A DNA stretch of 64,000 nt from the NCBI GenBank assembly GCA_023247915.1, contig JAHFFN010000003.1, forward strand, positions 4,081-68,080, in the 5' to 3' direction. This stretch comes from Candidatus Omnitrophota bacterium (GTDB lineage: Bacteria; Omnitrophota; Gorgyraeia; 2-02-FULL-51-18). Shown here piece after piece: positions 1 through 64,000 of the stretch. Positions within the stretch are counted from its first letter, which is position 1. Every line of letters begins with the position of its first letter. The notes under the pieces were generated by a model. It was not told where the DNA came from, did no database searches, and saw only the letters and a list, made by a program, of their open reading frames with translations. A program made the position numbers and the translations under genes.

Positions 1-1
1 G

Positions 2-574
2 CTTTATCAAAAAAACATCGTCCCGCAGATGATGAAAAAATTTGGCTACAAGAACACGATGCAGGTTCCCGTGCTTCAAAAAATCTCGGTGAACATGGGT
101 GTGGGTAAGGGCGCGGAAGATATCAAGATCGCCGAAGCCGCTCAACAAGAGCTCAGTATCATCACCGGTCAGCATGCGGTGATTACTCGCGCCAAAAAGG
201 CCATTTCCAATTTTAAGATTCGTGAAAATTCGGCTGTGGGTTGCCGCGTGACTCTGAGAAAAAGAACCATGTATGAGTTTTTAGAGAGACTTGTGCGCGT
301 CGCGCTTCCTCGTGTTCGCGATTTTCGCGGCATCAGCCCCCGGGGTTTTGATGAGGCTGGAAATTTCAGCTTTGGTATTCAAGAGCAAAACATTTTTCCG
401 GAAATTGATACCGATCGCGTGGCTCGTCCGCAGGGGATGGACATTACTTTTGTTATCAGCGGCAGTTCCAGAGACGAGTCCTATGAGCTTCTGACTTTGT
501 TCGGATTTCCGTTCCGCACCAAGACGGAAAAAGTCACGCCGACCGCCCCAAAAGCGGAAGCGGTGCAAGTTTAA
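2..574 (+). CDS. rplE: 50S ribosomal protein L5 (5-prime end cut by window start)
   Basis: The frame is open from nt 2 (LYQKNIVPQMMKKFGYKNTMQVPVLQKISVNMGVG), which is an L5-type N-terminal region. It sits upstream of S14-S8-L6. Confidence 0.9.
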   Translation, partial: LYQKNIVPQMMKKFGYKNTMQVPVLQKISVNMGVGKGAEDIKIAEAAQQELSIITGQHAVITRAKKAISNFKIRENSAVGCRVTLRKRTMYEFLERLVRVALPRVRDFRGISPRGFDEAGNFSFGIQEQNIFPEIDTDRVARPQGMDITFVISGSSRDESYELLTLFGFPFRTKTEKVTPTAPKAEAVQV

Positions 575-594
575 TCGAGAGTTAAGGGAAAACA

Positions 595-780
595 ATGGCA
601 AAATTATCTTTAATCATTAAACAGCAAAGAAAACCCAAGTTTAAAACACAAGGGTACAATCGCTGTATGCAATGCGGAAAAACCCGCGGTTACTACCGCA
701 AGTTTAAGCTTTGCCGTATTTGCTTAAGGGAATTGGCGCTGAAGGGCGAGATCCCGGGCCTGATCAAGGCTAGCTGGTAG
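595..780 (+). CDS. rpsZ: 30S ribosomal protein S14, short zinc-ribbon type
   Basis: 61 aa with CxxC...CxxC (CMQCGK...CRIC). Its operon position is between L5 and S8. Confidence 0.9.
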
Positions 781-826
781 AATTTTAGAGACACCTACAA
801 AGATAGAGGAAGGATAAGAGACTAAA

Positions 827-1225
827 ATGGCATTAACTGACCCCATCGCAGACGCGCTTACATGCATTCGTAACGCGAATCGTATTAAAAGAGAACGCGT
901 GGATTTGAAAGCGTCGAAGCTTGTCACAGAGATTTTGAAGGTATTGCGGCAGGAAAAATTCATCCATGATTACCGCTTGATCGAAGACAAAAAACAGGGT
1001 ATCCTAAGGGTTTATTTGAAAAAGGCCAACGAGCCGGTCCGCAAGATTAACCGTATTGTCAGAATTTCCAAGCCGGGTCTACGGATTTATACAAAATCAG
1101 ACAAAATTCCCACCGTGTTAAGCGGGATGGGCGTTTGTGTGTTGTCGACTCCGCAGGGCGTTTTGAGTGGCGAACAAGCCAAAAAACGTTCCGTTGGCGG
1201 TGAACTTTTATTAAAGGTATGGTGA
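827..1225 (+). CDS. rpsH: 30S ribosomal protein S8
   Basis: 132 aa with an MALTDPIADALTCIRNA start typical of S8, in conserved operon order. Confidence 0.95.
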   Translation: MALTDPIADALTCIRNANRIKRERVDLKASKLVTEILKVLRQEKFIHDYRLIEDKKQGILRVYLKKANEPVRKINRIVRISKPGLRIYTKSDKIPTVLSGMGVCVLSTPQGVLSGEQAKKRSVGGELLLKVW

Positions 1226-1230
1226 TCTAA

Positions 1231-1770
1231 ATGTCTCGCGTCGGTAAAAAACCTATTGAAGTACCCAAGAACGTCAAAGTGGCCGTGAATCAGGGTGTGG
1301 TCAACGTGGAAGGACCGAAAGGCAAGTTGTCTTTCAGCATGCACTCTCGCATGAAGTCCTCCATCAAGGACAATGTGCTGTTGGTGGAACGTCCGACCAA
1401 TCAGAAAACGGATCGCGCGCTTCATGGCACGACTCGCAGCATTATTTCCAATATGATTCATGGAGTCTCAGAAGGATTTTCAAAGCATCTTTTGATCGAA
1501 GGCGTTGGTTTTAAAGTGCAGCTTCAGGGTAAACAAGTGAATCTTTCTCTAGGCTTTACGCATCCGGTGTTGATGGACATTCCGGAAGGAATCACCGTGG
1601 AAACACCGAAGCCGACCGAAATCTTGATCAAAGGCATCGACAAAATGAAAGTCGGCGATTTCGCCGCCAAAATTCGTAAAATTTATCCGGCTGAGCCTTA
1701 CAAGGGCAAGGGTGTTCGCTATGCCGGTGAAGTGGTGCGCCGCAAGGCCGGAAAGACGGTAACTAAATAA
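1231..1770 (+). CDS. rplF: 50S ribosomal protein L6
   Basis: 179 aa with MSRVGKKPIEVPKNVKV typical of L6, in conserved operon order. Confidence 0.95.
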   Translation: MSRVGKKPIEVPKNVKVAVNQGVVNVEGPKGKLSFSMHSRMKSSIKDNVLLVERPTNQKTDRALHGTTRSIISNMIHGVSEGFSKHLLIEGVGFKVQLQGKQVNLSLGFTHPVLMDIPEGITVETPKPTEILIKGIDKMKVGDFAAKIRKIYPAEPYKGKGVRYAGEVVRRKAGKTVTK

Positions 1771-1771
1771 C

Positions 1772-2146
1772 ATGCTTAGAAAAAATAAGACTAAAACAAA
1801 TCGTATCATTCGTCATCTGAGACTCCGGAAACGCGTTTCGGGAACTCCGGAGCGCCCGAGACTCTCGCTTCACCCCAGCCTGCTTCACTTGGAAGCTCAA
1901 ATCGTCAACGATTTTGAGGGTAAGACTTTGTTCGGTTTTTCGACGAAGGCCAAGGATTTTAAAAAGGCGACCGGCCTCAAAAAAGGCGGCAACGTAAAAG
2001 CGGCCGAAAGTTTTGGCAAGTTTGTGGCTGAGAAAGCCAAGGAAAAAGGGGTTTCCAAAGTTGTGTTTGATCGCAGCGGCGTTTTGTATCACGGCCGCGT
2101 CAAAGCATTCGCGGATGCCGCCCGTCAAGGCGGACTTTCGTTTTAA
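1772..2146 (+). CDS. rplR: 50S ribosomal protein L18
   Basis: 124 aa with a C-terminal YHGRVKAFADAARQGGLSF signature of L18. Confidence 0.9.
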   Translation: MLRKNKTKTNRIIRHLRLRKRVSGTPERPRLSLHPSLLHLEAQIVNDFEGKTLFGFSTKAKDFKKATGLKKGGNVKAAESFGKFVAEKAKEKGVSKVVFDRSGVLYHGRVKAFADAARQGGLSF

Positions 2147-2176
2147 TCGTCAGTTCAAAGAGAGGAATTTTAGCAA

Positions 2177-2803
2177 GTGGAAAATAAAGAATTTAAGAAC
2201 AAGCCCAAATCAAAAACATTCGCCAAGTCCGATGTGGTCAACGCGCCTTTAAATCAAGCCGCCGTTGTGACCGCCGCCGGGGAAGTGATCGAGCAGATCA
2301 AGAAGAAGCCTTCTCATGATCGCGCCCGCCGCCGTTCTCCGCGCCAAGAAGGGCCTCAAGAATTTGTGGAAAAAGTAGTCGCGGTCAATCGCGTCGCCAA
2401 GGTGGTCAAGGGCGGAAAACGCTTTTCATTCAGCGCGCTTGTCGTGGTCGGCGATCAAAAAGGTCGCGTCGGGTTTGCGCTCGGCAAAGCCAATGAAGTC
2501 CAGGACGCCATTCGCAAGGGCATTTTCCAAGCCAAGAAAAATTTTATCAACGTGCCCATCAAAGGCACGACGATTCCGCATGAAGTGATCGGCCGCTTTG
2601 GCGCCGCTCGCGTGATGATGAAGCCCGCGATGCCGGGAACCGGGATTATTTGTGGTGGTGCGGTGCGTGCCGTTTGTGAATCCGCGGGAATCAAAGACAT
2701 TTTGACCAAATCCTTAGGATCGGATAACTCGATCAACGTGGTGCGAGCCACCGCGGAAGGTTTGCAAAGACTGGTGATGGGAGTGACATCCAATGTTGAG
2801 TAG
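2177..2803 (+). CDS. rpsE: 30S ribosomal protein S5 with an N-terminal extension of about 45 aa (GTG start)
   Basis: The S5 core is present ([27 protein letters not shown]...). At 208 aa it is longer than the usual length of about 165 aa. Confidence 0.9.
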
Positions 2804-3233
2804 ACTGAGAAAGCCTTTTGGGGCTAAGAAAAGAAAGAAAGTGGTAGGACGCGGACGCGGTTCAGGACATGGAAAGACGTCCGGTCGCGGAGAAAAGGGT
2901 CAAAACGCCAGAGCTTCAGGCGGCGTTCGCCCCGGATTTGAAGGCGGTCAGATGCCTCTCATTCGCCGCATTCCCAAGCGGGGATTTACGTTCACACCCA
3001 AGGCCAAGTACGAAGTCATTTCGCTGGAGCGTTTAAGCGGATTTGCTTCCGGCGTGGAAGTGACGCCTCAGTCCTTGAAGGATGCCGGCATCGTGAACAA
3101 GAAAAAATTTAAGATTAAGATTCTGGGCGATGGGACGTTAAAACACCCTCTCAAAATTAAAGCACACGCATTTTCGAAATCCGCGCTCGAGAAGATCAAG
3201 AGCGCCGGCGGCACTGCGGAAAAAATTTCCTAA
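2793..3233 (+). CDS. rplO: 50S ribosomal protein L15
   Basis: 146 aa with a Gly/Arg-rich N-terminus ([19 protein letters not shown]). It overlaps the rpsE end by 11 nt. Confidence 0.9.
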
Positions 3234-4588
3234 TGCTCCAAGCGTTCGCAGATTCCTTCAAGATCCCCGATCTTCGAAAGAAAATTCTGATCACGTTTGG
3301 GATTATCGCCGTGTACAGACTCGGTACTTTTATCCCGACACCGGGCATTGACGGCGCTAAGCTCGGCATGTTCTTTGACAACTTATCACGGACTCAGGGC
3401 GGCTCGCTCTTTGGCGTGATGAATCTATTTTCCGGCGGCGCGATTCATCGCTTGACCATTTTTGCGCTCGGGATTATGCCTTACATCTCAAGCTCCATTA
3501 TTATGCAGCTTTTGACGGTGGTGATTCCCGCGCTTGAGAAACTGGCCAAGGAAGGGGAAGTCGGGCGCAAAGCGATTAATCAGTACACGCGCTATGGCAC
3601 CATTGTTCTATCGGTGATTCAATCTTTCTTCATTGCTCTCTGGCTTGAAAATCCGGCGCATTTTGGCGGATTGGCGATTGTGGATTTTCCGGGCTGGCCA
3701 TTTCGGATTTTGACGGTTTTGACCTTGACCACGGGTTCCGCGTTTATCATGTGGCTGGGTGAGCAGATTCAGGAAAAAGGCATCGGAAACGGAATGTCGA
3801 TCATTGTCGCGGCGGGTATCCTGTCGCGCGTGCCGACGGCCGTATTTCAAATCGGCGCTCTGATGCAGCCGGGAAATGCCGCGGGCGGCCAGATGGATTT
3901 TCTGACAGTATTGATCATGGCCTCCATCATGGTGGCGGCAATCGTTTTTGTTATTTATTTGACGCAGGCGGAACGTAAAATCCCCGTTCAATACGCCAAG
4001 CGTGTCGTAGGTCGGAAGGTTTTTGGCGGACAGTCGACATTCATTCCGTTTAAAGTCAACAATGGCGGCGTGATGCCGATCATTTTTGCGCAGTCGATCG
4101 TGTTGTTTCCGGCGACGATCGGCGTGTTTGTGCCGAATCATTTTATTCAGCAAGTGGCCACGTCCTTGACGCATGGCAATGTGGCTTACACGCTCATCAC
4201 GATGTTTTTGATTATCTTTTTTAGTTATTTTTATACGGCGATCGCGTTTAATCCGATTGACGTGGCGGAAAACATGAAAAAATACGGCGGATTTATTCCG
4301 GGCGTTCGTCCGGGAACAAACACCGCCGAATATTTTGATTACATTATTAATCGCATCACCTTGCCGGGCGGTATTTTCTTGGCGATGATTGCGGTGGCGC
4401 CGGACGTGATCGGGAAAGCACTCAAAGTACCGCATCAAGTTGCGGATTTCTTTGGAGGCACGGCGCTCTTGATCGTGGTCGGTGTGAGTTTGGATACGAT
4501 CAAACAGATTGAGTCACAGCTTCTCATGCGGCATTACGAAGGTTTTATGAAGCGCGGCCGCGTTAAGGGAAGGCAAAGGGCTTACTAA
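3233..4588 (+). CDS. secY: preprotein translocase subunit SecY
   Basis: 451 aa multi-TM protein with SecY motifs (LGIMPYISSSIIMQLL, GNGMSIIV), following rplO. Confidence 0.95.
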   Translation: MLQAFADSFKIPDLRKKILITFGIIAVYRLGTFIPTPGIDGAKLGMFFDNLSRTQGGSLFGVMNLFSGGAIHRLTIFALGIMPYISSSIIMQLLTVVIPALEKLAKEGEVGRKAINQYTRYGTIVLSVIQSFFIALWLENPAHFGGLAIVDFPGWPFRILTVLTLTTGSAFIMWLGEQIQEKGIGNGMSIIVAAGILSRVPTAVFQIGALMQPGNAAGGQMDFLTVLIMASIMVAAIVFVIYLTQAERKIPVQYAKRVVGRKVFGGQSTFIPFKVNNGGVMPIIFAQSIVLFPATIGVFVPNHFIQQVATSLTHGNVAYTLITMFLIIFFSYFYTAIAFNPIDVAENMKKYGGFIPGVRPGTNTAEYFDYIINRITLPGGIFLAMIAVAPDVIGKALKVPHQVADFFGGTALLIVVGVSLDTIKQIESQLLMRHYEGFMKRGRVKGRQRAY

Positions 4589-4590
4589 AG

Positions 4591-5253
4591 ATGAGGCTCG
4601 TTTTATTGGGGCCTCCGGGCGCAGGCAAAGGAACGCATGCGCAGGTTCTTTCTAAAGATTTGAATGCGGTTCATGTGTCGACCGGGGATATGTTGCGCGA
4701 ATCGCTTCGCGCCGCCACACCCCTGGGGCTTAAAGCAAAGACTTACATGGAAAAGGGAGAGTTGGTTCCGGACGAAGTCGTGATCGCGATGGTCGCCGAG
4801 AGACTTTCCAAGCCTGACGCCGCCAAAGGATTTATTTTAGACGGTTTTCCGAGAACAGCGGATCAGGCCAAGAGCCTGGACAAAACGCTCGAAGCGCTCA
4901 AGATGCCGTTGGATAGCGTTCTTTATTTTAAAACATCGCTGGAAGTGATTGTGGCGCGCTTGTCCGGGCGCCGGGTTTGTTCGAAATGCGGAAAAACATT
5001 TCATATTCGAAATTTTAGACCGAAAGTGGAAGGAATTTGTGACGCTTGCGGTTCGGCGCTTGTGCAGAGACCGGATGATCGGGAAGAGACGATTAAGAAC
5101 CGGTTGGAAGTTTACGAAAAGCAGACAGCGCCGCTGATTGAGTATTATCAGAAGCAAAATAATTTAGAGGAAGTGCCGGGAGATTTGGAAGTTGATCCGC
5201 TTCAGGCATTTTTGAAAGATTTGTTCATTCAAAAAGGAACGGCCAAGCGTTAA
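4591..5253 (+). CDS. adk: adenylate kinase (zinc-lid type)
   Basis: P-loop GPPGAGKGT and a lid with CSKCGK...CDACG. Confidence 0.95.
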   Translation: MRLVLLGPPGAGKGTHAQVLSKDLNAVHVSTGDMLRESLRAATPLGLKAKTYMEKGELVPDEVVIAMVAERLSKPDAAKGFILDGFPRTADQAKSLDKTLEALKMPLDSVLYFKTSLEVIVARLSGRRVCSKCGKTFHIRNFRPKVEGICDACGSALVQRPDDREETIKNRLEVYEKQTAPLIEYYQKQNNLEEVPGDLEVDPLQAFLKDLFIQKGTAKR

Positions 5254-5255
5254 CG

Positions 5256-6005
5256 ATGGGCGGCATCGAACTGAAGTCGCCCTCGGAGTTGGAAATCATG
5301 CGCCAAGCAGGTCGCATCGTTTCAGGGCTCTTAAAGTTAATGGAAAAAGAAGCCAAGCCCGGTGTCAGCACGCAGAAGCTTGATGAGATCGCCGAGAAAT
5401 TTGTGCGGTCGCAGGGCGCGGAGCCGGCGTTTAAAGGATATTACGGTTATCCGGCGACGATTTGTGCGTCGATAAACGACGAGGTGGTGCACGGCATCCC
5501 CGGAAAAAGAATTTTGAATGACGGCGATATTATCGGGGTGGATGTCGGGGTGATTTTGAAAGGTTATTTTTCTGACGCCGCCAGAACATTCGCGATCGGT
5601 ACGGTGGACGCCGAAAGCCAGAAATTGATTCGAGTCACGCGTGAAGCGATGATGCGCGGGATCGCTCAAGCGGTGGAAGGGAACCGGATTTCGGATATTT
5701 CCGCAGCGGTTCAAGCCTACGCGGAAAAAGAAGGTTTCTCGGTCGTCAGAGAATACGTCGGCCATGGCATCGGACGGAATCTTCACGAAGATCCGCAGGT
5801 GCCCAATTATGGCAAACCCGGCGAAGGGCCAAAGCTCGTGACGGGAATGGCGTTGGCGATTGAGCCGATGATTAACGCCGGCAGTCATGAAGTGAAAGTG
5901 CTGGCGGATGGATGGACCGTGGTGACGCGTGATGGAAAGCGTTCCGCGCATTTTGAACAAACAATTTTTATAACAAAGACAAAGCCGGAGATAGTTACAG
6001 AATAA
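5256..6005 (+). CDS. map: type I methionine aminopeptidase
   Basis: 249 aa with metal-ligand context ([26 protein letters not shown]). Confidence 0.95.
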
Positions 6006-6006
6006 A

Positions 6007-6225
6007 ATGCCCAAAGAAGATGCCGTCCAGGTTGAAGGAGTGGTCGTAGAAGCGCTACCCAATGCGATGTTCAAGGTAGACCTTCAGAATCAGCATCGGG
6101 TCATGGCGCATGTATCGGGAAAAATGAGAATGAATTTTATCCGTATTCTTCCCGGAGATAAGGTGATGTTAGAACTTTCACCTTACGATTTGACACGGGG
6201 ACGGATTATTTACAGAGTGAAGTAA
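6007..6225 (+). CDS. infA: translation initiation factor IF-1
   Basis: 72 aa with S1-like sequence ([24 protein letters not shown]...). Confidence 0.95.
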
Positions 6226-6241
6226 AAAGAGGGAAACTCGA

Positions 6242-6355
6242 ATGAAAGTGCGTGCAAGCGTTAAAAAAATTTGTGGGAACTGCAAAATTGTCCGCCGCCA
6301 ACGTGTGGTGCGAGTGATTTGCTCAAATCCGAAACATAAACAGAGACAAGGATAA
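6242..6355 (+). CDS. rpmJ: 50S ribosomal protein L36 (absent from the supplied ORF track because it is too short)
   Basis: My own translation gives [37 protein letters not shown] followed by a stop. It lies between infA and rpsM. Confidence 0.85.
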
Positions 6356-6362
6356 GCGAAGT

Positions 6363-6776
6363 ATGCCAAGAATCGTCGGAGTAGATATTCCTAAAGAAAA
6401 AAAGATTTATGCCGGTTTGGCCTATATCTATGGAATTGGCCAAGCGTCCGCGCTTAAGATTTTGCAACAAGCGGGGATCAGCCCGGATGTGCGTGGAAAA
6501 AATTTGACGGAAGATGAGGTTTCACGCATCACCGCGATTATTCAAAAAGATCATAAGACAGAGGGCGTGCTTCGCCGCGAGATCGGGATCAACATCAAGC
6601 GTTTGATGGATATCCAGAGCTATCGGGGTCTGCGTCACAAGAGAAGTCTTCCGGTTCGCGGACAGCGCACCCGTACCAATGCGCGTACCCGCAAAGGTCC
6701 GAAGAAGACAATCGGCGCACAGCGTAAGAAAGAAGCAGCACCAGCAAAGAAACCAGCGGAAGCGGCTAAGAAGTAA
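6363..6776 (+). CDS. rpsM: 30S ribosomal protein S13 (Lys/Ala-rich C-terminal tail)
   Basis: [26 protein letters not shown] is typical of S13. Confidence 0.95.
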
Positions 6777-6804
6777 ATAATTATAAACGGAGGTTTGAAA
6801 AGAA

Positions 6805-7197
6805 GTGGCGAAAGCAAAAAAGTTTAAATCTAGAAAGAAAGTCGTTCGCAATGTCTCGGAAGGCGTTGCGCATATTTTGGCGACTTTTAACAACACCATT
6901 GTTTCGATTACGGATCGCAACGGCAATGTCGTTGCTTGGGCCAGCTGTGGTTCTTCCGGATTTTCGGGATCCAAGAAATCGACGCCATTTGCCGCTCAGA
7001 TGACCGCTGAAGCTGCTGCCAAGAAATCGGTGGAGCATGGAATGAAAACCGTTGAAGTTTGTGTGAAGGGTCCCGGCTCCGGCCGTGAATCCGCCATCCG
7101 CGCTTTGCAAGCGGCTGGCTTAGCCATCAGTTCGATTAAAGACGTCACACCCATTCCTCATAATGGTTGCCGTCCACCCAAGAGAAGGAGAGTCTAA
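6805..7197 (+). CDS. rpsK: 30S ribosomal protein S11 (GTG start)
   Basis: The S11 core is present ([37 protein letters not shown]). Confidence 0.95.
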
Positions 7198-7826
7198 TGG
7201 GCCGCTATAGCGCATCCGTTTGTCGGCTATGCCGCCGGGAAAAAATTAAACTTTTTCTAAAAGGCAGTCGTTGTTATTCCCCGAAGTGCGCGATTGAAAA
7301 ACGCGAGTACGCGCCGGGAATGCACGGACAAGCTCGTCAACAGAAGTTGTCTGATTACGGTGTTCAGCTTCGCGAAAAGCAGAAGGTGAAACGTATTTAC
7401 GGGTTGATGGAAAAGCAATTTAAGTTTTACTTTAAGAATGCCAGCCGCTCCAAAGGCGTTACCGGTGTCGCGCTCTTAGTCACTTTAGAGCGGAGACTCG
7501 ACAATGTGATTTATCGTCTTGGTTTGGCCGCCTCACGCGCCGAGGCTCGTCAGGTTGTCGGACACGGTCACGTGGTGGTGAATGGTCATTCGGTGAATAT
7601 TCCGTCCTTTCAAGTCAGCGCCGGAGATAAGATTGAGCTTATCGGCAGTGACAAGATGAAAGAGCGTTTCAAGATTTTGGCCGAACAAACCAAAGATCAA
7701 GCGTCCGCCGAATGGTTGACAGCGGATCTGCCCAACTTAAAAGCGTCGGTGAATCGCCTGCCTCAACGGTCGGATGTGAAGATGCCGATCCAAGAACAGC
7801 TGATCGTCGAATTGTATTCGAAATAA
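7197..7826 (+). CDS. rpsD: 30S ribosomal protein S4
   Basis: I place the start at the ATG at 7197 ([16 protein letters not shown]), which forms a TAATG overlap with the rpsK stop. The track start at 7167 lies inside rpsK. Confidence 0.9.
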   Translation: MGRYSASVCRLCRREKIKLFLKGSRCYSPKCAIEKREYAPGMHGQARQQKLSDYGVQLREKQKVKRIYGLMEKQFKFYFKNASRSKGVTGVALLVTLERRLDNVIYRLGLAASRAEARQVVGHGHVVVNGHSVNIPSFQVSAGDKIELIGSDKMKERFKILAEQTKDQASAEWLTADLPNLKASVNRLPQRSDVKMPIQEQLIVELYSK

Positions 7827-7896
7827 ATTTTTTAAACGTCCACAGGTGGCAGGATGAATGCGTTGCCACGCGAAATAAATGAAATAGGAGATAGTC

Positions 7897-8901
7897 ATGG
7901 GAATAGCCTTAAGATCATTTGAAATACCAAAAAAATTAACCGGTGACGATGAAACACTGACCGGCACGTACGGCAAATTTGTTGCTGAGCCTTTTGAAAG
8001 AGGGTATGGCGTGACCGTGGGTAATTCCATTCGCCGCGTGCTCTTGTCTTCTTTAGAAGGCACGGCGGTAACTTCGATTAAAATCGAAGGCGTCTCGCAC
8101 GAATTTTCTTCAGTCAACGGCATTGCCGAAGATGTGACCGAGATCATTCTCAATATTAAGAAGCTTGTGCTCCGTTCTCATACGCGCGCGACCAAGACAC
8201 TGCGTATCGAAGTGAACCAGAAGCAAGCGATTACCGCTAAAGACATCATCACGGATGACACTGTTGAGGTGATCAACCCTGATTTGCATATCGCGACCTT
8301 GACCAAAAACGTGCCCTTTCGCATGGAGCTCGAAGTTCAAAAGGGTCGTGGGTATGTTCCCGCAGAGCGCAATAAAAAAGAAGGTCAGGCTCTTGGCGTG
8401 ATCGCGGTGGACTCTATTTTCACCCCGATCAATAAAGTTAATTTTCACGTGGAAGACACGCGTGTCGGACAGATGACGGATTATGACAAATTAATCCTTG
8501 AGATCTGGACCAACGGTAGCGTCAATCCCAAAGACGCTATTTTGTACGCGTCCAACATTCTCCAGCGTCATCTGGACGTGTTTGTTAATTTTGGCAAACT
8601 TCCTGAAGAAGATCAGATCGTGGATACTTCCGACGAGAAGGATGAAGCGCTTTACAAAAAGCTGGCTCAGCCGGTTTCAGAACTTGAGTTGTCGGTTCGC
8701 AGCGCCAACTGCCTCCGGGAAGCGCATATCAAGACCATCGGCGAGCTTGTGAAGAAGACCGAGATGGAAATGCTGAAATACCGCAATTTCGGAAAGAAAT
8801 CGTTGACCGAAATCACGAACATCTTGAAAGAGATGGGCATCGGATTTGGTCATAATGTCGACATGGAGCGTCTCAAAAAATACACCGGAGACTCTGAATG
8901 A
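7897..8901 (+). CDS. rpoA: DNA-directed RNA polymerase subunit alpha
   Basis: 334 aa with an N-terminal dimerisation region and C-terminal domain (ELELSVRSANCLREAHIKTIGELV). Confidence 0.95.
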   Translation: MGIALRSFEIPKKLTGDDETLTGTYGKFVAEPFERGYGVTVGNSIRRVLLSSLEGTAVTSIKIEGVSHEFSSVNGIAEDVTEIILNIKKLVLRSHTRATKTLRIEVNQKQAITAKDIITDDTVEVINPDLHIATLTKNVPFRMELEVQKGRGYVPAERNKKEGQALGVIAVDSIFTPINKVNFHVEDTRVGQMTDYDKLILEIWTNGSVNPKDAILYASNILQRHLDVFVNFGKLPEEDQIVDTSDEKDEALYKKLAQPVSELELSVRSANCLREAHIKTIGELVKKTEMEMLKYRNFGKKSLTEITNILKEMGIGFGHNVDMERLKKYTGDSE

Positions 8902-9473
8902 GACACAATCGACAAACCCACAAATTAGGCCGTACGCGGACTGAGCGTAAGGCGCTTTTGGAGAGCTTAGTGATGAGCCTCTTGAAGCACCAGGCGATCA
9001 AGACGACGGTACAAAAGGCGAAAGCCGCCCAAAGGCTCGCGGATCACATGATCACGCTGGGTAAGGATGACACGCTGGCGTCTCGCCGGCAGGCATTTTC
9101 TTATCTCCAGGATCATCAGTTGACTTCGAAGCTCTTTAAAGAAATGGCGCCGCGCTTCAAAGACCGTAAAGGGGGCTACACTCGCATTCTGCGTTTAGGC
9201 CGCCGTAAAGGGGATGGCGCGGAACTCGCGCTTTTGGAGCTCACGGAAAAAGAAATCATCGTCAAGGCCGCTCCCAAGAAGTCTAAAAAAGACTTGAAGG
9301 GCGATCATGACACGCACGCGCACGATCATAAGCATGAAGGCGCTGAAGACGCTCATCCTCCCAAGACAAAAGCGGAGGCGCCCAAACGTCCCGACAATAA
9401 AGGGGACAAGAACCAGGGCAAAGGATTCCTCGGAAATATCGGGAAATTCTTCCGCAACAAGGGCGGTAGCTGA
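8898..9473 (+). CDS. rplQ: 50S ribosomal protein L17 with a His/Lys-rich C-terminal tail of about 70 aa
   Basis: The L17 core is present (MRHNRQTHKLGRTRTERKALL...GGYTRILRLGRRKGDGA). At 191 aa it is longer than the usual length of about 120-130 aa. Confidence 0.9.
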   Translation: MRHNRQTHKLGRTRTERKALLESLVMSLLKHQAIKTTVQKAKAAQRLADHMITLGKDDTLASRRQAFSYLQDHQLTSKLFKEMAPRFKDRKGGYTRILRLGRRKGDGAELALLELTEKEIIVKAAPKKSKKDLKGDHDTHAHDHKHEGAEDAHPPKTKAEAPKRPDNKGDKNQGKGFLGNIGKFFRNKGGS

Positions 9474-9512
9474 TCGTTCTTCGGTAAGCGTTCGCGATAA
9501 GCATTAAATTAA

Positions 9513-9550
9513 AATTGCCTCTTTTGATATTTGAAAGAGGCAATTTTTTT
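9513..9550 (+). terminator. intrinsic terminator after rplQ
   Basis: A perfect 12-bp stem (aattgcctcttt / aaagaggcaatt) with a 9-nt loop runs into a T-tract. Confidence 0.75.
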
Positions 9551-9558
9551 GATACAAT
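9531..9558 (+). promoter_or_regulatory. putative sigma70-type promoter (TTGAAA-N16-TACAAT) overlapping the terminator descending arm
   Basis: I read the hexamers directly. The site is about 27 nt upstream of the ATG at 9585. Confidence 0.4.
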
Positions 9559-9584
9559 TACTGCTTCACTTAAGAAGGGTTGTT

Positions 9585-10748
9585 ATGAAAATTGCCGAAA
9601 GAATGTCACTGGTTTCTCCTTCCGCCACACTGAAACTCACTTCCAAGGCCAAGGAAATGAAGGCCAAAGGATTGCCGGTCATCAGTTTCGGTGCCGGAGA
9701 GCCTGATTTTGACACTCCGGAAGTAGTGAAGGAAGAAGCGATCCGCTGTCTCAAAGCGGGCTTTACCAAATACACGCCGACTTCGGGGATTCCCGAGCTT
9801 CGCGAAGCGGTTTGCAAGAAATTTTCCGAAGACCAGGGGCTGGCCTACAAGCCGGAAAATGTGGTCATCTCCTGTGGTGCCAAACATTCGCTTTACAATT
9901 TGATTCAAGTTCTCTGTGATCCAGGCGATGAAGTGTTGATCCCGACGCCCTACTGGGTGAGCTATCCGGAAATGGTGTATCTAGCCGGTGGAAAACCGGT
10001 GATGATTCCGACGATGCAAAGCGAAGGTTTCCGTCTGACGGCGGAGCGGCTCAAAGCGGCCATCACCCCCAAATCAAAAATTCTTATTTTGAACAGCCCT
10101 TCCAATCCCACCGGTGGAATTTTAGAAGAAAAAGATCTTAAGGCGATCGCCGAAGTGGTGCTCAAAACCAATTTGATTTTAATCAGTGATGAAATTTACG
10201 AGAACTATCTCTACAAAAATTTAAAGCATGTTTCGATCGCGTCTCTGGCGGAAGAGCTTAAAAAACGCACCTTCATCGTGAATGGCATGTCCAAGAGTTA
10301 TTCCATGACCGGGCTTCGCATCGGGTATTTGGCGGGCGACGCGGAAGTCGTTAAAAAAATAGGAATTTTACAGGATCATTCGACATCCAATCCGACCTCC
10401 ATTAGCCAAAAAATGGCGGTGGCGGCATTGGCGCTCCCCAAAACTTATCGCAGCCAGGTACTGGCTATTTTTGACAAGCGCCGGAAACAGATGCTGGATC
10501 TTTTGTTACGAGCCAAAGGGTTTAAGGCGTTTGAACCCGAAGGCGCTTTTTACGTTTTTTGTGATATTCAGGGGACGGGCATGGGTTCCGAAGCGCTTTG
10601 TGAGGAGCTTTTGGAGAAGGAAAATGTCGCGGTCATTCCTGGTAAAAGCTTCGGATCGGATCGACACATCCGGTTCAGCTTCGCGTCGAGCGAAAAAGAT
10701 ATTCAAGAGGGTGTTGAGCGAATTATTGAATGGGCGAGGAAAAAATAA
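9585..10748 (+). CDS. class I PLP-dependent aminotransferase (aspartate aminotransferase-like)
   Basis: The PLP-lysine context is SKSYSMTGLRIGY and there is an NPTG motif. I moved the start to the ATG at 9585 because the track start at 9531 lies inside the terminator. Confidence 0.85.
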   Translation: MKIAERMSLVSPSATLKLTSKAKEMKAKGLPVISFGAGEPDFDTPEVVKEEAIRCLKAGFTKYTPTSGIPELREAVCKKFSEDQGLAYKPENVVISCGAKHSLYNLIQVLCDPGDEVLIPTPYWVSYPEMVYLAGGKPVMIPTMQSEGFRLTAERLKAAITPKSKILILNSPSNPTGGILEEKDLKAIAEVVLKTNLILISDEIYENYLYKNLKHVSIASLAEELKKRTFIVNGMSKSYSMTGLRIGYLAGDAEVVKKIGILQDHSTSNPTSISQKMAVAALALPKTYRSQVLAIFDKRRKQMLDLLLRAKGFKAFEPEGAFYVFCDIQGTGMGSEALCEELLEKENVAVIPGKSFGSDRHIRFSFASSEKDIQEGVERIIEWARKK

Positions 10749-10751
10749 ATC

Positions 10752-11843
10752 ATGGCTAAAAGAAAAGTAACTTTAATTCCCGGAGACGGGATCGGACCGG
10801 AAGTATCCTTGGCGGCTCAGCGTTGTGTGGACGCGACCGGCGTGGCAATCGATTGGGAAGTGGTGCATGCGGGCGCGGACGTGATGGAAAAGGCCGGCAC
10901 GCCGTTACCAGAAAACGTTTTAGAATCTATTCGGCGCAACAAAATCGCCATTAAAGGCCCTGTCACAACACCCATTGGCTCTGGTTTTCGCTCGGTGAAT
11001 GTGGCGCTTAGAAAAGAACTCGATCTTTATGCGTGCCTAAGGCCGTGCAAATTGTACCCCGGCATCAAAGGCTTTCACGAAAATATTGATCTGATCATTG
11101 TCCGTGAAAACACAGAAGATCTTTACGCGGGTATTGAATTTGACGCCAATAGCAAAGAAGCCGACACCTTGGTTTCGAAAATCATGGAATTAAATCCTAA
11201 GGCAAAGTTTAATCCGCATCCGGCAATCAGCATCAAGCCGATTTCCGAAAAAGCTTCGGCTCGCATCGTGCGTTTCGCGTTTGAAACGGCGATCAAAGAA
11301 AAACGCCGCAAAGTCACCGCGGTGCACAAAGCCAATATCATGAAATCCACCGACGGATTATTTCTCCGGGTGGCGCATGATGTCGCCAAAGAATACGTGG
11401 GAAGAATTGAATTTGAAGACCGCATTGTCGACAATATGTGCATGCAGTTGGTTCAGCGTCCGCGAGAATATGATGTGGTCGTACTTCCGAACCTTTATGG
11501 CGATATTATTTCCGATCTTTGCGCGGGTCTTATCGGCGGTCTCGGAATCGCTCCGGGCGCCAATATCGGCGACACGGTCGCGCTTTTTGAAGCGACTCAC
11601 GGCAGCGCGCCCAAATACAAAGGGCAGAACAAAGCCAACCCAACCGCGATGATTTTATCAGGCGTGTTGATGCTCCATCACTTGGGTGAGTGGGATGCCG
11701 CCAGCCGCCTGGAGAATGCGGTCGCGAAAGTTTTAAAAGAAGGTCGCTTTGTGACCTACGATTTAAAGCCTCATCGCAACGATCCGACCGCTGTCGGAAC
11801 AAGCCAAATGGCCGACGCCATCATCAAAGAGCTGAAGGGCTAA
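10752..11843 (+). CDS. icd: isocitrate dehydrogenase (short IDH3-like member of the isocitrate/isopropylmalate dehydrogenase family)
   Basis: Motifs seen are [31 protein letters not shown] and [10 protein letters not shown]. Confidence 0.75.
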
Positions 11844-12752
11844 ATGTCCAGAGCCGCGCTCCGGGTTGAACCGGTTGGCCGCCGCTTGCCGGATTGGCTC
11901 AAAAAAAGCGTTTCGATCGGACAGGAAGCGACCCGCACCGACGCTCTTCTAAAAGAGTACGGTCTTCACACCATTTGCGAGAGCGGGCGATGCCCCAATC
12001 GCGACGAATGTTACTCCCAAAAAACAGCGACCTTTATGGTCATGGGCGATGTCTGCACGCGGAGCTGTAGTTTTTGCTCGGTGACGACGGGGCGTCCGGA
12101 AGTGTTGGATATGGATGAGCCGCGTCGTGTCGCGGAAGCCACCAAACGCCTGGGTCTTGAGCATGTGGTCGTCACCTCCGTCAATCGCGACGATTTGGAA
12201 GATGAAGGTGCGGATCATTTTGTTCAGGTGATTCTGGCTTTGAAAAATGTTTCCTCCCGCATGATTATTGAAATCCTGACGCCGGATTTTAGACGCACGC
12301 AACGCCTGGCCGTACAAAAAATTTTAGAAGCGGGTCCGGATATTTTTAATCACAATGTGGAAACGGTGCCGGCTTTGTACAAGCGGGTGAGGCCGCAGGG
12401 GGATTACGCACGTTCACTGCAAATCTTTCGCGAGATCAAACAGCATTCGCCCAAGGTTTTAACCAAGAGCGGGCTCATGCTGGGTTTGGGAGAGGCTCGT
12501 GAGGATGTGCTGGCGGTGTTGGCGGATTTGAAAAATGCCGGTTGTGATATTTTAACCTTAGGGCAATACCTGCAGTCCAGCGCGATGGGTTTGCCGGTCA
12601 CCGAATACATCCGCCCGGAAGTATTTGCCGATTATAAAAAAGAAGCCTTGGCGCTTGGTTTTACATGGGTGGAGAGCGGTCCGTTTGTACGAAGCTCATT
12701 TCACGCCAAAGAATCTTTTGAAGCACTCAAACGCGCGTTAAATAAGAATTAA
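11844..12752 (+). CDS. lipA: lipoyl synthase (radical SAM)
   Basis: Cys clusters CESGRCPNRDEC and CTRSCSFC, and the C-terminal RSSFHA motif. Confidence 0.9.
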   Translation: MSRAALRVEPVGRRLPDWLKKSVSIGQEATRTDALLKEYGLHTICESGRCPNRDECYSQKTATFMVMGDVCTRSCSFCSVTTGRPEVLDMDEPRRVAEATKRLGLEHVVVTSVNRDDLEDEGADHFVQVILALKNVSSRMIIEILTPDFRRTQRLAVQKILEAGPDIFNHNVETVPALYKRVRPQGDYARSLQIFREIKQHSPKVLTKSGLMLGLGEAREDVLAVLADLKNAGCDILTLGQYLQSSAMGLPVTEYIRPEVFADYKKEALALGFTWVESGPFVRSSFHAKESFEALKRALNKN

Positions 12753-12753
12753 A

Positions 12754-13431
12754 TTGCCCCTTAAAAAATCCGACGTCCTTGTTTTAATTCCCGCGTATAA
12801 CGAAGAAGCTAGAATTGCAAACGCCATCCGCCGTGTCCAAGAAGAGGGCTACGAAGTGCTGGTGGTGGATGACGGTTCTGTCGACGCGACTTCCATTCGT
12901 GCCAAAGAAAGCGGAGCGCGTCTTATTCAAAATCCAAAAAATCTAGGCAAAGGCCAAGCGCTAAGAACCGGCTTTTCTTATTTTTTAGACAGCCCTTTTA
13001 ATTTTTTAATCACCATGGATGCCGACGGCCAGCACGATGTACGGGATCTTGAGAAATTTTTAAAAGTCCGCGAAGAATCCGGAGCATCGCTTCTTATCGG
13101 AAATCGGATGGACAATCCCACGCGGATGCCCTGGCTTCGAGTGCTCACTAATCATTTTTTATCGTCCCTTCTTTCCTTGGTTGGCGGAAAAAAAATTCCC
13201 GATAGTCAATGCGGTTACCGGCTTGTCTCCAAAGAGGCGCTCCGGCAAATGCGTTTTGAAACCAGCCATTTTGAAATCGAGTCGGAAATGTTGCTCGAAG
13301 CTCTGCGATTAAAAGTGGATGTCCGGTCGGTGCCGGTATCTTCGGTGTATGAAGGCGAGACCAGCCACATTCATCCGGTTCGTGATACATTTCGTTTTTT
13401 TAGATTTTTATTTTTGCGTTTGTTAAAATAA
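12754..13431 (+). CDS. family 2 glycosyltransferase (polyprenyl-phosphate sugar synthase-like), TTG start
   Basis: Motifs seen are LIPAYNEE, VVDDGSVDAT and MDADGQHD (the DXD motif). Confidence 0.8.
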   Translation: MPLKKSDVLVLIPAYNEEARIANAIRRVQEEGYEVLVVDDGSVDATSIRAKESGARLIQNPKNLGKGQALRTGFSYFLDSPFNFLITMDADGQHDVRDLEKFLKVREESGASLLIGNRMDNPTRMPWLRVLTNHFLSSLLSLVGGKKIPDSQCGYRLVSKEALRQMRFETSHFEIESEMLLEALRLKVDVRSVPVSSVYEGETSHIHPVRDTFRFFRFLFLRLLK

Positions 13432-13458
13432 CATCGATTTCAAAACCCGGGAGGCGGA

Positions 13459-14064
13459 ATGTTTTATTTGATTCAAAAGGGCGGGCCCATTATGTGGCCG
13501 CTGATTCTTACTTCGATTATCGCGCTGACCATTGTTTTTGACCGCGCTTATTTCATCATTACCGTCTCACTTCAAAGACATCCCAAGATTGTTGACTATA
13601 TTTTGGCGAGTGTGGAGCGGGGTGAGATCCGCGAGGCGATTGACGCCGGCTCCGAGACAAAAGATTTTGTGGCGCGCACCCTGGTGTATGGTTTGAAGCA
13701 AAAAGACAAGTCGCTTTCCAGCGCCTTGCTCCGGGCGGCCAATCAAGAATTAAAGCGATTCAATCAGGGGCTCTCTTTTTTAGATACGATTGTGACTTTG
13801 GCGCCGCTTTTGGGTCTTTTGGCCACGGTCACCGGCATGATACATGCGTTTGGTCTTTTGGGCGGGCAGGAATTGGACGCGCCGACGGTGATCACCGGCG
13901 GTATTGCCGAGGCGCTGATCGGGACGGCTTTCGGTTTGGGTATCGCGATCGTTTCTTTGATTCCTTTTAATTACATGAACACGCGTGTGGAGCAGGCCAG
14001 GCATGAGCTGGAAGACGCGGCGACGCATTTAGAATTACTGCTCAAGAAACCCGAAAAATCATGA
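13459..14064 (+). CDS. exbB: MotA/TolQ/ExbB-family proton channel
   Basis: 201 aa, 3 TM segments, and a conserved C-terminal half (LAPLLGLLATVTGMIHAF...GGIAEALIGTAFGLGIAIV). Confidence 0.8.
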   Translation: MFYLIQKGGPIMWPLILTSIIALTIVFDRAYFIITVSLQRHPKIVDYILASVERGEIREAIDAGSETKDFVARTLVYGLKQKDKSLSSALLRAANQELKRFNQGLSFLDTIVTLAPLLGLLATVTGMIHAFGLLGGQELDAPTVITGGIAEALIGTAFGLGIAIVSLIPFNYMNTRVEQARHELEDAATHLELLLKKPEKS

Positions 14065-14471
14065 ACATTCCTTCGCCGTCCGGCAAGCGCCGGGCTCGCA
14101 TTGAAATCATCCCTCTGATCGATATTGTCTTTTTTCTTTTGGCGACATTTGTCATGGTCTCGCTGTCGATGGTGAAAAATCACGGCATTGACGTGAATCT
14201 TCCTGTCGCCAAGACCAGCGCGCGCCAGGTCAAAGACAATCAATACACGGCCATCACGGTCGCTAAGAACGGCGATATTTATTTCAACAAAGAAAAAATC
14301 ACTCCCAAAGAATTGCCACTGCGCTTAGGCGCTCTCAAAAAAGTCACGCCGGATCCTACCGTGATCCTCAACGCGGACGACAGCACCTCCTATGGTCGCG
14401 CCGTCGCGGTGTTGGATGAAGTGCGGAAGGTGGGGATTAAAAAAGTCGCTTTGGAAACCAAGCAAACATAA
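14061..14471 (+). CDS. exbD: ExbD/TolR-family protein
   Basis: 136 aa with an N-terminal anchor (IIPLIDIVFFLLATFVMV). It has a 4-nt overlap with exbB. Confidence 0.8.
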   Translation: MNIPSPSGKRRARIEIIPLIDIVFFLLATFVMVSLSMVKNHGIDVNLPVAKTSARQVKDNQYTAITVAKNGDIYFNKEKITPKELPLRLGALKKVTPDPTVILNADDSTSYGRAVAVLDEVRKVGIKKVALETKQT

Positions 14472-14475
14472 TTGT

Positions 14476-14504
14476 TTGACAAACGCTTCATTAGACTTTA
14501 TTCT
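14476..14504 (+). promoter_or_regulatory. putative promoter TTGACA-N17-TATTCT
   Basis: I read the hexamers directly. It lies upstream of the riboswitch leader. Confidence 0.4.
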
Positions 14505-14540
14505 AGCCACGTTCGACCGAGTGTAATTTAATGACAATTT

Positions 14541-14721
14541 AAGAAATGGTTGCCCCTAACCGGGCAACAAGAGGGAAGGCCGTTTAAATCGGCCGCGGTC
14601 CCGCCGCTGTAAGCTCTCCCATTTTGGGAACCTCGCACGCAAAGCATTTGTCACTGTTTCGAAGGATTGAAACGGGAAGACAGCTAGAGAGGGGAGCAAG
14701 CCAGAAGACCTGCCATTTCTT
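14541..14721 (+). promoter_or_regulatory. cobalamin (B12) riboswitch aptamer
   Basis: Conserved core strings are present (agagggaagg, aaatcggccgcggtcccgccgctgtaagc) plus a B12 box (agccagaagacctgcc). A closing P1 helix forms between aagaaatggt and gccatttctt. It lies upstream of a TonB-dependent receptor. Confidence 0.85.
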
Positions 14722-14753
14722 ATGAAACGCTTCTTTCCGAGGCAGAAAGAATT

Positions 14754-16898
14754 ATGATGAAAAAGTCCCCGTTTGCTTTCCTTTTTTTATTCCTGAGCCT
14801 TGTTCCAAGCGCTCTGGCTGATTCCACAAAAGACGATGATTCCCTGTTAACGTTGCCGTTCAAAACGGCCGGCGGCGTGGTCGATTCTTTTTTTGATCTT
14901 GGGAATATCTTGGTTGGCGGCAAAAGACTCGATAGTCCTTTGAGTGATTTTGTGGCGACCTCAGTGAGTTCGACGAGTGTGGTTACCAGTAAAGACATTG
15001 AAAAAAGAGGCGCTAAAAATCTGCCCGAAGCGATGCAAGAAGTTCCGGGCGTCATCATGTCCGATCTTTCGGGCAACGGCGAAGAACCGACACTCGACTT
15101 CAGAGGTTTTAGCCAAGGACAGGATTTTGTGTTCTTGCTCGATGGTGTTCGTCTTAATGAACCCAAATCCAATAACATCAATTATCCTTTAATTCCTTTG
15201 AGCCTCATGGATCGCTTGGAAGTCAGCCGCAGTGGTGCTTCCTTTCTGTATGGGGAAGGGGCGATGGGCGGGGTCGCTAATCTCGTGCCCAAGAAACCTA
15301 TGGAAGAATCGGGTCTCAAAAGCCGTGTTAAAACCGGAGCCGGTAGTTTTGGTGAGTGGTCGGAAAGCATGGAGGCAAGCGCGCGTCAGGGAAATTCCGG
15401 AATTTTTATGTCCGGCGACCTGTATCACACCGATGGTTTTCGTCAGAATTCTTCGGTAGAAAAACAGGATTTTTATATCAAACTGGATCAGGCCTTCACC
15501 GAAGAAAATCATATCGGGCTTTCTTATTTGCATGCGGATGCTCACCTGGATCGTTCTGGCAGTATTCGTGAATCGCGGCTTAGAGATTTTGGATACAAAG
15601 CGACCGAGCGCCCCAGGAATTTCAGCGACCTGGATACGGATCTTATTATTTTTAACGGTTTGGTTCAGCCCTGGGATGGGCTTGTGCTGAGCGGAAATGT
15701 TTTTGGGCGTCAGAGTCATGAGTTATCTGTCGCTAATTTTGCGACTTTCGATACGACTGACAATGAGCTGGATCTCATGATGAATACCTGGGGCACGACG
15801 GTACAGCTAGAGCAGTCCAAGGATCTTCCTTTTAATCTGGTGGAGTCATTTTTACTCGGCGTGGATTATTCGGACAACAGTGTCGACGAAGAAGACTTTA
15901 ACCGCTCTAAAGCGACTCTCGGGCGGGTGGGGACGGCCGTGGATACCAATTCCACCAAGGAAAACATCGGCTTTTTCTCAAAAGCGTCGCTGGCATGGAA
16001 TGAAAGACTCGGAACTTATTTCGGGCTTCGTTACGACTCGATTGATTTCACAAACGCGGACGCGATCAATATCGGAAATAACACGCCGAGTGAAGTTTCT
16101 CAGTGGAGCCATTCGATCGGTGCCAGTTACAAAGCGAGCAAGCAGCTGTCTTTTTCCGCGCTCTATAGTGAATCTTTCAGAGCGCCGACCTTGAGCGATC
16201 TGTATGCCAATCCTTTATTCGGCGGTAATCCAAATCTCAAGCCACTGGAAGCCGCTAATTATGAAGTGGGCGCCAAGTGGATTTCGCAAATGTGGACGGC
16301 CTCTTCCACATTCTTTTTGAATCACATCAAAAATGAAATCGGCTTTGATCCCAACTTGACCGACGCGACACATCTGTTTGGTCAAAACAGCAATTTCGGC
16401 AAGACACGGCGCGGGGGACTGGAAACTTCTATCGAATCCAGATTTACTCGTTGGTTACGCGCACGGCTCAGCCATACCTACACGGACGCGCGTTTTGGAT
16501 CCAATGATAATTCCGGCACTCAAAAAAGCGGTGATTTCATTCCGATGATTCCACGCAACCGGTGGTCTTCGAGCGTGTTTATTGATCCGACCGAAAATTG
16601 GAGCATCATGCTCAACATGCTGTCGGTTTCTCAGCAGGTCTTGATCAATGATTTGACCAATGATCGTAACGGTCGCCGCCTGCCGGCTTACACCGTTTTC
16701 AATGTCAAGACGGCGTATCGCCTGAAGGGGTGGGAATTTTCTGTGGAAGTAAGAAATCTTCTGGATGAACGCTATGAAACCGGCGGAAGCCTTGGTGTTG
16801 CGCCCGGTCCGTTTGTGACAGACCCGACTACGACGGATAATTTCTTTGTGCCGGCTCCCGGCCGGGGTTGTTACGCGTCGGTCAGCTACTCTTTTTGA
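14754..16898 (+). CDS. TonB-dependent outer-membrane receptor (probable corrinoid transporter given the riboswitch)
   Basis: Signal peptide, a plug region (VVTSKDIEKRGAKNLPEAMQEVPGV), and a barrel ending in ...ASVSYSF. Confidence 0.85.
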   Translation: MMKKSPFAFLFLFLSLVPSALADSTKDDDSLLTLPFKTAGGVVDSFFDLGNILVGGKRLDSPLSDFVATSVSSTSVVTSKDIEKRGAKNLPEAMQEVPGVIMSDLSGNGEEPTLDFRGFSQGQDFVFLLDGVRLNEPKSNNINYPLIPLSLMDRLEVSRSGASFLYGEGAMGGVANLVPKKPMEESGLKSRVKTGAGSFGEWSESMEASARQGNSGIFMSGDLYHTDGFRQNSSVEKQDFYIKLDQAFTEENHIGLSYLHADAHLDRSGSIRESRLRDFGYKATERPRNFSDLDTDLIIFNGLVQPWDGLVLSGNVFGRQSHELSVANFATFDTTDNELDLMMNTWGTTVQLEQSKDLPFNLVESFLLGVDYSDNSVDEEDFNRSKATLGRVGTAVDTNSTKENIGFFSKASLAWNERLGTYFGLRYDSIDFTNADAINIGNNTPSEVSQWSHSIGASYKASKQLSFSALYSESFRAPTLSDLYANPLFGGNPNLKPLEAANYEVGAKWISQMWTASSTFFLNHIKNEIGFDPNLTDATHLFGQNSNFGKTRRGGLETSIESRFTRWLRARLSHTYTDARFGSNDNSGTQKSGDFIPMIPRNRWSSSVFIDPTENWSIMLNMLSVSQQVLINDLTNDRNGRRLPAYTVFNVKTAYRLKGWEFSVEVRNLLDERYETGGSLGVAPGPFVTDPTTTDNFFVPAPGRGCYASVSYSF

Positions 16899-16937
16899 GG
16901 CATTGCTGTTTAAGGCGTTCTTTTCTATAATGGCTTC

Positions 16938-17594
16938 ATGTCTAACAAATTTCTACCCGAAGCCTTGATTCTGTCCGTCGCGCTTCACGGCGCGGCGGCT
17001 TATTCGCTTTATGGGCGTTCCGTGGCGCCGGAGCATCCCGGGCCGGATCCTGAGAAGTTGATTCAGATTTCTTATGTCGAACCGCGGGTTGAGCCAAAGG
17101 TGGTATTCAAAAAAGAATTGCCGCCGGCACCCAAACTGCCGGTAAAAATACCGACTCCCGCCAGGCTCGCGTCTCCACCCAAAGTGCTTTCTAAAAGCAA
17201 AGTCGCGGGATTTTCTGTAGCCCGCGCGCTTCCACCGGCTCCATCGCCGGCGTCGGAAATGCGCTCTAGCGCCGATCTCTTAAATGATCCTCAGAAAGGA
17301 AAAGCTTTCTCAGGGTATTTTGCCCAAGTCAAAGACAAGATTCACCGCGTGCTCGCCAAACGATACGCGGCCGGAGAAAGCGGGGAAGGGAAAGTCGTTT
17401 TGTATTTTGTGCTCAATCCCAACGGGGAACTGGAGTCCGTTGACGCTCTGCCGCGTCAATCTGATGCCGAAAAGCCCATGCAGAGACTCGCCGTAGAATG
17501 CGTGAAAGAAGCGGCTCCTTTTGGAGAATTTCCAAAAGACCTCGCGCTGGAACGCATTTCGTTTAACGTCACCATTCACTTCGAAGATTTTTAA
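16938..17594 (+). CDS. tonB: energy transducer TonB
   Basis: N-terminal anchor, a Pro-rich spacer (PPAPKLPVKIPTPARLASPP) and a TonB_C-like end. Confidence 0.75.
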   Translation: MSNKFLPEALILSVALHGAAAYSLYGRSVAPEHPGPDPEKLIQISYVEPRVEPKVVFKKELPPAPKLPVKIPTPARLASPPKVLSKSKVAGFSVARALPPAPSPASEMRSSADLLNDPQKGKAFSGYFAQVKDKIHRVLAKRYAAGESGEGKVVLYFVLNPNGELESVDALPRQSDAEKPMQRLAVECVKEAAPFGEFPKDLALERISFNVTIHFEDF

Positions 17595-17595
17595 T

Positions 17596-19518
17596 TTGAA
17601 AAAAAGTAAATCATCAAAGTCGATTGTCCGTCCCATAACCGTTGTCGCTCCGGCACCCTTTTTCCCAAAACCTCTTCTTTTTGTGTTAATGGCGGCACTG
17701 GTCATTAAAGGCCTCTATTTTTATTTCAGTCTAAGCAGTCCCTTTTTTGAGCCACGAATTTTAGACGCCAAATATTATCATGAATGGGCTCTGAGAATAG
17801 TCGGCGGAGATTTTGGAAAAGACGTTTTTTACGGCTTGCCGCTTTATCCGTTTTTCTTGGCCTGTGTTTACCGTCTATCCGACAATTCTTACGCAGCAGC
17901 GCATCTGGTGCAGGCCTGTTTGGGGCTGGTGACCCTTTTCTTTATTTATAAAAGCACCGAAAAAATAGCGGATAAGAACACGGCGCTCATCGCTTCCATT
18001 TTGGCAGCCTGCTACGGCCCTTTATTTTTTCATGAAAATATTTTAATCGCCGAATCCATCGGACTTCCGCTTTACGCGGCCGCGTTTTATGGGGTGCTGT
18101 GTTTTGAGGAAACGCCTTCGTTGAAATGCGCGGTCTGGGCTGGGATGGTTTTGGCGCTGGCCACTTTAACCAAGGCGGGCGCGCTCCTTTTTACTGTGTT
18201 GTTTGTTTTGACGGGGGTGTGCCGCGCGTTTTTCTCTTCCCGAGAAAATCTCAAATACTATCTAGCCCTGATTTTATTTTTCATGATGACGCTGGCGCCG
18301 ATTCCGCTCCATAATTTTATTCGAGGCCACGACAAAGTTTTTTTAACCTCGCATTCCGGCTTTAATTTTTATATTGGGAATAATCCAAAGGCCGAAGGTG
18401 TATTCGTTGCTCCGGAAGGTAGCGGTAGCAATGTCGACGCGCAGGTTCAAGACTCTAGAGCCATCGCCGAAAGAGAGCTGGGGCGAACTCTCAAACCTTC
18501 GGAAGTTTCAAAGTACTGGTCTGACAAGGCATGGGCATTCATTCGTGAAAATCCCGCTCAATTTTTGAAGCTTAGTCTTCGCAAGATCACCCTCTTTTTT
18601 GATTATCGCGAAATCTCCGATGTGGATGATTATGAATTTATGAAAAAATTCAATCCGGTTTTAAATTTTCCTTGGGTAACCTTCGCGATGGTGGGACCGC
18701 TTTTTTTCGTCGGTGCGCTGGCTTACGGGAGACGTCTTAAAAAAGCGCCGCTAATCGCTTTGTGGGTGGCCTCGTATGTCGTCGGATTGATTTTCTTTTT
18801 TATGAATGCCCGTTACCGTCTTCCGATGATACCACTTTTTTTGGGGGTGGCGGCTTTTGCTGTGACGCAAATCACCGCGGACATCCGTGAAAAGCGATGG
18901 TTGAGTTTGGGGGTGGCGATACTGGCACTGGGCGTGGGGGCGTGGGTGTCAAGACTCGAGCTTGTCGGAACGGATCATTTGATAAGCTATATCAATGCCG
19001 GTGACGCGTATTTGGATAAGAAGGAATACGAGACGGCGCAAAATTTCTATCAGGAAGCGCTCAAGATCAATCCTCAACATCCAAAAGCCAATCTGGCGAT
19101 GGGAATCGTGGGTACCCGTACCGGCCATTATGACGACGCTAAAGATTATTATTTAAAATCAATTGAGACCAAGCCAACCGACCAAGCCTACAATAATCTG
19201 GGGATGTGCTATGACCATGACGGCAACCTGGAGGAGTCCGAACGTTACTTTAAAAAAGCGCTGGAACTAAGGCCTCAAAACGCTCAGGCACACAATAATC
19301 TGGGAATGGCTTACGGCAAGCAGGGGAAGAACATCGAGGCCGTGGCGGAGTTTGAAGAGGCTCTGCGCCTCAATCCCACAAGCGCCCGGGCGCATACCAA
19401 TCTAGGCCTTATCCTTTACCGTCTGGGGCAGAAGGGGGAGGCTAAGCGGCATTGGCAAGAAGCAGTGCGAATTGACCCCGATTTTGAGGAGGCCAAAAAG
19501 GCTCTTTCTTTCTTTTGA
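17596..19518 (+). CDS. GT-C fold (PMT_2/ArnT-like) membrane glycosyltransferase with C-terminal TPR repeats; probable TTG start
   Basis: Multi-TM N-terminus with a first-loop DAKYYHEWA motif, and 5-6 TPR units near the C-terminus (...AYNNLGMCYDHDGNLEESERYFKKALEL...). The track start at 17521 overlaps tonB. Confidence 0.7.
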   Translation: MKKSKSSKSIVRPITVVAPAPFFPKPLLFVLMAALVIKGLYFYFSLSSPFFEPRILDAKYYHEWALRIVGGDFGKDVFYGLPLYPFFLACVYRLSDNSYAAAHLVQACLGLVTLFFIYKSTEKIADKNTALIASILAACYGPLFFHENILIAESIGLPLYAAAFYGVLCFEETPSLKCAVWAGMVLALATLTKAGALLFTVLFVLTGVCRAFFSSRENLKYYLALILFFMMTLAPIPLHNFIRGHDKVFLTSHSGFNFYIGNNPKAEGVFVAPEGSGSNVDAQVQDSRAIAERELGRTLKPSEVSKYWSDKAWAFIRENPAQFLKLSLRKITLFFDYREISDVDDYEFMKKFNPVLNFPWVTFAMVGPLFFVGALAYGRRLKKAPLIALWVASYVVGLIFFFMNARYRLPMIPLFLGVAAFAVTQITADIREKRWLSLGVAILALGVGAWVSRLELVGTDHLISYINAGDAYLDKKEYETAQNFYQEALKINPQHPKANLAMGIVGTRTGHYDDAKDYYLKSIETKPTDQAYNNLGMCYDHDGNLEESERYFKKALELRPQNAQAHNNLGMAYGKQGKNIEAVAEFEEALRLNPTSARAHTNLGLILYRLGQKGEAKRHWQEAVRIDPDFEEAKKALSFF

Positions 19519-19620
19519 CAGCACCCCTGGGAGCCGTTATAATAAAGAACTTAAATTTTTATGGGCTCTTTTTGGTCAGTTTTTTAACCTTTTTCAATCA
19601 CCTTTTCTAAGGAGGATACC

Positions 19621-20649
19621 ATGGCAATTCGAGTCGGGATTAACGGGTTTGGACGTATCGGCCGCAACGTATTTCGCGCCGGCGTGAACAACAAAAATAT
19701 TGAATTTGTCGGCGTGAACGATTTGCCGATTCCTTTAGAATCGCATGCGTATCTTTTGAAATACGATTCGATTCTGGGCACTTTCCCGGGGGATATCCGC
19801 GTGGAAGGCGACAACTTGAATGTCAACGGCAAGGCTCTCAAGGTCATGAATTATAAAGACCCTGCGCAGATTCCTTGGGGTGACATGGGCGTCGACATCG
19901 TGATCGAATCGACTGGTGTTTTTACCGATAAAGAAAAAGCCGAAGTGCATATCACCAAAGGCGGCGCCAAGAAAGTCGTTATTTCCGCGCCTGCGAAAAA
20001 TGAAGACATCACCATCGTGCTCGGCGTGAATCAAGACAAATACGATCCCGCCAAGCATCACGTCATTTCCAATGCCTCTTGCACGACCAACTGCTTGGCG
20101 CCTGTCGCCAAAGTGCTGGTGGATCGTTTCGGAATTAAAAGAGGATTGATGACAACCATCCATTCTTATACCAATGATCAGCGCTTGATGGATCTTGGCC
20201 ATAAAGATCTTCGTCGCTCACGCGCCGCGGCTCTTTCCATGATCCCAACTTCAACCGGCGCCGCCAAGGCGATCGGTTTGGTCGTTCCCGAGCTTAAAGG
20301 GAAGATGGACGGCGTGGCGATTCGCGTCCCGACCCCGAATGTGTCTTTAGTGGATCTGACTTGCGAACTCGAAAAAGATACCACCAAGGAAGAAATCAAC
20401 GCCGCGTTCAAAGAATATGCTCAAGGCAAGATGAAGGGCATTTTAGAGTTTTGCGCGGCTCCTTTGGTTTCCAAGGATTTCGCCAATAATCCCGCGTCCT
20501 CGATTGTGGATGCCGAGCTGACCAACGTGATTGATAAGCGTTTCATGAAGGTGTTCAGCTGGTATGACAACGAATGGGGTTATTCCAATCGCGTGGTGGA
20601 TCTTTGCGCATTTATCGGCAAAACATTGCCGGTGATGGCATCCCGCTAA
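19621..20649 (+). CDS. gap: glyceraldehyde-3-phosphate dehydrogenase
   Basis: [12 protein letters not shown] and the active site [12 protein letters not shown]. Confidence 0.95.
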
Positions 20650-20673
20650 TCAGCGTTAAGACACTCACAAGCG

Positions 20674-21858
20674 ATGAAGAAGACGATTCGCGATTTTGAT
20701 TTAAAAGGCAAGCGGGTTTTGATTCGTGTGGACTTCAATGTTCCGCTGGATAAAAATCTGAATGTCACCGATGACAATCGTATTCGCGCTTCTTTGCCAA
20801 CCATTGAATACGCCTTGTCTCAGGGAGCCAAAGTGATTTTAATGAGTCACTTGGGTCGCCCCGAGGGCAAGCCCGTTTCTTCCATGAGCTTGAGTCCCGC
20901 CACCAAGCGCCTTTCAGAACTTCTCAAAAAAGAAGTGATTCAGTGTTCGGACTGTGTGGGATCGCGTGTCAGCGAGGAATTATCGCATCTGAACGGAGTT
21001 TGTCAGGTTGCGCTTTTAGAAAATCTACGTTTTCACGCGGCCGAAGAAAAAAATGACGCCGCTTTCGCCAAAGAACTCGCGCAAAACGGGGACATTTACA
21101 TCAATGACGCGTTTGGCTCCAGTCACCGGGCGCATGCTTCGATTGATGGCGTGACCAAATACCTTCCTTCCGGAGCTGGATTTCTTTTGGAAAAGGAGAT
21201 TCAGTATCTAGGCGTTGCCATGGAAAAGCCCAAGAAGCCTTTTGTGGCGATTCTCGGCGGATCCAAGGTATCCGACAAAATTGGGATGGTGGAAAATTTA
21301 ATCGCAAAGGTCGACAAGTTTTTGATCGGCGGCGCGATGGCCTATACTTTTTTGAAAGCTCAAGGCATTGAGATCGGCTCTTCCAAGTATGAAAAAGACA
21401 AATTGGATTTGGCGAAGTCGATTCTCGAAAAAGCCAAACAGCACAAGGTTGAGATTATTTTGCCGGTGGATCATATTGTTGTGCAAAAGGTCGATGAAAA
21501 TGCCGCCTCGAAAGCGGAAGGTCCCGGCATCTCCGCCGGATGGCTGGGTGTGGATATCGGCCCGAAAACCATCGAACTTTTTACCAAAACATTGGATTCC
21601 GCGAAGACCGTGATTTGGAATGGTCCGATGGGTATTTTTGAAATGCAGTCTTTTGCCAAGGGCTCGTACGAAGTCACTAAAAAACTTTCACAACTCAAAG
21701 ACGCGACCACCGTGATTGGCGGGGGAGATACCGCGGCTTGCGTTATTGGCTTTGGCTTGGCCGATAAAATGACGCATATTTCAACCGGCGGCGGAGCTTC
21801 TCTCGAATACTTGGAAGGCAAAGTGCTTCCAGGCATCGCCGCGCTTCAGGATAAATAA
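20674..21858 (+). CDS. pgk: phosphoglycerate kinase
   Basis: RVDFNVP and the C-terminal STGGGASLEYLEGK. Confidence 0.95.
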   Translation: MKKTIRDFDLKGKRVLIRVDFNVPLDKNLNVTDDNRIRASLPTIEYALSQGAKVILMSHLGRPEGKPVSSMSLSPATKRLSELLKKEVIQCSDCVGSRVSEELSHLNGVCQVALLENLRFHAAEEKNDAAFAKELAQNGDIYINDAFGSSHRAHASIDGVTKYLPSGAGFLLEKEIQYLGVAMEKPKKPFVAILGGSKVSDKIGMVENLIAKVDKFLIGGAMAYTFLKAQGIEIGSSKYEKDKLDLAKSILEKAKQHKVEIILPVDHIVVQKVDENAASKAEGPGISAGWLGVDIGPKTIELFTKTLDSAKTVIWNGPMGIFEMQSFAKGSYEVTKKLSQLKDATTVIGGGDTAACVIGFGLADKMTHISTGGGASLEYLEGKVLPGIAALQDK

Positions 21859-22641
21859 ATGGAATTTATGAATCGCAAACCGATTATCGCAGGAAATTGG
21901 AAGCTCAATAAGACGATCAAAGAGGCGATAGAGCTTGTCACGCTTTTAAAGCGCTTGATTCAAGACACGCAGAGTGTGGATGTGGTGGTTTGCCCCGTTT
22001 ACACCGCTTTGAGCGATGTTTCCGAGGTTTTGATTGAGTCTGAGATTAAGCTGGGCGCTCAGGATTTGTATTGGGAAGAGAAGGGCGCTTTTACCGGAGA
22101 AGTTTCCGGCAGTCTTTTGAAAGACGCCGGAGCCAGCTACGTAATCATCGGTCACTCGGAGCGCCGCCAATTTTTTCATGAAACGCATGAGACGGTAAAT
22201 AAAAAAACCAAAGCGGCTTTGAAGGCTGGCTTGATTCCCATTGTTTGTGTGGGAGAGCTTTTGAAAGAACGCGAAGCGGGACAAACTTTTGAAGTCATCC
22301 AACGCCAACTCGAAGGTGCTTTTGTTAATTTTTCTAAAGAAGAAATTCAAGCGCTGGTGTTGGCCTATGAGCCGGTGTGGGCGATCGGAACCGGAAAAGT
22401 CGCCACTCCTCAGCAGGCTCAAGAAGTGCACGCGTTTATTCGGAAGGAAATTGCCAAGATGTTTGGCGCTGAAACAGCCACTTCTTTGCGGATTCAGTAC
22501 GGCGGCAGTGTGAAGGCGGATAATATTGCGGATTTAATGCGAGAAGCGGATATTGACGGCGCTTTGGTCGGCGGCGCGAGTCTGGACGCCAATGGTTTTG
22601 CGGATATCGTTCGAAACGCCGTCAGCGTGACGGTCAAATAG
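21859..22641 (+). CDS. tpiA: triose-phosphate isomerase
   Basis: AGNWKLN, IIGHSERR, AYEPVWAIGTG. Confidence 0.95.
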   Translation: MEFMNRKPIIAGNWKLNKTIKEAIELVTLLKRLIQDTQSVDVVVCPVYTALSDVSEVLIESEIKLGAQDLYWEEKGAFTGEVSGSLLKDAGASYVIIGHSERRQFFHETHETVNKKTKAALKAGLIPIVCVGELLKEREAGQTFEVIQRQLEGAFVNFSKEEIQALVLAYEPVWAIGTGKVATPQQAQEVHAFIRKEIAKMFGAETATSLRIQYGGSVKADNIADLMREADIDGALVGGASLDANGFADIVRNAVSVTVK

Positions 22642-22657
22642 AGATTAGGGGAGCCTT

Positions 22658-23059
22658 ATGTATATTTTATTGATTGCGATTCATGTGGTTGTTTGTTTGG
22701 TGCTGATTGCGGTGGTGCTTCTTCAGGCAGGCCGCGGAGGCGGAGTTTCGGACATGGTCGGTGGCGGACAGCCCCAGAGTATTTTTGGAACCCAGACCAA
22801 CACCTTTATGGTGCGCGCAACGGAAGTTTGCGCGGTGATTTTTATTGTGACGTCTCTGTCGCTTGGCATTATGTCGACGCATCGCGGAAAATCGTTGATG
22901 GAAGGCCGTCGTTTGAAAATGCCTCCCGTGACGACGACCATTCCAGCGGCAAAAGAGGCCGCCAAGCCCGTTGTCGCGGAAACAGCACCTGTCGTTGCCA
23001 CGCCAGCTCCGGCGGCGCCTGAGGCCACAGCCCCTGTCTCCGAAGCAAAGACGAGCTAG
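22658..23059 (+). CDS. secG: preprotein translocase subunit SecG with a Pro/Ala/Thr-rich C-terminal extension
   Basis: The N-terminal two-TM SecG pattern is present (VVLLQAGRGGGVSDMVGGG). It follows tpiA as in many genomes. Confidence 0.75.
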   Translation: MYILLIAIHVVVCLVLIAVVLLQAGRGGGVSDMVGGGQPQSIFGTQTNTFMVRATEVCAVIFIVTSLSLGIMSTHRGKSLMEGRRLKMPPVTTTIPAAKEAAKPVVAETAPVVATPAPAAPEATAPVSEAKTS

Positions 23060-23083
23060 CATTTCCAGGCTTTTTTCTTTAAG

Positions 23084-23120
23084 CCCTATCACCCAAAAAG
23101 TGATAGGGTTTTCTTTTTTT
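23084..23120 (+). terminator. intrinsic terminator after secG
   Basis: A 9-bp stem (ccctatcac / gtgataggg) with a 7-nt loop and a T-rich tail (ttttcttttttt). Confidence 0.6.
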
Positions 23121-24674
23121 CTTTTCTGTGGCACTTTTCTTGGCCTTCCGCCGGTGACGTTTGCTTCCGACGCGTTTGTCACGTCTTCGATCGCCGAGCC
23201 CAGTAATCTTTTGCCTTTATTCGCTTCGGACAGCGCTTCCGCTGAGATTTCGCGTCTGATATTCAATGGTCTGGTCAAATACGATAAAAATTTAAAATTA
23301 ACCGGAGATTTGGCGGAGCGCTGGGAGATCAGCGCTGACAGTCTCAAAATTATTTTTTATTTGAAGCAAAATGTGCGGTGGCAGGACGGAAAGCCCTTTA
23401 CCGCCGAAGATGTACTCTTCACCTTTCAAAAAATGACAGATCCGTCCGTGCCGACGCCTTACGGAGCGGATTTTGAAAAAGTGGATTCGGTCAAAGCGCT
23501 CGATGCCTCTACGGTCGAAGTAATTTACAAAGAACCCTTTTCTCCAGGGCTGGCCAGTTGGGGGATGGGTATTCTACCAAAACATCTTTTGGAAAAAGAA
23601 AATTTACTCAGCACTTCTTTCGCAAGGCATCCGGTGGGGACGGGGCCTTATCGCTTAACGGTGTGGAAGGCGGGCGAGCGTTTGGAGTTGGAAGCAAATG
23701 TGGATTATTTTGAGGGAAGGCCGGGTCTTGATCGTTACGTGTATCGTATTATTCCCGATTCTTCGACCAGTTTTTTAGAGCTTCAAACCGAAGGTCTGGA
23801 TTTATCGGGACTCTCCGCGCTTCAATTTTCCCGTCAAACCGACAGCGTCTTTTTTAAAAAGCATTATCATAAATTTCGTTACCCGAGCCCTTCGTATGCG
23901 TATGTCGGCTACAACCTCACAAGCCCTCTTTTTTCTGATCGTCAGGTTCGTAAAGCGCTGGGAATGGCGATACAAAAAAATGAAATTGTTTCCGCGACTC
24001 TCTTAGGGTTTGGCCGCGTGGCGACCGGCCCGTTTCTTCCCGGAAGCTGGGCGTATGAGGACTCGGTGCCGCCATCGCCGTATGATCCGGAAAAATCAAA
24101 AGAACTTTTGGCGCAAGCCGGTTGGCGGGATTCCGACGGTGACGGGATCTTGGATAAGGAAGGGCGAGCGTTTTCTTTCACGCTATTGACCAATCAGGGA
24201 AATACCGAGCGACAAATGGCCTGCGAGATCATTCAGAAAAATTTAAAAGACATCGGAATCGAGGTAAAAATCCAAGTCGTGGAGTGGGGGACTTTTCTAA
24301 AAGAATTTATCGATAAAAAAAGATTCGACGCGGTTCTGCTGGCGTGGCAACTGCCGCGAGATCCTGACGTGTATGATATTTTTCATTCGACGCGGATAGA
24401 CGGCGGGTTTAATTTTATTTCCTACAAAAATTCGGAAGTAGACCGGCTTTTGGAAGATGGGCGAAGGGTTTTTCCGGAAGCGGAGCGGGCGGTGATTTAT
24501 CACAAGCTTCACCGGATCTTGAGCGAAGAAGAGCCATATACATTTTTGTATGTTCCGGAAGCGCTGGTGGCGGTGCATCAACGCTTTCAAGGCGTTGAAA
24601 TCGCGCCGTCGGGTCTTGGGCATAATTTTATTCGCTGGTCTGTCGACCCCGACAAAGAACGGTGGAAGGTTTAA
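23100..24674 (+). CDS. ABC transporter substrate-binding protein, family 5 (peptide/nickel type); start uncertain
   Basis: The mature part starts SDAFVTSSIAEPSNLLPLFAS. The only in-frame start just upstream of the signal peptide is the GTG at 23100. The alternative is the TTG at 22971, inside secG. Confidence 0.8.
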   Translation: MIGFSFFLFCGTFLGLPPVTFASDAFVTSSIAEPSNLLPLFASDSASAEISRLIFNGLVKYDKNLKLTGDLAERWEISADSLKIIFYLKQNVRWQDGKPFTAEDVLFTFQKMTDPSVPTPYGADFEKVDSVKALDASTVEVIYKEPFSPGLASWGMGILPKHLLEKENLLSTSFARHPVGTGPYRLTVWKAGERLELEANVDYFEGRPGLDRYVYRIIPDSSTSFLELQTEGLDLSGLSALQFSRQTDSVFFKKHYHKFRYPSPSYAYVGYNLTSPLFSDRQVRKALGMAIQKNEIVSATLLGFGRVATGPFLPGSWAYEDSVPPSPYDPEKSKELLAQAGWRDSDGDGILDKEGRAFSFTLLTNQGNTERQMACEIIQKNLKDIGIEVKIQVVEWGTFLKEFIDKKRFDAVLLAWQLPRDPDVYDIFHSTRIDGGFNFISYKNSEVDRLLEDGRRVFPEAERAVIYHKLHRILSEEEPYTFLYVPEALVAVHQRFQGVEIAPSGLGHNFIRWSVDPDKERWKV

Positions 24675-24675
24675 G

Positions 24676-25653
24676 ATGAGCGCTTATTTCTTTAAAAAAA
24701 TAGCCGGAGCGATTCCTTTGTTTTTGGGGATCACGTTGATTAGTTTTGCGGTGATTCATCTGGCGCCGGGCACGGCTGTGGATGCGCGGGCGGCTTTCAA
24801 CCCTAAAATGACCGAAGCTGCCAAAGGAAAGCTTAGAGAGATCTATGGTCTCGACAAACCGGTGGCGGTGCAATACGCGCATTGGCTCAAACGGAGTGTT
24901 CGTTTTGATTTTGGGCATTCTTTCGCGGACGGCCAGGAAGTGAGACAAAAAATCAGCCAGGCGGTTTGGGTAACGCTGGGTATCAACGCGCTTTCTCTTT
25001 TTTTGATTCTTTTTTTTGGAGTTTGGATCGGTATTCAAAGCGCGAGAAGACCGGGCGGTCGGATGGATCGTGGATTTACTTTTTTAACGCTCAGCGCTTA
25101 TTCCATGCCTTCCTTTTGGTTGGCGTTGGGGCTCATGTCTTTTTTTGGAGTGACGTTTAGGATTTTCCCGGTTTCCGGACTGCATTCGTTTTATTATGAC
25201 CGCCTCTCCTTAGTCGGAAAAATGATCGACACGACGCGTCACCTGATTTTGCCCGTGTCTGTTTCGGTGTTGATAGGACTTGCCGGAATCTCGCGCTTTG
25301 TGCGCGCCAGTGTGGGTGAGACGCTGAATCAAAATTATATTCGGACGGCACGAGCCAAGGGTCTCGATGAAAATACGATTTTGTATCGTCACGCGCTCAG
25401 AAACGCGTTGTTACCGCTGATCACCTTGCTCGGACTTTCTCTGCCGGGACTTTTGGGGGGAAGCGTGGTGATCGAAACGGTTTTTTCGATCCCGGGAATG
25501 GGGCGCTTGTTTTTCAACTCTGTTTTTACGCGTGACACGCCGGTGATCATGGGAATGCTTGTGATCGGCGCTGTTTTGACGCTCTTAGGAAATTTATTGG
25601 CGGATATCGCCTACGGATGGGCGGATCCACGCACCCGATCGAGTCTCCGATGA
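24676..25653 (+). CDS. ABC transporter permease (OppB/DppB-like)
   Basis: Six TM segments with an EAA-type loop (NYIRTARAKGLDENTILYRHALRNALLP). I place the start at the ATG at 24676, just after the SBP stop. Confidence 0.85.
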   Translation: MSAYFFKKIAGAIPLFLGITLISFAVIHLAPGTAVDARAAFNPKMTEAAKGKLREIYGLDKPVAVQYAHWLKRSVRFDFGHSFADGQEVRQKISQAVWVTLGINALSLFLILFFGVWIGIQSARRPGGRMDRGFTFLTLSAYSMPSFWLALGLMSFFGVTFRIFPVSGLHSFYYDRLSLVGKMIDTTRHLILPVSVSVLIGLAGISRFVRASVGETLNQNYIRTARAKGLDENTILYRHALRNALLPLITLLGLSLPGLLGGSVVIETVFSIPGMGRLFFNSVFTRDTPVIMGMLVIGAVLTLLGNLLADIAYGWADPRTRSSLR

Positions 25654-26426
25654 AACAACTCGCTAAAGCTTGGATTTTATTGATGCTCTGCGCCGCGATT
25701 TTAGCGCCCTTTTTCTTAGCGCACAAAGCGTCTGAGATGAATTTCTTAAACGCGTTGACCGCGCCTTCTTTGAAGCATTGGATGGGCACGGATTCTTTGG
25801 GGCGGGATCTTTTAAGCCGTGTGTTGTGGGGTGCCAGCGTGTCGCTCGGGGTCGGTTTTTTGGCAGTGGCGTGTTCGGTTATTTTGGGGGTGATGATTGG
25901 GTCGATCGCCGGATATGGCGGAAAATGGTGGGATCGGCTTTTGATGGGATTTTCCGATGTGATGCTGTGCTTTCCCGTGTTTTTTCTGATCTTGGCGGTG
26001 ATCGCGATGTTGGGGCCGGGAGTGTGGAAAGTGGCTTTGATTATCGGCGCGACGAGCTGGATGTCTACGGCACGTTTAATCCGGGCTGAAATTTTTAGTT
26101 TAAAGGAGCGGGAGTTTGTCCTGGCCGCGCGAGGGTTTGGAGCCGGCCGTTTTTGGATACTCCAGCGCCATCTGATCCCAAACGCCTTAAGCCCTGTTCT
26201 CGTCAATGCTGTTTTGAGCTTTTCAGCCGCGGTGTTAATGGAGAGCGGGCTTAGTTTTTTGGGGATCGGTGTTCAGCCGCCGACGCCGAGCTGGGGTAAT
26301 ATTTTGATGGATGGGAAGGCGACACTAGGCGTGGCCTGGTGGCTTTTATTTTTTCCGGGAATGATGATTTTTTTAACGGTTTTATCGATCAATACACTGG
26401 GCGAAAATGAATCTCATAGAAATTAA
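25650..26426 (+). CDS. ABC transporter permease (OppC/DppC-like)
   Basis: N-terminal HWMGTDSLGRDLLSRVLWG motif. There is an ATGA overlap with the preceding gene. Confidence 0.85.
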   Translation: MKQLAKAWILLMLCAAILAPFFLAHKASEMNFLNALTAPSLKHWMGTDSLGRDLLSRVLWGASVSLGVGFLAVACSVILGVMIGSIAGYGGKWWDRLLMGFSDVMLCFPVFFLILAVIAMLGPGVWKVALIIGATSWMSTARLIRAEIFSLKEREFVLAARGFGAGRFWILQRHLIPNALSPVLVNAVLSFSAAVLMESGLSFLGIGVQPPTPSWGNILMDGKATLGVAWWLLFFPGMMIFLTVLSINTLGENESHRN

Positions 26427-27180
26427 AAATTTAACCGTTATTTTTCCGGGCCAAAAGCCGGCGGTGAATGGATTTTCGATGGAGATCCAAGAAAAATCCT
26501 TTGTCTCGCTGGTCGGAGAATCCGGCTCCGGAAAAACCGTGACTGCGCTTTCCATTAGTCGCTTGGTGATGGGCGCAAAAACCACCGGGGACATTGTTTA
26601 TCGCCCCAACACCGCGGCATCACTCTCTCTTTTAACGCTGTCAGAAGCGGATCTTTTGAAAATCCGCGGTGTTCGGATTTCGTATGTGTTCCAGGATCCA
26701 GGCTCTTCTTTAAATCCGGTATTAAAAGTTGGAAAACAAATTATCGAGTCCTTTTTGGCGCATGAAAAAGGAAATGCTAACGAAGCGCGTTCTAAAGCGC
26801 TTCAGATCATGCGCCGGGTGGGCATTGAAGACGCGGAGCGTGTTTATAAAAGTTTTCCGCATGAGTTATCTGGAGGACTGCGTCAGCGCGCGATGATTGC
26901 CTCAGCACTCATGATAGATCCCGAGCTTTTGATCGCCGATGAGCCCACCACGGCGCTTGACGCCGTCACACAGAGAGGAATTTTGAAGCTTTTGGTGGAA
27001 TTACAAAAAGAACAGGGACTGACGGTACTTTTTATTACCCACGATTTATCATTGGCTCAAAAAAACTCGGATCAAATCTATGTGATGGAAAAGGGCGCGC
27101 GAGCCACGGAGTCTTACGCGAAGAAACTATTTAACGCGCAACTTGAAAATGCCGTGCCAAAAAGCTTCATCGAGGTCTAG
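26407..27180 (+). CDS. ABC transporter ATP-binding protein (OppD-like)
   Basis: Walker A GESGSGKT, signature LSGGLRQR, Walker B LIADEPTTALD. Confidence 0.85.
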   Translation: MNLIEIKNLTVIFPGQKPAVNGFSMEIQEKSFVSLVGESGSGKTVTALSISRLVMGAKTTGDIVYRPNTAASLSLLTLSEADLLKIRGVRISYVFQDPGSSLNPVLKVGKQIIESFLAHEKGNANEARSKALQIMRRVGIEDAERVYKSFPHELSGGLRQRAMIASALMIDPELLIADEPTTALDAVTQRGILKLLVELQKEQGLTVLFITHDLSLAQKNSDQIYVMEKGARATESYAKKLFNAQLENAVPKSFIEV

Positions 27181-27183
27181 CGT

Positions 27184-27876
27184 ATGCCGATACTTGAAGT
27201 TAAAAATTTATCCAAACGTTTTGCGGAGCATGATGTCACCGCGCTGGACAACGTCTCGTTTCAAGTCAATGAGGGGGAGACGCTGGGGATTTTGGGGGAG
27301 TCGGGTTCGGGCAAATCGACACTCGCTAAAATTTTAATGGGCTTTTTAAATCCTGATCGCGGCGATATTTATTTTTCCGGAAAAAATAAACAGATTATTT
27401 TTCAAGACCCGCTTTTGTCATTAGACCCTAAGATGCGCGTGGAAGCTATCCTAAAAGAACCGTTTCAAATCAAAAAAATAAGCGATAAGCATTTTCTAGG
27501 AAAAAAAATACGTGAATTGTTGAGTCTTGTGGAATTGCCCGAGGCTTTTCTGACGCGTTACCCGGCGGAGCTTTCCGGCGGGGAATGCCAGCGGGTGGCA
27601 ATTGCCCGCGCGCTGAGTCAGGATCCCGATCTTTTGATCTGTGATGAGCCGGTGTCTGCCTTGGATCTTTTGACGCAGGCGCAGATTTTGAATTTATTTC
27701 TGAAGCTTCAAAAAAACCGGCGCTTAAGCCTTATTTTTATTTCACACGACCTCAAAGTTATCCACCACATGAGCGACCAGGTGCTTATCTTGAAGTCGGG
27801 GCGGGTCTGTGAACGGGATGACCCCTATGCCCAGGAACTCCTTGCAAACAAATTAAGCCCGTCTTATAATAATTAG
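27184..27876 (+). CDS. ABC transporter ATP-binding protein (OppF-like)
   Basis: Walker A GESGSGKST, signature LSGGECQR, Walker B LICDEPVSALD. Confidence 0.85.
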   Translation: MPILEVKNLSKRFAEHDVTALDNVSFQVNEGETLGILGESGSGKSTLAKILMGFLNPDRGDIYFSGKNKQIIFQDPLLSLDPKMRVEAILKEPFQIKKISDKHFLGKKIRELLSLVELPEAFLTRYPAELSGGECQRVAIARALSQDPDLLICDEPVSALDLLTQAQILNLFLKLQKNRRLSLIFISHDLKVIHHMSDQVLILKSGRVCERDDPYAQELLANKLSPSYNN

Positions 27877-27933
27877 CTTCTGGGTATAAATTTAGACACA
27901 ACTCACATTAATTCAAAGACTTAAGTCTAATCT

Positions 27934-29154
27934 ATGAAAAAACTTCTCACATTTGTGATGGCCGGCGGTAAGGGAGAGCGTCTTTCTCCGCTCACCAAGG
28001 ATCGAGCCAAGCCCGCGGTGCCTTTTGGCGGCATTTATCGCATCATCGATTTTACGCTGTCCAATTGCATCAATTCCAATATTCGCCGTATCCACATTCT
28101 CGTGCAATACAAATCCATGTCTCTGGCACGGCATATTCGCATGGGATGGAATATTTTGAATGCCGAAGTCGGCGAATACATCGACGTGCTTCCCGCGCAA
28201 CAGCGCATTGACGAGCATTGGTATCAAGGAACCGCCGACGCGATTTATCAAAATCTTTACTCCATTCACATCGAAAATCCAGATCAGGTGCTAATTTTAG
28301 CGGGAGATCACGTTTATAAAATGGATTATAAGTTGATGTTGGACGCGCATCGGGCTTCCGGCGCGAATCTGACCATCGGCGTGGTGCGGGCTCCCAAGGA
28401 CGAGGCGAGCGGGCTCGGCGTCATTGAAACGGACGCCAATCAAAATGTTGTCGGTTTTGCCGAAAAGCCTCAGCATCCCAAGACAATCCCGGGCGACGAA
28501 GAACATATCTATGGATCGATGGGCATTTATATTTTTGACGCCAAAGTCTTGGAAGAAGAGCTTGAGGAAGATGCCAAAAAAAATACCTCGCATGATTTTG
28601 GCAAAGACATTATTCCGCAGATGATCGCCAAATCGTCGCGAAAAATTCTGGCTTACAATTTTGTGGAAGCCAACAACAAAGACGTGTATTGGCGCGATGT
28701 GGGTACCTTGGACGCCTATTATGAGTCTTGCATGGACTTGGTGCAGATTTCTCCGCAATTTAATTTGTATGACCGGGAATGGCCGATTCGTACCTATCAG
28801 CTTCAGTATCCGCCGGCGAAGTTTGTATTCGCGCAGAAATTCGGCGGTCGTCGCGGCGCGGCGTTGGATTCGCTGGTGTCGGACGGATGTATTATTTCGG
28901 GAGGCACGGTTCAGCGTTCGATTCTTTCACCCAATGTGCGCGTGAATAGCTACGCGGAAGTGGAAGATTCTCTTTTGCTTGAAGGGGTGGATGTTGGGCG
29001 CTACGCGAAAGTGAAGAACGCCATTATTGATAAGCATGTCAAAATCATGCCCAATGCGCAGATCGGCTACGATTTAGAAAAAGATAAAAAACGTTTTACG
29101 GTGACGCCCAAAGGAATCGTGGTGGTCGAAAAAGGCGCGGTCGTCGAACCTTAA
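27934..29154 (+). CDS. glgC: glucose-1-phosphate adenylyltransferase
   Basis: N-terminus reads [41 protein letters not shown]. Confidence 0.9.
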
Positions 29155-29963
29155 TGGATGTCATTGCGAGGAACGAAGTGACGAAGCAATCTGTTTTAAA
29201 AATTGGCAACTTTGAATTAAAATCCCGGCTCATTGTCGGCACTGGCAAATACGCCAACTTCCAAGAAATGGAAAAAGCGCTGGAAGCTTCCGGCGCAGAG
29301 ATGGTGACTGTCGCGGTGCGCCGCGTGAATCTGGATCGCAGCAAAGAGTCGATGCTGGATTTTATTGATTCCAAAAAATACATTCTCTTGCCCAATACGG
29401 CAGGCTGCTACACCAAAGAAGACGCGGTGCGGGTGGCCAGGCTTGGGCGAGCCGCGGGACTTTCCAATCTCGTGAAGCTGGAGGTGATCGGCGACGAAAG
29501 AACCTTGATGCCGGATAATGAAGCGCTTTTGGCGGCGACCAAGGAGCTAGTCAAAGAAGGATTTGTCGTGATGCCTTACATGAGTGACGACCCGATCATG
29601 GCTAAAAAACTGGAAGACGCGGGTGCCGCGTGTGTGATGCCGCTGGCCGCGCCGATTGGGTCAGGGCAGGGCATTTTGAACCGTCTCAACATCCAATTTA
29701 TTATTGAAAAAGTGAAAATTCCTGTTATTGTGGACGCCGGCGTGGGGACTGCTTCAGACGCGGCGATCGCGATGGAGCTCGGAGCCGACGGAGTGTTGAT
29801 GAATACGGCGATCGCGGCTTCCAAAGACCCGGTCAAGATGGCGGAAGCAATGAAGCTCGCGGTGCGTTCCGGACGGCTGGCGTATGAAGCCGGACGCATG
29901 GAGAAAAAAGCGCACGCCAATGCCTCGAGTCCTATAGCAGGAATGATCCCGGCGATTGAATAA
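29154..29963 (+). CDS. thiG: thiazole synthase
   Basis: [19 protein letters not shown] and the aldolase-type barrel motif. There is a TAATG overlap with glgC. Confidence 0.9.
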
Positions 29964-30000
29964 CAAACAAAACTTTTAGAGAAAGAGAAATTAAATTCCC

Positions 30001-44834: not shown

Positions 44835-47259
44835 TTTTTATGCCATCCCGCCGCTTGTCGGCACTCTCGTATTTTTTGTTTTAGGCCTCGTCGTTTTATT
44901 CAACAAACCCCGCACTCCCGAAAAGATTATTTTTTCAGTACTTTGTCTTGAGACTTTTTATTGGCAAGTAGTTTGGCTTGCTTCATTTTTTGTACAATCC
45001 AATTCTTCTTATGTAACCTATCTCGCGAAGCTGGCTTATCTGGCGATTACACCCCTGCCTTTTACGTTTTATTGGTTAATTGTCGTTTGTTTGAAAAAAG
45101 AAAGGAGTGAAAAGGGGTATCTCGCGGGGTTCGCGGTTGTCGGTGCCGCGCTTTTGCTTCTTTTATTCTCCACGGATCTTTTTTTGGCGGGTAACCAGCA
45201 TTTTTCTTGGGGAAATTTCAGTAAGCCTGGAATTTTGTACCCAATTTTTACGGCCACAGCATTAATTTCTATGATTCGTGGACTAGTGCTACTGCGACGC
45301 TCTCTCCAAGACCCCTCTCTCGATGTTCAATCCAGAAATCAAATGAAATATTTGTTTCTGGGATTTTGCTTTTACTTTTTTTGCACGCTAGATTTTCTTC
45401 AAGTTTATGGGGCAACTTGGTATCCCATTGGCACCTTCTTTTTTATATTGGCTTCGTTGACGATCGCTTACACGATTTCTAAACACCAGCTTTTGGATAT
45501 AAAAATTGTTGTCCAGAAAACCCTGATGTACACCTTTTGGACTCTTTTTGTATCGTTAGGCTATGCGTGCGTTATTTTTTTAATTCAAAGTGTTCTATTG
45601 GGAGGGACTTTTACCCATGTAAATATGGCTTCTGAGGCGACGACGCTTAAGCGAATCCCAGATGGGTTTTATAAATGGAGCGGGCTTCTGGCGCTTCTTA
45701 TGAATGGTGGGATGGCGCTTTTTGTTTATCTCAAAAATAAGAAGAGCTTGGTTAGTGTTAAGTTTGTTATCTTGAGTTTATTTATTGGGCTGTGGGCATC
45801 AGGTTCATGGCTAGTCAATATGATTCCGGATGGGGCATTTGCGCTTTGGATTCTTCGCGGGCATTATGGGTTTGGACTCTTTGTCCCGGTTCTTTTTTTA
45901 GACTTTATTGTTACTTTTACGCGATCTTCGGAGAAATTTTGGATCCGGGTTGGATATGGGATTTCTTCTCTGCTTTTAGCCGCCGACTTTTCGTCTTATT
46001 TTATCCAAGGATTGCGAAGTGTTCCCGGCTTCAATTTCTATATCACCGAGCCAGGGGTTTTGTACCCACTATTTGTCGGCTATTTTTGTTTTTATTTCTT
46101 TTTGGCCTTTTTGAGATTGGCCGCTAGCCTTAAATGGTTCAATGAAGAGGAGAGGAAGCAAGCAAAATATGTTTTTCTCGCCTATTTCGTAGGAATGGCC
46201 GCCGGCATCGAATACTTTTGTTCGGTTTTTGGCCTGCTTCATCGTCCACCGCTGGATGATTATATTTTAATTTTTACTTTTTTGATTTTGACCTATGCGA
46301 TCGCCAAGCACGGGCTCTTGGATATTCGCGTGGTGATCAAGCGAACGCTGTATTACTCACTTTTGGCATTCCTGATTTCCACTTTTTACGTGCTTGTTGT
46401 ATTTTTGGCGCACGCCTTTTTTATGAAAGAAACCATCTCTCTGCATTATTTGGCCAGCAGCACTTTATTTATTTTGCTAATAGCCCTTTTTTTGAGACCC
46501 ATCGAAGCTATTTTGCACCGCTTATTGGACAAGAAATTTTTTAAAGGAACGATCTCCGAGATCTCCGAGCAAAAGGCGCTTTTGGAGACCGAGCTTGAGA
46601 GGCGAGAGCGACTGAAGAGCGTCGGCATCTTGGCGGCGGGGATGGCGCATGAGATCAAGAACCCTTTGACGGCGATTAACACCTTTGCTGACTATCTTCC
46701 CGAGAAATACAATGACCCTGAGTTTAGGGAGAAATTTTCGCGTATCGTGAAGCAAGAAGTGGCGCGGGTCAAAGAGATTGTCTCCGATCTTCTTTTGTTT
46801 TCAAAGCCAGCCGATCCTCATCCTCGTGAAACCGATATTTGTAAAACCCTTTCGGATATTTTAGAGCTTCTTTCAAATGATACTTTGAGCCATGGGATCC
46901 GCGTTAGTACTTCGCTGGAGGAGGCTAGAGCACATGTTGATCCTGATCAAATCAAGCAGGCTCTACTCAACATCCTCATGAACGCAATCGATGCGATGAA
47001 GGAGAAGGGGGGAGAGCTTCGGGTTGAAACGTCCACGAAAGGTAATTTTGTTACTATTTTTATCCACGACACCGGCCGTGGCATTCCCGGGGACAAAATC
47101 AAGCACATCTTCGACCCTTTCTTCACTAGCAAAGAGGGCGGTACCGGCCTTGGCCTTGCGGTCACCCATTCCATCATCGAAGGTAACCGGGGAACTATTG
47201 AGGTTAAAAGCGAGCATGGTATTGGGACAACATTCACCCTGAGGTTGCCTGCACGATGA
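44806..47259 (+). CDS. sensor histidine kinase with two tandem multi-TM (7TM-type) input modules; start uncertain (TTG 44806 or GTG 44809)
   Basis: H-box GMAHEIKNPL, N-box NILMNAIDAM, G-boxes DTGRGI and GTGLGLA. The track start at 44692 lies deep inside the OMP gene. Alignment of the N-terminus with the paralogs starts near FYAIPPLVG. Confidence 0.8.
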   Translation: MVGGSSICFNFYAIPPLVGTLVFFVLGLVVLFNKPRTPEKIIFSVLCLETFYWQVVWLASFFVQSNSSYVTYLAKLAYLAITPLPFTFYWLIVVCLKKERSEKGYLAGFAVVGAALLLLLFSTDLFLAGNQHFSWGNFSKPGILYPIFTATALISMIRGLVLLRRSLQDPSLDVQSRNQMKYLFLGFCFYFFCTLDFLQVYGATWYPIGTFFFILASLTIAYTISKHQLLDIKIVVQKTLMYTFWTLFVSLGYACVIFLIQSVLLGGTFTHVNMASEATTLKRIPDGFYKWSGLLALLMNGGMALFVYLKNKKSLVSVKFVILSLFIGLWASGSWLVNMIPDGAFALWILRGHYGFGLFVPVLFLDFIVTFTRSSEKFWIRVGYGISSLLLAADFSSYFIQGLRSVPGFNFYITEPGVLYPLFVGYFCFYFFLAFLRLAASLKWFNEEERKQAKYVFLAYFVGMAAGIEYFCSVFGLLHRPPLDDYILIFTFLILTYAIAKHGLLDIRVVIKRTLYYSLLAFLISTFYVLVVFLAHAFFMKETISLHYLASSTLFILLIALFLRPIEAILHRLLDKKFFKGTISEISEQKALLETELERRERLKSVGILAAGMAHEIKNPLTAINTFADYLPEKYNDPEFREKFSRIVKQEVARVKEIVSDLLLFSKPADPHPRETDICKTLSDILELLSNDTLSHGIRVSTSLEEARAHVDPDQIKQALLNILMNAIDAMKEKGGELRVETSTKGNFVTIFIHDTGRGIPGDKIKHIFDPFFTSKEGGTGLGLAVTHSIIEGNRGTIEVKSEHGIGTTFTLRLPAR

Positions 47260-49676
47260 ATCCTTTTGCATTTTCAGGCCTACTTATAGGAATTTCTTCA
47301 ACGGCGATGGGTGTGTGGGTATTAATGAAAAACTCATCAAGCCCCGTTAATAGACTGTGGGCTATTTTCTGTGTCTCTGTAGCTTTTTGGGGTTTTGGTG
47401 GGTGCGCATTCGGACTTGCCAAAGATGCTAGCTCAGCGCTTCTTTTTTTGAGACTTACCTATGTAGGCGTAATTTTTATACCGGTTCTTTTTTACCATTT
47501 TGTGGTCGTCTTTCTTGAGCTACATCGCCGCAAAAGTCTTGTCGTAGCTTATTTAATAAGCATCATTTTTTTAATGGCTGACGCAACTCCTCTGATGCTC
47601 GGCAATATGACCTGGATGTTTGGACAATTTTATTTTTTATGCCCACCCGGTGTGTTGTACCCATATTTCGTTTTATTTTTTGTGTTTATGACATCCGCAA
47701 GCTTGATTAATTTATGGTATTTTATGAAAAAAATTGAAAATGAACTTCGACGAACTCAGATCAAATGGTTTCTTATGGCAACGGCAATTGGATTTATAGG
47801 GGGTTCAAGCTGCTTCCTGCCTGTTTTTGGAATCAAAATTTACCCTTATGGAAATTTTACAGTTGCCTTATACCCAATAATTATGAGTTACGCCATTATC
47901 AAGCATCAATTGTTAGATATAAAAGTTGTTATCAGAAAAACAATTTTTTATTCTTTGGCGGCATTTCTAACCTCTATCATTTACGTATTCGCAATAGTTG
48001 CTACACATAAAATAATGACAGGTGAGTGGGCCTATCGGTTAGATTTTTTAAATGGTTTAAAAAATTTTCCAAGCCTTTTTACGCTAACCAGCCTCCTATG
48101 CGGACTTTTTTCTTTTGGCTTAGCTATATTTGCAGGCATCACGGGAAAATCTAAAGCTCAAAAATTATTTGCTGCCTTTAATTCAGCGGTAGCTTTATGG
48201 GGATTTGGCAATTTTTTAGCAGGAATTTCCAAGACTCCAGAGACTGCTTTACTATCTTGGCGTGTTGCATATTTTGGTGGGTTTTTTATCAGCACTTTTT
48301 TCTACCACCTAGTCTTAGATTTTTTTGAAATAAAAAATAAAAATATTTTATGGTTCGCCTATCTGCATTCGATTATTTTTTCAGCGTTGATGGCGATTCA
48401 TCCAATCTATTTTTTGAGCAAAATTCGCATGGCTTTCGGAGTGCCATACAATATTGTTACTCCGTGGATGGCCGTCGCCATTTGGATATTTTTAATTTTG
48501 GTTGGACTGAGCTATCGAGAGCTATTGCTTTATCTACAAGCTCCAAAAAATGAAAACAAGACACAAGCAAAATACTTTATTTTTGGTTTTTCGTTTGGAT
48601 TTTTTGGAGGCATGACGACTCTATTGCCTCCATTTGGTGTGGATATTATTTATCCCATTGGAAACTTGGGTGTCGCCATCTATGTCGTAATTCTTCTATA
48701 TGCAATTTTTAGACATCAAATCTTAGATATTCGTATCGTGATACAAAGAACGGCTACGTATACCGTTCTAATTCTTCTGATCTCCATAGCCTACATTTTA
48801 ATAGTATTTGCTGTGCATCGATTTATTCTAGTTGAAAAAATGGTTCATGCGAATTTATTTAGCAACGTTGTTTTGATTCTTTTAATAGCTCTATTCTTAA
48901 AACCCTTGGAAGCATTTTTACGCCGGTACGTCGATAAGAAATTTTTTAAAGGAACTATTCAGGAGATATCGGCACAAAAGGATAAGCTGGAGAGTGAATT
49001 GGAGCGGAGGGAGCGTCTTAAAAGCGTAGGAATTTTGGCTGCTGGTATGGCACATGAGATCAAAAATCCGATCACATCTATCAAGACGTTCACTGAATAT
49101 TTACCGACAAAATATGACGATCCAGAGTTTCGTGAGAAATTCATTCGGATTGTTAGTGATGAGACAGAGAGAATTTCTGGCATTGTCAAGGATCTGCTTG
49201 AATTTTCAAAGCCGTCGGAGCCCAATAAACAATCTTGTGGTCTTAATCAGATTTTATCGGATGTTACAGATCTGCTAGGTGGGGGTATCTTCAAAAAAGG
49301 CATTGAGCTTCAGATGAGCTTTGTCTCGAATCTTCCAAGAGTTTATGTTGACCCATCCCAAGCCAAGCAAGTGTTTCTAAATATCCTTATGAATGCCATG
49401 GACGCGATGACTGGTGAGCGACGCGTTTTACGGATTGAGACAGGCGTGGCTGGTAAGCATGTTTTTGTTGCCGTTGAGGACACAGGCTGTGGCATGTCTG
49501 GAGAAACCAGCAAACATCTTTTCGACCCCTTCTTCACGAACAAAGCAACCGGAACCGGACTTGGTATGGCAATCACTCATTCCCTCATTGAGAAAAACGG
49601 CGGCACGATCCATGTCAGCAGTGACATTGGCAAGGGTAGCCGTTTTGTCGTGCAATTCCCTGTATTCCAAGCTTAA
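47256..49676 (+). CDS. sensor histidine kinase with two tandem multi-TM (7TM-type) input modules
   Basis: ATGA overlap with the previous kinase gene. H-box GMAHEIKNPI, N-box NILMNAMDAM, G-boxes DTGCGM and GTGLGMA. Confidence 0.85.
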   Translation: MNPFAFSGLLIGISSTAMGVWVLMKNSSSPVNRLWAIFCVSVAFWGFGGCAFGLAKDASSALLFLRLTYVGVIFIPVLFYHFVVVFLELHRRKSLVVAYLISIIFLMADATPLMLGNMTWMFGQFYFLCPPGVLYPYFVLFFVFMTSASLINLWYFMKKIENELRRTQIKWFLMATAIGFIGGSSCFLPVFGIKIYPYGNFTVALYPIIMSYAIIKHQLLDIKVVIRKTIFYSLAAFLTSIIYVFAIVATHKIMTGEWAYRLDFLNGLKNFPSLFTLTSLLCGLFSFGLAIFAGITGKSKAQKLFAAFNSAVALWGFGNFLAGISKTPETALLSWRVAYFGGFFISTFFYHLVLDFFEIKNKNILWFAYLHSIIFSALMAIHPIYFLSKIRMAFGVPYNIVTPWMAVAIWIFLILVGLSYRELLLYLQAPKNENKTQAKYFIFGFSFGFFGGMTTLLPPFGVDIIYPIGNLGVAIYVVILLYAIFRHQILDIRIVIQRTATYTVLILLISIAYILIVFAVHRFILVEKMVHANLFSNVVLILLIALFLKPLEAFLRRYVDKKFFKGTIQEISAQKDKLESELERRERLKSVGILAAGMAHEIKNPITSIKTFTEYLPTKYDDPEFREKFIRIVSDETERISGIVKDLLEFSKPSEPNKQSCGLNQILSDVTDLLGGGIFKKGIELQMSFVSNLPRVYVDPSQAKQVFLNILMNAMDAMTGERRVLRIETGVAGKHVFVAVEDTGCGMSGETSKHLFDPFFTNKATGTGLGMAITHSLIEKNGGTIHVSSDIGKGSRFVVQFPVFQA

Positions 49677-49811
49677 AAGCCACCAACCATGCCTCAAAAG
49701 CACAACTTGTGCATTTTTAACAGCTAGTCGGTTAAAAAGCCCAATATCTTGAATAAATTTGTTATATTTAATGATTTTAATAAGTTTTTGATAAAACTTG
49801 ATAAAAAACCA

Positions 49812-49840
49812 TTGACAGAAGATAAGCCAAGATATACAAT
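49812..49840 (+). promoter_or_regulatory. putative sigma70-type promoter TTGACA-N17-TACAAT
   Basis: A near-consensus hexamer pair read directly, about 90 nt upstream of the HTH gene. Confidence 0.55.
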
Positions 49841-49931
49841 GTAATTCCTTTAGCTAGTTTAGCGTTGAGATTGGTTGCAAAAGATGGATTTAAGGAAGTT
49901 TGGGTAAGTATAGATTGGGAGAGATAAGGCC

Positions 49932-50147
49932 TTGGAAGAGCAGGATACAGTTTTCACCGTACAAGAATTAGCTGAATACCTAAGAATGAGACCATTGACA
50001 ATTTATAAACATGCCTCGGCGGGAAAGTTGCCTGGATTTAAGGTTGGATCACATTGGCGTTTCAAGCGGCAAACCATTGATGAGTGGATAAAAAGTCAGG
50101 AGAGAATTGGAACAAAACAGAAAACAGTAATAAGAGGCGAAGGATGA
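49932..50147 (+). CDS. excisionase/MerR-type HTH DNA-binding protein (71 aa, TTG start)
   Basis: FTVQELAEYLRMRPLTIYKHASAGKLPGFKVGSHWRFKRQTIDEWI matches the HTH_17 / excisionase-family pattern. GGGAGAG lies 8 nt upstream. Confidence 0.65.
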   Translation: MEEQDTVFTVQELAEYLRMRPLTIYKHASAGKLPGFKVGSHWRFKRQTIDEWIKSQERIGTKQKTVIRGEG

Positions 50148-50162
50148 GTTTTATGATCCAAA

Positions 50163-51002
50163 TTGGATATTGCTATTAAACTTTACATGAAGTCTTTATT
50201 GAATAATTTAGATAAATTATTATACGAGCGCCTGATTAAGGCTCTTATGTTTTCAAGTCGGCTTGGAAGAAAAAGTACGCTTGGATATGCTGATTCTGGA
50301 ATTAATTTTGATCATATATACCAAAACAAGGCAAAAGGGTATAACAAATTTGGAGTTATTATTGATAGAATTTTATTAAGCCTGCCGGCTTGTAAAGCAA
50401 CCAGAGAGAGGTTTATTACTATAAAAAATATCTTGGAAGACGAAGTTCGGCGCAATATTTCCAAGAACAGAAAAACACGAATAGTTGATCTGGCATCTGG
50501 ACCTGCCAGATATCTTGTTCAATTTATTCCAGAAAAATCAAATCAAATTGAAAGCCTGTGCTTAGACTTAGATAGCCGCGCCTTAAATTTTGGGAAAAAA
50601 ATTTCAGGGGATTCTAGGCCTATTCTATACAGAAAGTGGAATGCTTTAAGGCTTGGCAAGCACCTGAAAAATTTTAGTGTAAAGAGGGAATGGAAGCCGA
50701 ATGTAATTATGGCATCTGGTTTTTATGAGTATCAGCCTGATGATGTGGTTCAAGCCCATTTTTCTAAGACAAAGGAATATTTGGAACATGATGGTTTATT
50801 TTTGGGTGTTTTACAGTTTAAGAATCCAAATAGGAAATTGATAGAAAAAGTTGGTATTCAGAAAAGTGGAAAACGTTGGGTTCTTTTTTATAGATCCCCT
50901 GAGACACTCCATCATTGGATGGTAAAAGCAGGTTATTCTGACATTAGAGTTTTTTCTGATAAATGGAAGCATTATATTTTTTGTTTGGGAAGAAAACCTT
51001 AA
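50163..51002 (+). CDS. class I SAM-dependent methyltransferase-like protein (start uncertain: TTG 50163 or ATG 50187)
   Basis: The motif I-like string is RIVDLASGPARYL, followed by an acidic loop (CLDLD) and a downstream Rossmann-like pattern. Confidence 0.6.
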   Translation: MDIAIKLYMKSLLNNLDKLLYERLIKALMFSSRLGRKSTLGYADSGINFDHIYQNKAKGYNKFGVIIDRILLSLPACKATRERFITIKNILEDEVRRNISKNRKTRIVDLASGPARYLVQFIPEKSNQIESLCLDLDSRALNFGKKISGDSRPILYRKWNALRLGKHLKNFSVKREWKPNVIMASGFYEYQPDDVVQAHFSKTKEYLEHDGLFLGVLQFKNPNRKLIEKVGIQKSGKRWVLFYRSPETLHHWMVKAGYSDIRVFSDKWKHYIFCLGRKP

Positions 51003-51048
51003 GGATTTTATTTATAGTATAAAAGGGAAATGGATTTAATAATTCATT

Positions 51049-52311
51049 ATGAGCAAGAAGAGGCGTGTTGTAGTTACAGGAATGGGTATAGTAGCCCCGA
51101 ATGGCGTGGGTCGAGCAGACTTTACGAGGGCCATTTTTTCCGGAAAATCTGGGTTATCGTGGTTTGCATCACCAAAAGAAGAAAGACCGCGGATCCCTAG
51201 AGTGGTTGGGAGAGTGGAATCATTCGACCCAGCTAATTTTTTACCTTCTGCGGTTATTCGAAAGACAGATAGATTTGTTCACTTGGGCTTGGTTGCGACA
51301 AAACTAGCCCTGGAAGATGCTAAGATACAAATAAACAGTCATTATTTAGAAAATGCATCGATAATTTTAGGTTCGGGTCAGGGTGGGCTTATTTTTCACG
51401 AGCAGACGATAAAAAACTATATCGAGTCAAATGGAACAAAGAAACCTTCGGCCAGTTCTGTTCCAAGGATTACCTCAAATGCTGTAACGGCATACATTGC
51501 CATGGAATATCAAATCAAAGGTTTAAACCAAGTGATTTCAACTGCCTGCTCATCCGGAGTCCAGGCCATTGGCCAAGCATTTAGAAGTATCCAATTTGGG
51601 GTAAGTGACTTGATATTAACCGGTGGGGTAGAGGCGCCTATTGGTCCCGTTATGCTAGATATGTACGGTTCAATGATGGTACTGGGGAATCCAATTGGGG
51701 ACGATCCTTCTACTGCTTCTAGGCCATTTGACAAAACAAGAGACGGATTTGTTTTAAGTGAAGGCGCGGCCATTCTTATTTTAGAAGATCGGGAAAAAGC
51801 TTTGCAACGAGAAGCGCCTATCTATGCAGAGATAATAGGTTTTGGTTCAAATTGTGGAGCCTATCATATGGTTACACCAAATCCAAATGGTGATGACGCG
51901 GCGCTTGCAATGTTGGCGGCGATTAAAGATGCAGACATAGATTTAAAGAGTATCGATTATATCAGTGCGCATGGAACCGCCACAAAGCAAAATGATTTAG
52001 CTGAGACCAATGCGATTAAAAACCTTTTTGGCGATAAAGCAAAAACTATTCCAATTAGTGGATTGAAATCGATGATAGGGCATTCAATAGGCGCGGCCGG
52101 GGCGATTGAAGTGGTAGCTAGCTGCATAGCTATTTGTGAAGAGTTGCTTCCACCAACTATTAATTTAAATAATCCTGATTCTGGATGTGATTTAGATTAT
52201 GTAGCCAATATAGCAAGAAAGAAAACCATACGAACTGTTCTAAAAAATTCTTTTGGGTTTGGTTCAAATAACGCAACTTTAATTTTAAGGGATGCGCGAT
52301 ATGAAAAATAA
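51049..52311 (+). CDS. beta-ketoacyl-ACP synthase (KAS I/II type, Cys-His-His)
   Basis: VVVTGMGIVAPNG, active-site Cys in STACSSG, and His residues in SAHGTAT and IGHSIGAAG. Confidence 0.9.
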   Translation: MSKKRRVVVTGMGIVAPNGVGRADFTRAIFSGKSGLSWFASPKEERPRIPRVVGRVESFDPANFLPSAVIRKTDRFVHLGLVATKLALEDAKIQINSHYLENASIILGSGQGGLIFHEQTIKNYIESNGTKKPSASSVPRITSNAVTAYIAMEYQIKGLNQVISTACSSGVQAIGQAFRSIQFGVSDLILTGGVEAPIGPVMLDMYGSMMVLGNPIGDDPSTASRPFDKTRDGFVLSEGAAILILEDREKALQREAPIYAEIIGFGSNCGAYHMVTPNPNGDDAALAMLAAIKDADIDLKSIDYISAHGTATKQNDLAETNAIKNLFGDKAKTIPISGLKSMIGHSIGAAGAIEVVASCIAICEELLPPTINLNNPDSGCDLDYVANIARKKTIRTVLKNSFGFGSNNATLILRDARYEK

Positions 52312-52591
52312 TCAGCAGATTAGTCGTGATGAAGTCTTCGATGGTGTTCTGATTGTCTTGTCTAGCATACTGGATGGCAAGGAAGCTAAAATTGTTCCAA
52401 AGAATAACATAACCTGGGATACCGATATATATGATGATTTGGGAATTGATTCTTTAGAAAGTTTAGATTTTCTTTCCGGGCTAGAAGAGAGGTTTAAGGT
52501 GAATCCGGATCAATACGAAGCCAATGATAAGAGAAAAGTATCAGAAATTGTGGACTATATCTTAAAACTAGCTAATGAAAAACCTGCATAG
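52301..52591 (+). CDS. acyl carrier protein
   Basis: The phosphopantetheine site is LGIDSLESLDF. The ATG at 52301 has AAGGGA 8 nt upstream and overlaps the KAS end by 11 nt. Confidence 0.8.
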   Translation: MKNNQQISRDEVFDGVLIVLSSILDGKEAKIVPKNNITWDTDIYDDLGIDSLESLDFLSGLEERFKVNPDQYEANDKRKVSEIVDYILKLANEKPA

Positions 52592-52612
52592 ACTTCTCGG
52601 GGGACATAGAAT

Positions 52613-53416
52613 TTGTTAAATAACATGAATAATAAATTCAGGGCAATACAGGTTGAAGAGCTGGAGGGGGGTGCTTTGTGGCGCCTTCAAATTAATAATC
52701 CACCAGTCAACTTGTTAACTATTAAAATTATTGATGAGATTGCTGGGTGCATAGATTTGTTCGGTCAAAGCAGGCAGGCTAGAGTACTGGTATTTACGAG
52801 TGGGCTAGAAAAATTTTTTATAGCAGGAGCTGACCCAGAAGAAATAAACTCTATCTCTTCTCCGGAAGATGGGTTCGTAACAGCTAAAAGAGGCCAAGAT
52901 CTTTGTAGCAAGATAGCGGCATTAGAGAAACCGGTAATTGCTGCTATTGACGGCGCCTGCATTGGCGGGGGGAATGAAATCGCAATAGCGTGCCATATGC
53001 GCATTGCTTCCGACAAAGCTGTTTTTCAACAACCAGAAATACATTTAGGTATTATTCCAGCTTTTGGGGGAACTCAGAGGCTGGGTCGGTTAATTGGCGA
53101 ATCTAGGGCAAAAAAAATGATTTTGACGGGTGAAAAAATTAGTGCAAAGGATGCGCTACTATTTGGTTTAATTGATCAATTAGTCAGCGAGAGAAGCGCT
53201 TTGGATGAGTCTCTTAGAATTGCCAGAGTAATGTTATCAAAGAGTCCCACTGCAATCAAATTGGCTTTTAAAGCTTTGAATAAGGGGGCAGCACTTTCAT
53301 TGAGCGATGGATTGGCTATTGAATTAGAGTGTTTTAGAGAAGTATGCAAAAACAGTAACATGAAAGAGGCTTTAAATGCTTTCAAGGAAAGGCGCAGGCC
53401 AATTTTTGAACCATGA
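52613..53416 (+). CDS. enoyl-CoA hydratase/isomerase (crotonase) family protein
   Basis: FIAGADPEEI, the oxyanion/Glu context ACIGGGNEIAIACH, and the second Glu in QPEIHLGIIPAFGGTQRL. Confidence 0.85.
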   Translation: MLNNMNNKFRAIQVEELEGGALWRLQINNPPVNLLTIKIIDEIAGCIDLFGQSRQARVLVFTSGLEKFFIAGADPEEINSISSPEDGFVTAKRGQDLCSKIAALEKPVIAAIDGACIGGGNEIAIACHMRIASDKAVFQQPEIHLGIIPAFGGTQRLGRLIGESRAKKMILTGEKISAKDALLFGLIDQLVSERSALDESLRIARVMLSKSPTAIKLAFKALNKGAALSLSDGLAIELECFREVCKNSNMKEALNAFKERRRPIFEP

Positions 53417-54108
53417 TAAATCGCACTAGAAAAATACAGGGTCTTGTATGCTTTGGAGATAGTATCTTCGCTGGGACAGGGGCTTCCGATCGTCAAATTG
53501 GAAGTGCAAAATTAATAAAAAATATTTTGACAATTCCTGTGTCCTTGCAAGGACGAAACAGAGATACAAGCGAGATGGCTATTCGCAGACTTGAAAAAGA
53601 CATCCTTTCTCTCGGGAAAGAGTACACACAAGTGATCGTGTTGCTAGGTAATAATGATTGCTGGTTAGATACTAATGGTGAGCCACGCATAACCTTGGAA
53701 ACTTTTGAAGCAAATATGGTGCGTATCATTAATTTAATTCAAGCAAACGGCAGAGAAGCTATAATTTGCAATCTTCAACCAATTCACGACAAAAATTTTT
53801 TAATTACATTTCCAGAGTATCAAGATTTTTTTAAAAAGAGTAAATTCAAACCTACAGAATTGCAAGAGGTTTATAGTAATAAAATAGAAAACATTTGCAA
53901 AAAATTTAATTTAGTTATGATAGATATAAGAGAAGAGTTTCTTGATTCAGCAGGAACTTTAATGGCGGATGACGGAATCCATCCCAATGACTTAGGACAT
54001 AAAAAAATTGCCAAAAAGATAATATCTACCTTGGGCAAATTGGATATTTCGCTGTTGGGAAGTGGTTTAAAAATTGAGTCCTCTGATTGGATTGGTAGGC
54101 ACGCATGA
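53413..54108 (+). CDS. SGNH/GDSL hydrolase (TesA-like esterase/thioesterase fold)
   Basis: Block I is VCFGDSIFAG, block III is LLGNNDC, and block V is DGIHPNDLGH. There is a 4-nt overlap with the crotonase gene. Confidence 0.8.
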   Translation: MINRTRKIQGLVCFGDSIFAGTGASDRQIGSAKLIKNILTIPVSLQGRNRDTSEMAIRRLEKDILSLGKEYTQVIVLLGNNDCWLDTNGEPRITLETFEANMVRIINLIQANGREAIICNLQPIHDKNFLITFPEYQDFFKKSKFKPTELQEVYSNKIENICKKFNLVMIDIREEFLDSAGTLMADDGIHPNDLGHKKIAKKIISTLGKLDISLLGSGLKIESSDWIGRHA

Positions 54109-56234
54109 CTTTATACATCGTTACAACAGGCTTAACGGCTGTGTTATTTTTTTTAGTAGGCTTTTTTGTGTATCTTCAAAATCCAAAATCAGAGCTCTAC
54201 TTAAGGTGTTTTGTTTTTAGTAATTCAGTCGCTCTGTGGGCGCTTGGGTATTTTATTACATTAATACAGGTGTTTAATTATGATTACACGTTACTCATTA
54301 GTAGGGCTTCTCACGCATGCGGAGCGATTATACCGATCGCATATTATCATTTTGTTATGGCGTTATTAAAAAAGCCAGGAAATCCAAAATTTTTAAAATT
54401 AGGATATTTAATTTCCATAGCAATGTCTGTTATGTCATTCTCGCCTTGGGTAGTCAAAGCGTTATTGCCAAAAATGGATATTCAGCTTTATCCCGAATGG
54501 GGTGTTTTATACCCCCTTTATACAAGTCTATTCGTTGTCTATCCCGGCTATGCGCATTATCGAATGCTTCCTGAGATTAAAAGGCTCCATGGGACAGAAA
54601 GGACGCGTTTAATATATTTCTTTGTTGCTTTGGCGCTAGCCTTTGCAGGCGGCATATCGCTGTTTTTTTTAATATTCAATGTTCCGTTCCCCCCTTATTT
54701 TAGTGTTTTTATAATTTTGTATCCTCCAATGATGGCGTACACAATACTTGTGCATAAATTCATGGATATAGAAGTTATTGTAAGGCGTACAGCAGTTTTC
54801 GCAGGCCTTTTTGCTTTCGTTTACGGCGTATTTACAACTGTAACAATTTTAGGCCAAGAATTTTTCATGAATTTTCTAGGCTGGAACCAATGGACAGCAA
54901 TGATACCCACTGTATTCATTATTACTTTCTCTCTTCGCCCCCTAGAAATATTTTTGACAAATACCACTGAGAAATTTTTATTTCAGAAAAAATATGACTA
55001 TCGCGAACTTCTTAGAACTTTTACTAATGAGACTCTCACCGTTTTAGATTTGCAGAAGCTGATGGATCAAACCGTAGCGGGATTGATCAAGATCATGAAG
55101 CTCGAAGCTGCTGCAGTCTTGCTATTTGATAAGGATGAAAAAAAATATAAATTTATGGCGGGATCTGGGATAAAGGATAAGCAGATCGTTTTTGATGACA
55201 GCGACACGGTTATTGCTTATCTAAAGAAAACCCATCAGCCAATCGCGAAGGATAAGGCAGCGGATAAGATTGAGGGAAATAGCCTTCTTAAAGATAATTT
55301 TGCTAAGTTGAATGCGAGACTTTGCTTGCCGATCACACTCCACGAAGAACTGATAGGGGTTCTGTGTCTAGGCATGAAAAAATCTGGAGAGGACTATACC
55401 CAGGAAGATATAGACATCTTAACCACGCTTGCTCGCACAGAAGCGATCGCTATTTCTAACGCCCAGCTTTTCGATGAGCTTTCAAAGACTCAGGCAGAAG
55501 CTGCTCAGCGAGAAAAGATGGCGGTGATTGGGACGCTGGCAGCAGGAATTAATCACGAGATTTGCAATCCTCTTGGGATTGTCCGTGGGCAATGCGAAAT
55601 GTTTCTTCTGAACTTTAGAGATGGGTTCTACAAATCAAAATCTCAAGATGAGGTTTTGGCGATCGCATCGGATGTGATGGGAAAGGTAATCAAAGAAACA
55701 GATCGGGCAACGGCAATCACCAAAAAGCTTTCAAGTTTTGCCAAGCCATCCAAACGCTCGGAGTTTGAAGAGGTGCATGTAGATAAAGAAGTCGATGAAG
55801 TCTTGGGGTTAGTTGGGCATGATTTGCAACTTAATAATATTGCTGTTAGTAAAAATTTTACAGAAAATTTCCCTGCCATATTGGCTGATAGGAAACAAGT
55901 TCAGGAGGTTCTGTTTAATATTATTCGAAATGCTGCTCAAGCTATGGATAAAAAGGCGGGCACGATACAAGTTTCGGGCGCTGTTCAAACTGAAATGGCC
56001 GTTATTCGTATCGCTGACAACGGTTCGGGGATCCCTAAGGATAAGCTCGAACAGGTTTTTCATCCTTTCTACACGACCAAAGAACCTGGGAAGGGCACGG
56101 GTCTCGGACTTTTTATTGTTAAGCAGGTGGTTGAGCGCAATAAGGGCTCTATCCAGGTTGAAAGCGAGCAGGGCGTAGGGACAACATTTACTCTTAAGTT
56201 TCCCTTAACTGAAAAAATGGCAGCGGTGGCCTAA
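54105..56234 (+). CDS. sensor histidine kinase: one multi-TM (7TM-type) module, then GAF, HisKA and HATPase domains
   Basis: ATGA overlap with the SGNH gene. There is a GAF-like region (LMDQTVAGLIKIMKLEAAAVLLFD...LCLPITLHEELIGVLCLG). H-box AAGINHEICNPL; G-boxes DNGSGI and GTGLGLF. Confidence 0.85.
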   Translation: MTLYIVTTGLTAVLFFLVGFFVYLQNPKSELYLRCFVFSNSVALWALGYFITLIQVFNYDYTLLISRASHACGAIIPIAYYHFVMALLKKPGNPKFLKLGYLISIAMSVMSFSPWVVKALLPKMDIQLYPEWGVLYPLYTSLFVVYPGYAHYRMLPEIKRLHGTERTRLIYFFVALALAFAGGISLFFLIFNVPFPPYFSVFIILYPPMMAYTILVHKFMDIEVIVRRTAVFAGLFAFVYGVFTTVTILGQEFFMNFLGWNQWTAMIPTVFIITFSLRPLEIFLTNTTEKFLFQKKYDYRELLRTFTNETLTVLDLQKLMDQTVAGLIKIMKLEAAAVLLFDKDEKKYKFMAGSGIKDKQIVFDDSDTVIAYLKKTHQPIAKDKAADKIEGNSLLKDNFAKLNARLCLPITLHEELIGVLCLGMKKSGEDYTQEDIDILTTLARTEAIAISNAQLFDELSKTQAEAAQREKMAVIGTLAAGINHEICNPLGIVRGQCEMFLLNFRDGFYKSKSQDEVLAIASDVMGKVIKETDRATAITKKLSSFAKPSKRSEFEEVHVDKEVDEVLGLVGHDLQLNNIAVSKNFTENFPAILADRKQVQEVLFNIIRNAAQAMDKKAGTIQVSGAVQTEMAVIRIADNGSGIPKDKLEQVFHPFYTTKEPGKGTGLGLFIVKQVVERNKGSIQVESEQGVGTTFTLKFPLTEKMAAVA

Positions 56235-56240
56235 CGCTTT

Positions 56241-56630
56241 ATGCCAAAACTTTTGAGTATTGACGATGAGGTGGAATTTACTAATTTGATGCAAAACTAC
56301 TTTGGGCCGAGAGGGTATGAGGTATTTGTCGCTAATCAGGGAGATTCGGGTCTGGTTATTGCTAAACGCGAAAAGCCGGATGTTTGTTTAATTGATCTTA
56401 AAATGCCCGGGCTTCACGGGGATGATGTTTTGAGAGAGATTCTGTTGGATCAACCGGACGCCAAATGTATTATGATTACAGCATCTGAAGGCGAAGGAAA
56501 AACCCGAGCGAAGCTTATGAAAATGGGAGCCTTCACGACATTTGATAAACCGGTAACATCGCTCAAAGATTTGGAAGAAAAGGTGAGGCAAGCCTTGGCT
56601 AGTCGTATGAACGGAGAAAAAAATGGGTAA
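56241..56630 (+). CDS. single-domain response regulator (receiver only)
   Basis: The acceptor Asp is in DVCLIDLKMPG, with Thr in MITASEG and Lys in FDKPV. Confidence 0.85.
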   Translation: MPKLLSIDDEVEFTNLMQNYFGPRGYEVFVANQGDSGLVIAKREKPDVCLIDLKMPGLHGDDVLREILLDQPDAKCIMITASEGEGKTRAKLMKMGAFTTFDKPVTSLKDLEEKVRQALASRMNGEKNG

Positions 56631-57009
56631 AGCTCCTAAGCTTCTTGTGGTGGATAATGAGCTAGACATTTGTAATTTTGTGAAATCTTTTTTTGAAATG
56701 CGTGGATTTCAAGTCACGACGGCACTGAACGGTGATGATGCGATGGCGAAGCTTGCATTAGTGCAGCCGGATATAGTGATCCTGGATGTGGTGATGCGTC
56801 GCGAGACTGAAGGGATTGAGTATCTTCCAAAAATCAAGCAGGCGATGCCGAATGTCCGTGTGATCATGGTTACTGGTGTTGACGACAAAGATACCGTTGA
56901 GAAAGCCAAGCAGTTGGGCGCGGACGACTATATTACGAAGCCTCTGGTGTTGGAGTATCTGGAGGGAACGGTGCTTGGGAAGATAAAGAGCTTGGAAAAT
57001 GTTAGATGA
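56623..57009 (+). CDS. single-domain response regulator (receiver only)
   Basis: The acceptor Asp is in DIVILDVVM, with Thr in MVTGVDD and Lys in ITKPL. There is an 8-nt overlap with the preceding gene. Confidence 0.85.
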   Translation: MGKAPKLLVVDNELDICNFVKSFFEMRGFQVTTALNGDDAMAKLALVQPDIVILDVVMRRETEGIEYLPKIKQAMPNVRVIMVTGVDDKDTVEKAKQLGADDYITKPLVLEYLEGTVLGKIKSLENVR

Positions 57010-57030
57010 AGATCCTTCGCTTCGCTCAGG

Positions 57031-58260
57031 ATGACTGTGTATAGCCGCTTAGACTACCAGGAAGCCCTTTTAAACGCCTCCAAAGGCATGATCCGGGTTA
57101 AAGACCCGATCACCTTGCTTAAAATTATCACACGTTTCATTGATCGCCAGATCGGTGTTACGCATGTAGGAATTCTCCTTTTTGATCGTCTTAAAGATTC
57201 CTATGTTCTAATCGACAGTAAAGGCGAGGGCGGCGTTAAGATCCCCGTTGGCTATATCCGCGTCACTAAAAATAACCCGCTTGTCACTTTCTTTGTCGCT
57301 TCTAATAATAGCGCATTTGATCGGAAAGAAGCACTGGTATACAGCGAGCTTAAGCACCTTCAGAACTTTGAAATATTTGTGAATAAAAAAGAAGGCCGAG
57401 CGATCCACTACGAAGATATTCAAAAGCAGATGGATTATTTTCGTGCCTCGGTTTGCGTGCCAAGTTTTTATAAGCGCGAGCTGATAGGTGTTCTGATCCT
57501 TGGTGAAAAGCTATCAGGAGAAAAATATTTCGAAGAAGAAATTAATCTTTTTGTGACATTGGCCAATGACGTGGCCATGGCCGTCAAAAATGCGGAACTT
57601 ATTAAAGATCTAAAAATCGCTTATGACAAAGAGCACAATCTTTTTATCCAGACCTCGGTAGCTCTTGCGACGGCTATCGACGCTAGAGATCGTTATACGC
57701 ATGGCCATTCAGAGCGCGTATCGCATTACAGCCTTGTCATTGCCAAAGAGTTGATTGATGAGGGAAAAATTGAATACGATCGTGAATTTATGGAGACAGT
57801 ACAGTTATCCGCTTTGCTTCATGACATTGGAAAGATAGGTATTCGGGACAATATTTTAAACAAACCAGATAAGCTCACCACGGAAGAGTTTGAAATCATG
57901 AAAACCCATGTGGCGATCGGCGGAAGCATCTTAAAGCCGGTGGATGGGCTGACACATCTGGCAGACGGTATCTTGTATCATCATGAGAGATTTGATGGGA
58001 AGGGCTACCCGCATGGCTTGAAAGGCAAGGACATCCCAATTATCGGACGTATCGTGAACGCAGCCGACTCATACGATACGATCGTAACGGCTCGTGCTTA
58101 TAAGGCTTCTTCCGCGTCAGAGGATGCGTTTAAGGAGCTTATCCGGTGCAAGGGCAGCCAGTTTGACCCTGAAATCGTCGATGCATTCTATAATGCCTAT
58201 AAAGCCGGAAGACTAACTAAGAGGGAATACACTAGCTACGATTTTTCAAAATTACACTAA
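57031..58260 (+). CDS. GAF domain / HD-GYP domain protein (predicted c-di-GMP phosphodiesterase)
   Basis: HGHSERV, LLHDIGKIG and HHERFDGKGYPHGL (the HD-GYP signature). The N-terminal region is GAF-like. Confidence 0.85.
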   Translation: MTVYSRLDYQEALLNASKGMIRVKDPITLLKIITRFIDRQIGVTHVGILLFDRLKDSYVLIDSKGEGGVKIPVGYIRVTKNNPLVTFFVASNNSAFDRKEALVYSELKHLQNFEIFVNKKEGRAIHYEDIQKQMDYFRASVCVPSFYKRELIGVLILGEKLSGEKYFEEEINLFVTLANDVAMAVKNAELIKDLKIAYDKEHNLFIQTSVALATAIDARDRYTHGHSERVSHYSLVIAKELIDEGKIEYDREFMETVQLSALLHDIGKIGIRDNILNKPDKLTTEEFEIMKTHVAIGGSILKPVDGLTHLADGILYHHERFDGKGYPHGLKGKDIPIIGRIVNAADSYDTIVTARAYKASSASEDAFKELIRCKGSQFDPEIVDAFYNAYKAGRLTKREYTSYDFSKLH

Positions 58261-59869
58261 TTTCAGTTCCTGCTCCCAGTTTACTTTTTACTTCCATTTT
58301 CCCGCCATGCTTGCTGATAATGCTGTGAACGATTGATAAGCCAAGGCCAGTTCCTTCTTCCTTTGTAGTGAAGAAGGGATCAAAGAGGTGGGAGATGTTT
58401 TCTTTTGGAATGCCCACGCCGGTATCCGAAATAATAATCATCGAATCTGAAATACTCACAGTTAAGGTGCCGCCGTCCGGCATGGCTTGTATGCTATTTA
58501 GGAAGAGATTCAAAAAAGCTTGGCGGAGTTGATTTTTATCAACCAGCAGAGTTATGTCTCTTGAATATTTTTTAACAAGCTCGATTTTATTTTTTAGTAA
58601 ATTATTACCAAGTAAGCTCAGCGTATCATCCAAAATTGAAGCCATTGAACAAGGTTTAAGCTCAAGCTCCTGAGGTTTGGAAAATTCTAGAAGTTGCTTC
58701 ACAATATTATTAACCCGATCGACTTCATCCACGACAATTTTCTTGAATTTCTCTCTAAATCCAGGATCATCATATTTTTCAGGGAGGTATTCCGCAAAGG
58801 TTTTGATAGAGGTGAGTGGGTTTTTAATCTCATGCGCCATCCCAGCCGCCAGCGTTGCCACGGTTTTCATTTGTTCGGTTTTCTGTACTTCTTGAATCAG
58901 ACGATCATTTTCTTTTTGCAATTCCTCAGGAGTCTTTTTGAAAATAAGCAGGTCAACGAAACTTTGAATTTTTCTTTCCAGGGGCTTAAAGAGAAGCGTT
59001 ATGACCGTTAATATTAATAAAATAACAGGAGCAGAATGAGCTTTCGCTAATCCCCCAACAAAAGTGGCGGTCAAATAGACGATAGTAAAGTATAACGTGG
59101 CAATGATTGAAACTAATATCGAATAGGCCAAACTTTTTCGAATGACGATGGAAATTCCCATTACGCCATGCCGAAATATTCCGTACATAGTAAAAGTGAC
59201 AAAGAGCACTGCAAATATACAGCCCACCGGAAAAAAATCAATTCCCCAGTTATGAAGAAAATCAGAGCTTCCGCAGGTGACAAATATCATTGCTAAAAAT
59301 AAATATTTTATCTCGTGGTATCTGTTAGTTTTTCCATGCTCATTTCGGACGACAGTTAGCGCAAGATGCAGTAAATGAATTGCATAAAACGCTGTACCTA
59401 GCACAAACGTAGTGTGGATAGCGTGAAACACGCCGCCTTTTGGATAGAATCCCCAAGAATAATTGTATGTGCCAGATATAAAGCTATTACTAGTCCACAC
59501 AAGAACTAAAAAGACAAAAGTGAATGAATAAGCGATTATTAGGTCACGTTTCAGGGGTTTTGACTTTAGCTCATTCTTAACAAAGGATGTCGCAAAATGC
59601 AGGGCAAGCGTTGGCATAAATACAACGCCGGTATAAACCCATCTGCCCAAGACAAGAGATGTATGATCAGAGAATAATTTGGACGATAAAAGAGATATCG
59701 AGAAAAGCCAGATGCAAATTGCTATACAAAAATAAAAGTAAAGTTGATTTGTGAGGTTTTTGTGATTTTTAGTTAAGACGAATATGCCTTGCGAAAGACA
59801 CACAACTCCACAAAAGAACGTTAAGACCGAATAGAATGGTAGATGTGAAGGCGTAATTGAGAGCGTCAT
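58232..59869 (-). CDS. sensor histidine kinase with one multi-TM (7TM-type) input module
   Basis: H-box GMAHEIKNPLTSIKTFAEYLPEKYDD, N-box NLFLNSIQAM, G-boxes DTGVGI and GTGLGLS. Confidence 0.85.
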   Translation of the reverse strand: MTLSITPSHLPFYSVLTFFCGVVCLSQGIFVLTKNHKNLTNQLYFYFCIAICIWLFSISLLSSKLFSDHTSLVLGRWVYTGVVFMPTLALHFATSFVKNELKSKPLKRDLIIAYSFTFVFLVLVWTSNSFISGTYNYSWGFYPKGGVFHAIHTTFVLGTAFYAIHLLHLALTVVRNEHGKTNRYHEIKYLFLAMIFVTCGSSDFLHNWGIDFFPVGCIFAVLFVTFTMYGIFRHGVMGISIVIRKSLAYSILVSIIATLYFTIVYLTATFVGGLAKAHSAPVILLILTVITLLFKPLERKIQSFVDLLIFKKTPEELQKENDRLIQEVQKTEQMKTVATLAAGMAHEIKNPLTSIKTFAEYLPEKYDDPGFREKFKKIVVDEVDRVNNIVKQLLEFSKPQELELKPCSMASILDDTLSLLGNNLLKNKIELVKKYSRDITLLVDKNQLRQAFLNLFLNSIQAMPDGGTLTVSISDSMIIISDTGVGIPKENISHLFDPFFTTKEEGTGLGLSIVHSIISKHGGKMEVKSKLGAGTEISVILKNRS

Positions 59870-61464
59870 AATGTGGTTTTGAAAGCCAAAGTAAATATTG
59901 CGCCTTTTTCTGGGGCGTTGGAAGCGGTTATTTTCCCGCCATGCTCCTCTATAATTCCATGAACAATGGATAGGCCGAGTCCAGTACCCCCATCCTTAGT
60001 TGTAAAAAAAGGTTCAAAGATATATTTCAGGTTTTCTCTGGGAATGCCATTTCCGGTGTCTGCGATCGAAATTTCTAGAAGGTTAGAATTATTTTTTGTT
60101 GTAATGGAAAGTGCGCCACCATTAGGCATAGCCTGAATAGAATTTAAAAAAAGATTTAGAAGGATTTGTCGGAGTTGTTTTTTATCGCCGCTTAACAGCG
60201 AATTTGAAGCAATATAACTTTTTTCAAGATGAATGTCATACTTGACAAGCTCACCATTTAAAAAATTTAAAGTTTCATCGATAAGTTTATGTAGCTCAAC
60301 TTTCTCAAGCTGAAGAGGGGAGGGCTTAGAAAATTCAAGTAATTGGCGAACCGTACCGTCAATACGATCAACCTCGGCACCAACGATGCTGATAAATTGT
60401 TTTATAAACTCGGGATCATGATGCTTTTTAGTCAAATGTTCGGTGAAAGTTTTGATCGCAGTTAACGGATTTTTAATCTCATGTGCCATTCCTGCAGCCA
60501 AAGTTGATACAGCCCTCATCTGATCTTTTCCTCGAATCTCAGCGGTCAATTTTTGATTTTCTTTTTTTAACATTTCAGCTGTTTTTTTAAATATAAGAAG
60601 ATCAACCAGTTCTTGAATTTTTCTTTCAATGGGTTTGAAGAAGAGAGCAATGACAGTAAATAGCAGTATAGTAAATGGCAATGATTTGTAGCCCATATAG
60701 TTTTGGAATAGAGTACCAACCGAATAAACTAGAAAAAAATAAAATGTAGTAATAACCCCGATAAGGAATGAATAAATTAAACCCTGCCGAACAAGGATGT
60801 TGATATCCATTAACCGATGCTTCACAATCGCATACGAAATAATCGCTACGTAAATCCAAACAAAGTGAAGCGTTGTAGGATTGATAGGAATCTTATAAAC
60901 AAGAAGAAATGCAGCATCTCCCGTTATAAAGCCAATAACCGTGGCTACAATGATGTACTTAATCTGATTTTTTTTATCGGCGGATAGATGCTTTAAGTTT
61001 TTGAATAGTAAGTATTCCGAGTAAATAGAATAAAAAATAAAATGAAATAAGTAATAATGAAATAAAGGCCCCGGGTCAGCATAATATTTGAATATAGAAA
61101 TAGATCGCACGGTTTCAAAGTATGGTGTAAATCCTAGAATAGTAATCAAAATAATATTGGCGTAGCCCAATTTGAGAAGAAGATTATTTTTTATTTCTTG
61201 GTATGTAATGGCTAGAGAGAAATGGGTGAAGAAAACAGGGATGAAGCTAGCGGTGACATTGCAAAGCCTGCTAAAAAGTAAGCCGTCATCGTAATTGGTT
61301 GCAAAAAATGAACGCCAAATAAAAAAGCTCCAGGCCGTAACTGATAAGGACATCAAAAACCAAGTTTGATTTATGATGTTTTTTGGATTTTTATAAAGAA
61401 CGAAGATACCAAGTGACAGCGCTGAAATAAACGTAAGGGGTAGGCTATAAAAATAGGGCTGCAT
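59866..61464 (-). CDS. sensor histidine kinase with one multi-TM (7TM-type) input module
   Basis: H-box GMAHEIKNPLTAIKTFTEHL, N-box NLFLNSIQAM, G-boxes DTGNGI and GTGLGLS. There is a 4-nt overlap with the downstream kinase gene. Confidence 0.85.
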   Translation of the reverse strand: MQPYFYSLPLTFISALSLGIFVLYKNPKNIINQTWFLMSLSVTAWSFFIWRSFFATNYDDGLLFSRLCNVTASFIPVFFTHFSLAITYQEIKNNLLLKLGYANIILITILGFTPYFETVRSISIFKYYADPGPLFHYYLFHFIFYSIYSEYLLFKNLKHLSADKKNQIKYIIVATVIGFITGDAAFLLVYKIPINPTTLHFVWIYVAIISYAIVKHRLMDINILVRQGLIYSFLIGVITTFYFFLVYSVGTLFQNYMGYKSLPFTILLFTVIALFFKPIERKIQELVDLLIFKKTAEMLKKENQKLTAEIRGKDQMRAVSTLAAGMAHEIKNPLTAIKTFTEHLTKKHHDPEFIKQFISIVGAEVDRIDGTVRQLLEFSKPSPLQLEKVELHKLIDETLNFLNGELVKYDIHLEKSYIASNSLLSGDKKQLRQILLNLFLNSIQAMPNGGALSITTKNNSNLLEISIADTGNGIPRENLKYIFEPFFTTKDGGTGLGLSIVHGIIEEHGGKITASNAPEKGAIFTLAFKTTL

Positions 61465-61515
61465 TTATATCGTAAGCCGATTAGTCCAATGTCAGACGAA
61501 TGGCATAGTAATTCA

Positions 61516-61902
61516 TTACTTCTTGGCGGCTTCTTGGAGTGTCTGAGAGATGGAGCGGAGGACGTGTTTGGAGTCGAAAGGTTTCGGGATGTAATCGGCA
61601 GCACCGTTACGGAGGGCTTCTTGGGCGGTTTCGACGCTTTGGTAGCCGGTGACGATAATGACGGGGAGCTTGGGCTTCAGCGCTTTGACTTGTTTTAAAA
61701 TCTCCATTCCATGGAGTTTGGGCATCTTGATGTCGAGTAGCATTAAGTCCGGTGTGAAGGACTTTAAGAGCTCTAAAGCATCGAGGCCGTTTTTAGAAAA
61801 TTTGAGGGAGTAGTTGTCCTCGAGAATTAATTTGAAAGATTCGCGAATACCTTCTTCGTCGTCGCAAACAAGAATGGTAGGTTTGTGCGTTTCGGACGCC
61901 AT
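61516..61902 (-). CDS. single-domain response regulator (receiver only)
   Basis: The acceptor Asp is in DLMLLDIKMP, with Thr in IIVTGYQS and Lys in YIPKPF. AGGAGG lies upstream on the minus strand. Confidence 0.85.
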   Translation of the reverse strand: MASETHKPTILVCDDEEGIRESFKLILEDNYSLKFSKNGLDALELLKSFTPDLMLLDIKMPKLHGMEILKQVKALKPKLPVIIVTGYQSVETAQEALRNGAADYIPKPFDSKHVLRSISQTLQEAAKK

Positions 61903-62024
61903 GAGACCCTCCTAGGTTTAACGATAGTCTAGCCTATCATTGATGAATATTCAAATTTTTTAACGACCTCCCAGAGGCATTTATTCAGCATTGTTAAGCT
62001 TTACTTAATCCCGCTTAAATAAAT

Positions 62025-62077
62025 ATTGAATAAAAATCAAATTAAAATTTGACAAATAAACATTCAACGTGTACTCT
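62025..62077 (+). promoter_or_regulatory. putative promoter (TTGACA 62049-62054, N17, TACTCT) with the upstream near-palindrome TTGAATAAAAATCAA
   Basis: I read it directly. The string atttgacaaataaacatt is nearly identical to the one upstream of the giant gene. Confidence 0.4.
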
Positions 62078-62122
62078 TGAATTCATCACAGTTGTCGGGC
62101 ATATTTCGGAGTACTGAAATTT

Positions 62123-64000: not shown

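Follow-up and report, generated by a model that had tools for sequence, protein, structure and literature searches.

A methyltransferase and sensor kinase operon of an Omnitrophota bacterium with a possible role in fatty-acyl signalling

Organization of the locus

We analyzed a stretch of 64,000 nucleotides (the window) from an Omnitrophota chromosome. Its central part carries ten open reading frames, all on the + strand and at the coordinates originally predicted, which are flanked by further signalling genes and by two genes for outer-membrane proteins:

43478-44083, + strand: OmpW-like outer-membrane beta-barrel, part in the system uncertain
44154-44834, + strand: second OmpW-like outer-membrane beta-barrel, part likewise uncertain
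44692-47259, + strand: kinase with two tandem HisKA_7TM modules, conserved signalling frame
47256-49676, + strand: paralogous kinase, again with two tandem HisKA_7TM modules, conserved signalling frame
49812-49840, + strand: sigma-70-type promoter TTGACA-N17-TACAAT, about 92 nt 5′ of the first ORF
49932-50147, + strand: small DNA-binding protein, HTH_17 (excisionase/MerR-like; PF12728, E = 7.5e-16)
50163-51002, + strand: class I SAM-dependent methyltransferase (MT) of the small Pfam family PF12147 (Methyltransf_20)
51049-52311, + strand: FabF-like beta-ketoacyl-ACP synthase II (KAS), Cys-His-His-Lys set intact
52292-52591, + strand: dedicated, divergent acyl carrier protein (ACP), DSL motif
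52613-53416, + strand: crotonase-fold enoyl-thioester hydratase/dehydratase (ECH), both catalytic Glu present
53413-54108, + strand: cytoplasmic SGNH/GDSL hydrolase, GDS at residue ~15, DxxH
54105-56234, + strand: sensor histidine kinase (HK), 7TM at ~aa 1-290, GAF at ~aa 300-460, DHp/CA at aa 461-709, H-box intact
56241-56630, + strand: single-domain receiver (REC) 1 (PF00072, E = 2.3e-20), 78 % identity in the orthologous locus L031
56623-57009, + strand: single-domain receiver 2 (PF00072, E = 5.3e-24), 67 % identity in L031
57031-58260, + strand: GAF and HD-GYP c-di-GMP phosphodiesterase, the output; HD and HHERFDGKGYP (HHExxDGxGYP) present
58232-59869, - strand: HisKA_7TM kinase of a convergent unit (58232-61902), conserved frame
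59866-61464, - strand: HisKA_7TM kinase of the same unit
61516-61902, - strand: receiver of the same unit

The ECH and SGNH genes as well as the SGNH and kinase genes overlap by 4 nt (ATGA), the two receiver genes by 8 nt, and the KAS and ACP genes by 11 or 20 nt, with ACP starting at 52301 or 52292 (both ATG), respectively; the remaining junctions of the operon are gaps of 6-46 nt. The promoter is the top match in 18.5 kb (11 of 12 positions) and is found on the correct strand within a 255-nt gap, the only large intergenic gap. The number of sites matching at 11 or more positions is not above chance (2 in the window, 1.1 ± 1.0 simulated). A chance site on the correct strand is, however, expected only about 0.002 times in this gap, and it is therefore the position and not the motif count that backs the promoter. 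No convincing terminator was detected inside the operon, terminator-like matches being no more frequent than in shuffled sequence. We infer that the operon is translationally coupled and read as one transcript. All Pfam assignments of the operon genes exceed the curated cut-offs, and the translated proteins have intact catalytic motifs. The original prediction of a near-consensus promoter followed by ten closely joined or overlapping genes for enzymes and signalling proteins is thus confirmed.

The HTH_17 protein is probably the regulator of the operon. Most of the related loci also have its gene 5′ of the cassette, with 72-76 % identity in L011, L013, and L031. Around the locus the sequence is variable and low in GC, and a gene for an RHS toxin-like giant protein lies next to it.

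The biosynthetic enzymes

For the methyltransferase the ATG at 50187 is the likelier start, and the database contains forms of 271 and 279 amino acids. Its structure model (pLDDT 92) has small-molecule methyltransferases as fold neighbours, and none of the NCBIfam models, BioC included, matches the sequence. Outside this clade PF12147 is found fused to a lysophospholipase-like hydrolase, PlsC, or a CDP-alcohol phosphatidyltransferase.

The KAS scores 453 bits on TIGR03150, under the equivalog cut-off of 493.75, and 447 on the subfamily PRK07314, over its cut-off of 387. Since the ACP reaches only 36.7 bits on TIGR00517 (cut-off 70.45), we rejected its assignment as the housekeeping AcpP. The crotonase had been likened to RpfF, the enzyme of the DSF system. 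This was not borne out: canonical short-chain hydratases head its PDB matches (E = 2.7e-49), DspI follows at 2e-29, and RpfF is absent from the top 60. No signal peptide was detected in the SGNH hydrolase, which we propose to be a thioesterase or esterase; in relatives an alpha/beta-hydrolase takes its place or is fused. The Pfam content of the operon includes no exporter.

Sensor kinase and c-di-GMP output

The proposed receptor is the sensor kinase, a polytopic protein without extracytoplasmic domain. The predicted 7TM/GAF architecture stands as far as a multi-TM N-terminus is concerned, on the basis of hydropathy and because the four HisKA_7TM kinases around it are homologues (E as low as 5e-29); HisKA_7TM itself is not called by Pfam in this protein, while its orthologues do score on PF16927. 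Both flanking units belong to the conserved frame. The double-HisKA_7TM kinase has an orthologue with 49 % identity in L031, where the convergent REC-HK-HK unit is also present (42-72 % identity); in the window the 3′ end of this unit runs 29 nt into the HD-GYP gene.

The loci L008 and L024 encode a single 7TM-GAF-HD-GYP protein, a Rosetta-stone fusion in which kinase and receivers are bypassed. The GAF/HD-GYP protein of the window aligns end to end with the cytoplasmic part of the L024 fusion (40 % identity, E = 6e-87). Seven methyltransferases of relatives, among them P0010, P0025, P0047, P0048, P0053, and that of L031, carry PilZ at the N-terminus, with its RxxxR and NxSxxG motifs read directly in P0010 and P0025, and in L003 a GAF-GGDEF gene adjoins the cassette. 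The 7TM sensor is coupled to HD-GYP, and the suggested link to c-di-GMP turnover is strengthened by both kinds of fusion and the neighbouring GGDEF gene.

Conservation of methyltransferase and sensor in related loci

For comparison we used about 22 related loci, with few exceptions from Omnitrophota MAGs, namely 20 distinct loci with a recognizable methyltransferase (37-64 % identical to that of the window) together with L029, which is truncated, and L031, whose methyltransferase is divergent. A 7TM sensor on the same strand adjoins the methyltransferase in all of the close-family loci with enough flanking sequence (20/20), and lies downstream of it everywhere except in L010, whose contig stops at the methyltransferase. 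The linkage extends to L031, whose PilZ-methyltransferase was matched by hhalign (97.8 %, E = 1.2e-12). The linkage of methyltransferase and sensor is conserved, and the synteny of enzymes and signalling genes required by the original prediction is present in every related locus with enough flank.

The fatty-acyl set, which had been regarded as the core, is syntenic with the signalling genes; KAS, ACP, crotonase, and SGNH hydrolase nevertheless turned out to be one accessory set among several that can replace one another. Whatever lies between or beside methyltransferase and sensor acts on acyl-thioesters or lipids, though the genes vary. We find KAS with intact catalytic triad, ACP or a REC-ACP fusion, a slot with either crotonase or a FabK-like reductase, an adjacent or fused hydrolase (SGNH or alpha/beta), a PlsC-like acyltransferase, an SRPBCC (Polyketide_cyc) protein and, in L012, L013, and L025, an alpha-oxoamine synthase that adjoins the methyltransferase or is fused to it. 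Two loci, L008 and L024, contain a FadL channel inside the cassette. Each locus has two to five paralogous 7TM sensors, and most are devoid of a DNA-binding response regulator. Defence and mobile genes occur near the cassette in relatives.

The invariant pair defining the loci is a PF12147 methyltransferase followed by a HisKA_7TM-GAF sensor on the same strand, and not the fatty-acyl set. The methyltransferase is the invariant catalytic core and our candidate signal synthase. The recognizable methyltransferase family comprises about 46 clusters and the sensor clade at least 358; some sensors may therefore work without a methyltransferase.

Exchange of the cartridge together with the 7TM domain

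L031 is an orthologous region, and its contig carries an Asd 84 % identical to that of the window. The frame is kept there at 42-78 % identity but the MT-KAS-ACP-ECH-SGNH set is missing. The 7TM domains of the window and L031 are just 42 % identical, although GAF and kinase core share 72-74 %. In L029, which has ECH and SGNH in common with the window, the situation is reversed, with 67 % identity in the 7TM domain and just 41 % in the kinase core. Over 15 loci the identity of the methyltransferase correlates with that of the 7TM domain (rho 0.42, Mantel p ~ 0.02) and not with that of GAF (rho 0.14) or kinase core (rho -0.03). The 7TM domain thus varies in step with the enzyme cartridge, while the remainder of the kinase goes with the chromosomal frame; part of this co-variation may reflect recombination distance, because the kinase core lies farther from the methyltransferase than the 7TM domain does. 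The best explanation is that the locus is a replaceable biosynthetic cartridge inside a conserved signalling frame of the Omnitrophota chromosome. In the staphylococcal agr locus (agrB-agrD-agrC) signal genes and sensor domain likewise form one unit, the variable region agrBDC co-evolving, and the cytoplasmic kinase part follows the genome (PMC8768832); agr differs in having a peptide instead of a lipid signal, non-homologous proteins, and a transcription factor as output.

Relation to known systems

By analogy the closest counterparts are Phc and DSF, and the locus belongs to neither family. The Phc system of the Ralstonia solanacearum complex uses methyl 3-hydroxymyristate or methyl 3-hydroxypalmitate as signal; its phcBSRQ genes are arranged as MT-HK-REC-REC, and PhcB and PhcS vary together with the signal type (PMC8578825). 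The window has the same gene order, a methyltransferase as putative fatty-acid methyl ester synthase (likened to PhcB by analogy) and, in a presumed common transcript, a membrane sensor kinase and two receivers without DNA-binding domains. Unlike Phc, it has a HisKA_7TM-GAF sensor, dedicated KAS, ACP, crotonase, and SGNH proteins, a GAF/HD-GYP phosphodiesterase in place of the LysR regulator PhcA, and a host from the Omnitrophota and not the Betaproteobacteria. With DSF (RpfF/RpfC/RpfG of Xanthomonas and relatives) it shares a proposed fatty-acid-derived signal, a crotonase-fold enzyme, and a membrane sensor kinase tied to an HD-GYP phosphodiesterase, with the signal lowering c-di-GMP. Here, however, the crotonase is a canonical hydratase outside the RpfF clade and dispensable across the family, the invariant enzyme being the methyltransferase; the kinase is not a REC/HPt hybrid, the receivers are separate proteins, and the HD-GYP protein bears GAF instead of REC.

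The acyl-thioester-using alpha-oxoamine synthase beside a polytopic kinase in L012, L013, and L025 recalls the alpha-hydroxyketone systems CqsA/CqsS (CAI-1) and LqsA/LqsS. The window lacks such a synthase, the domain of the relatives reaches 211 bits on the autoinducer-synthase model (cut-off 428), and the sensor families are different. DesK, which senses the bilayer state for the adjacent des gene, is also a polytopic kinase without extracytoplasmic domain beside a lipid-modifying enzyme. It controls des transcription through DesR, whereas the output here is c-di-GMP and the enzymes are swapped between relatives along with the sensor domain.

Proposed function and alternative explanations

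We lean cautiously towards the reading, drawn from gene content and synteny, that the locus makes and senses a signal of fatty-acyl methyl-ester type and so lowers c-di-GMP. The cartridge of methyltransferase, KAS II, ACP, hydratase, and SGNH hydrolase would produce a small hydrophobic fatty-acyl-derived molecule, whose chain would be extended on the dedicated ACP, with processing at the 2-enoyl/3-hydroxy stage. Once the hydrolase had freed the acyl product, the methyltransferase would cap it, most probably to a carboxyl methyl ester, giving a neutral, membrane-permeant lipid. The kinase encoded directly downstream would sense this lipid in the membrane with its 7TM domain and signal via the two receivers to the GAF/HD-GYP phosphodiesterase and bring c-di-GMP down; in relatives PilZ on the methyltransferase would close a c-di-GMP feedback loop, which fits homeostasis as well as autoinduction. 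The product chemistry, the identity of product and ligand, action between cells, and the phosphorelay route are what we infer. Alternatively, the methyl group could go to C or N, or the methyltransferase could take the first step, as BioC does. Because of the analogy to the in-cassette FadL channels of L008 and L024, the OmpW-like barrels are a possible route for a hydrophobic molecule; uptake of long-chain AHL is mediated by FadL (PMC9938287). The lack of ketoreductase, malonyl transferase, phosphopantetheinyl transferase, and exporter in the cartridge counts against this reading.

As the main alternative, the bacterium could remodel its own membrane or envelope lipids under feedback control, its enzymes methylating or trimming a membrane lipid and the 7TM kinase sensing the bilayer state, adjusting c-di-GMP and, in relatives, tuning the methyltransferase via PilZ. 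The fusion partners of PF12147 at large, a homeostatic loop consistent with the PilZ fusions, the polytopic sensor without extracytoplasmic domain, the missing exporter, and the precedent of the enzyme-plus-sensor operons des-desKR and pmrCAB all speak for it. We nevertheless regard it as less likely, since enzymes swapped between related species within a constant frame are unusual for core membrane homeostasis, the co-variation of 7TM domain and methyltransferase suggests specific recognition over a bulk property, and the FadL channels, the two to five sensors per locus, and an output in c-di-GMP rather than transcription of the enzymes do not fit well. Less probable still is a specialized-metabolite cluster, for example for an antagonistic or host-directed lipid, whose production would be the output of a two-component system sensing an unrelated cue, with a ligand that the enzymes do not make. 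The modular and variable enzyme content resembles secondary metabolism, the low-GC surroundings with the RHS protein and the defence and mobile genes of relatives would suit it, and host-dependence has been proposed for Omnitrophota (PMC10066038). Against this, a 7TM domain that varies together with the enzymes is unexpected for an unrelated cue, the output is c-di-GMP hydrolysis with most loci lacking a DNA-binding response regulator, and the enzymes, having a common promoter with the sensor, do not obviously act downstream of it.

Primary metabolism of the BioC/BioH type, with coincidental kinases, we consider very improbable. Here the methyltransferase would mask a carboxyl (e.g., of malonyl-ACP), KAS and reductase or hydratase would extend the dicarboxylate, and the hydrolase would unmask a cofactor or building block. 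As in the pimelate pathway, methyltransferase and esterase bracket fatty-acid-synthase-type steps, and the order MT, KAS, ACP, ECH/FabK, hydrolase mirrors the reaction order; fusions of methyltransferase and hydrolase are found, as BioG-BioC fusions are known, and one relative has its methyltransferase fused to a BioF-like alpha-oxoamine synthase. That domain, however, scores 378 bits on TIGR00858 (bioF cut-off 426), the methyltransferase belongs to a Pfam family other than that of BioC, bioA, bioB, and bioD are not nearby in the loci examined, and the strict linkage to 7TM sensor and c-di-GMP parts in every locus is left unexplained. Carboxyl-masking chemistry could also be compatible with the signal hypothesis. 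Hardly any credence is due to a CheR/CheB-like adaptation, with methylation of the neighbouring sensor protein by the methyltransferase and its reversal by the hydrolase. The methyltransferase gene does always adjoin that of the sensor, an esterase-type hydrolase is usually present, and the L031 PilZ-methyltransferase gives a very weak CheR SAM-domain match (E = 0.05), but the fold neighbours are not CheR, the fusion partners in the wider family are lipid enzymes, and protein methylation has no use for KAS, ACP, crotonase, FabK-like reductase, alpha-oxoamine synthase, or FadL.

If the reading as a fatty-acyl signal made and sensed by one locus is correct, these genes would constitute a self-made lipid-signal system that is apparently undescribed.

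Organization of the operon and motifs of its proteins

ORF calling in the window returned the ten predicted genes, all on the + strand, and each of them bears the domain originally assigned to it above the curated Pfam cut-off. These are HTH_17, Methyltransf_20 (PF12147, the methyltransferase), ketoacyl synthase (KAS), PP-binding (acyl carrier protein, ACP), ECH_1 (crotonase) and Lipase_GDSL_2 (SGNH hydrolase), and for the signalling genes GAF+HisKA+HATPase (the sensor kinase), twice Response_reg (the receivers) and GAF+HD_5 (the HD-GYP protein). The translations have retained Cys-His-His-Lys in the KAS, the DSL motif in the ACP, both Glu residues in the crotonase, GDS and DxxH in the SGNH hydrolase, and LHDIGK and HHERFDGKGYP in the HD-GYP protein. 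As the HD and HHExxDGxGYP motifs (read as LHDIGK and YHHERFDGKGYP) both lie within the HD_5 domain (PF13487, E=1.4e-30), the latter protein is a candidate HD-GYP phosphodiesterase.

The tight junctions were found as predicted, with overlaps of 4 nt (ATGA) for crotonase/SGNH and SGNH/kinase and of 8 nt for the two receivers. KAS and ACP overlap by 11 nt or, with the other candidate ATG, by 20 nt, and the remaining gaps are 6-46 nt. We found no convincing internal terminator in the operon. The near-consensus promoter TTGACA-N17-TACAAT was recovered at 49812-49840 and is the top promoter-like site in 18.5 kb. Two sites with at least 11 of 12 matches were seen across the whole window, 1.1 being expected, which is not above chance. 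Since the site count alone is at chance level, the case for this promoter is one of location: it lies within the one large gap, is correctly oriented and precedes the first gene by about 92 nt. The sole better match in the window is a perfect 12/12 sigma-70 consensus (TTGACA-N17-TATAAT) at 19515-19543 (+), just 5′ of the ORF 19621-20649. Rfam elements were absent between 43000 and 62500, hence also a c-di-GMP riboswitch. The methyltransferase, KAS, ACP, crotonase and SGNH genes each occur only once in the window, and housekeeping fabF and acpP were not found there.

Classification of the proteins and comparison with known systems

The KAS, with its intact Cys-His-His triad, scored 453 bits against TIGR03150 (cut-off 493.75) and 447 bits against the PRK07314 subfamily (cut-off 387). 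It is a FabF-like paralogue and, judging from these scores, probably not the housekeeping enzyme.

The crotonase, kinase and HD-GYP protein did not prove to be members of the DSF (Rpf) system, whose parts the original prediction had called similar. RpfF is a dehydratase plus thioesterase, whereas the operon crotonase is of the canonical hydratase type: in the PDB it is closest to canonical enoyl-CoA hydratases (E=2.7e-49; DspI 2e-29) and no RpfF entry is among the best 60, so that an RpfF-like crotonase was rejected. Most related cassettes have no crotonase. RpfC is a hybrid of kinase, REC and HPt, whereas the operon kinase consists only of a TM region, GAF, HisKA and HATPase, with neither REC nor HPt. 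RpfG is a REC-HD-GYP protein; in the operon the N-terminal domain of the HD-GYP protein is a GAF and the two receivers are separate proteins. The likeness to DSF would be one of function, a fatty-acid signal acting on an HD-GYP protein. In the Phc system a methyltransferase, a sensor kinase and then two receivers without DNA-binding domains likewise form one operon (PMC8578825), but in the window four additional enzyme genes are inserted between methyltransferase and kinase. In function, Phc and DSF are the known systems that come closest.

The window kinase has no Pfam match to HisKA_7TM (PF16927) at E<=0.01. It aligns with the flanking PF16927 kinases (E=5e-29), and most of its orthologues at 40-56 % identity carry PF16927. 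Nor is it a PrsK (TIGR02916): it scored 149.9 bits where 300 are required and has only the TM-GAF-HK layout in common. The operon corresponds to no anti-phage system listed in PADLOC, which gave only generic HTH, REC, HATPase and HD matches.

For the methyltransferase the predicted structure (pLDDT 92) resembles small-molecule rather than protein methyltransferases. A PDB fold search returned the uncharacterised Bordetella protein 3OCJ first and then assorted natural-product methyltransferases, and therefore points to no specific function. The PDB sequence search with the family profile gave only generic class I matches (best E=0.0015), and none of the NCBIfam models, BioC included, matches the protein. 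Membership in the BioC/BioH pathway was ruled out because of the missing BioC match and because bioA, bioB and bioD are present in none of the loci.

In the searchable literature we found no comparable system and no mention of PF12147 or Methyltransf_20; HisKA_7TM appears there in two census papers only, with no ligand assigned. The main Omnitrophota paper does not mention such systems.

Linkage of methyltransferase and sensor in related loci

The methyltransferase family is small: in a set of 5.8 billion proteins it forms 46 clusters (90 % identity). Of 1.84 billion representatives, about 25 matched at E<1e-54 and 62 at E<1e-30. The relatives of the cassette come nearly all from Omnitrophota MAGs. 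Neighbourhoods were taken from the longest contigs and from GTDB genomes, and all window proteins were mapped onto these related loci (designated L001 to L031). A full-length homologue of the 7TM-GAF sensor adjoins the methyltransferase on the same strand in 20/20 distinct loci with enough flank, downstream of it except in L010, where the contig stops at the methyltransferase. The enzymes accompanying this pair vary.

Accessory enzymes at the methyltransferase-sensor loci (P, individual methyltransferase relatives)
KAS-ACP-crotonase-SGNH: window, L005; L029 as far as the contig extends
FabK-like reductase and SGNH: L001, L003 (plus KAS-ACP), L007, L008, L009, L015, L016, L021
Divergent, catalytically intact KAS alone: L011, L012, L014
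SGNH alone: L006, L022
None: L013
Alpha/beta-hydrolase, adjacent or fused: L024, L027, P0051, P0053
Alpha-oxoamine synthase, fused or adjacent: L025, L012, L013

Without exception the accessory enzymes are predicted to act on acyl-thioesters or lipids. Crotonase and FabK-like reductase alternate in one slot, and both use 2-enoyl thioesters. Distant PF12147 proteins, whose names are generic only, are fused to a lysophospholipase-like hydrolase, a PlsC-type acyltransferase or a CDP-alcohol phosphatidyltransferase. Among the matches to the methyltransferase, close or distant, none bears the name PhcB. Taken together, accessory enzymes, distant fusions and methyltransferase fold argue for a lipid-type small molecule as substrate. 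What stays constant among the catalytic parts seems to be a pair, the methyltransferase and an esterase or thioesterase-type hydrolase.

Some loci show further peculiarities. Right after the 7TM-GAF kinase gene of L021 a receiver is fused to an acyl carrier protein domain (5589-6398; PF00072 and PF00550), suggesting phosphorylation-controlled acyl-carrier chemistry. A protein of about 550 aa combining Polyketide_cyc/SRPBCC, a lipid-binding domain family, with a Shikimate_DH-like NAD(P) domain is encoded near the cassette in L001 (5315-6946) and L027 (12193-13860) and also in L009 and L016; of these loci, L001 and L016 have a PlsC-like acyltransferase in addition. The L015 methyltransferase (9714-10519) was matched as two overlapping segments that differ in frame (9714-10148 and 10124-10519), owing to either a frameshift in a pseudogene or a faulty assembly. 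In L029, the locus with the closest homologue of the window kinase, the kinase and receiver genes are followed by one for an 1848-aa protein (3689-9235) whose C-terminal domain is Peptidase_C39-like.

Joint variation of cartridge and 7TM domain

Proteins bearing the name Candidatus Omnitrophica/Omnitrophota match the window Asd at 75-84 % identity, and it was from Asd that the taxon was inferred. L031 shares a contig with an Asd gene product 84 % identical to that of the window, which identifies it as the orthologous region in a related species. Here the frame surrounding the methyltransferase and its enzymes (the cartridge) is retained, with identities of 76 % for HTH, 61 % for the kinase, 78 % and 67 % for the first and second receiver, 76 % for HD-GYP and 72 % for the downstream receiver. 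L031 has no counterparts of the window's methyltransferase, KAS, ACP, crotonase and SGNH; the cartridge position is occupied by a 320-aa protein of unassigned function and by a PilZ domain fused to a divergent methyltransferase relative. The 320-aa protein (7408-8370, between the HTH and PilZ-methyltransferase genes) has no Pfam match, and L001 has an unannotated 336-aa protein at the equivalent position.

Identity of kinase segments to the window kinase (7TM; linker+GAF; DHp+CA)
L031, different cartridge: 42 %; 72 %; 74 %
L029, same crotonase-SGNH cartridge: 67 %; 63 %; 41 %
L011, L012, L014, KAS alone: 32-34 %; 45 %; 57-63 %

Over 15 loci (105 pairs) the identity of the methyltransferase tracks that of the 7TM domain (Spearman 0.42, Mantel p about 0.02) and is correlated neither with that of the GAF domain (0.14) nor with that of the kinase core (-0.03). 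This co-variation could partly reflect recombination distance, as the methyltransferase gene lies closer to the 7TM-coding segment than to the rest of the kinase gene. A pattern of this kind is on record for agr, whose variable region agrBDC co-evolves apart from agrA (PMC8768832), and for Phc, in which PhcB and PhcS cluster by signal type (PMC8578825).

Connection to c-di-GMP

The tail of two receivers and GAF/HD-GYP is also present in L011, L012, L014 and L031. In L024 and L008 HisKA_7TM, GAF and HD-GYP are joined in one protein, whose N-terminal part aligns with the sensor of the window kinase (E=1e-62) and whose C-terminal part matches the window GAF/HD-GYP protein over its full length (40 % identity, E=6e-87). 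Because the two ends of the fusion match both window proteins, kinase and receivers would act as a relay linking this same sensor to this same output. An N-terminal PilZ domain is present in seven methyltransferases, namely five of the close family, the divergent one of L031 and one triple fusion of the L031 form with a hydrolase. The RxxxR and NxSxxG motifs are intact in P0010 and P0025, the two PilZ-methyltransferases inspected. A GAF-GGDEF gene adjoins the cassette in L003.

Surrounding region

Housekeeping genes extend to about 32.8 kb of the window, after which the GC content drops from 0.49 to 0.40 (1-32000 vs 44692-61464). The low-GC part comprises, in order, an RHS protein, two OmpW-like barrels, two tandem-7TM kinases, the operon and a convergent REC-HK-HK unit.

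Features of the low-GC region upstream of the operon
32939-41458, +, 2839-aa RHS-repeat ORF opening the region (PF05593, E=1.5e-71; weak fn3 match)
41443-42225 and 42687-43454, ORFs without Pfam match after the RHS ORF
43478-44083 and 44154-44834, +, two OmpW/OMP_b-brl barrels directly 5′ of the double-7TM kinases
44692-47259 and 47256-49676, +, two kinases, each with two tandem HisKA_7TM modules before HisKA/HATPase

The RHS ORF may encode a polymorphic toxin and the following ORFs immunity or accessory proteins. The kinase genes overlap by 4 nt (stop/start), and each protein has about 14 TM segments; we know of no description of a duplicated 7TM sensor. In L008 and L024 a gene for a FadL-family outer-membrane channel lies between the HTH and methyltransferase genes, and since OmpW-type barrels are carriers of hydrophobic molecules, those of the window may act likewise. 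At 58232-58260 the 3′ ends of the HD-GYP gene and of the convergent kinase gene overlap by 29 nt, so that the two units must collide in transcription or share a bidirectional termination region. Despite the GC drop in the window, Asd and a kinase homologue are found on one contig in several related genomes. It thus looks as though the low-GC block is a variable region stably fixed in the chromosome, not an island acquired recently.

Possible function of the system

We conclude that the operon belongs to a conserved modular system of Omnitrophota, composed of a methyltransferase cartridge and a 7TM sensor with output to c-di-GMP. The system most likely, though with little more than even confidence on our part, makes a lipid signal and contains its receptor. 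The operon of the original prediction is confirmed, and its reading as a locus for synthesis and sensing of a lipid signal finds partial support, in a sharper form.

From the parts and motifs, the linkage, the coupling of sensor and HD-GYP protein, the PilZ fusions and the co-variation we infer the following course. The dedicated ACP and KAS would lengthen an acyl chain, drawing on primary metabolism for malonyl-ACP, ketoreduction and phosphopantetheinylation, and the crotonase would act at the 2-enoyl/3-hydroxy stage. The cytoplasmic SGNH hydrolase would set the acid free and the methyltransferase would esterify it. Methylation could instead come first, as in BioC/BioH, which would agree with the gene order and with the BioF-like fusion. 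Under the first scheme the neutral lipid would enter the membranes and, where FadL/OmpW-type barrels are present, could cross the outer membrane through them, as long-chain AHLs do through FadL (PMC9938287). Bound by the 7TM domain, it would lead the two receivers to pass phosphate on and the GAF/HD-GYP enzyme to be switched on, and c-di-GMP would fall.

The main rival to such a self-made signal is that the locus remodels membrane lipids under feedback control, which we consider improbable; a 7TM sensor and c-di-GMP loop over lipid methylation would still be new. Going beyond a self-made signal, we tentatively propose, as a possibility that we rate somewhat below even, that Omnitrophota possess a phylum-specific, modular family of lipid autoinducers in which methyltransferase cartridge and receptor 7TM domain are swapped jointly as pherotypes, with c-di-GMP as readout and feedback through PilZ.

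The PF12147 methyltransferase and the HisKA_7TM sensor belong to families without known substrate or ligand, and their pairing at one locus suggests both together. Should this pairing hold, the synthase would be exchanged together with the receptor domain, a lipid counterpart to the specificity groups of agr, with wiring to c-di-GMP unlike the agr-style transcription output. The Omnitrophota in view are ultra-small and apparently host-dependent, and whether the lifestyle is free-living or host-dependent is still debated. If the joint swapping as pherotypes proves true, HisKA_7TM sensors would gain their first ligand class, PF12147 its first function and these bacteria their first cell-cell or cell-host signalling system. 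A self-made signal would be direct evidence for social or host-directed behaviour of Omnitrophota.

Follow-up and report, generated by a model that had tools for sequence, protein, structure and literature searches.

In Ralstonia, PhcB makes methyl 3-hydroxymyristate or methyl 3-hydroxypalmitate, for which the sensor is the kinase PhcS (PMC8578825, PMC6989110). In Omnitrophota, antiSMASH-based surveys list beta-ketoacyl-synthase-containing clusters and 'ladderane' calls (PMC9902471). Here we describe an operon of a Candidatus Omnitrophota bacterium whose most likely product is a small methylated signal derived from a fatty acid, and which also encodes a membrane sensor kinase of its own; we assign a probability of about 0.5 to the reading of this operon as a Phc/DSF-like module of lipid-signal synthase and receptor that acts on c-di-GMP. 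The window, that is, the whole stretch of 64,000 nt that was analysed, spans positions 4,081-68,080 of the forward strand of contig JAHFFN010000003.1 (GCA_023247915.1), and all coordinates below are window positions.

A ten-gene operon and its neighbourhood

The locus is a ten-gene operon in the order HTH_17, methyltransferase (MT), beta-ketoacyl-ACP synthase (KAS), ACP, crotonase, SGNH hydrolase, 7TM-GAF kinase, two receiver-only regulators and GAF-HD-GYP, of which the five enzyme genes (50187-54108, all on the + strand) form the biosynthetic half. A preceding sequence-only reading had placed the unit at 50163-54108. The five genes do lie there, as open reading frames whose Pfam or NCBIfam matches agree with the families that it had named, but homologue alignment indicates that the MT probably starts at the ATG at 50187 rather than at the TTG at 50163 where the frame opens, and the functional unit extends well beyond those limits, from 49812 to 58260. 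The features are as follows.

44692-47259 and 47256-49676, +, two upstream kinases, each with two tandem HisKA_7TM sensor modules (domain search)
49700-49712, +, terminator-like hairpin and T-run closing the upstream kinase gene (end 49676); 5' boundary of the operon
49788-49806, +, direct repeat TTGATAAAA, two copies at 10-bp spacing, ahead of the promoter match; candidate operator
49812-49840, +, best sigma-70-like promoter match, TTGACA-17-TACAAT, 11/12 (a consensus match only)
49932-50147, +, HTH_17 (excisionase/MerR-like) small DNA-binding protein (PF12728, 58.6 bits)
50187-51002, +, class I SAM-dependent methyltransferase, PF12147 Methyltransf_20 (Pfam, 88.7 bits)
51049-52311, +, FabF-family KAS with ketoacyl-synt N and C domains (NCBIfam fabF, 453 bits)
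52292-52591, +, dedicated acyl carrier protein with Ser54 in DSL (PF00550, PP-binding, 34 bits); 20-nt overlap with the KAS gene
52613-53416, +, crotonase-fold enoyl-thioester hydratase/dehydratase (ECH_1, 197 bits)
53413-54108, +, SGNH/GDSL hydrolase (Lipase_GDSL_2); 4-nt overlaps with the crotonase and kinase genes
54105-56234, +, sensor histidine kinase with N-terminal 7TM (aa 1-300), GAF and HisKA/HATPase; proposed cognate receptor
56241-56630, +, receiver-only response regulator 1 (PF00072 only)
56623-57009, +, receiver-only response regulator 2 (PF00072 only); 8-nt overlap with regulator 1
57031-58260, +, GAF and HD-GYP protein (HDIGK, HHERFDGKGYP; PF13487 HD_5 and GAF); putative c-di-GMP phosphodiesterase output
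58232-59869 and 59866-61464, -, two HisKA_7TM kinases, convergent with the operon (domain search)
61516-61902, -, receiver-only regulator beyond the convergent kinases (domain search)

Adjacent operon genes are joined by overlaps of 4-20 nt or gaps of 6-46 nt, and the operon start is bracketed by the terminator-like and promoter-like sites. The HTH_17 protein is likely the transcriptional regulator of the operon, and many related cassettes also have an HTH_17 gene as their 5'-most member; the direct repeat may be an operator, or may have arisen by chance since the region is AT-rich. No acyltransferase (AT), ketoreductase (KR), dehydratase (DH) or enoyl reductase (ER) is encoded within the operon.

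Active sites and family placement of the enzymes

Alignment bore out the catalytic motifs that had been read from the sequence. Cys167, His308 and His345 of the KAS correspond to Cys164, His304 and His341 of E. coli FabF, with Lys340, Thr310 and Phe404 kept too, and the protein is 40% identical to that enzyme and scores 331 bits against B. subtilis FabF. The DSL serine of the ACP, Ser54, aligns with AcpP Ser37 and is kept in 18 loci; the protein is nevertheless divergent from AcpP (32% identical over 56 aa) and falls far under every NCBIfam ACP cut-off. Both catalytic glutamates of the crotonase are retained, Glu122 in GGGNE and Glu142 in QPE. In the hydrolase, Ser17, Gly47, Asn81, Asp187 and His190 align with residues of TesA blocks I, II, III and V, so that block II is present in addition to the three blocks noticed earlier, making all four. 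The protein is cytoplasmic, with no signal peptide, and we propose that it is an acyl-thioester or ester hydrolase; the label "TesA-like acyl-thioesterase" would apply by motifs only, overall similarity to TesA being just 24%.

Although it belongs to the FabF family, the KAS branches within a separate, cassette-linked clade of 78 leaves. Five-gene cassettes are the setting of all 18 loci-derived members of this clade and of nine identified database proteins (P0047, P0051, P0067, P0076, P0077, P0079, P0080, P0088 and P0100), and P0109 (L105) belongs to a KS-rich cassette without MT, also beside 7TM kinases; these counts leave out about 50 other database proteins of the clade. The crotonase likewise forms a cassette-linked clade of its own, and groups with canonical CoA-dependent short-chain enoyl-CoA hydratases, not with the ACP-dependent RpfF. 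Of the outcome that the sequence-only reading had named as telling against it, one half was thus found, in that the KAS falls in the FabF family and the crotonase is canonical, but the five genes never adjoin standard fab genes (fabD/G/H/Z/I) elsewhere, their flanking genes being otherwise unrelated, and both enzymes occupy their own clades.

These placements bear on the simplest alternative, that fabF-acpP and accessory enzymes of housekeeping fatty-acid synthesis stand beside signalling genes by chance. The KAS is FabF-like and passes the PRK07314 subfamily cut-off, and an AcpP-like ACP, with 60-68% identity to the E. coli protein, adjoins the cassette in L053, L057, L067 and L090. We nonetheless consider this scarcely credible, given that the KAS scores under the fabF equivalog cut-off (453 versus 493.75) and branches separately, that the ACP is so divergent, that none of the 94 related loci surveyed for context yielded a FabD/G/H/Z/I homologue (E<1e-6), which already contradicts such a reading, and that linkage to the MT and the kinase is essentially invariant.

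The MT carries the SAM motif DLASGPARY and has no invariant His. As a single sequence it gave no match to solved structures at E<=1, and the family profile matched 1wzn alone (E=0.0013, 21 bits); a fold search with its AF2 model (pLDDT 89) returned 3ocj as the best match and small-molecule methyltransferases next, with both C- and O-methyltransferases among the matches. The C-terminal domain of E. coli YnbC is 24% identical to the window MT, and pairing of hydrolase and methyltransferase is a trait of the MT family, as in YnbC and its relatives.

Recurrence, exchange and fusion of the cassette genes

The incompleteness of the enzyme set, claimed earlier for this locus, proved reproducible: the same five genes occur in at least 16 non-redundant loci of uncultivated Omnitrophota, none with AT, KR, DH or ER. 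Every one of the 16-18 related cassettes keeps the active-site residues, and the set is therefore not a chance occurrence; the five proteins also co-evolve as a unit (Mantel r 0.56-0.91). All loci come from metagenome-assembled genomes, and these readings rest on genomic context. The wider module family, in which a PF12147-MT acyl-thioester-tailoring cassette is followed by a 7TM kinase, comes almost entirely from Omnitrophota. Of the 27 non-redundant loci whose downstream sequence extends for at least 4.5 kb, 26 have a 7TM kinase directly after the cassette, as do five further contexts; one cassette locus, L034, has no kinase. Sister cassettes combine the MT with a FabK-like reductase and SGNH hydrolase, with SGNH hydrolase only, or with a divergent KAS, each with the kinase, such that MT and kinase stay constant and the middle enzymes are exchanged. 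The PF12147 MT is the sole enzyme found in every MT-containing variant.

Fusions in relatives include REC-KAS, PilZ-MT, MT-FabK-like reductase, PilZ-MT-alpha/beta-hydrolase, MT-alpha/beta-hydrolase, MT-PlsC and, beside KAS and 7TM kinases, MT-class I/II aminotransferase (BioF/CqsA family). In many loci, the cassette also encloses a receiver-only regulator gene. From the REC-KAS and PilZ-MT fusions it follows directly that the enzymes are signalling outputs, but not that the kinase takes the product as its input.

A conserved core of MT and esterase-type hydrolase with fatty-acid-synthesis-type enzymes between them recalls BioC and BioH. On such a scheme, the MT would act first, disguising malonyl-ACP by methyl-esterifying its free carboxyl, the KAS would take this unusual primer, the crotonase or FabK-like enzymes would process the chain, and the hydrolase would demethylate last. 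The resulting omega-carboxy acyl compound might then go to an AONS-like enzyme. The minimal MT-KAS cassettes would suit primer disguise, the aminotransferase fusion would also fit the scheme, and the hydrolase of some relatives is an alpha/beta hydrolase, the BioH fold. However, similarity of the MT to E. coli BioC was not detectable, no bio genes appeared in the surveyed loci (Pfam tables and the E. coli BioC query; bioB, bioD and bioA were not specific queries), direct MT-hydrolase fusions in both orders suggest consecutive steps of release and then methylation instead of a first and a last step, and the MT-KAS cassettes lack any hydrolase. We regard this scheme as rather unlikely.

The same core, together with a membrane sensor kinase and CheY-like single-domain regulators, could also be seen as CheR/CheB-like adaptation, in which the MT methylates carboxylates of the kinase or another protein, the hydrolase demethylates them and the receivers act like CheY. 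This is very improbable: either co-evolution or fusion ties the KAS, ACP, crotonase and FabK-like enzymes to the MT, which makes sense only for a small-molecule acyl pathway; moreover, the MT family is lipid-linked and by Pfam unrelated to CheR.

A related member of the KAS clade sits in a KS/KS/ACP/ApeI-like dehydratase/KS/KS set, which, with the antiSMASH calls in Omnitrophota (PMC9902471), could point to a small secondary-metabolite cluster of type II PKS-, aryl-polyene-like or 'ladderane' type whose product would be an antibiotic, a pigment or a lipid with a protective role, and whose two-component system would be a pathway-specific regulator only. Yet the window has a single KAS and no chain-length factor, cyclase, reductase or transporter, the poly-KAS variant too is flanked by 7TM kinases, the regulators lack a DNA-binding output and an HD-GYP protein ends the module, and even the cassettes of MT and hydrolase keep the kinase, all of which leaves this origin decidedly unlikely.

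The sensor kinase, a putative c-di-GMP output and a proposed pathway

The 7TM sensor of the kinase tracks cassette type, whereas the catalytic core does not. The window 7TM domain is 41-57% identical to those of kinases behind five-gene cassettes (14 of the top 15 matches; Mann-Whitney p=3e-4), whose catalytic cores are only 26-40% identical to the window core; that core has its closest matches in kinases that follow MT-KAS cassettes (59-65%), for which 7TM identity to the window is 32-38%. Within the five-gene loci, the kinase is conserved most strongly in its 7TM domain (46% versus 33-34%), and this domain covaries only weakly with the enzymes (Mantel r 0.19-0.37). Since the sensor is encoded at the 5' end of its gene, right beside the cassette, recombination within that gene alone could have produced the association of sensor with cassette. 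The block of kinase, two receivers and HD-GYP recurs in L012-L014, L041 and L046, and further links to c-di-GMP are a GGDEF protein in L003 and the PilZ fusions. Collectively, the 7TM kinase, receivers, HD-GYP, GGDEF and PilZ links and the REC-KAS and PilZ-MT fusions strongly reinforce the earlier preference for a small signalling product over a bulk lipid.

A distinct, if lesser, possibility is two-component-controlled remodelling of membrane or envelope lipids, with the kinase sensing membrane state as DesK does and the regulators, PilZ and receiver domains activating the enzymes; the product, a modified acyl chain or methylated lipid, would remain in the cell envelope as an output and would not be a diffusible signal. 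The fusions and the in-cassette receiver gene, which mark the enzymes as regulated outputs, would fit it, as would the wholly membrane-embedded sensor, the MT-PlsC fusion and the wider PF12147 family, whose glycerolipid operons also encode CdsA-like or PlsC-like proteins or CDP-alcohol transferases (for example E. coli ynbABCD and Gastranaerophilales loci). Against this, no acyltransferase or head-group enzyme that could build the product into a lipid is encoded in the window operon, the enzymes have an acyl-releasing hydrolase as a conserved partner, signalling leads to c-di-GMP turnover and not to a lipid-gene regulon, sensor type follows the enzyme set, and the seven different 7TM sensor modules in one genome are hard to square with a single bulk membrane property.

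Under the preferred reading of a lipid-signal synthase and receptor, the dedicated FabF-like KAS would extend an acyl chain from general fatty-acid synthesis on the dedicated ACP, a borrowed FabG-type reductase would give the 3-hydroxyacyl-ACP, and the crotonase would interconvert 3-hydroxy and 2-enoyl forms. The SGNH hydrolase would then release the acid, which the MT would turn into a membrane-permeant methyl ester or other methylated derivative. Such dependence on housekeeping synthesis finds its sole hint in the AcpP-like ACP beside some cassettes. The adjacent kinase would detect the lipid-like product with its 7TM domain and, by way of the receiver-only regulators, would act on c-di-GMP turnover by the HD-GYP protein; in relatives, receiver-domain or PilZ control of the enzymes would close a feedback loop. 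Ralstonia PhcB/PhcS provides the precedent for pairing a methylated fatty-acid signal with a kinase, and the window operon would resemble it by analogy.

Genes and catalytic residues of the operon

From the DNA alone, a β-ketoacyl-ACP synthase (KAS), a carrier protein (ACP), a crotonase, a methyltransferase (MT) and a TesA-like hydrolase had been read as a set incomplete by design, better suited to a small and diffusible product than to a bulk lipid. ORF and profile searches confirmed five co-directional genes of these families at 50163-54108, and alignment with homologues moved the MT start from the TTG at 50163 to the ATG at 50187. The functional unit extends beyond this stretch, as listed here.

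Features of the operon and its upstream region
49700-49712, terminator-like hairpin closing the upstream kinase gene
49788-49806, direct repeat: two copies of TTGATAAAA at 10-bp spacing, adjoining the -35 element of the promoter-like site
49812-49840, promoter-like site, the best of the region (11/12 consensus matches), 5′ of the HTH_17 gene
49932-50147, small HTH_17 gene
50187 (start), + strand, MT: PF12147 Methyltransf_20, 88.7 bits against a cut-off of 21, profile positions 37-303 of 309
Second enzyme gene of the five-gene set, KAS: β-ketoacyl-ACP synthase
Between the KAS and crotonase genes, ACP: PP-binding carrier protein
After the ACP gene, crotonase: ECH_1, 197 bits
Last of the five enzyme genes, hydrolase: GDSL/SGNH family
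54105-56234, histidine kinase: 7TM region, GAF, HATPase
56241-57009, two receiver-only response regulators
57031-58260, GAF and HD-GYP protein with the motifs HDIGK and HHERFDGKGYP

Gene overlaps of 20 nt (KAS/ACP), 4 nt (crotonase/hydrolase and hydrolase/kinase) and 8 nt (the two regulators) were observed, and the other intergenic gaps from the HTH_17 gene onward measure 6-46 nt. Rfam and tRNA scans returned no match inside the operon. The direct repeat may be an operator, or may have arisen by chance given the AT-rich DNA.

Alignment to E. coli reference proteins located the catalytic residues where the sequence-only reading had put them. The KAS triad Cys167/His308/His345 aligns with Cys164/His304/His341 of E. 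coli FabF, and Lys340, Thr310 and the gatekeeper Phe404 are also retained; Ser54 of the ACP aligns with AcpP Ser37; the crotonase keeps both glutamates, Glu122 (GGGNE) and Glu142 (QPE); and Ser17, Gly47, Asn81, Asp187 and His190 of the hydrolase align with TesA blocks I, II, III and V. In common with the housekeeping E. coli proteins FabF, AcpP and TesA, the window proteins have the KAS triad with its gatekeeper, the phosphopantetheine serine and all SGNH catalytic blocks. Sequence identity to the E. coli counterparts is 32% for the ACP (AcpP, over 56 aa) and 24% for the hydrolase (TesA; E 4e-5, in a database of only 11 proteins); when the hydrolase was compared with the PDB, a TesA homologue matched at E 0.97 and other GDSL lipases at about E 1e-6, and an NCBIfam search gave no thioesterase match. 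The hydrolase has no signal peptide and is therefore predicted to be cytoplasmic, unlike E. coli TesA.

Recurrence and family placement of the cassette

Close MT homologues derive almost exclusively from Omnitrophota metagenome-assembled genomes and make up a small subfamily. Of 1.84 billion cluster representatives (50% identity), about 27 match at E<1e-48 (>180 bits) and 62 at E<=1e-30. We fetched 24 genome and 64 metagenome loci, annotated them by BLAST with the window and sister-locus proteins, and defined four types of cassette (small enzyme gene set) among the loci whose MT is at least 35% identical. Type A comprises MT, sometimes a receiver-only regulator, KAS, ACP, crotonase and SGNH hydrolase, with KAS-MT-ACP-crotonase-hydrolase as an alternative order. 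It was found in the window and at least 15 further non-redundant loci (L005, L050, L051, L053, L054, L055, L057, L062, L064/L094, L065, L066, L067, L068, L072, L078/L095 and L106). Type B consists of MT, a FabK-like reductase (best NCBIfam match FabK, 181-193 bits, under the cut-off) and SGNH hydrolase, with KAS and ACP upstream in some loci; type C of MT and SGNH hydrolase alone; and type D of MT and a divergent KAS (29% identical, intact triad), followed by a kinase-regulator-regulator-HD-GYP block like that of the window. The Cys-His-His triad is conserved in all cassette KAS proteins examined, Glu122 and Glu142 of the crotonase in 18 loci and the catalytic residues of the hydrolase in 16 loci; every type A copy keeps its catalytic residues.

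A 7TM kinase lies directly 3′ of the cassette, on the same strand, in 26 of the 27 non-redundant loci whose downstream DNA spans 4.5 kb or more, L034 being the single exception, and five more contexts also have this kinase behind the cassette. By comparison, such a kinase comes next in none of about 20 loci with a distant (24-31% identical) YnbC-type MT, which PlsC-like or CdsA-like lipid genes adjoin. The arrangement is not limited to the four types. A fusion of START and acyl-ACP-reductase-like domains, accompanied in some cases by a PlsC-like acyltransferase, stands directly upstream of 7TM kinases in L001, L016, L076, L105 and L108, and L105 (7001-12795), from a MAG labelled Uhrbacteria, carries a KS/KS/ACP/ApeI-like dehydratase/KS/KS cassette without a methyltransferase between 7TM kinases. 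Across these loci one order recurs: the lipid-tailoring cassette comes first, often behind an HTH_17 gene, a 7TM kinase second and receiver-only regulators third.

We placed the KAS and the crotonase each among its relatives. With E. coli FabF the KAS shares 40% identity, and with FabB 32%; it scores 331 bits against B. subtilis FabF and 253 bits against the actinorhodin KS; it passes the broader PRK07314 subfamily (447 vs 387 bits) and falls below the curated fabF equivalog cut-off (TIGR03150, 453.2 vs 493.75 bits). In a neighbour-joining tree without bootstrap values, 18 of 18 type A KAS proteins and the 60 best database matches form one 78-leaf clade that leaves out E. coli FabF, generic matches of about 50% identity, the type B-linked KAS proteins and a long-branched type D clade. 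The first KS of the L105 cassette falls within it, and all members whose context was checked sit in cassettes adjoining a 7TM kinase. Outside the clade falls an incomplete KAS set in the unrelated genome L096 (4776-7960, P0142), where an aminotransferase, a FabF-like KAS and an ACP adjoin MacB/RND-type efflux genes.

The crotonase groups with canonical short-chain enoyl-CoA hydratases. In the PDB, 3-hydroxypropionyl-CoA dehydratase and enoyl-CoA hydratases of the short-chain type match it best, at 171-137 bits (5zai leads with 171 bits). DspI scores 106 bits, and no RpfF entry is among the best 60. The cassette crotonases form their own subclade among generic hydratases, and their nearest relatives outside it are generic enoyl-CoA hydratases of 41-48% identity.

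The sequence-only reading had counted against itself the case in which KAS and crotonase fell inside ordinary FabF/FadB clades and the same genes elsewhere lay beside standard fab genes. Membership of the ordinary families was broadly observed, with the KAS in the FabF family and the crotonase canonical; the fab-gene neighbourhood was clearly absent, since none of the 94 loci gave a match at E<1e-6 to E. coli FabH, FabD, FabG, FabZ or FabI. Flanking genes differ and are unrelated between loci. The sole fab-like neighbour, an ACP resembling AcpP (60-68% identity to the E. coli protein), is encoded directly upstream of MT in four loci (L053 334-579, L057 321-566, L067 5881-6129 and L090 2084-2326) besides the cassette's own divergent ACP; this neighbour hints at traffic with general fatty-acid synthesis. 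We rejected a set of housekeeping fab genes, given the separate KAS clade, the score under the fabF equivalog cut-off and the lack of fab neighbours. We also rejected a polyketide β-branching (HMG-CoA synthase) cassette, for which there is no HMGS gene, the KAS cysteine is retained and the crotonase is single.

Evidence for a shared pathway and for its coupling to sensor kinases

Pairwise distances of the five proteins are strongly correlated across 13 complete loci (Mantel r 0.56-0.91, all p<=0.0005), and gene fusions join the MT to further enzymes. MT is fused to an alpha/beta hydrolase in a close relative, to a FabK-like reductase in L016 (9989-11890; a same-strand 7TM kinase is the next annotated gene, about 1.6 kb downstream), and to a class I/II aminotransferase of the BioF/CqsA family in L107 (6001-8118, P0296); L108 (6001-8193, P0293) encodes a PilZ-MT-alpha/beta hydrolase fusion; in the latter two a 7TM kinase lies directly behind. 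The wider family contributes hydrolase-MT (E. coli YnbC, L017, L018) and PlsC-MT fusions. That the hydrolase partner comes in two unrelated folds, SGNH and alpha/beta, and in both fusion orders favours consecutive steps of acyl release and then methylation. In this proposal, the SGNH or alpha/beta hydrolase would free the acyl group, and the MT would then methylate the released group; a last position for the MT is favoured over a first one with BioC-like masking.

As to the chemistry of the methyl transfer, the MT family has no invariant histidine, a weak argument for methylation of a carboxyl group rather than for base-catalysed C- or phenolic O-methylation. A fold search with the MT model points to neither chemistry, as the top match, 3ocj, is a structural-genomics protein without known function and mixed C- and O-methyltransferases follow. 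The single MT sequence matched no solved structure, the family profile gave weak generic matches only, and an NCBIfam search of the MT found no match. We considered and rejected CheR/CheB-like protein methylation, as the other enzymes co-evolve with or are fused to the MT.

Regulatory domains reach into the enzyme set itself. A receiver-only regulator gene lies between MT and KAS in many type A loci, a PilZ domain is fused to the MT in several relatives, and in L097 (1215-2819, P0146) a receiver domain and a FabF-like KAS form one protein encoded between two ACP genes, so that this condensing enzyme is apparently under direct phosphorylation control. Genes for c-di-GMP turnover occur in the modules as HD-GYP (window, type D) or GGDEF (L003). 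Collectively, these results support well the view that the cassette is dedicated, incomplete by design as had been claimed, and functionally tied to two-component and c-di-GMP genes.

We divided the window kinase into three segments and matched each of them against 35 kinases adjacent to cassettes. For the 7TM region (aa 1-300), 14 of the 15 best matches were kinases behind type A cassettes, at 41-57% identity (type A vs non-A, Mann-Whitney p=3e-4), and the catalytic cores of these same kinases are just 26-40% identical to that of the window. The window core is instead closest to type D kinases (59-65%), whose 7TM regions are 32-38% identical. Because the 7TM region tracks type A and the core tracks type D, the sensor appears to travel with the enzyme set and the transmitter with the downstream output; the sensor-coding end of the kinase gene adjoins the cassette, so recombination within the gene could contribute. 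Among type A kinases the 7TM region is the best conserved part (46% mean identity, vs 33-34% for GAF and kinase core), which is the reverse of the usual pattern. Within type A, 7TM and enzyme distances are weakly correlated (Mantel r 0.19-0.37); fine-scale co-diversification was dropped on that account, and the between-type association alone stands.

Most economically, the operon is read as a synthase-receptor module whose molecule would be small, methylated and fatty-acyl-derived, a reading to which we assign a probability of about 0.5; the identity of the product, the last position of the MT, and the product's role as the kinase's ligand as opposed to its regulated output are what we infer. 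The main rival, which we think rather improbable, is regulated remodelling of envelope lipids; in its support stand the fusions with receiver and PilZ domains, through which the enzymes become outputs of signalling, and the lipid gene context of the wider MT family. Such a role is harder to reconcile with a cassette that has no acyltransferase to install the product and conserves a releasing hydrolase, with the many different sensor modules in one genome, and with an output that consists of c-di-GMP turnover.

These sensor modules lie in a kinase island (44692-61902) of five HisKA_7TM kinases, two with tandem modules and four flanking the window operon. The island carries seven mutually divergent 7TM sensor modules (22-38% identity) and its GC content, 38-44%, is below that of the window's first 32 kb (47-52%). 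A comparison of the six other modules with the cassette types showed no more than a faint preference of one kinase for the sensors of MT-KAS cassettes (33-36% identity), on which we do not build.

Taking the synthase-receptor reading further, Omnitrophota might possess a modular chemical language in which swappable acyl-ACP-tailoring cassettes each set a lipid-derived signal, a paired 7TM sensor perceives it, and kinase core and c-di-GMP output are shuffled independently. The cassette kinds at hand are MT with KAS, ACP, crotonase and hydrolase; MT with FabK-like reductase; MT with hydrolase alone; MT with an AONS-like enzyme; START with an acyl-ACP-reductase-like domain; and multi-KS sets. With one signal made and seven sensor modules carried, this genome would also listen to the signals of others. 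We regard this extension as speculative, and it is clearly less probable than the synthase-receptor module itself.

Surroundings, significance and comparison with known systems

The remaining window is ordinary chromosome, with genes for SecY, GAPDH, PGK, ThiG and a TonB-dependent receptor. Directly 5′ of the receptor gene (14754-16898) lies a cobalamin riboswitch (14530-14731, + strand, 103.9 bits), and the receptor presumably serves B12-regulated uptake. An RHS-repeat protein of 2839 aa (32939-41458, + strand) is followed by two ORFs of 260 and 255 aa without a Pfam match (41443-43454), possibly a locus of toxin/immunity type. Just upstream of the kinase island, two OmpW/OMP beta-barrel paralogues (43478-44083 and 44154-44834, + strand) are 51% identical; we dropped the pair as an export or uptake route for hydrophobic molecules because related loci do not conserve it. 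An ORF of at least 625 aa without a Pfam match (62123-64000, + strand) runs past the window end.

Omnitrophota are widespread, mostly very small uncultivated bacteria and, to our knowledge, a phylum without cultured representatives. If the synthase-receptor reading is true, the operon would be the first candidate cell-to-cell or self-signalling system for the phylum; it would give a function to the uncharacterised PF12147 methyltransferase family, E. coli YnbC included, and, next to DSF with its crotonase alone and Phc with its methyltransferase alone, it would represent a third enzyme logic by which fatty-acid-derived signals are made. Its design would be unusually legible, with enzyme set, sensor domain and c-di-GMP output as separate swappable parts. 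The signature of cassette and 7TM kinase is simple enough to be written into rules for genome mining; the tools now in use probably assign these loci to fatty-acid or 'ladderane'-like clusters. A literature search found nothing on PF12147/Methyltransf_20, these cassettes, or Omnitrophota signalling or quorum sensing, and nothing relevant on YnbC as a methyltransferase. AntiSMASH-based surveys report KAS-containing and 'ladderane' clusters in Omnitrophota (PMC9902471), some of which may be these loci.

In enzyme content, the MT can be compared with E. coli YnbC, an alpha/beta-hydrolase-MT fusion of the ynbABCD lipid operon to which it is 24% identical (E 1e-18). The recurrent pairing of MT with an acyl hydrolase is common to YnbC and the wider PF12147 family, and some close relatives of the window MT carry Hydrolase_4 fusions. 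YnbC-type proteins score 347-393 bits against PF12147, whereas the window MT, at 88.7 bits, belongs to a small divergent subfamily; it is also unfused, its hydrolase partner is a separate SGNH protein, and it has kinases and regulators around it in place of CdsA-like or PlsC-like lipid enzymes. In the pimeloyl-ACP methyl ester pathway, the methyltransferase BioC and the esterase BioH bracket ACP chain extension. That pathway likewise has an incomplete enzyme set borrowing housekeeping machinery, as we infer for the window, but the window hydrolase is SGNH and not BioH-like, and the cassettes are tied to sensor kinases. E. coli BioC showed no BLAST similarity to the window MT, and no bio genes appeared in the surveyed loci, as judged from their Pfam tables and from E. 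coli BioC as the one specific query.

Among signalling systems, DSF/Rpf of Xanthomonas and Burkholderia consists of the crotonase RpfF, the kinase RpfC and the HD-GYP protein RpfG. The window likewise has a crotonase fold with both catalytic glutamates, predicted to act on a 3-hydroxyacyl or enoyl thioester from fatty-acid synthesis, and a membrane kinase and putative HD-GYP c-di-GMP phosphodiesterase in the same cluster. In DSF/Rpf the crotonase itself releases the product, whereas a separate SGNH hydrolase is predicted to do so here, which argues against a need for dual dehydratase/thioesterase activity in the window crotonase. The window further differs in adding a methyltransferase and a dedicated KAS and ACP, and its kinase is not an RpfC-type hybrid.

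In the phcBSRQ system of Ralstonia solanacearum, PhcB, described in the literature by a 'SAM-dependent methyltransferase domain', makes methyl 3-hydroxymyristate or 3-hydroxypalmitate from a fatty-acid-synthesis intermediate, and the kinase PhcS senses the product (PMC8578825, PMC6989110). As in Phc, where the SAM-dependent methyltransferase encoded with a membrane sensor kinase and response regulators forms the signal, the window MT gene shares one operon with a sensor kinase and response regulators, and the proposed signal would likewise stem from fatty-acid synthesis. Unlike PhcB, the window MT is accompanied by its own KAS, ACP, crotonase and hydrolase; the window kinase is of the HisKA_7TM-GAF type, and receiver-only regulators and HD-GYP stand in place of the LysR regulator PhcA as output. 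The module would resemble Phc and DSF signalling in logic, with another enzyme set and kinase type, and we put the chances as about even that it represents this kind of system, a fatty-acid-derived signal with a two-component receptor, in a different form.

Follow-up and report, generated by a model that had tools for sequence, protein, structure and literature searches.

A TTGA-N7-TCAA dyad shared by giant RHS/YD, OMP and signalling promoters in an Omnitrophota contig, and its proposed link to an XRE-cupin regulator

A 15-bp dyad, TTGA-N7-TCAA (in its fuller form TTGAT-N5-ATCAA), is shared by the promoters of two giant RHS/YD genes, of a unit encoding an OMP and of a response regulator-histidine kinase operon in a 64,000-nucleotide stretch of DNA from a Candidatus Omnitrophota bacterium (the window, hereafter). 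The dyad lies over the -35 hexamer, a second copy is placed two helical turns upstream, and in related metagenomic loci the element is tightly linked to a gene for an XRE-cupin regulator. From sequence comparison, the dyad can with considerable confidence be taken as a conserved operator for a transcription factor. The more specific reading preferred here, to which a probability of about 0.62 is given and which draws both on sequence and on analogy with known repressors, is that the dyads would be operators of a dimeric XRE-cupin repressor that occludes the -35 hexamer from tandem sites two helical turns apart. Most likely, the motif marks a small, previously undescribed regulon.

Promoters and candidate operators

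Four near-consensus promoters of the sigma-70 type, all with 17-nt spacers and each located 20-50 nt upstream of an SD sequence and an ATG, can be read from the sequence. These are sites A, B and C and the promoter of the operon for the response regulator and two histidine kinases (RR-HK-HK):

32884-32889, plus strand: site A, -35 TTGACA
32907-32912, plus strand: site A, -10 TATTTT (TTGACA-17-TATTTT, 10/12 consensus match)
42410-42415, plus strand: site C, -35 TTGAAT (17-nt spacer)
42433-42438, plus strand: site C, -10 TATACT (TTGAAT-17-TATACT)
62049-62054, plus strand: site B, -35 TTGACA (17-nt spacer)
62072-62077, plus strand: site B (YD2 promoter), -10 TACTCT, aligned with TAGACT of locus L067
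61954-61949, minus strand: RR-HK-HK operon, -35 TTGAAT (TTGAAT-17-TAGACT)
61931-61926, minus strand: RR-HK-HK operon, -10 TAGACT

The candidate operators at these promoters are the following:

32863-32877, no strand assigned: site A, upstream candidate operator (O2-type), ATGATTATTTTTCAA, one mismatch to TTGA-N7-TCAA
32884-32898, plus strand: site A, proximal candidate operator (O1-type), TTGACAAATAATCAT, overlapping -35 TTGACA
62026-62040, no strand assigned: site B, upstream candidate operator, TTGAATAAAAATCAA, exact TTGA-N7-TCAA
62049-62063, plus strand: site B, proximal candidate operator, TTGACAAATAAACAT, overlapping -35 TTGACA
42388-42402, no strand assigned: site C, upstream candidate operator, TTGATTATAAATCAA, perfect TTGAT-N5-ATCAA
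42410-42424, plus strand: site C, proximal candidate operator, TTGAATAATAAGCAA, overlapping -35 TTGAAT
61940-61954, minus strand: RR-HK-HK operon, candidate operator (O3-type), TTGAATATTCATCAA, exact palindrome overlapping the -35

At sites A, B and C the dyad is present twice, as a weaker copy formed by the -35 hexamer and the next 9 nt and as a stronger copy upstream, at about -43 to -57; the RR-HK-HK promoter bears a single copy over its -35. The proximal copies begin at the first position of the -35 hexamer in all four promoters, as they do in the regulator promoters of relatives, which is the core-promoter location of an XRE-cupin operator, and their right halves are degenerate (ACAT, GCAA). 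Centre to centre, the paired copies are separated by 21 bp (A), 23 bp (B) and 22 bp (C), that is, by two helical turns. The dyad symmetry of a site for an HTH dimer is seen in three exact copies, in the consensus obtained by Gibbs sampling (see below) and at site A, where the 32863-region copy and 32883-32898 make up a 16-nt inverted repeat, 94% complementary. Extra or divergent promoters using the upstream copies as their -35 were considered and rejected, there being no -10 at 16-18 nt on either strand.

Part of this anatomy had been described in a first-pass annotation of the window, and the three upstream sequences that it quoted are all present where it placed them. It had reported a TGA(A/T)TA...TCAA element centred 14-17 nt upstream of a -35 hexamer followed by AATAA; the centres fall at 14 nt (A), 16 nt (B) and 15 nt (C), and AATAA does follow the hexamer at the three sites, where the hexamer plus AATAA(N)CA is also the second, weaker copy of the palindrome. 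To its three target units, which are retained, a fourth candidate promoter has to be added, that of the RR-HK-HK operon on the minus strand (61926-61954). The identity of 19 of 20 nt given for the two YD-gene sites is in fact 17 of 18 (18 of 20 if extended), and the 18-mer ATTTGACAAATAAWCATT is found in the window only at A and B, with 0.04 occurrences expected.

Regarding frequency, the motif exceeds what random DNA would give. Exact TTGA-N7-TCAA occurs three times in the 64 kb (42388, 61940 and 62026), always in intergenic DNA and in two promoter regions, versus 0.02-0.05 occurrences expected from dinucleotide shuffles of intergenic DNA. The pattern was chosen post hoc from the same data, with some 2,500 dyad patterns to allow for by the author's estimate, and the significance of the in-window counts alone is borderline after this correction. 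For this reason, weight was placed on an independent PWM.

Genes downstream of the sites

The genes served by these promoters, and the terminator that bears on the extent of unit C, are:

32957-41458, plus strand: giant RHS/YD gene 1 (YD1), 2833 aa, Pfam RHS_repeat 1.5e-71
62123-64000, plus strand: giant YD gene 2 (YD2), ATG at 62123; extends beyond the window (another contig gives at least 2157 aa)
42462-42641, plus strand: unit C, 59-aa ORF, ATG at 42462
42687-43454, plus strand: unit C, 255-aa protein
43478-44083, plus strand: unit C, OMP beta-barrel, Pfam OMP_b-brl
44103-44139: terminator with a 16-bp stem, after the first OMP and before the second OMP and the kinases
61516-61902, minus strand: single-domain response regulator (RR), by Pfam and by synteny with L067-L073
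59866-61464 and 58232-59869, minus strand: HisKA_7TM histidine kinases, by Pfam and by synteny with L067-L073

The N-terminus of YD2 is similar to those of the divergent giant genes of relatives, and RHS_repeat is present in the orthologues. Unit C had been annotated as an OMP/kinase unit. The first OMP does belong to it, but the kinases (44692-49676) are probably outside, because the strong terminator at 44103-44139 intervenes; the third unit would thus comprise the 59-aa ORF, the 255-aa gene and the first OMP gene. It may also contain an internal promoter, as suggested by an extended -10 promoter, ACGTGGTAATATA, directly upstream of the 255-aa gene (42650-42686) and kept in the related locus L064 (2110-2142), together with a weak hairpin (42620-42637) at the end of the 59-aa ORF.

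YD1, a 260-aa gene, promoter C and the 59-aa ORF form a 9.8-kb segment between short direct repeats (32839-32881 and 42637-42661; CTTAATTTT...TTTTCAAAAAC, or CTTAATTTTYT … TTTTCAAAAAC). To judge from sequence comparison, this segment resembles an insertion into the spacer downstream of truA, since locus L064 (2090-2142) is without it and there the 255-aa gene homologue comes directly after truA.

Several other features of the window were recorded. The G+C content passes from about 48-51% (1-32 kb) to 35-43% (45000-61000), and the 45000-61000 region holds a gene cluster (kinase, fatty-acid-like genes for KAS, ACP, ECH and GDSL lipase, GAF-kinase, RR, RR, HD-GYP) that is syntenic with L067-L072. 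A promoter at 49812, the strongest consensus promoter of its region, is followed by a gene for a 71-aa HTH_17 (excisionase/MerR-like) protein (49932-50147) and by a Methyltransf_20 gene; the HTH_17 protein is the sole small DNA-binding protein among the scanned ORFs near the sites, with nothing evident to connect it to the motif. A cobalamin riboswitch (14530-14731; Rfam RF00174, 103.9 bits) is placed between a promoter at 14478 (TTGACA-17-TATTCT) and a TonB-dependent receptor gene (14754-16898).

Related loci and conserved footprints

The contig to which the window belongs, from an NCBI MAG and 69.7 kb in length, is also present in ENA metagenomes. When the kinase at 59866-61464 was used as query against GTDB representative genomes, only relatives of at most 37% identity were obtained, and no orthologous loci. 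The RR, on the other hand, has many homologues at 70-84% identity, one of them labelled Candidatus Omnitrophica (locus L071, a Candidatus Omnitrophica MAG). The related metagenomic loci probably belong to Omnitrophota, an assignment that is tentative because it is based on this one label. When an alignment of RR sequences was used as query against JGI metagenome contigs, 80 loci were returned, 58 of which had enough upstream sequence to be evaluated.

In the relatives, the gene order is a giant RHS gene, divergent from an operon whose first gene encodes an XRE(HTH_3)-cupin regulator, followed by the RR and two 7TM kinases. For example, locus L067 has a giant RHS gene of 2772 aa and, between it and the RR, a gene for a 184-aa HTH_3 + Cupin_2 regulator. 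A giant protein with RHS repeats is the divergent gene product in the near relatives and in some distant loci as well (L104, L113). In addition, a gene for a 23S_rRNA_IVP/bAvd-like four-helix-bundle protein (about 148 aa) has been observed between the regulator and the RR in some relatives, namely in L073 (718-1164), in L072 (20-466), on the contig P0020 and in metagenome loci numbering about 16.

Alignment of site B with L067 reveals a block, TGAwwAAAAATCAAATTA-N-TTGACAAnTAAACA...TGTA..CT, that has been kept within flanking intergenic DNA that is diverged and rich in indels. The upstream copy of site B reads aTGAwAAAAAATCAAATTA in both L067 and L071, at an equal distance from the -35. In L071 the giant-gene promoter is ATGAAAAAAAATCAAATTAGAC-TTGACAAATAAACAAT-...-TATAGT, and its TTGACAAATAAACAAT is identical to the proximal copy of site B in 15 of 16 positions. 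A similar picture is given by the regulator-operon promoters of four species, TTGAATATTCATCAA-N8-TAGACT in the window, TTGATTAATTCTCAA-N8-TACACT in L067, TTGATTTTTAATCAA-N8-TAGACT in L071 and TTGATTTTTTATCAT-N8-TAGACT in L073, in which TTGA and TCA(A) are constant, the interior is variable and the element starts at the first position of the -35.

Sites A and C are less widely shared. The N-terminus of YD1 has no homologues outside its own species, and site A is therefore without an orthologous footprint; its proximal copy is nevertheless identical in 14 of 15 positions to TTGACAAATAATCAA, the operator of the regulator gene in locus L149. Homologues of the 255-aa protein occur in three relatives (L064, L065 and L066), of which L064 and L066 do not have a promoter of the C type and only L065 bears the motif, at its OMP gene. 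There, the promoter (9254) has an exact copy of the dyad over the -35, providing a second example of an OMP target. Like site A, site C has no orthologous footprint, and both may be lineage-specific recruitments. Also in L065, TTGACAAATAAAC (9930-9942), 13 nt in length and identical to part of the proximal copy of site B, is located in the interval that separates an OMP gene from the homologue of the 255-aa protein. Translated starting at its TTG, this sequence would begin a plausible signal peptide (MTNKPLRANWFLAALFF…); an operator, a start codon context and coincidence are all conceivable.

These footprints bear on the idea that the sites are relics of duplication or mobility, such as a copied promoter cassette, or have arisen by chance in AT-rich DNA, and that they share no function. 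The 17 of 18 nt shared by A and B would agree with it, as would the absence of the repeat-flanked YD1 segment from L064, given that promoters may have moved together with cassettes, and the borderline in-window statistics. However, the DNA similarity between the two YD-gene sites ends within about 45 nt and the N-termini of the YD proteins are not homologous, on which grounds a recent duplication of the two genes was rejected. Furthermore, the variants TTGACAAATAATCAA and TTGACAAATAAACAAT recur in unrelated metagenomes, and both the orthologous footprints and the independent PWM point to function. Taken with the sites upstream of the regulator genes and their density, this evidence largely refutes the relic or chance explanation, which is considered very improbable.

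Motif discovery and a PWM from other loci

Nearly every regulator gene of the related loci is preceded by TTGA-N7-TCAA at the -35; the -10, TAnACT or TATACT, is separated from the -35 hexamer by a 17-nt spacer. Gibbs sampling with no prior pattern, applied to 46 non-redundant regions upstream of regulator genes, returned TTGA[CT]W6[T]CAAA as the dominant motif. In many of these loci the divergent promoter has a proximal copy of the TTGACA type and a TTGAT-N5-ATCAA copy 20-23 bp away, as in sites A, B and C, and the spacing between neighbouring sites shows a sharp peak at 20-23 bp.

A 16-nt PWM was then trained on 34 regulator-promoter sites taken only from other loci. Its scores in the window, every one of which is partly due to the -35-like TTGA, are:

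42388: upstream copy of site C, 17.3 bits, the best of the whole window
61939/61940: RR promoter, 15.1 bits
62026: upstream copy of site B, 15.1 bits
42410: proximal copy of site C, 13.9 bits
32884: proximal copy of site A, 12.9 bits
52027: match in a coding region, 12.8 bits
32862: upstream copy of site A, 12.2 bits
62049: proximal copy of site B, 10.7 bits

The first five of these are the top physical sites of the 64 kb, although the scores of site A (12-13 bits) are equalled by the coding-region match at 52027. At 12 bits or more, the window contains 10 strand-hits versus 1.2 in shuffles that preserve local composition. Because a PWM derived from other genomes ranks the sites of the window at the top, this is regarded as the decisive test that they are more than chance. 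In 49 non-redundant loci, sites of at least 13 bits have a density of 2.84/kb in the zone from -300 to -86 upstream of the regulator gene, a zone outside the training set, and of only 0.03/kb over the 264 kb examined elsewhere in those loci, i.e., about 90-fold lower than near the regulator; at the regulator promoter itself the motif reaches 8.2/kb. In two loci of 15-20 kb (L067 and L071), the sites of at least 13 bits are, with a single exception, inside the intergenic region between the regulator and the giant gene. The earlier proposal of one regulator or one promoter class for the three units is thus supported, at the level of sequence, by the footprints, by the regulator motif of the 46 loci and by the PWM from other loci.

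Another explanation would dispense with a dedicated regulator, the sites being strong sigma-70 promoters with A/T-rich UP elements whose likeness comes from shared promoter constraints. All the sites do have near-consensus -35 and -10 hexamers with 17-nt spacers, the upstream copies occupy the position of an UP element, and the upstream part of site A (ATTATTTTT..AAAA) is similar to the UP consensus. An UP element consists of A/T tracts and needs neither G/C nor a dyad, whereas here the G at position 3 and the C at position 13 are conserved in the TTGA/TCAA arms, the A/T interior is the variable part, and the dyad has been kept across species. Moreover, TCAA is kept inside the spacer, which is not read by sigma-70; the strong promoters at 49812 (TTGACA-17-TACAAT) and 14478 do not carry the motif, both giving 9.2 bits or less with the PWM; and there is an enrichment of about 90-fold beside one regulator gene. 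This explanation appears quite improbable.

The XRE-cupin regulator gene and its loss

The XRE-cupin gene is directly upstream of the RR gene in 54 of the 58 evaluable loci. It encodes a protein of about 185 aa with HTH_3 and Cupin_2 domains, whose nearest solved structure is 1y9q. Over 48 distinct regulators with overall identities of 34-100%, conservation of the recognition-helix region (QATLSRIENGKMTGT) reaches 90% or more, which, as judged from sequence, is consistent with an operator that stays constant throughout the regulator family.

No XRE-cupin gene was found by tblastn in the 64-kb window, where the site is therefore seen without the regulator that adjoins it in relatives. In the interval 61903-62122, the promoter and leader (…TAGACTATCGTTAAACCTAGGAGG…) that precede the regulator gene in relatives (compare L067, 8436-9211, and L071, 3675-4396) directly adjoin the RR gene, and it follows that the regulator gene has been deleted at this locus. 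In L071 a deletion of about 22 nt within the HTH shifts the reading frame of the regulator gene, and the operators are perfect. The situation in the window and in L071 may be due to recent losses of the regulator, to a copy or paralogue acting in trans or, alternatively, to a different binder. If the sites are regulated by an XRE-cupin protein, A and C would be distal targets.

A different binder means that the operator is real but is bound by another dimeric regulator, e.g. one of the CRP/FNR type or another HTH protein, the XRE-cupin protein being itself a target. The missing gene in the window and the disrupted one in L071, both with intact operators, are in agreement with this, as is the TF-less locus L105, which keeps the operator pair before its RR gene. 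The half-sites TTGAT and ATCAA are, in addition, those of the FNR box. Nevertheless, the motif accompanies the XRE-cupin gene in loci that range from 34 to 100% in identity and in which the recognition helix is conserved, and XRE regulators as a rule control their own genes by way of palindromes placed upstream (PMC12565409). Spacing also separates the classes, since all the strong copies have TGA-N7-TCA, one base more than the TGA-N6-TCA of CRP and FNR boxes, and assignment to that class was rejected on this basis. On balance, a different binder is thought unlikely, and an XRE-cupin regulator is preferred.

Other known boxes were tried and rejected. The Fur box (in its 7-1-7 form, TGATAAT-N-ATTATCA) needs TGAT-N7-ATCA, and TGAT-N5-ATCA is observed; the AATAATCATTA of site A partly resembles the Fur core, and B and C do not. 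The ARG box (TGAAT-N4-ATTCA) needs TGA-N8-TCA, against the TGA-N7-TCA found here. Direct repeats of the LytTR type were also weighed and dropped.

Proposed mechanism

XRE-cupin transcription factors have been described as locally acting inhibitors that form dimers and recognise palindromic sites within core promoters, an example being ErfA, which represses the exlBA toxin operon (PMC7901475), and autoregulation by way of an upstream palindrome is typical of XRE regulators (PMC12565409). From this known behaviour we infer, by analogy, the binding of the regulator, repression as the sign of control and the nature of the signal. The XRE-cupin regulator would bind each dyad as a dimer, and two dimers would cooperate on one face of the DNA, so that the strong upstream site helps to fill the weaker site over the -35. 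Occlusion of the -35 would exclude RNA polymerase and repress transcription, of the regulator's own operon too, until repression is lifted by a signal, which either the cupin domain would sense or the RR and kinases of the same operon would pass on.

A bolder extension of this scheme can be offered only as speculation. The XRE-cupin regulator, the single-domain RR and the two 7TM kinases might constitute a new kind of two-component output, in which the phosphorylated stand-alone receiver acts on an XRE-cupin repressor, in place of a DNA-binding receiver protein, and thereby opens the tandem TTGA-N7-TCAA operators and turns on the expression of giant RHS/YD surface proteins and of OMPs in Omnitrophota. 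With the repressor gene deleted in the lineage of the window, the regulon would there be constitutive or under the control of a paralogue acting in trans.

Significance

Giant genes are a well-known feature of Omnitrophota and of related uncultured bacteria. In the giant-gene literature searched, nothing was found on the control of their expression, nor was the motif or any regulator of these giant genes found in the literature searched; with the dyad, a cis-regulatory element is proposed for these giant RHS/YD genes for the first time. The operator, the candidate regulator and the signalling operon, a widely conserved regulator-RR-kinase arrangement revealed by this comparison, define a testable regulon of giant RHS/YD proteins, OMPs and sensor kinases, and the 16-nt PWM can be used on complete genomes to list co-regulated genes. 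More generally, comparative metagenomics alone can be enough to validate a motif first noticed by eye in a single window. The two-component output, if true, would be the first regulatory handle on the timing of these presumed predatory or host-contact giant proteins.

Comparison with known systems

The nearest parallels are the XRE-cupin repressors ErfA, PsdR and PauR of Pseudomonas, which have the same HTH_3 + Cupin_2 architecture as the regulator described here; PuuR of E. coli is another XRE-cupin local repressor. In these systems, palindromes are found in the core promoters of adjacent and often divergent genes, as here, where autoregulation is probable by analogy. The fold is also common to both, 1y9q having been the template used for ErfA, and just as ErfA controls a very large secreted toxin operon, giant RHS/YD genes are putative targets in the present case (PMC7901475). 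There are, however, several differences. The regulator here heads an operon with a single-domain RR and two 7TM kinases, its putative targets are giant RHS/YD proteins and OMPs instead of metabolic operons, its candidate operators form tandem pairs with a spacing of 20-23 bp, the probable lineage is Omnitrophota, and the regulator gene is missing from the window. A TTGA-N7-TCAA operator was not found in the XRE and XRE-cupin literature searched (PMC7901475, PMC12565409).

A second parallel is provided by OR1 and OR2 of phage lambda, the dyads for the XRE/Cro-type HTH proteins Cro and CI, which are likewise about two turns apart, with one of them over a -35, in a control region common to a divergent promoter pair. 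In contrast to lambda, there is no phage context here, cooperativity is a proposal, and a cupin sensor domain takes the place of the oligomerisation/cleavage domain of the CI type. The FNR box (TTGAT-N4-ATCAA) and, in its dyad symmetry, the CRP box (TGTGA-N6-TCACA) are also alike, the TTGAT and ATCAA half-sites being identical to those of the best copies (42388, L091 and L086). Unlike those boxes, the present element has an N5 spacer, is placed over the -35 or at about -50 and not at -41.5 or -61.5, and has no linked gene of the CRP/FNR family. Finally, the upstream copy shares with UP elements its A/T-richness and its position at about -43 to -57, and differs from them in having a G/C dyad and in that copies of the motif are found within the spacer as well, and ahead of promoters of either orientation. 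From these comparisons of sequence, the element is very probably an operator of the XRE-cupin repressor family.
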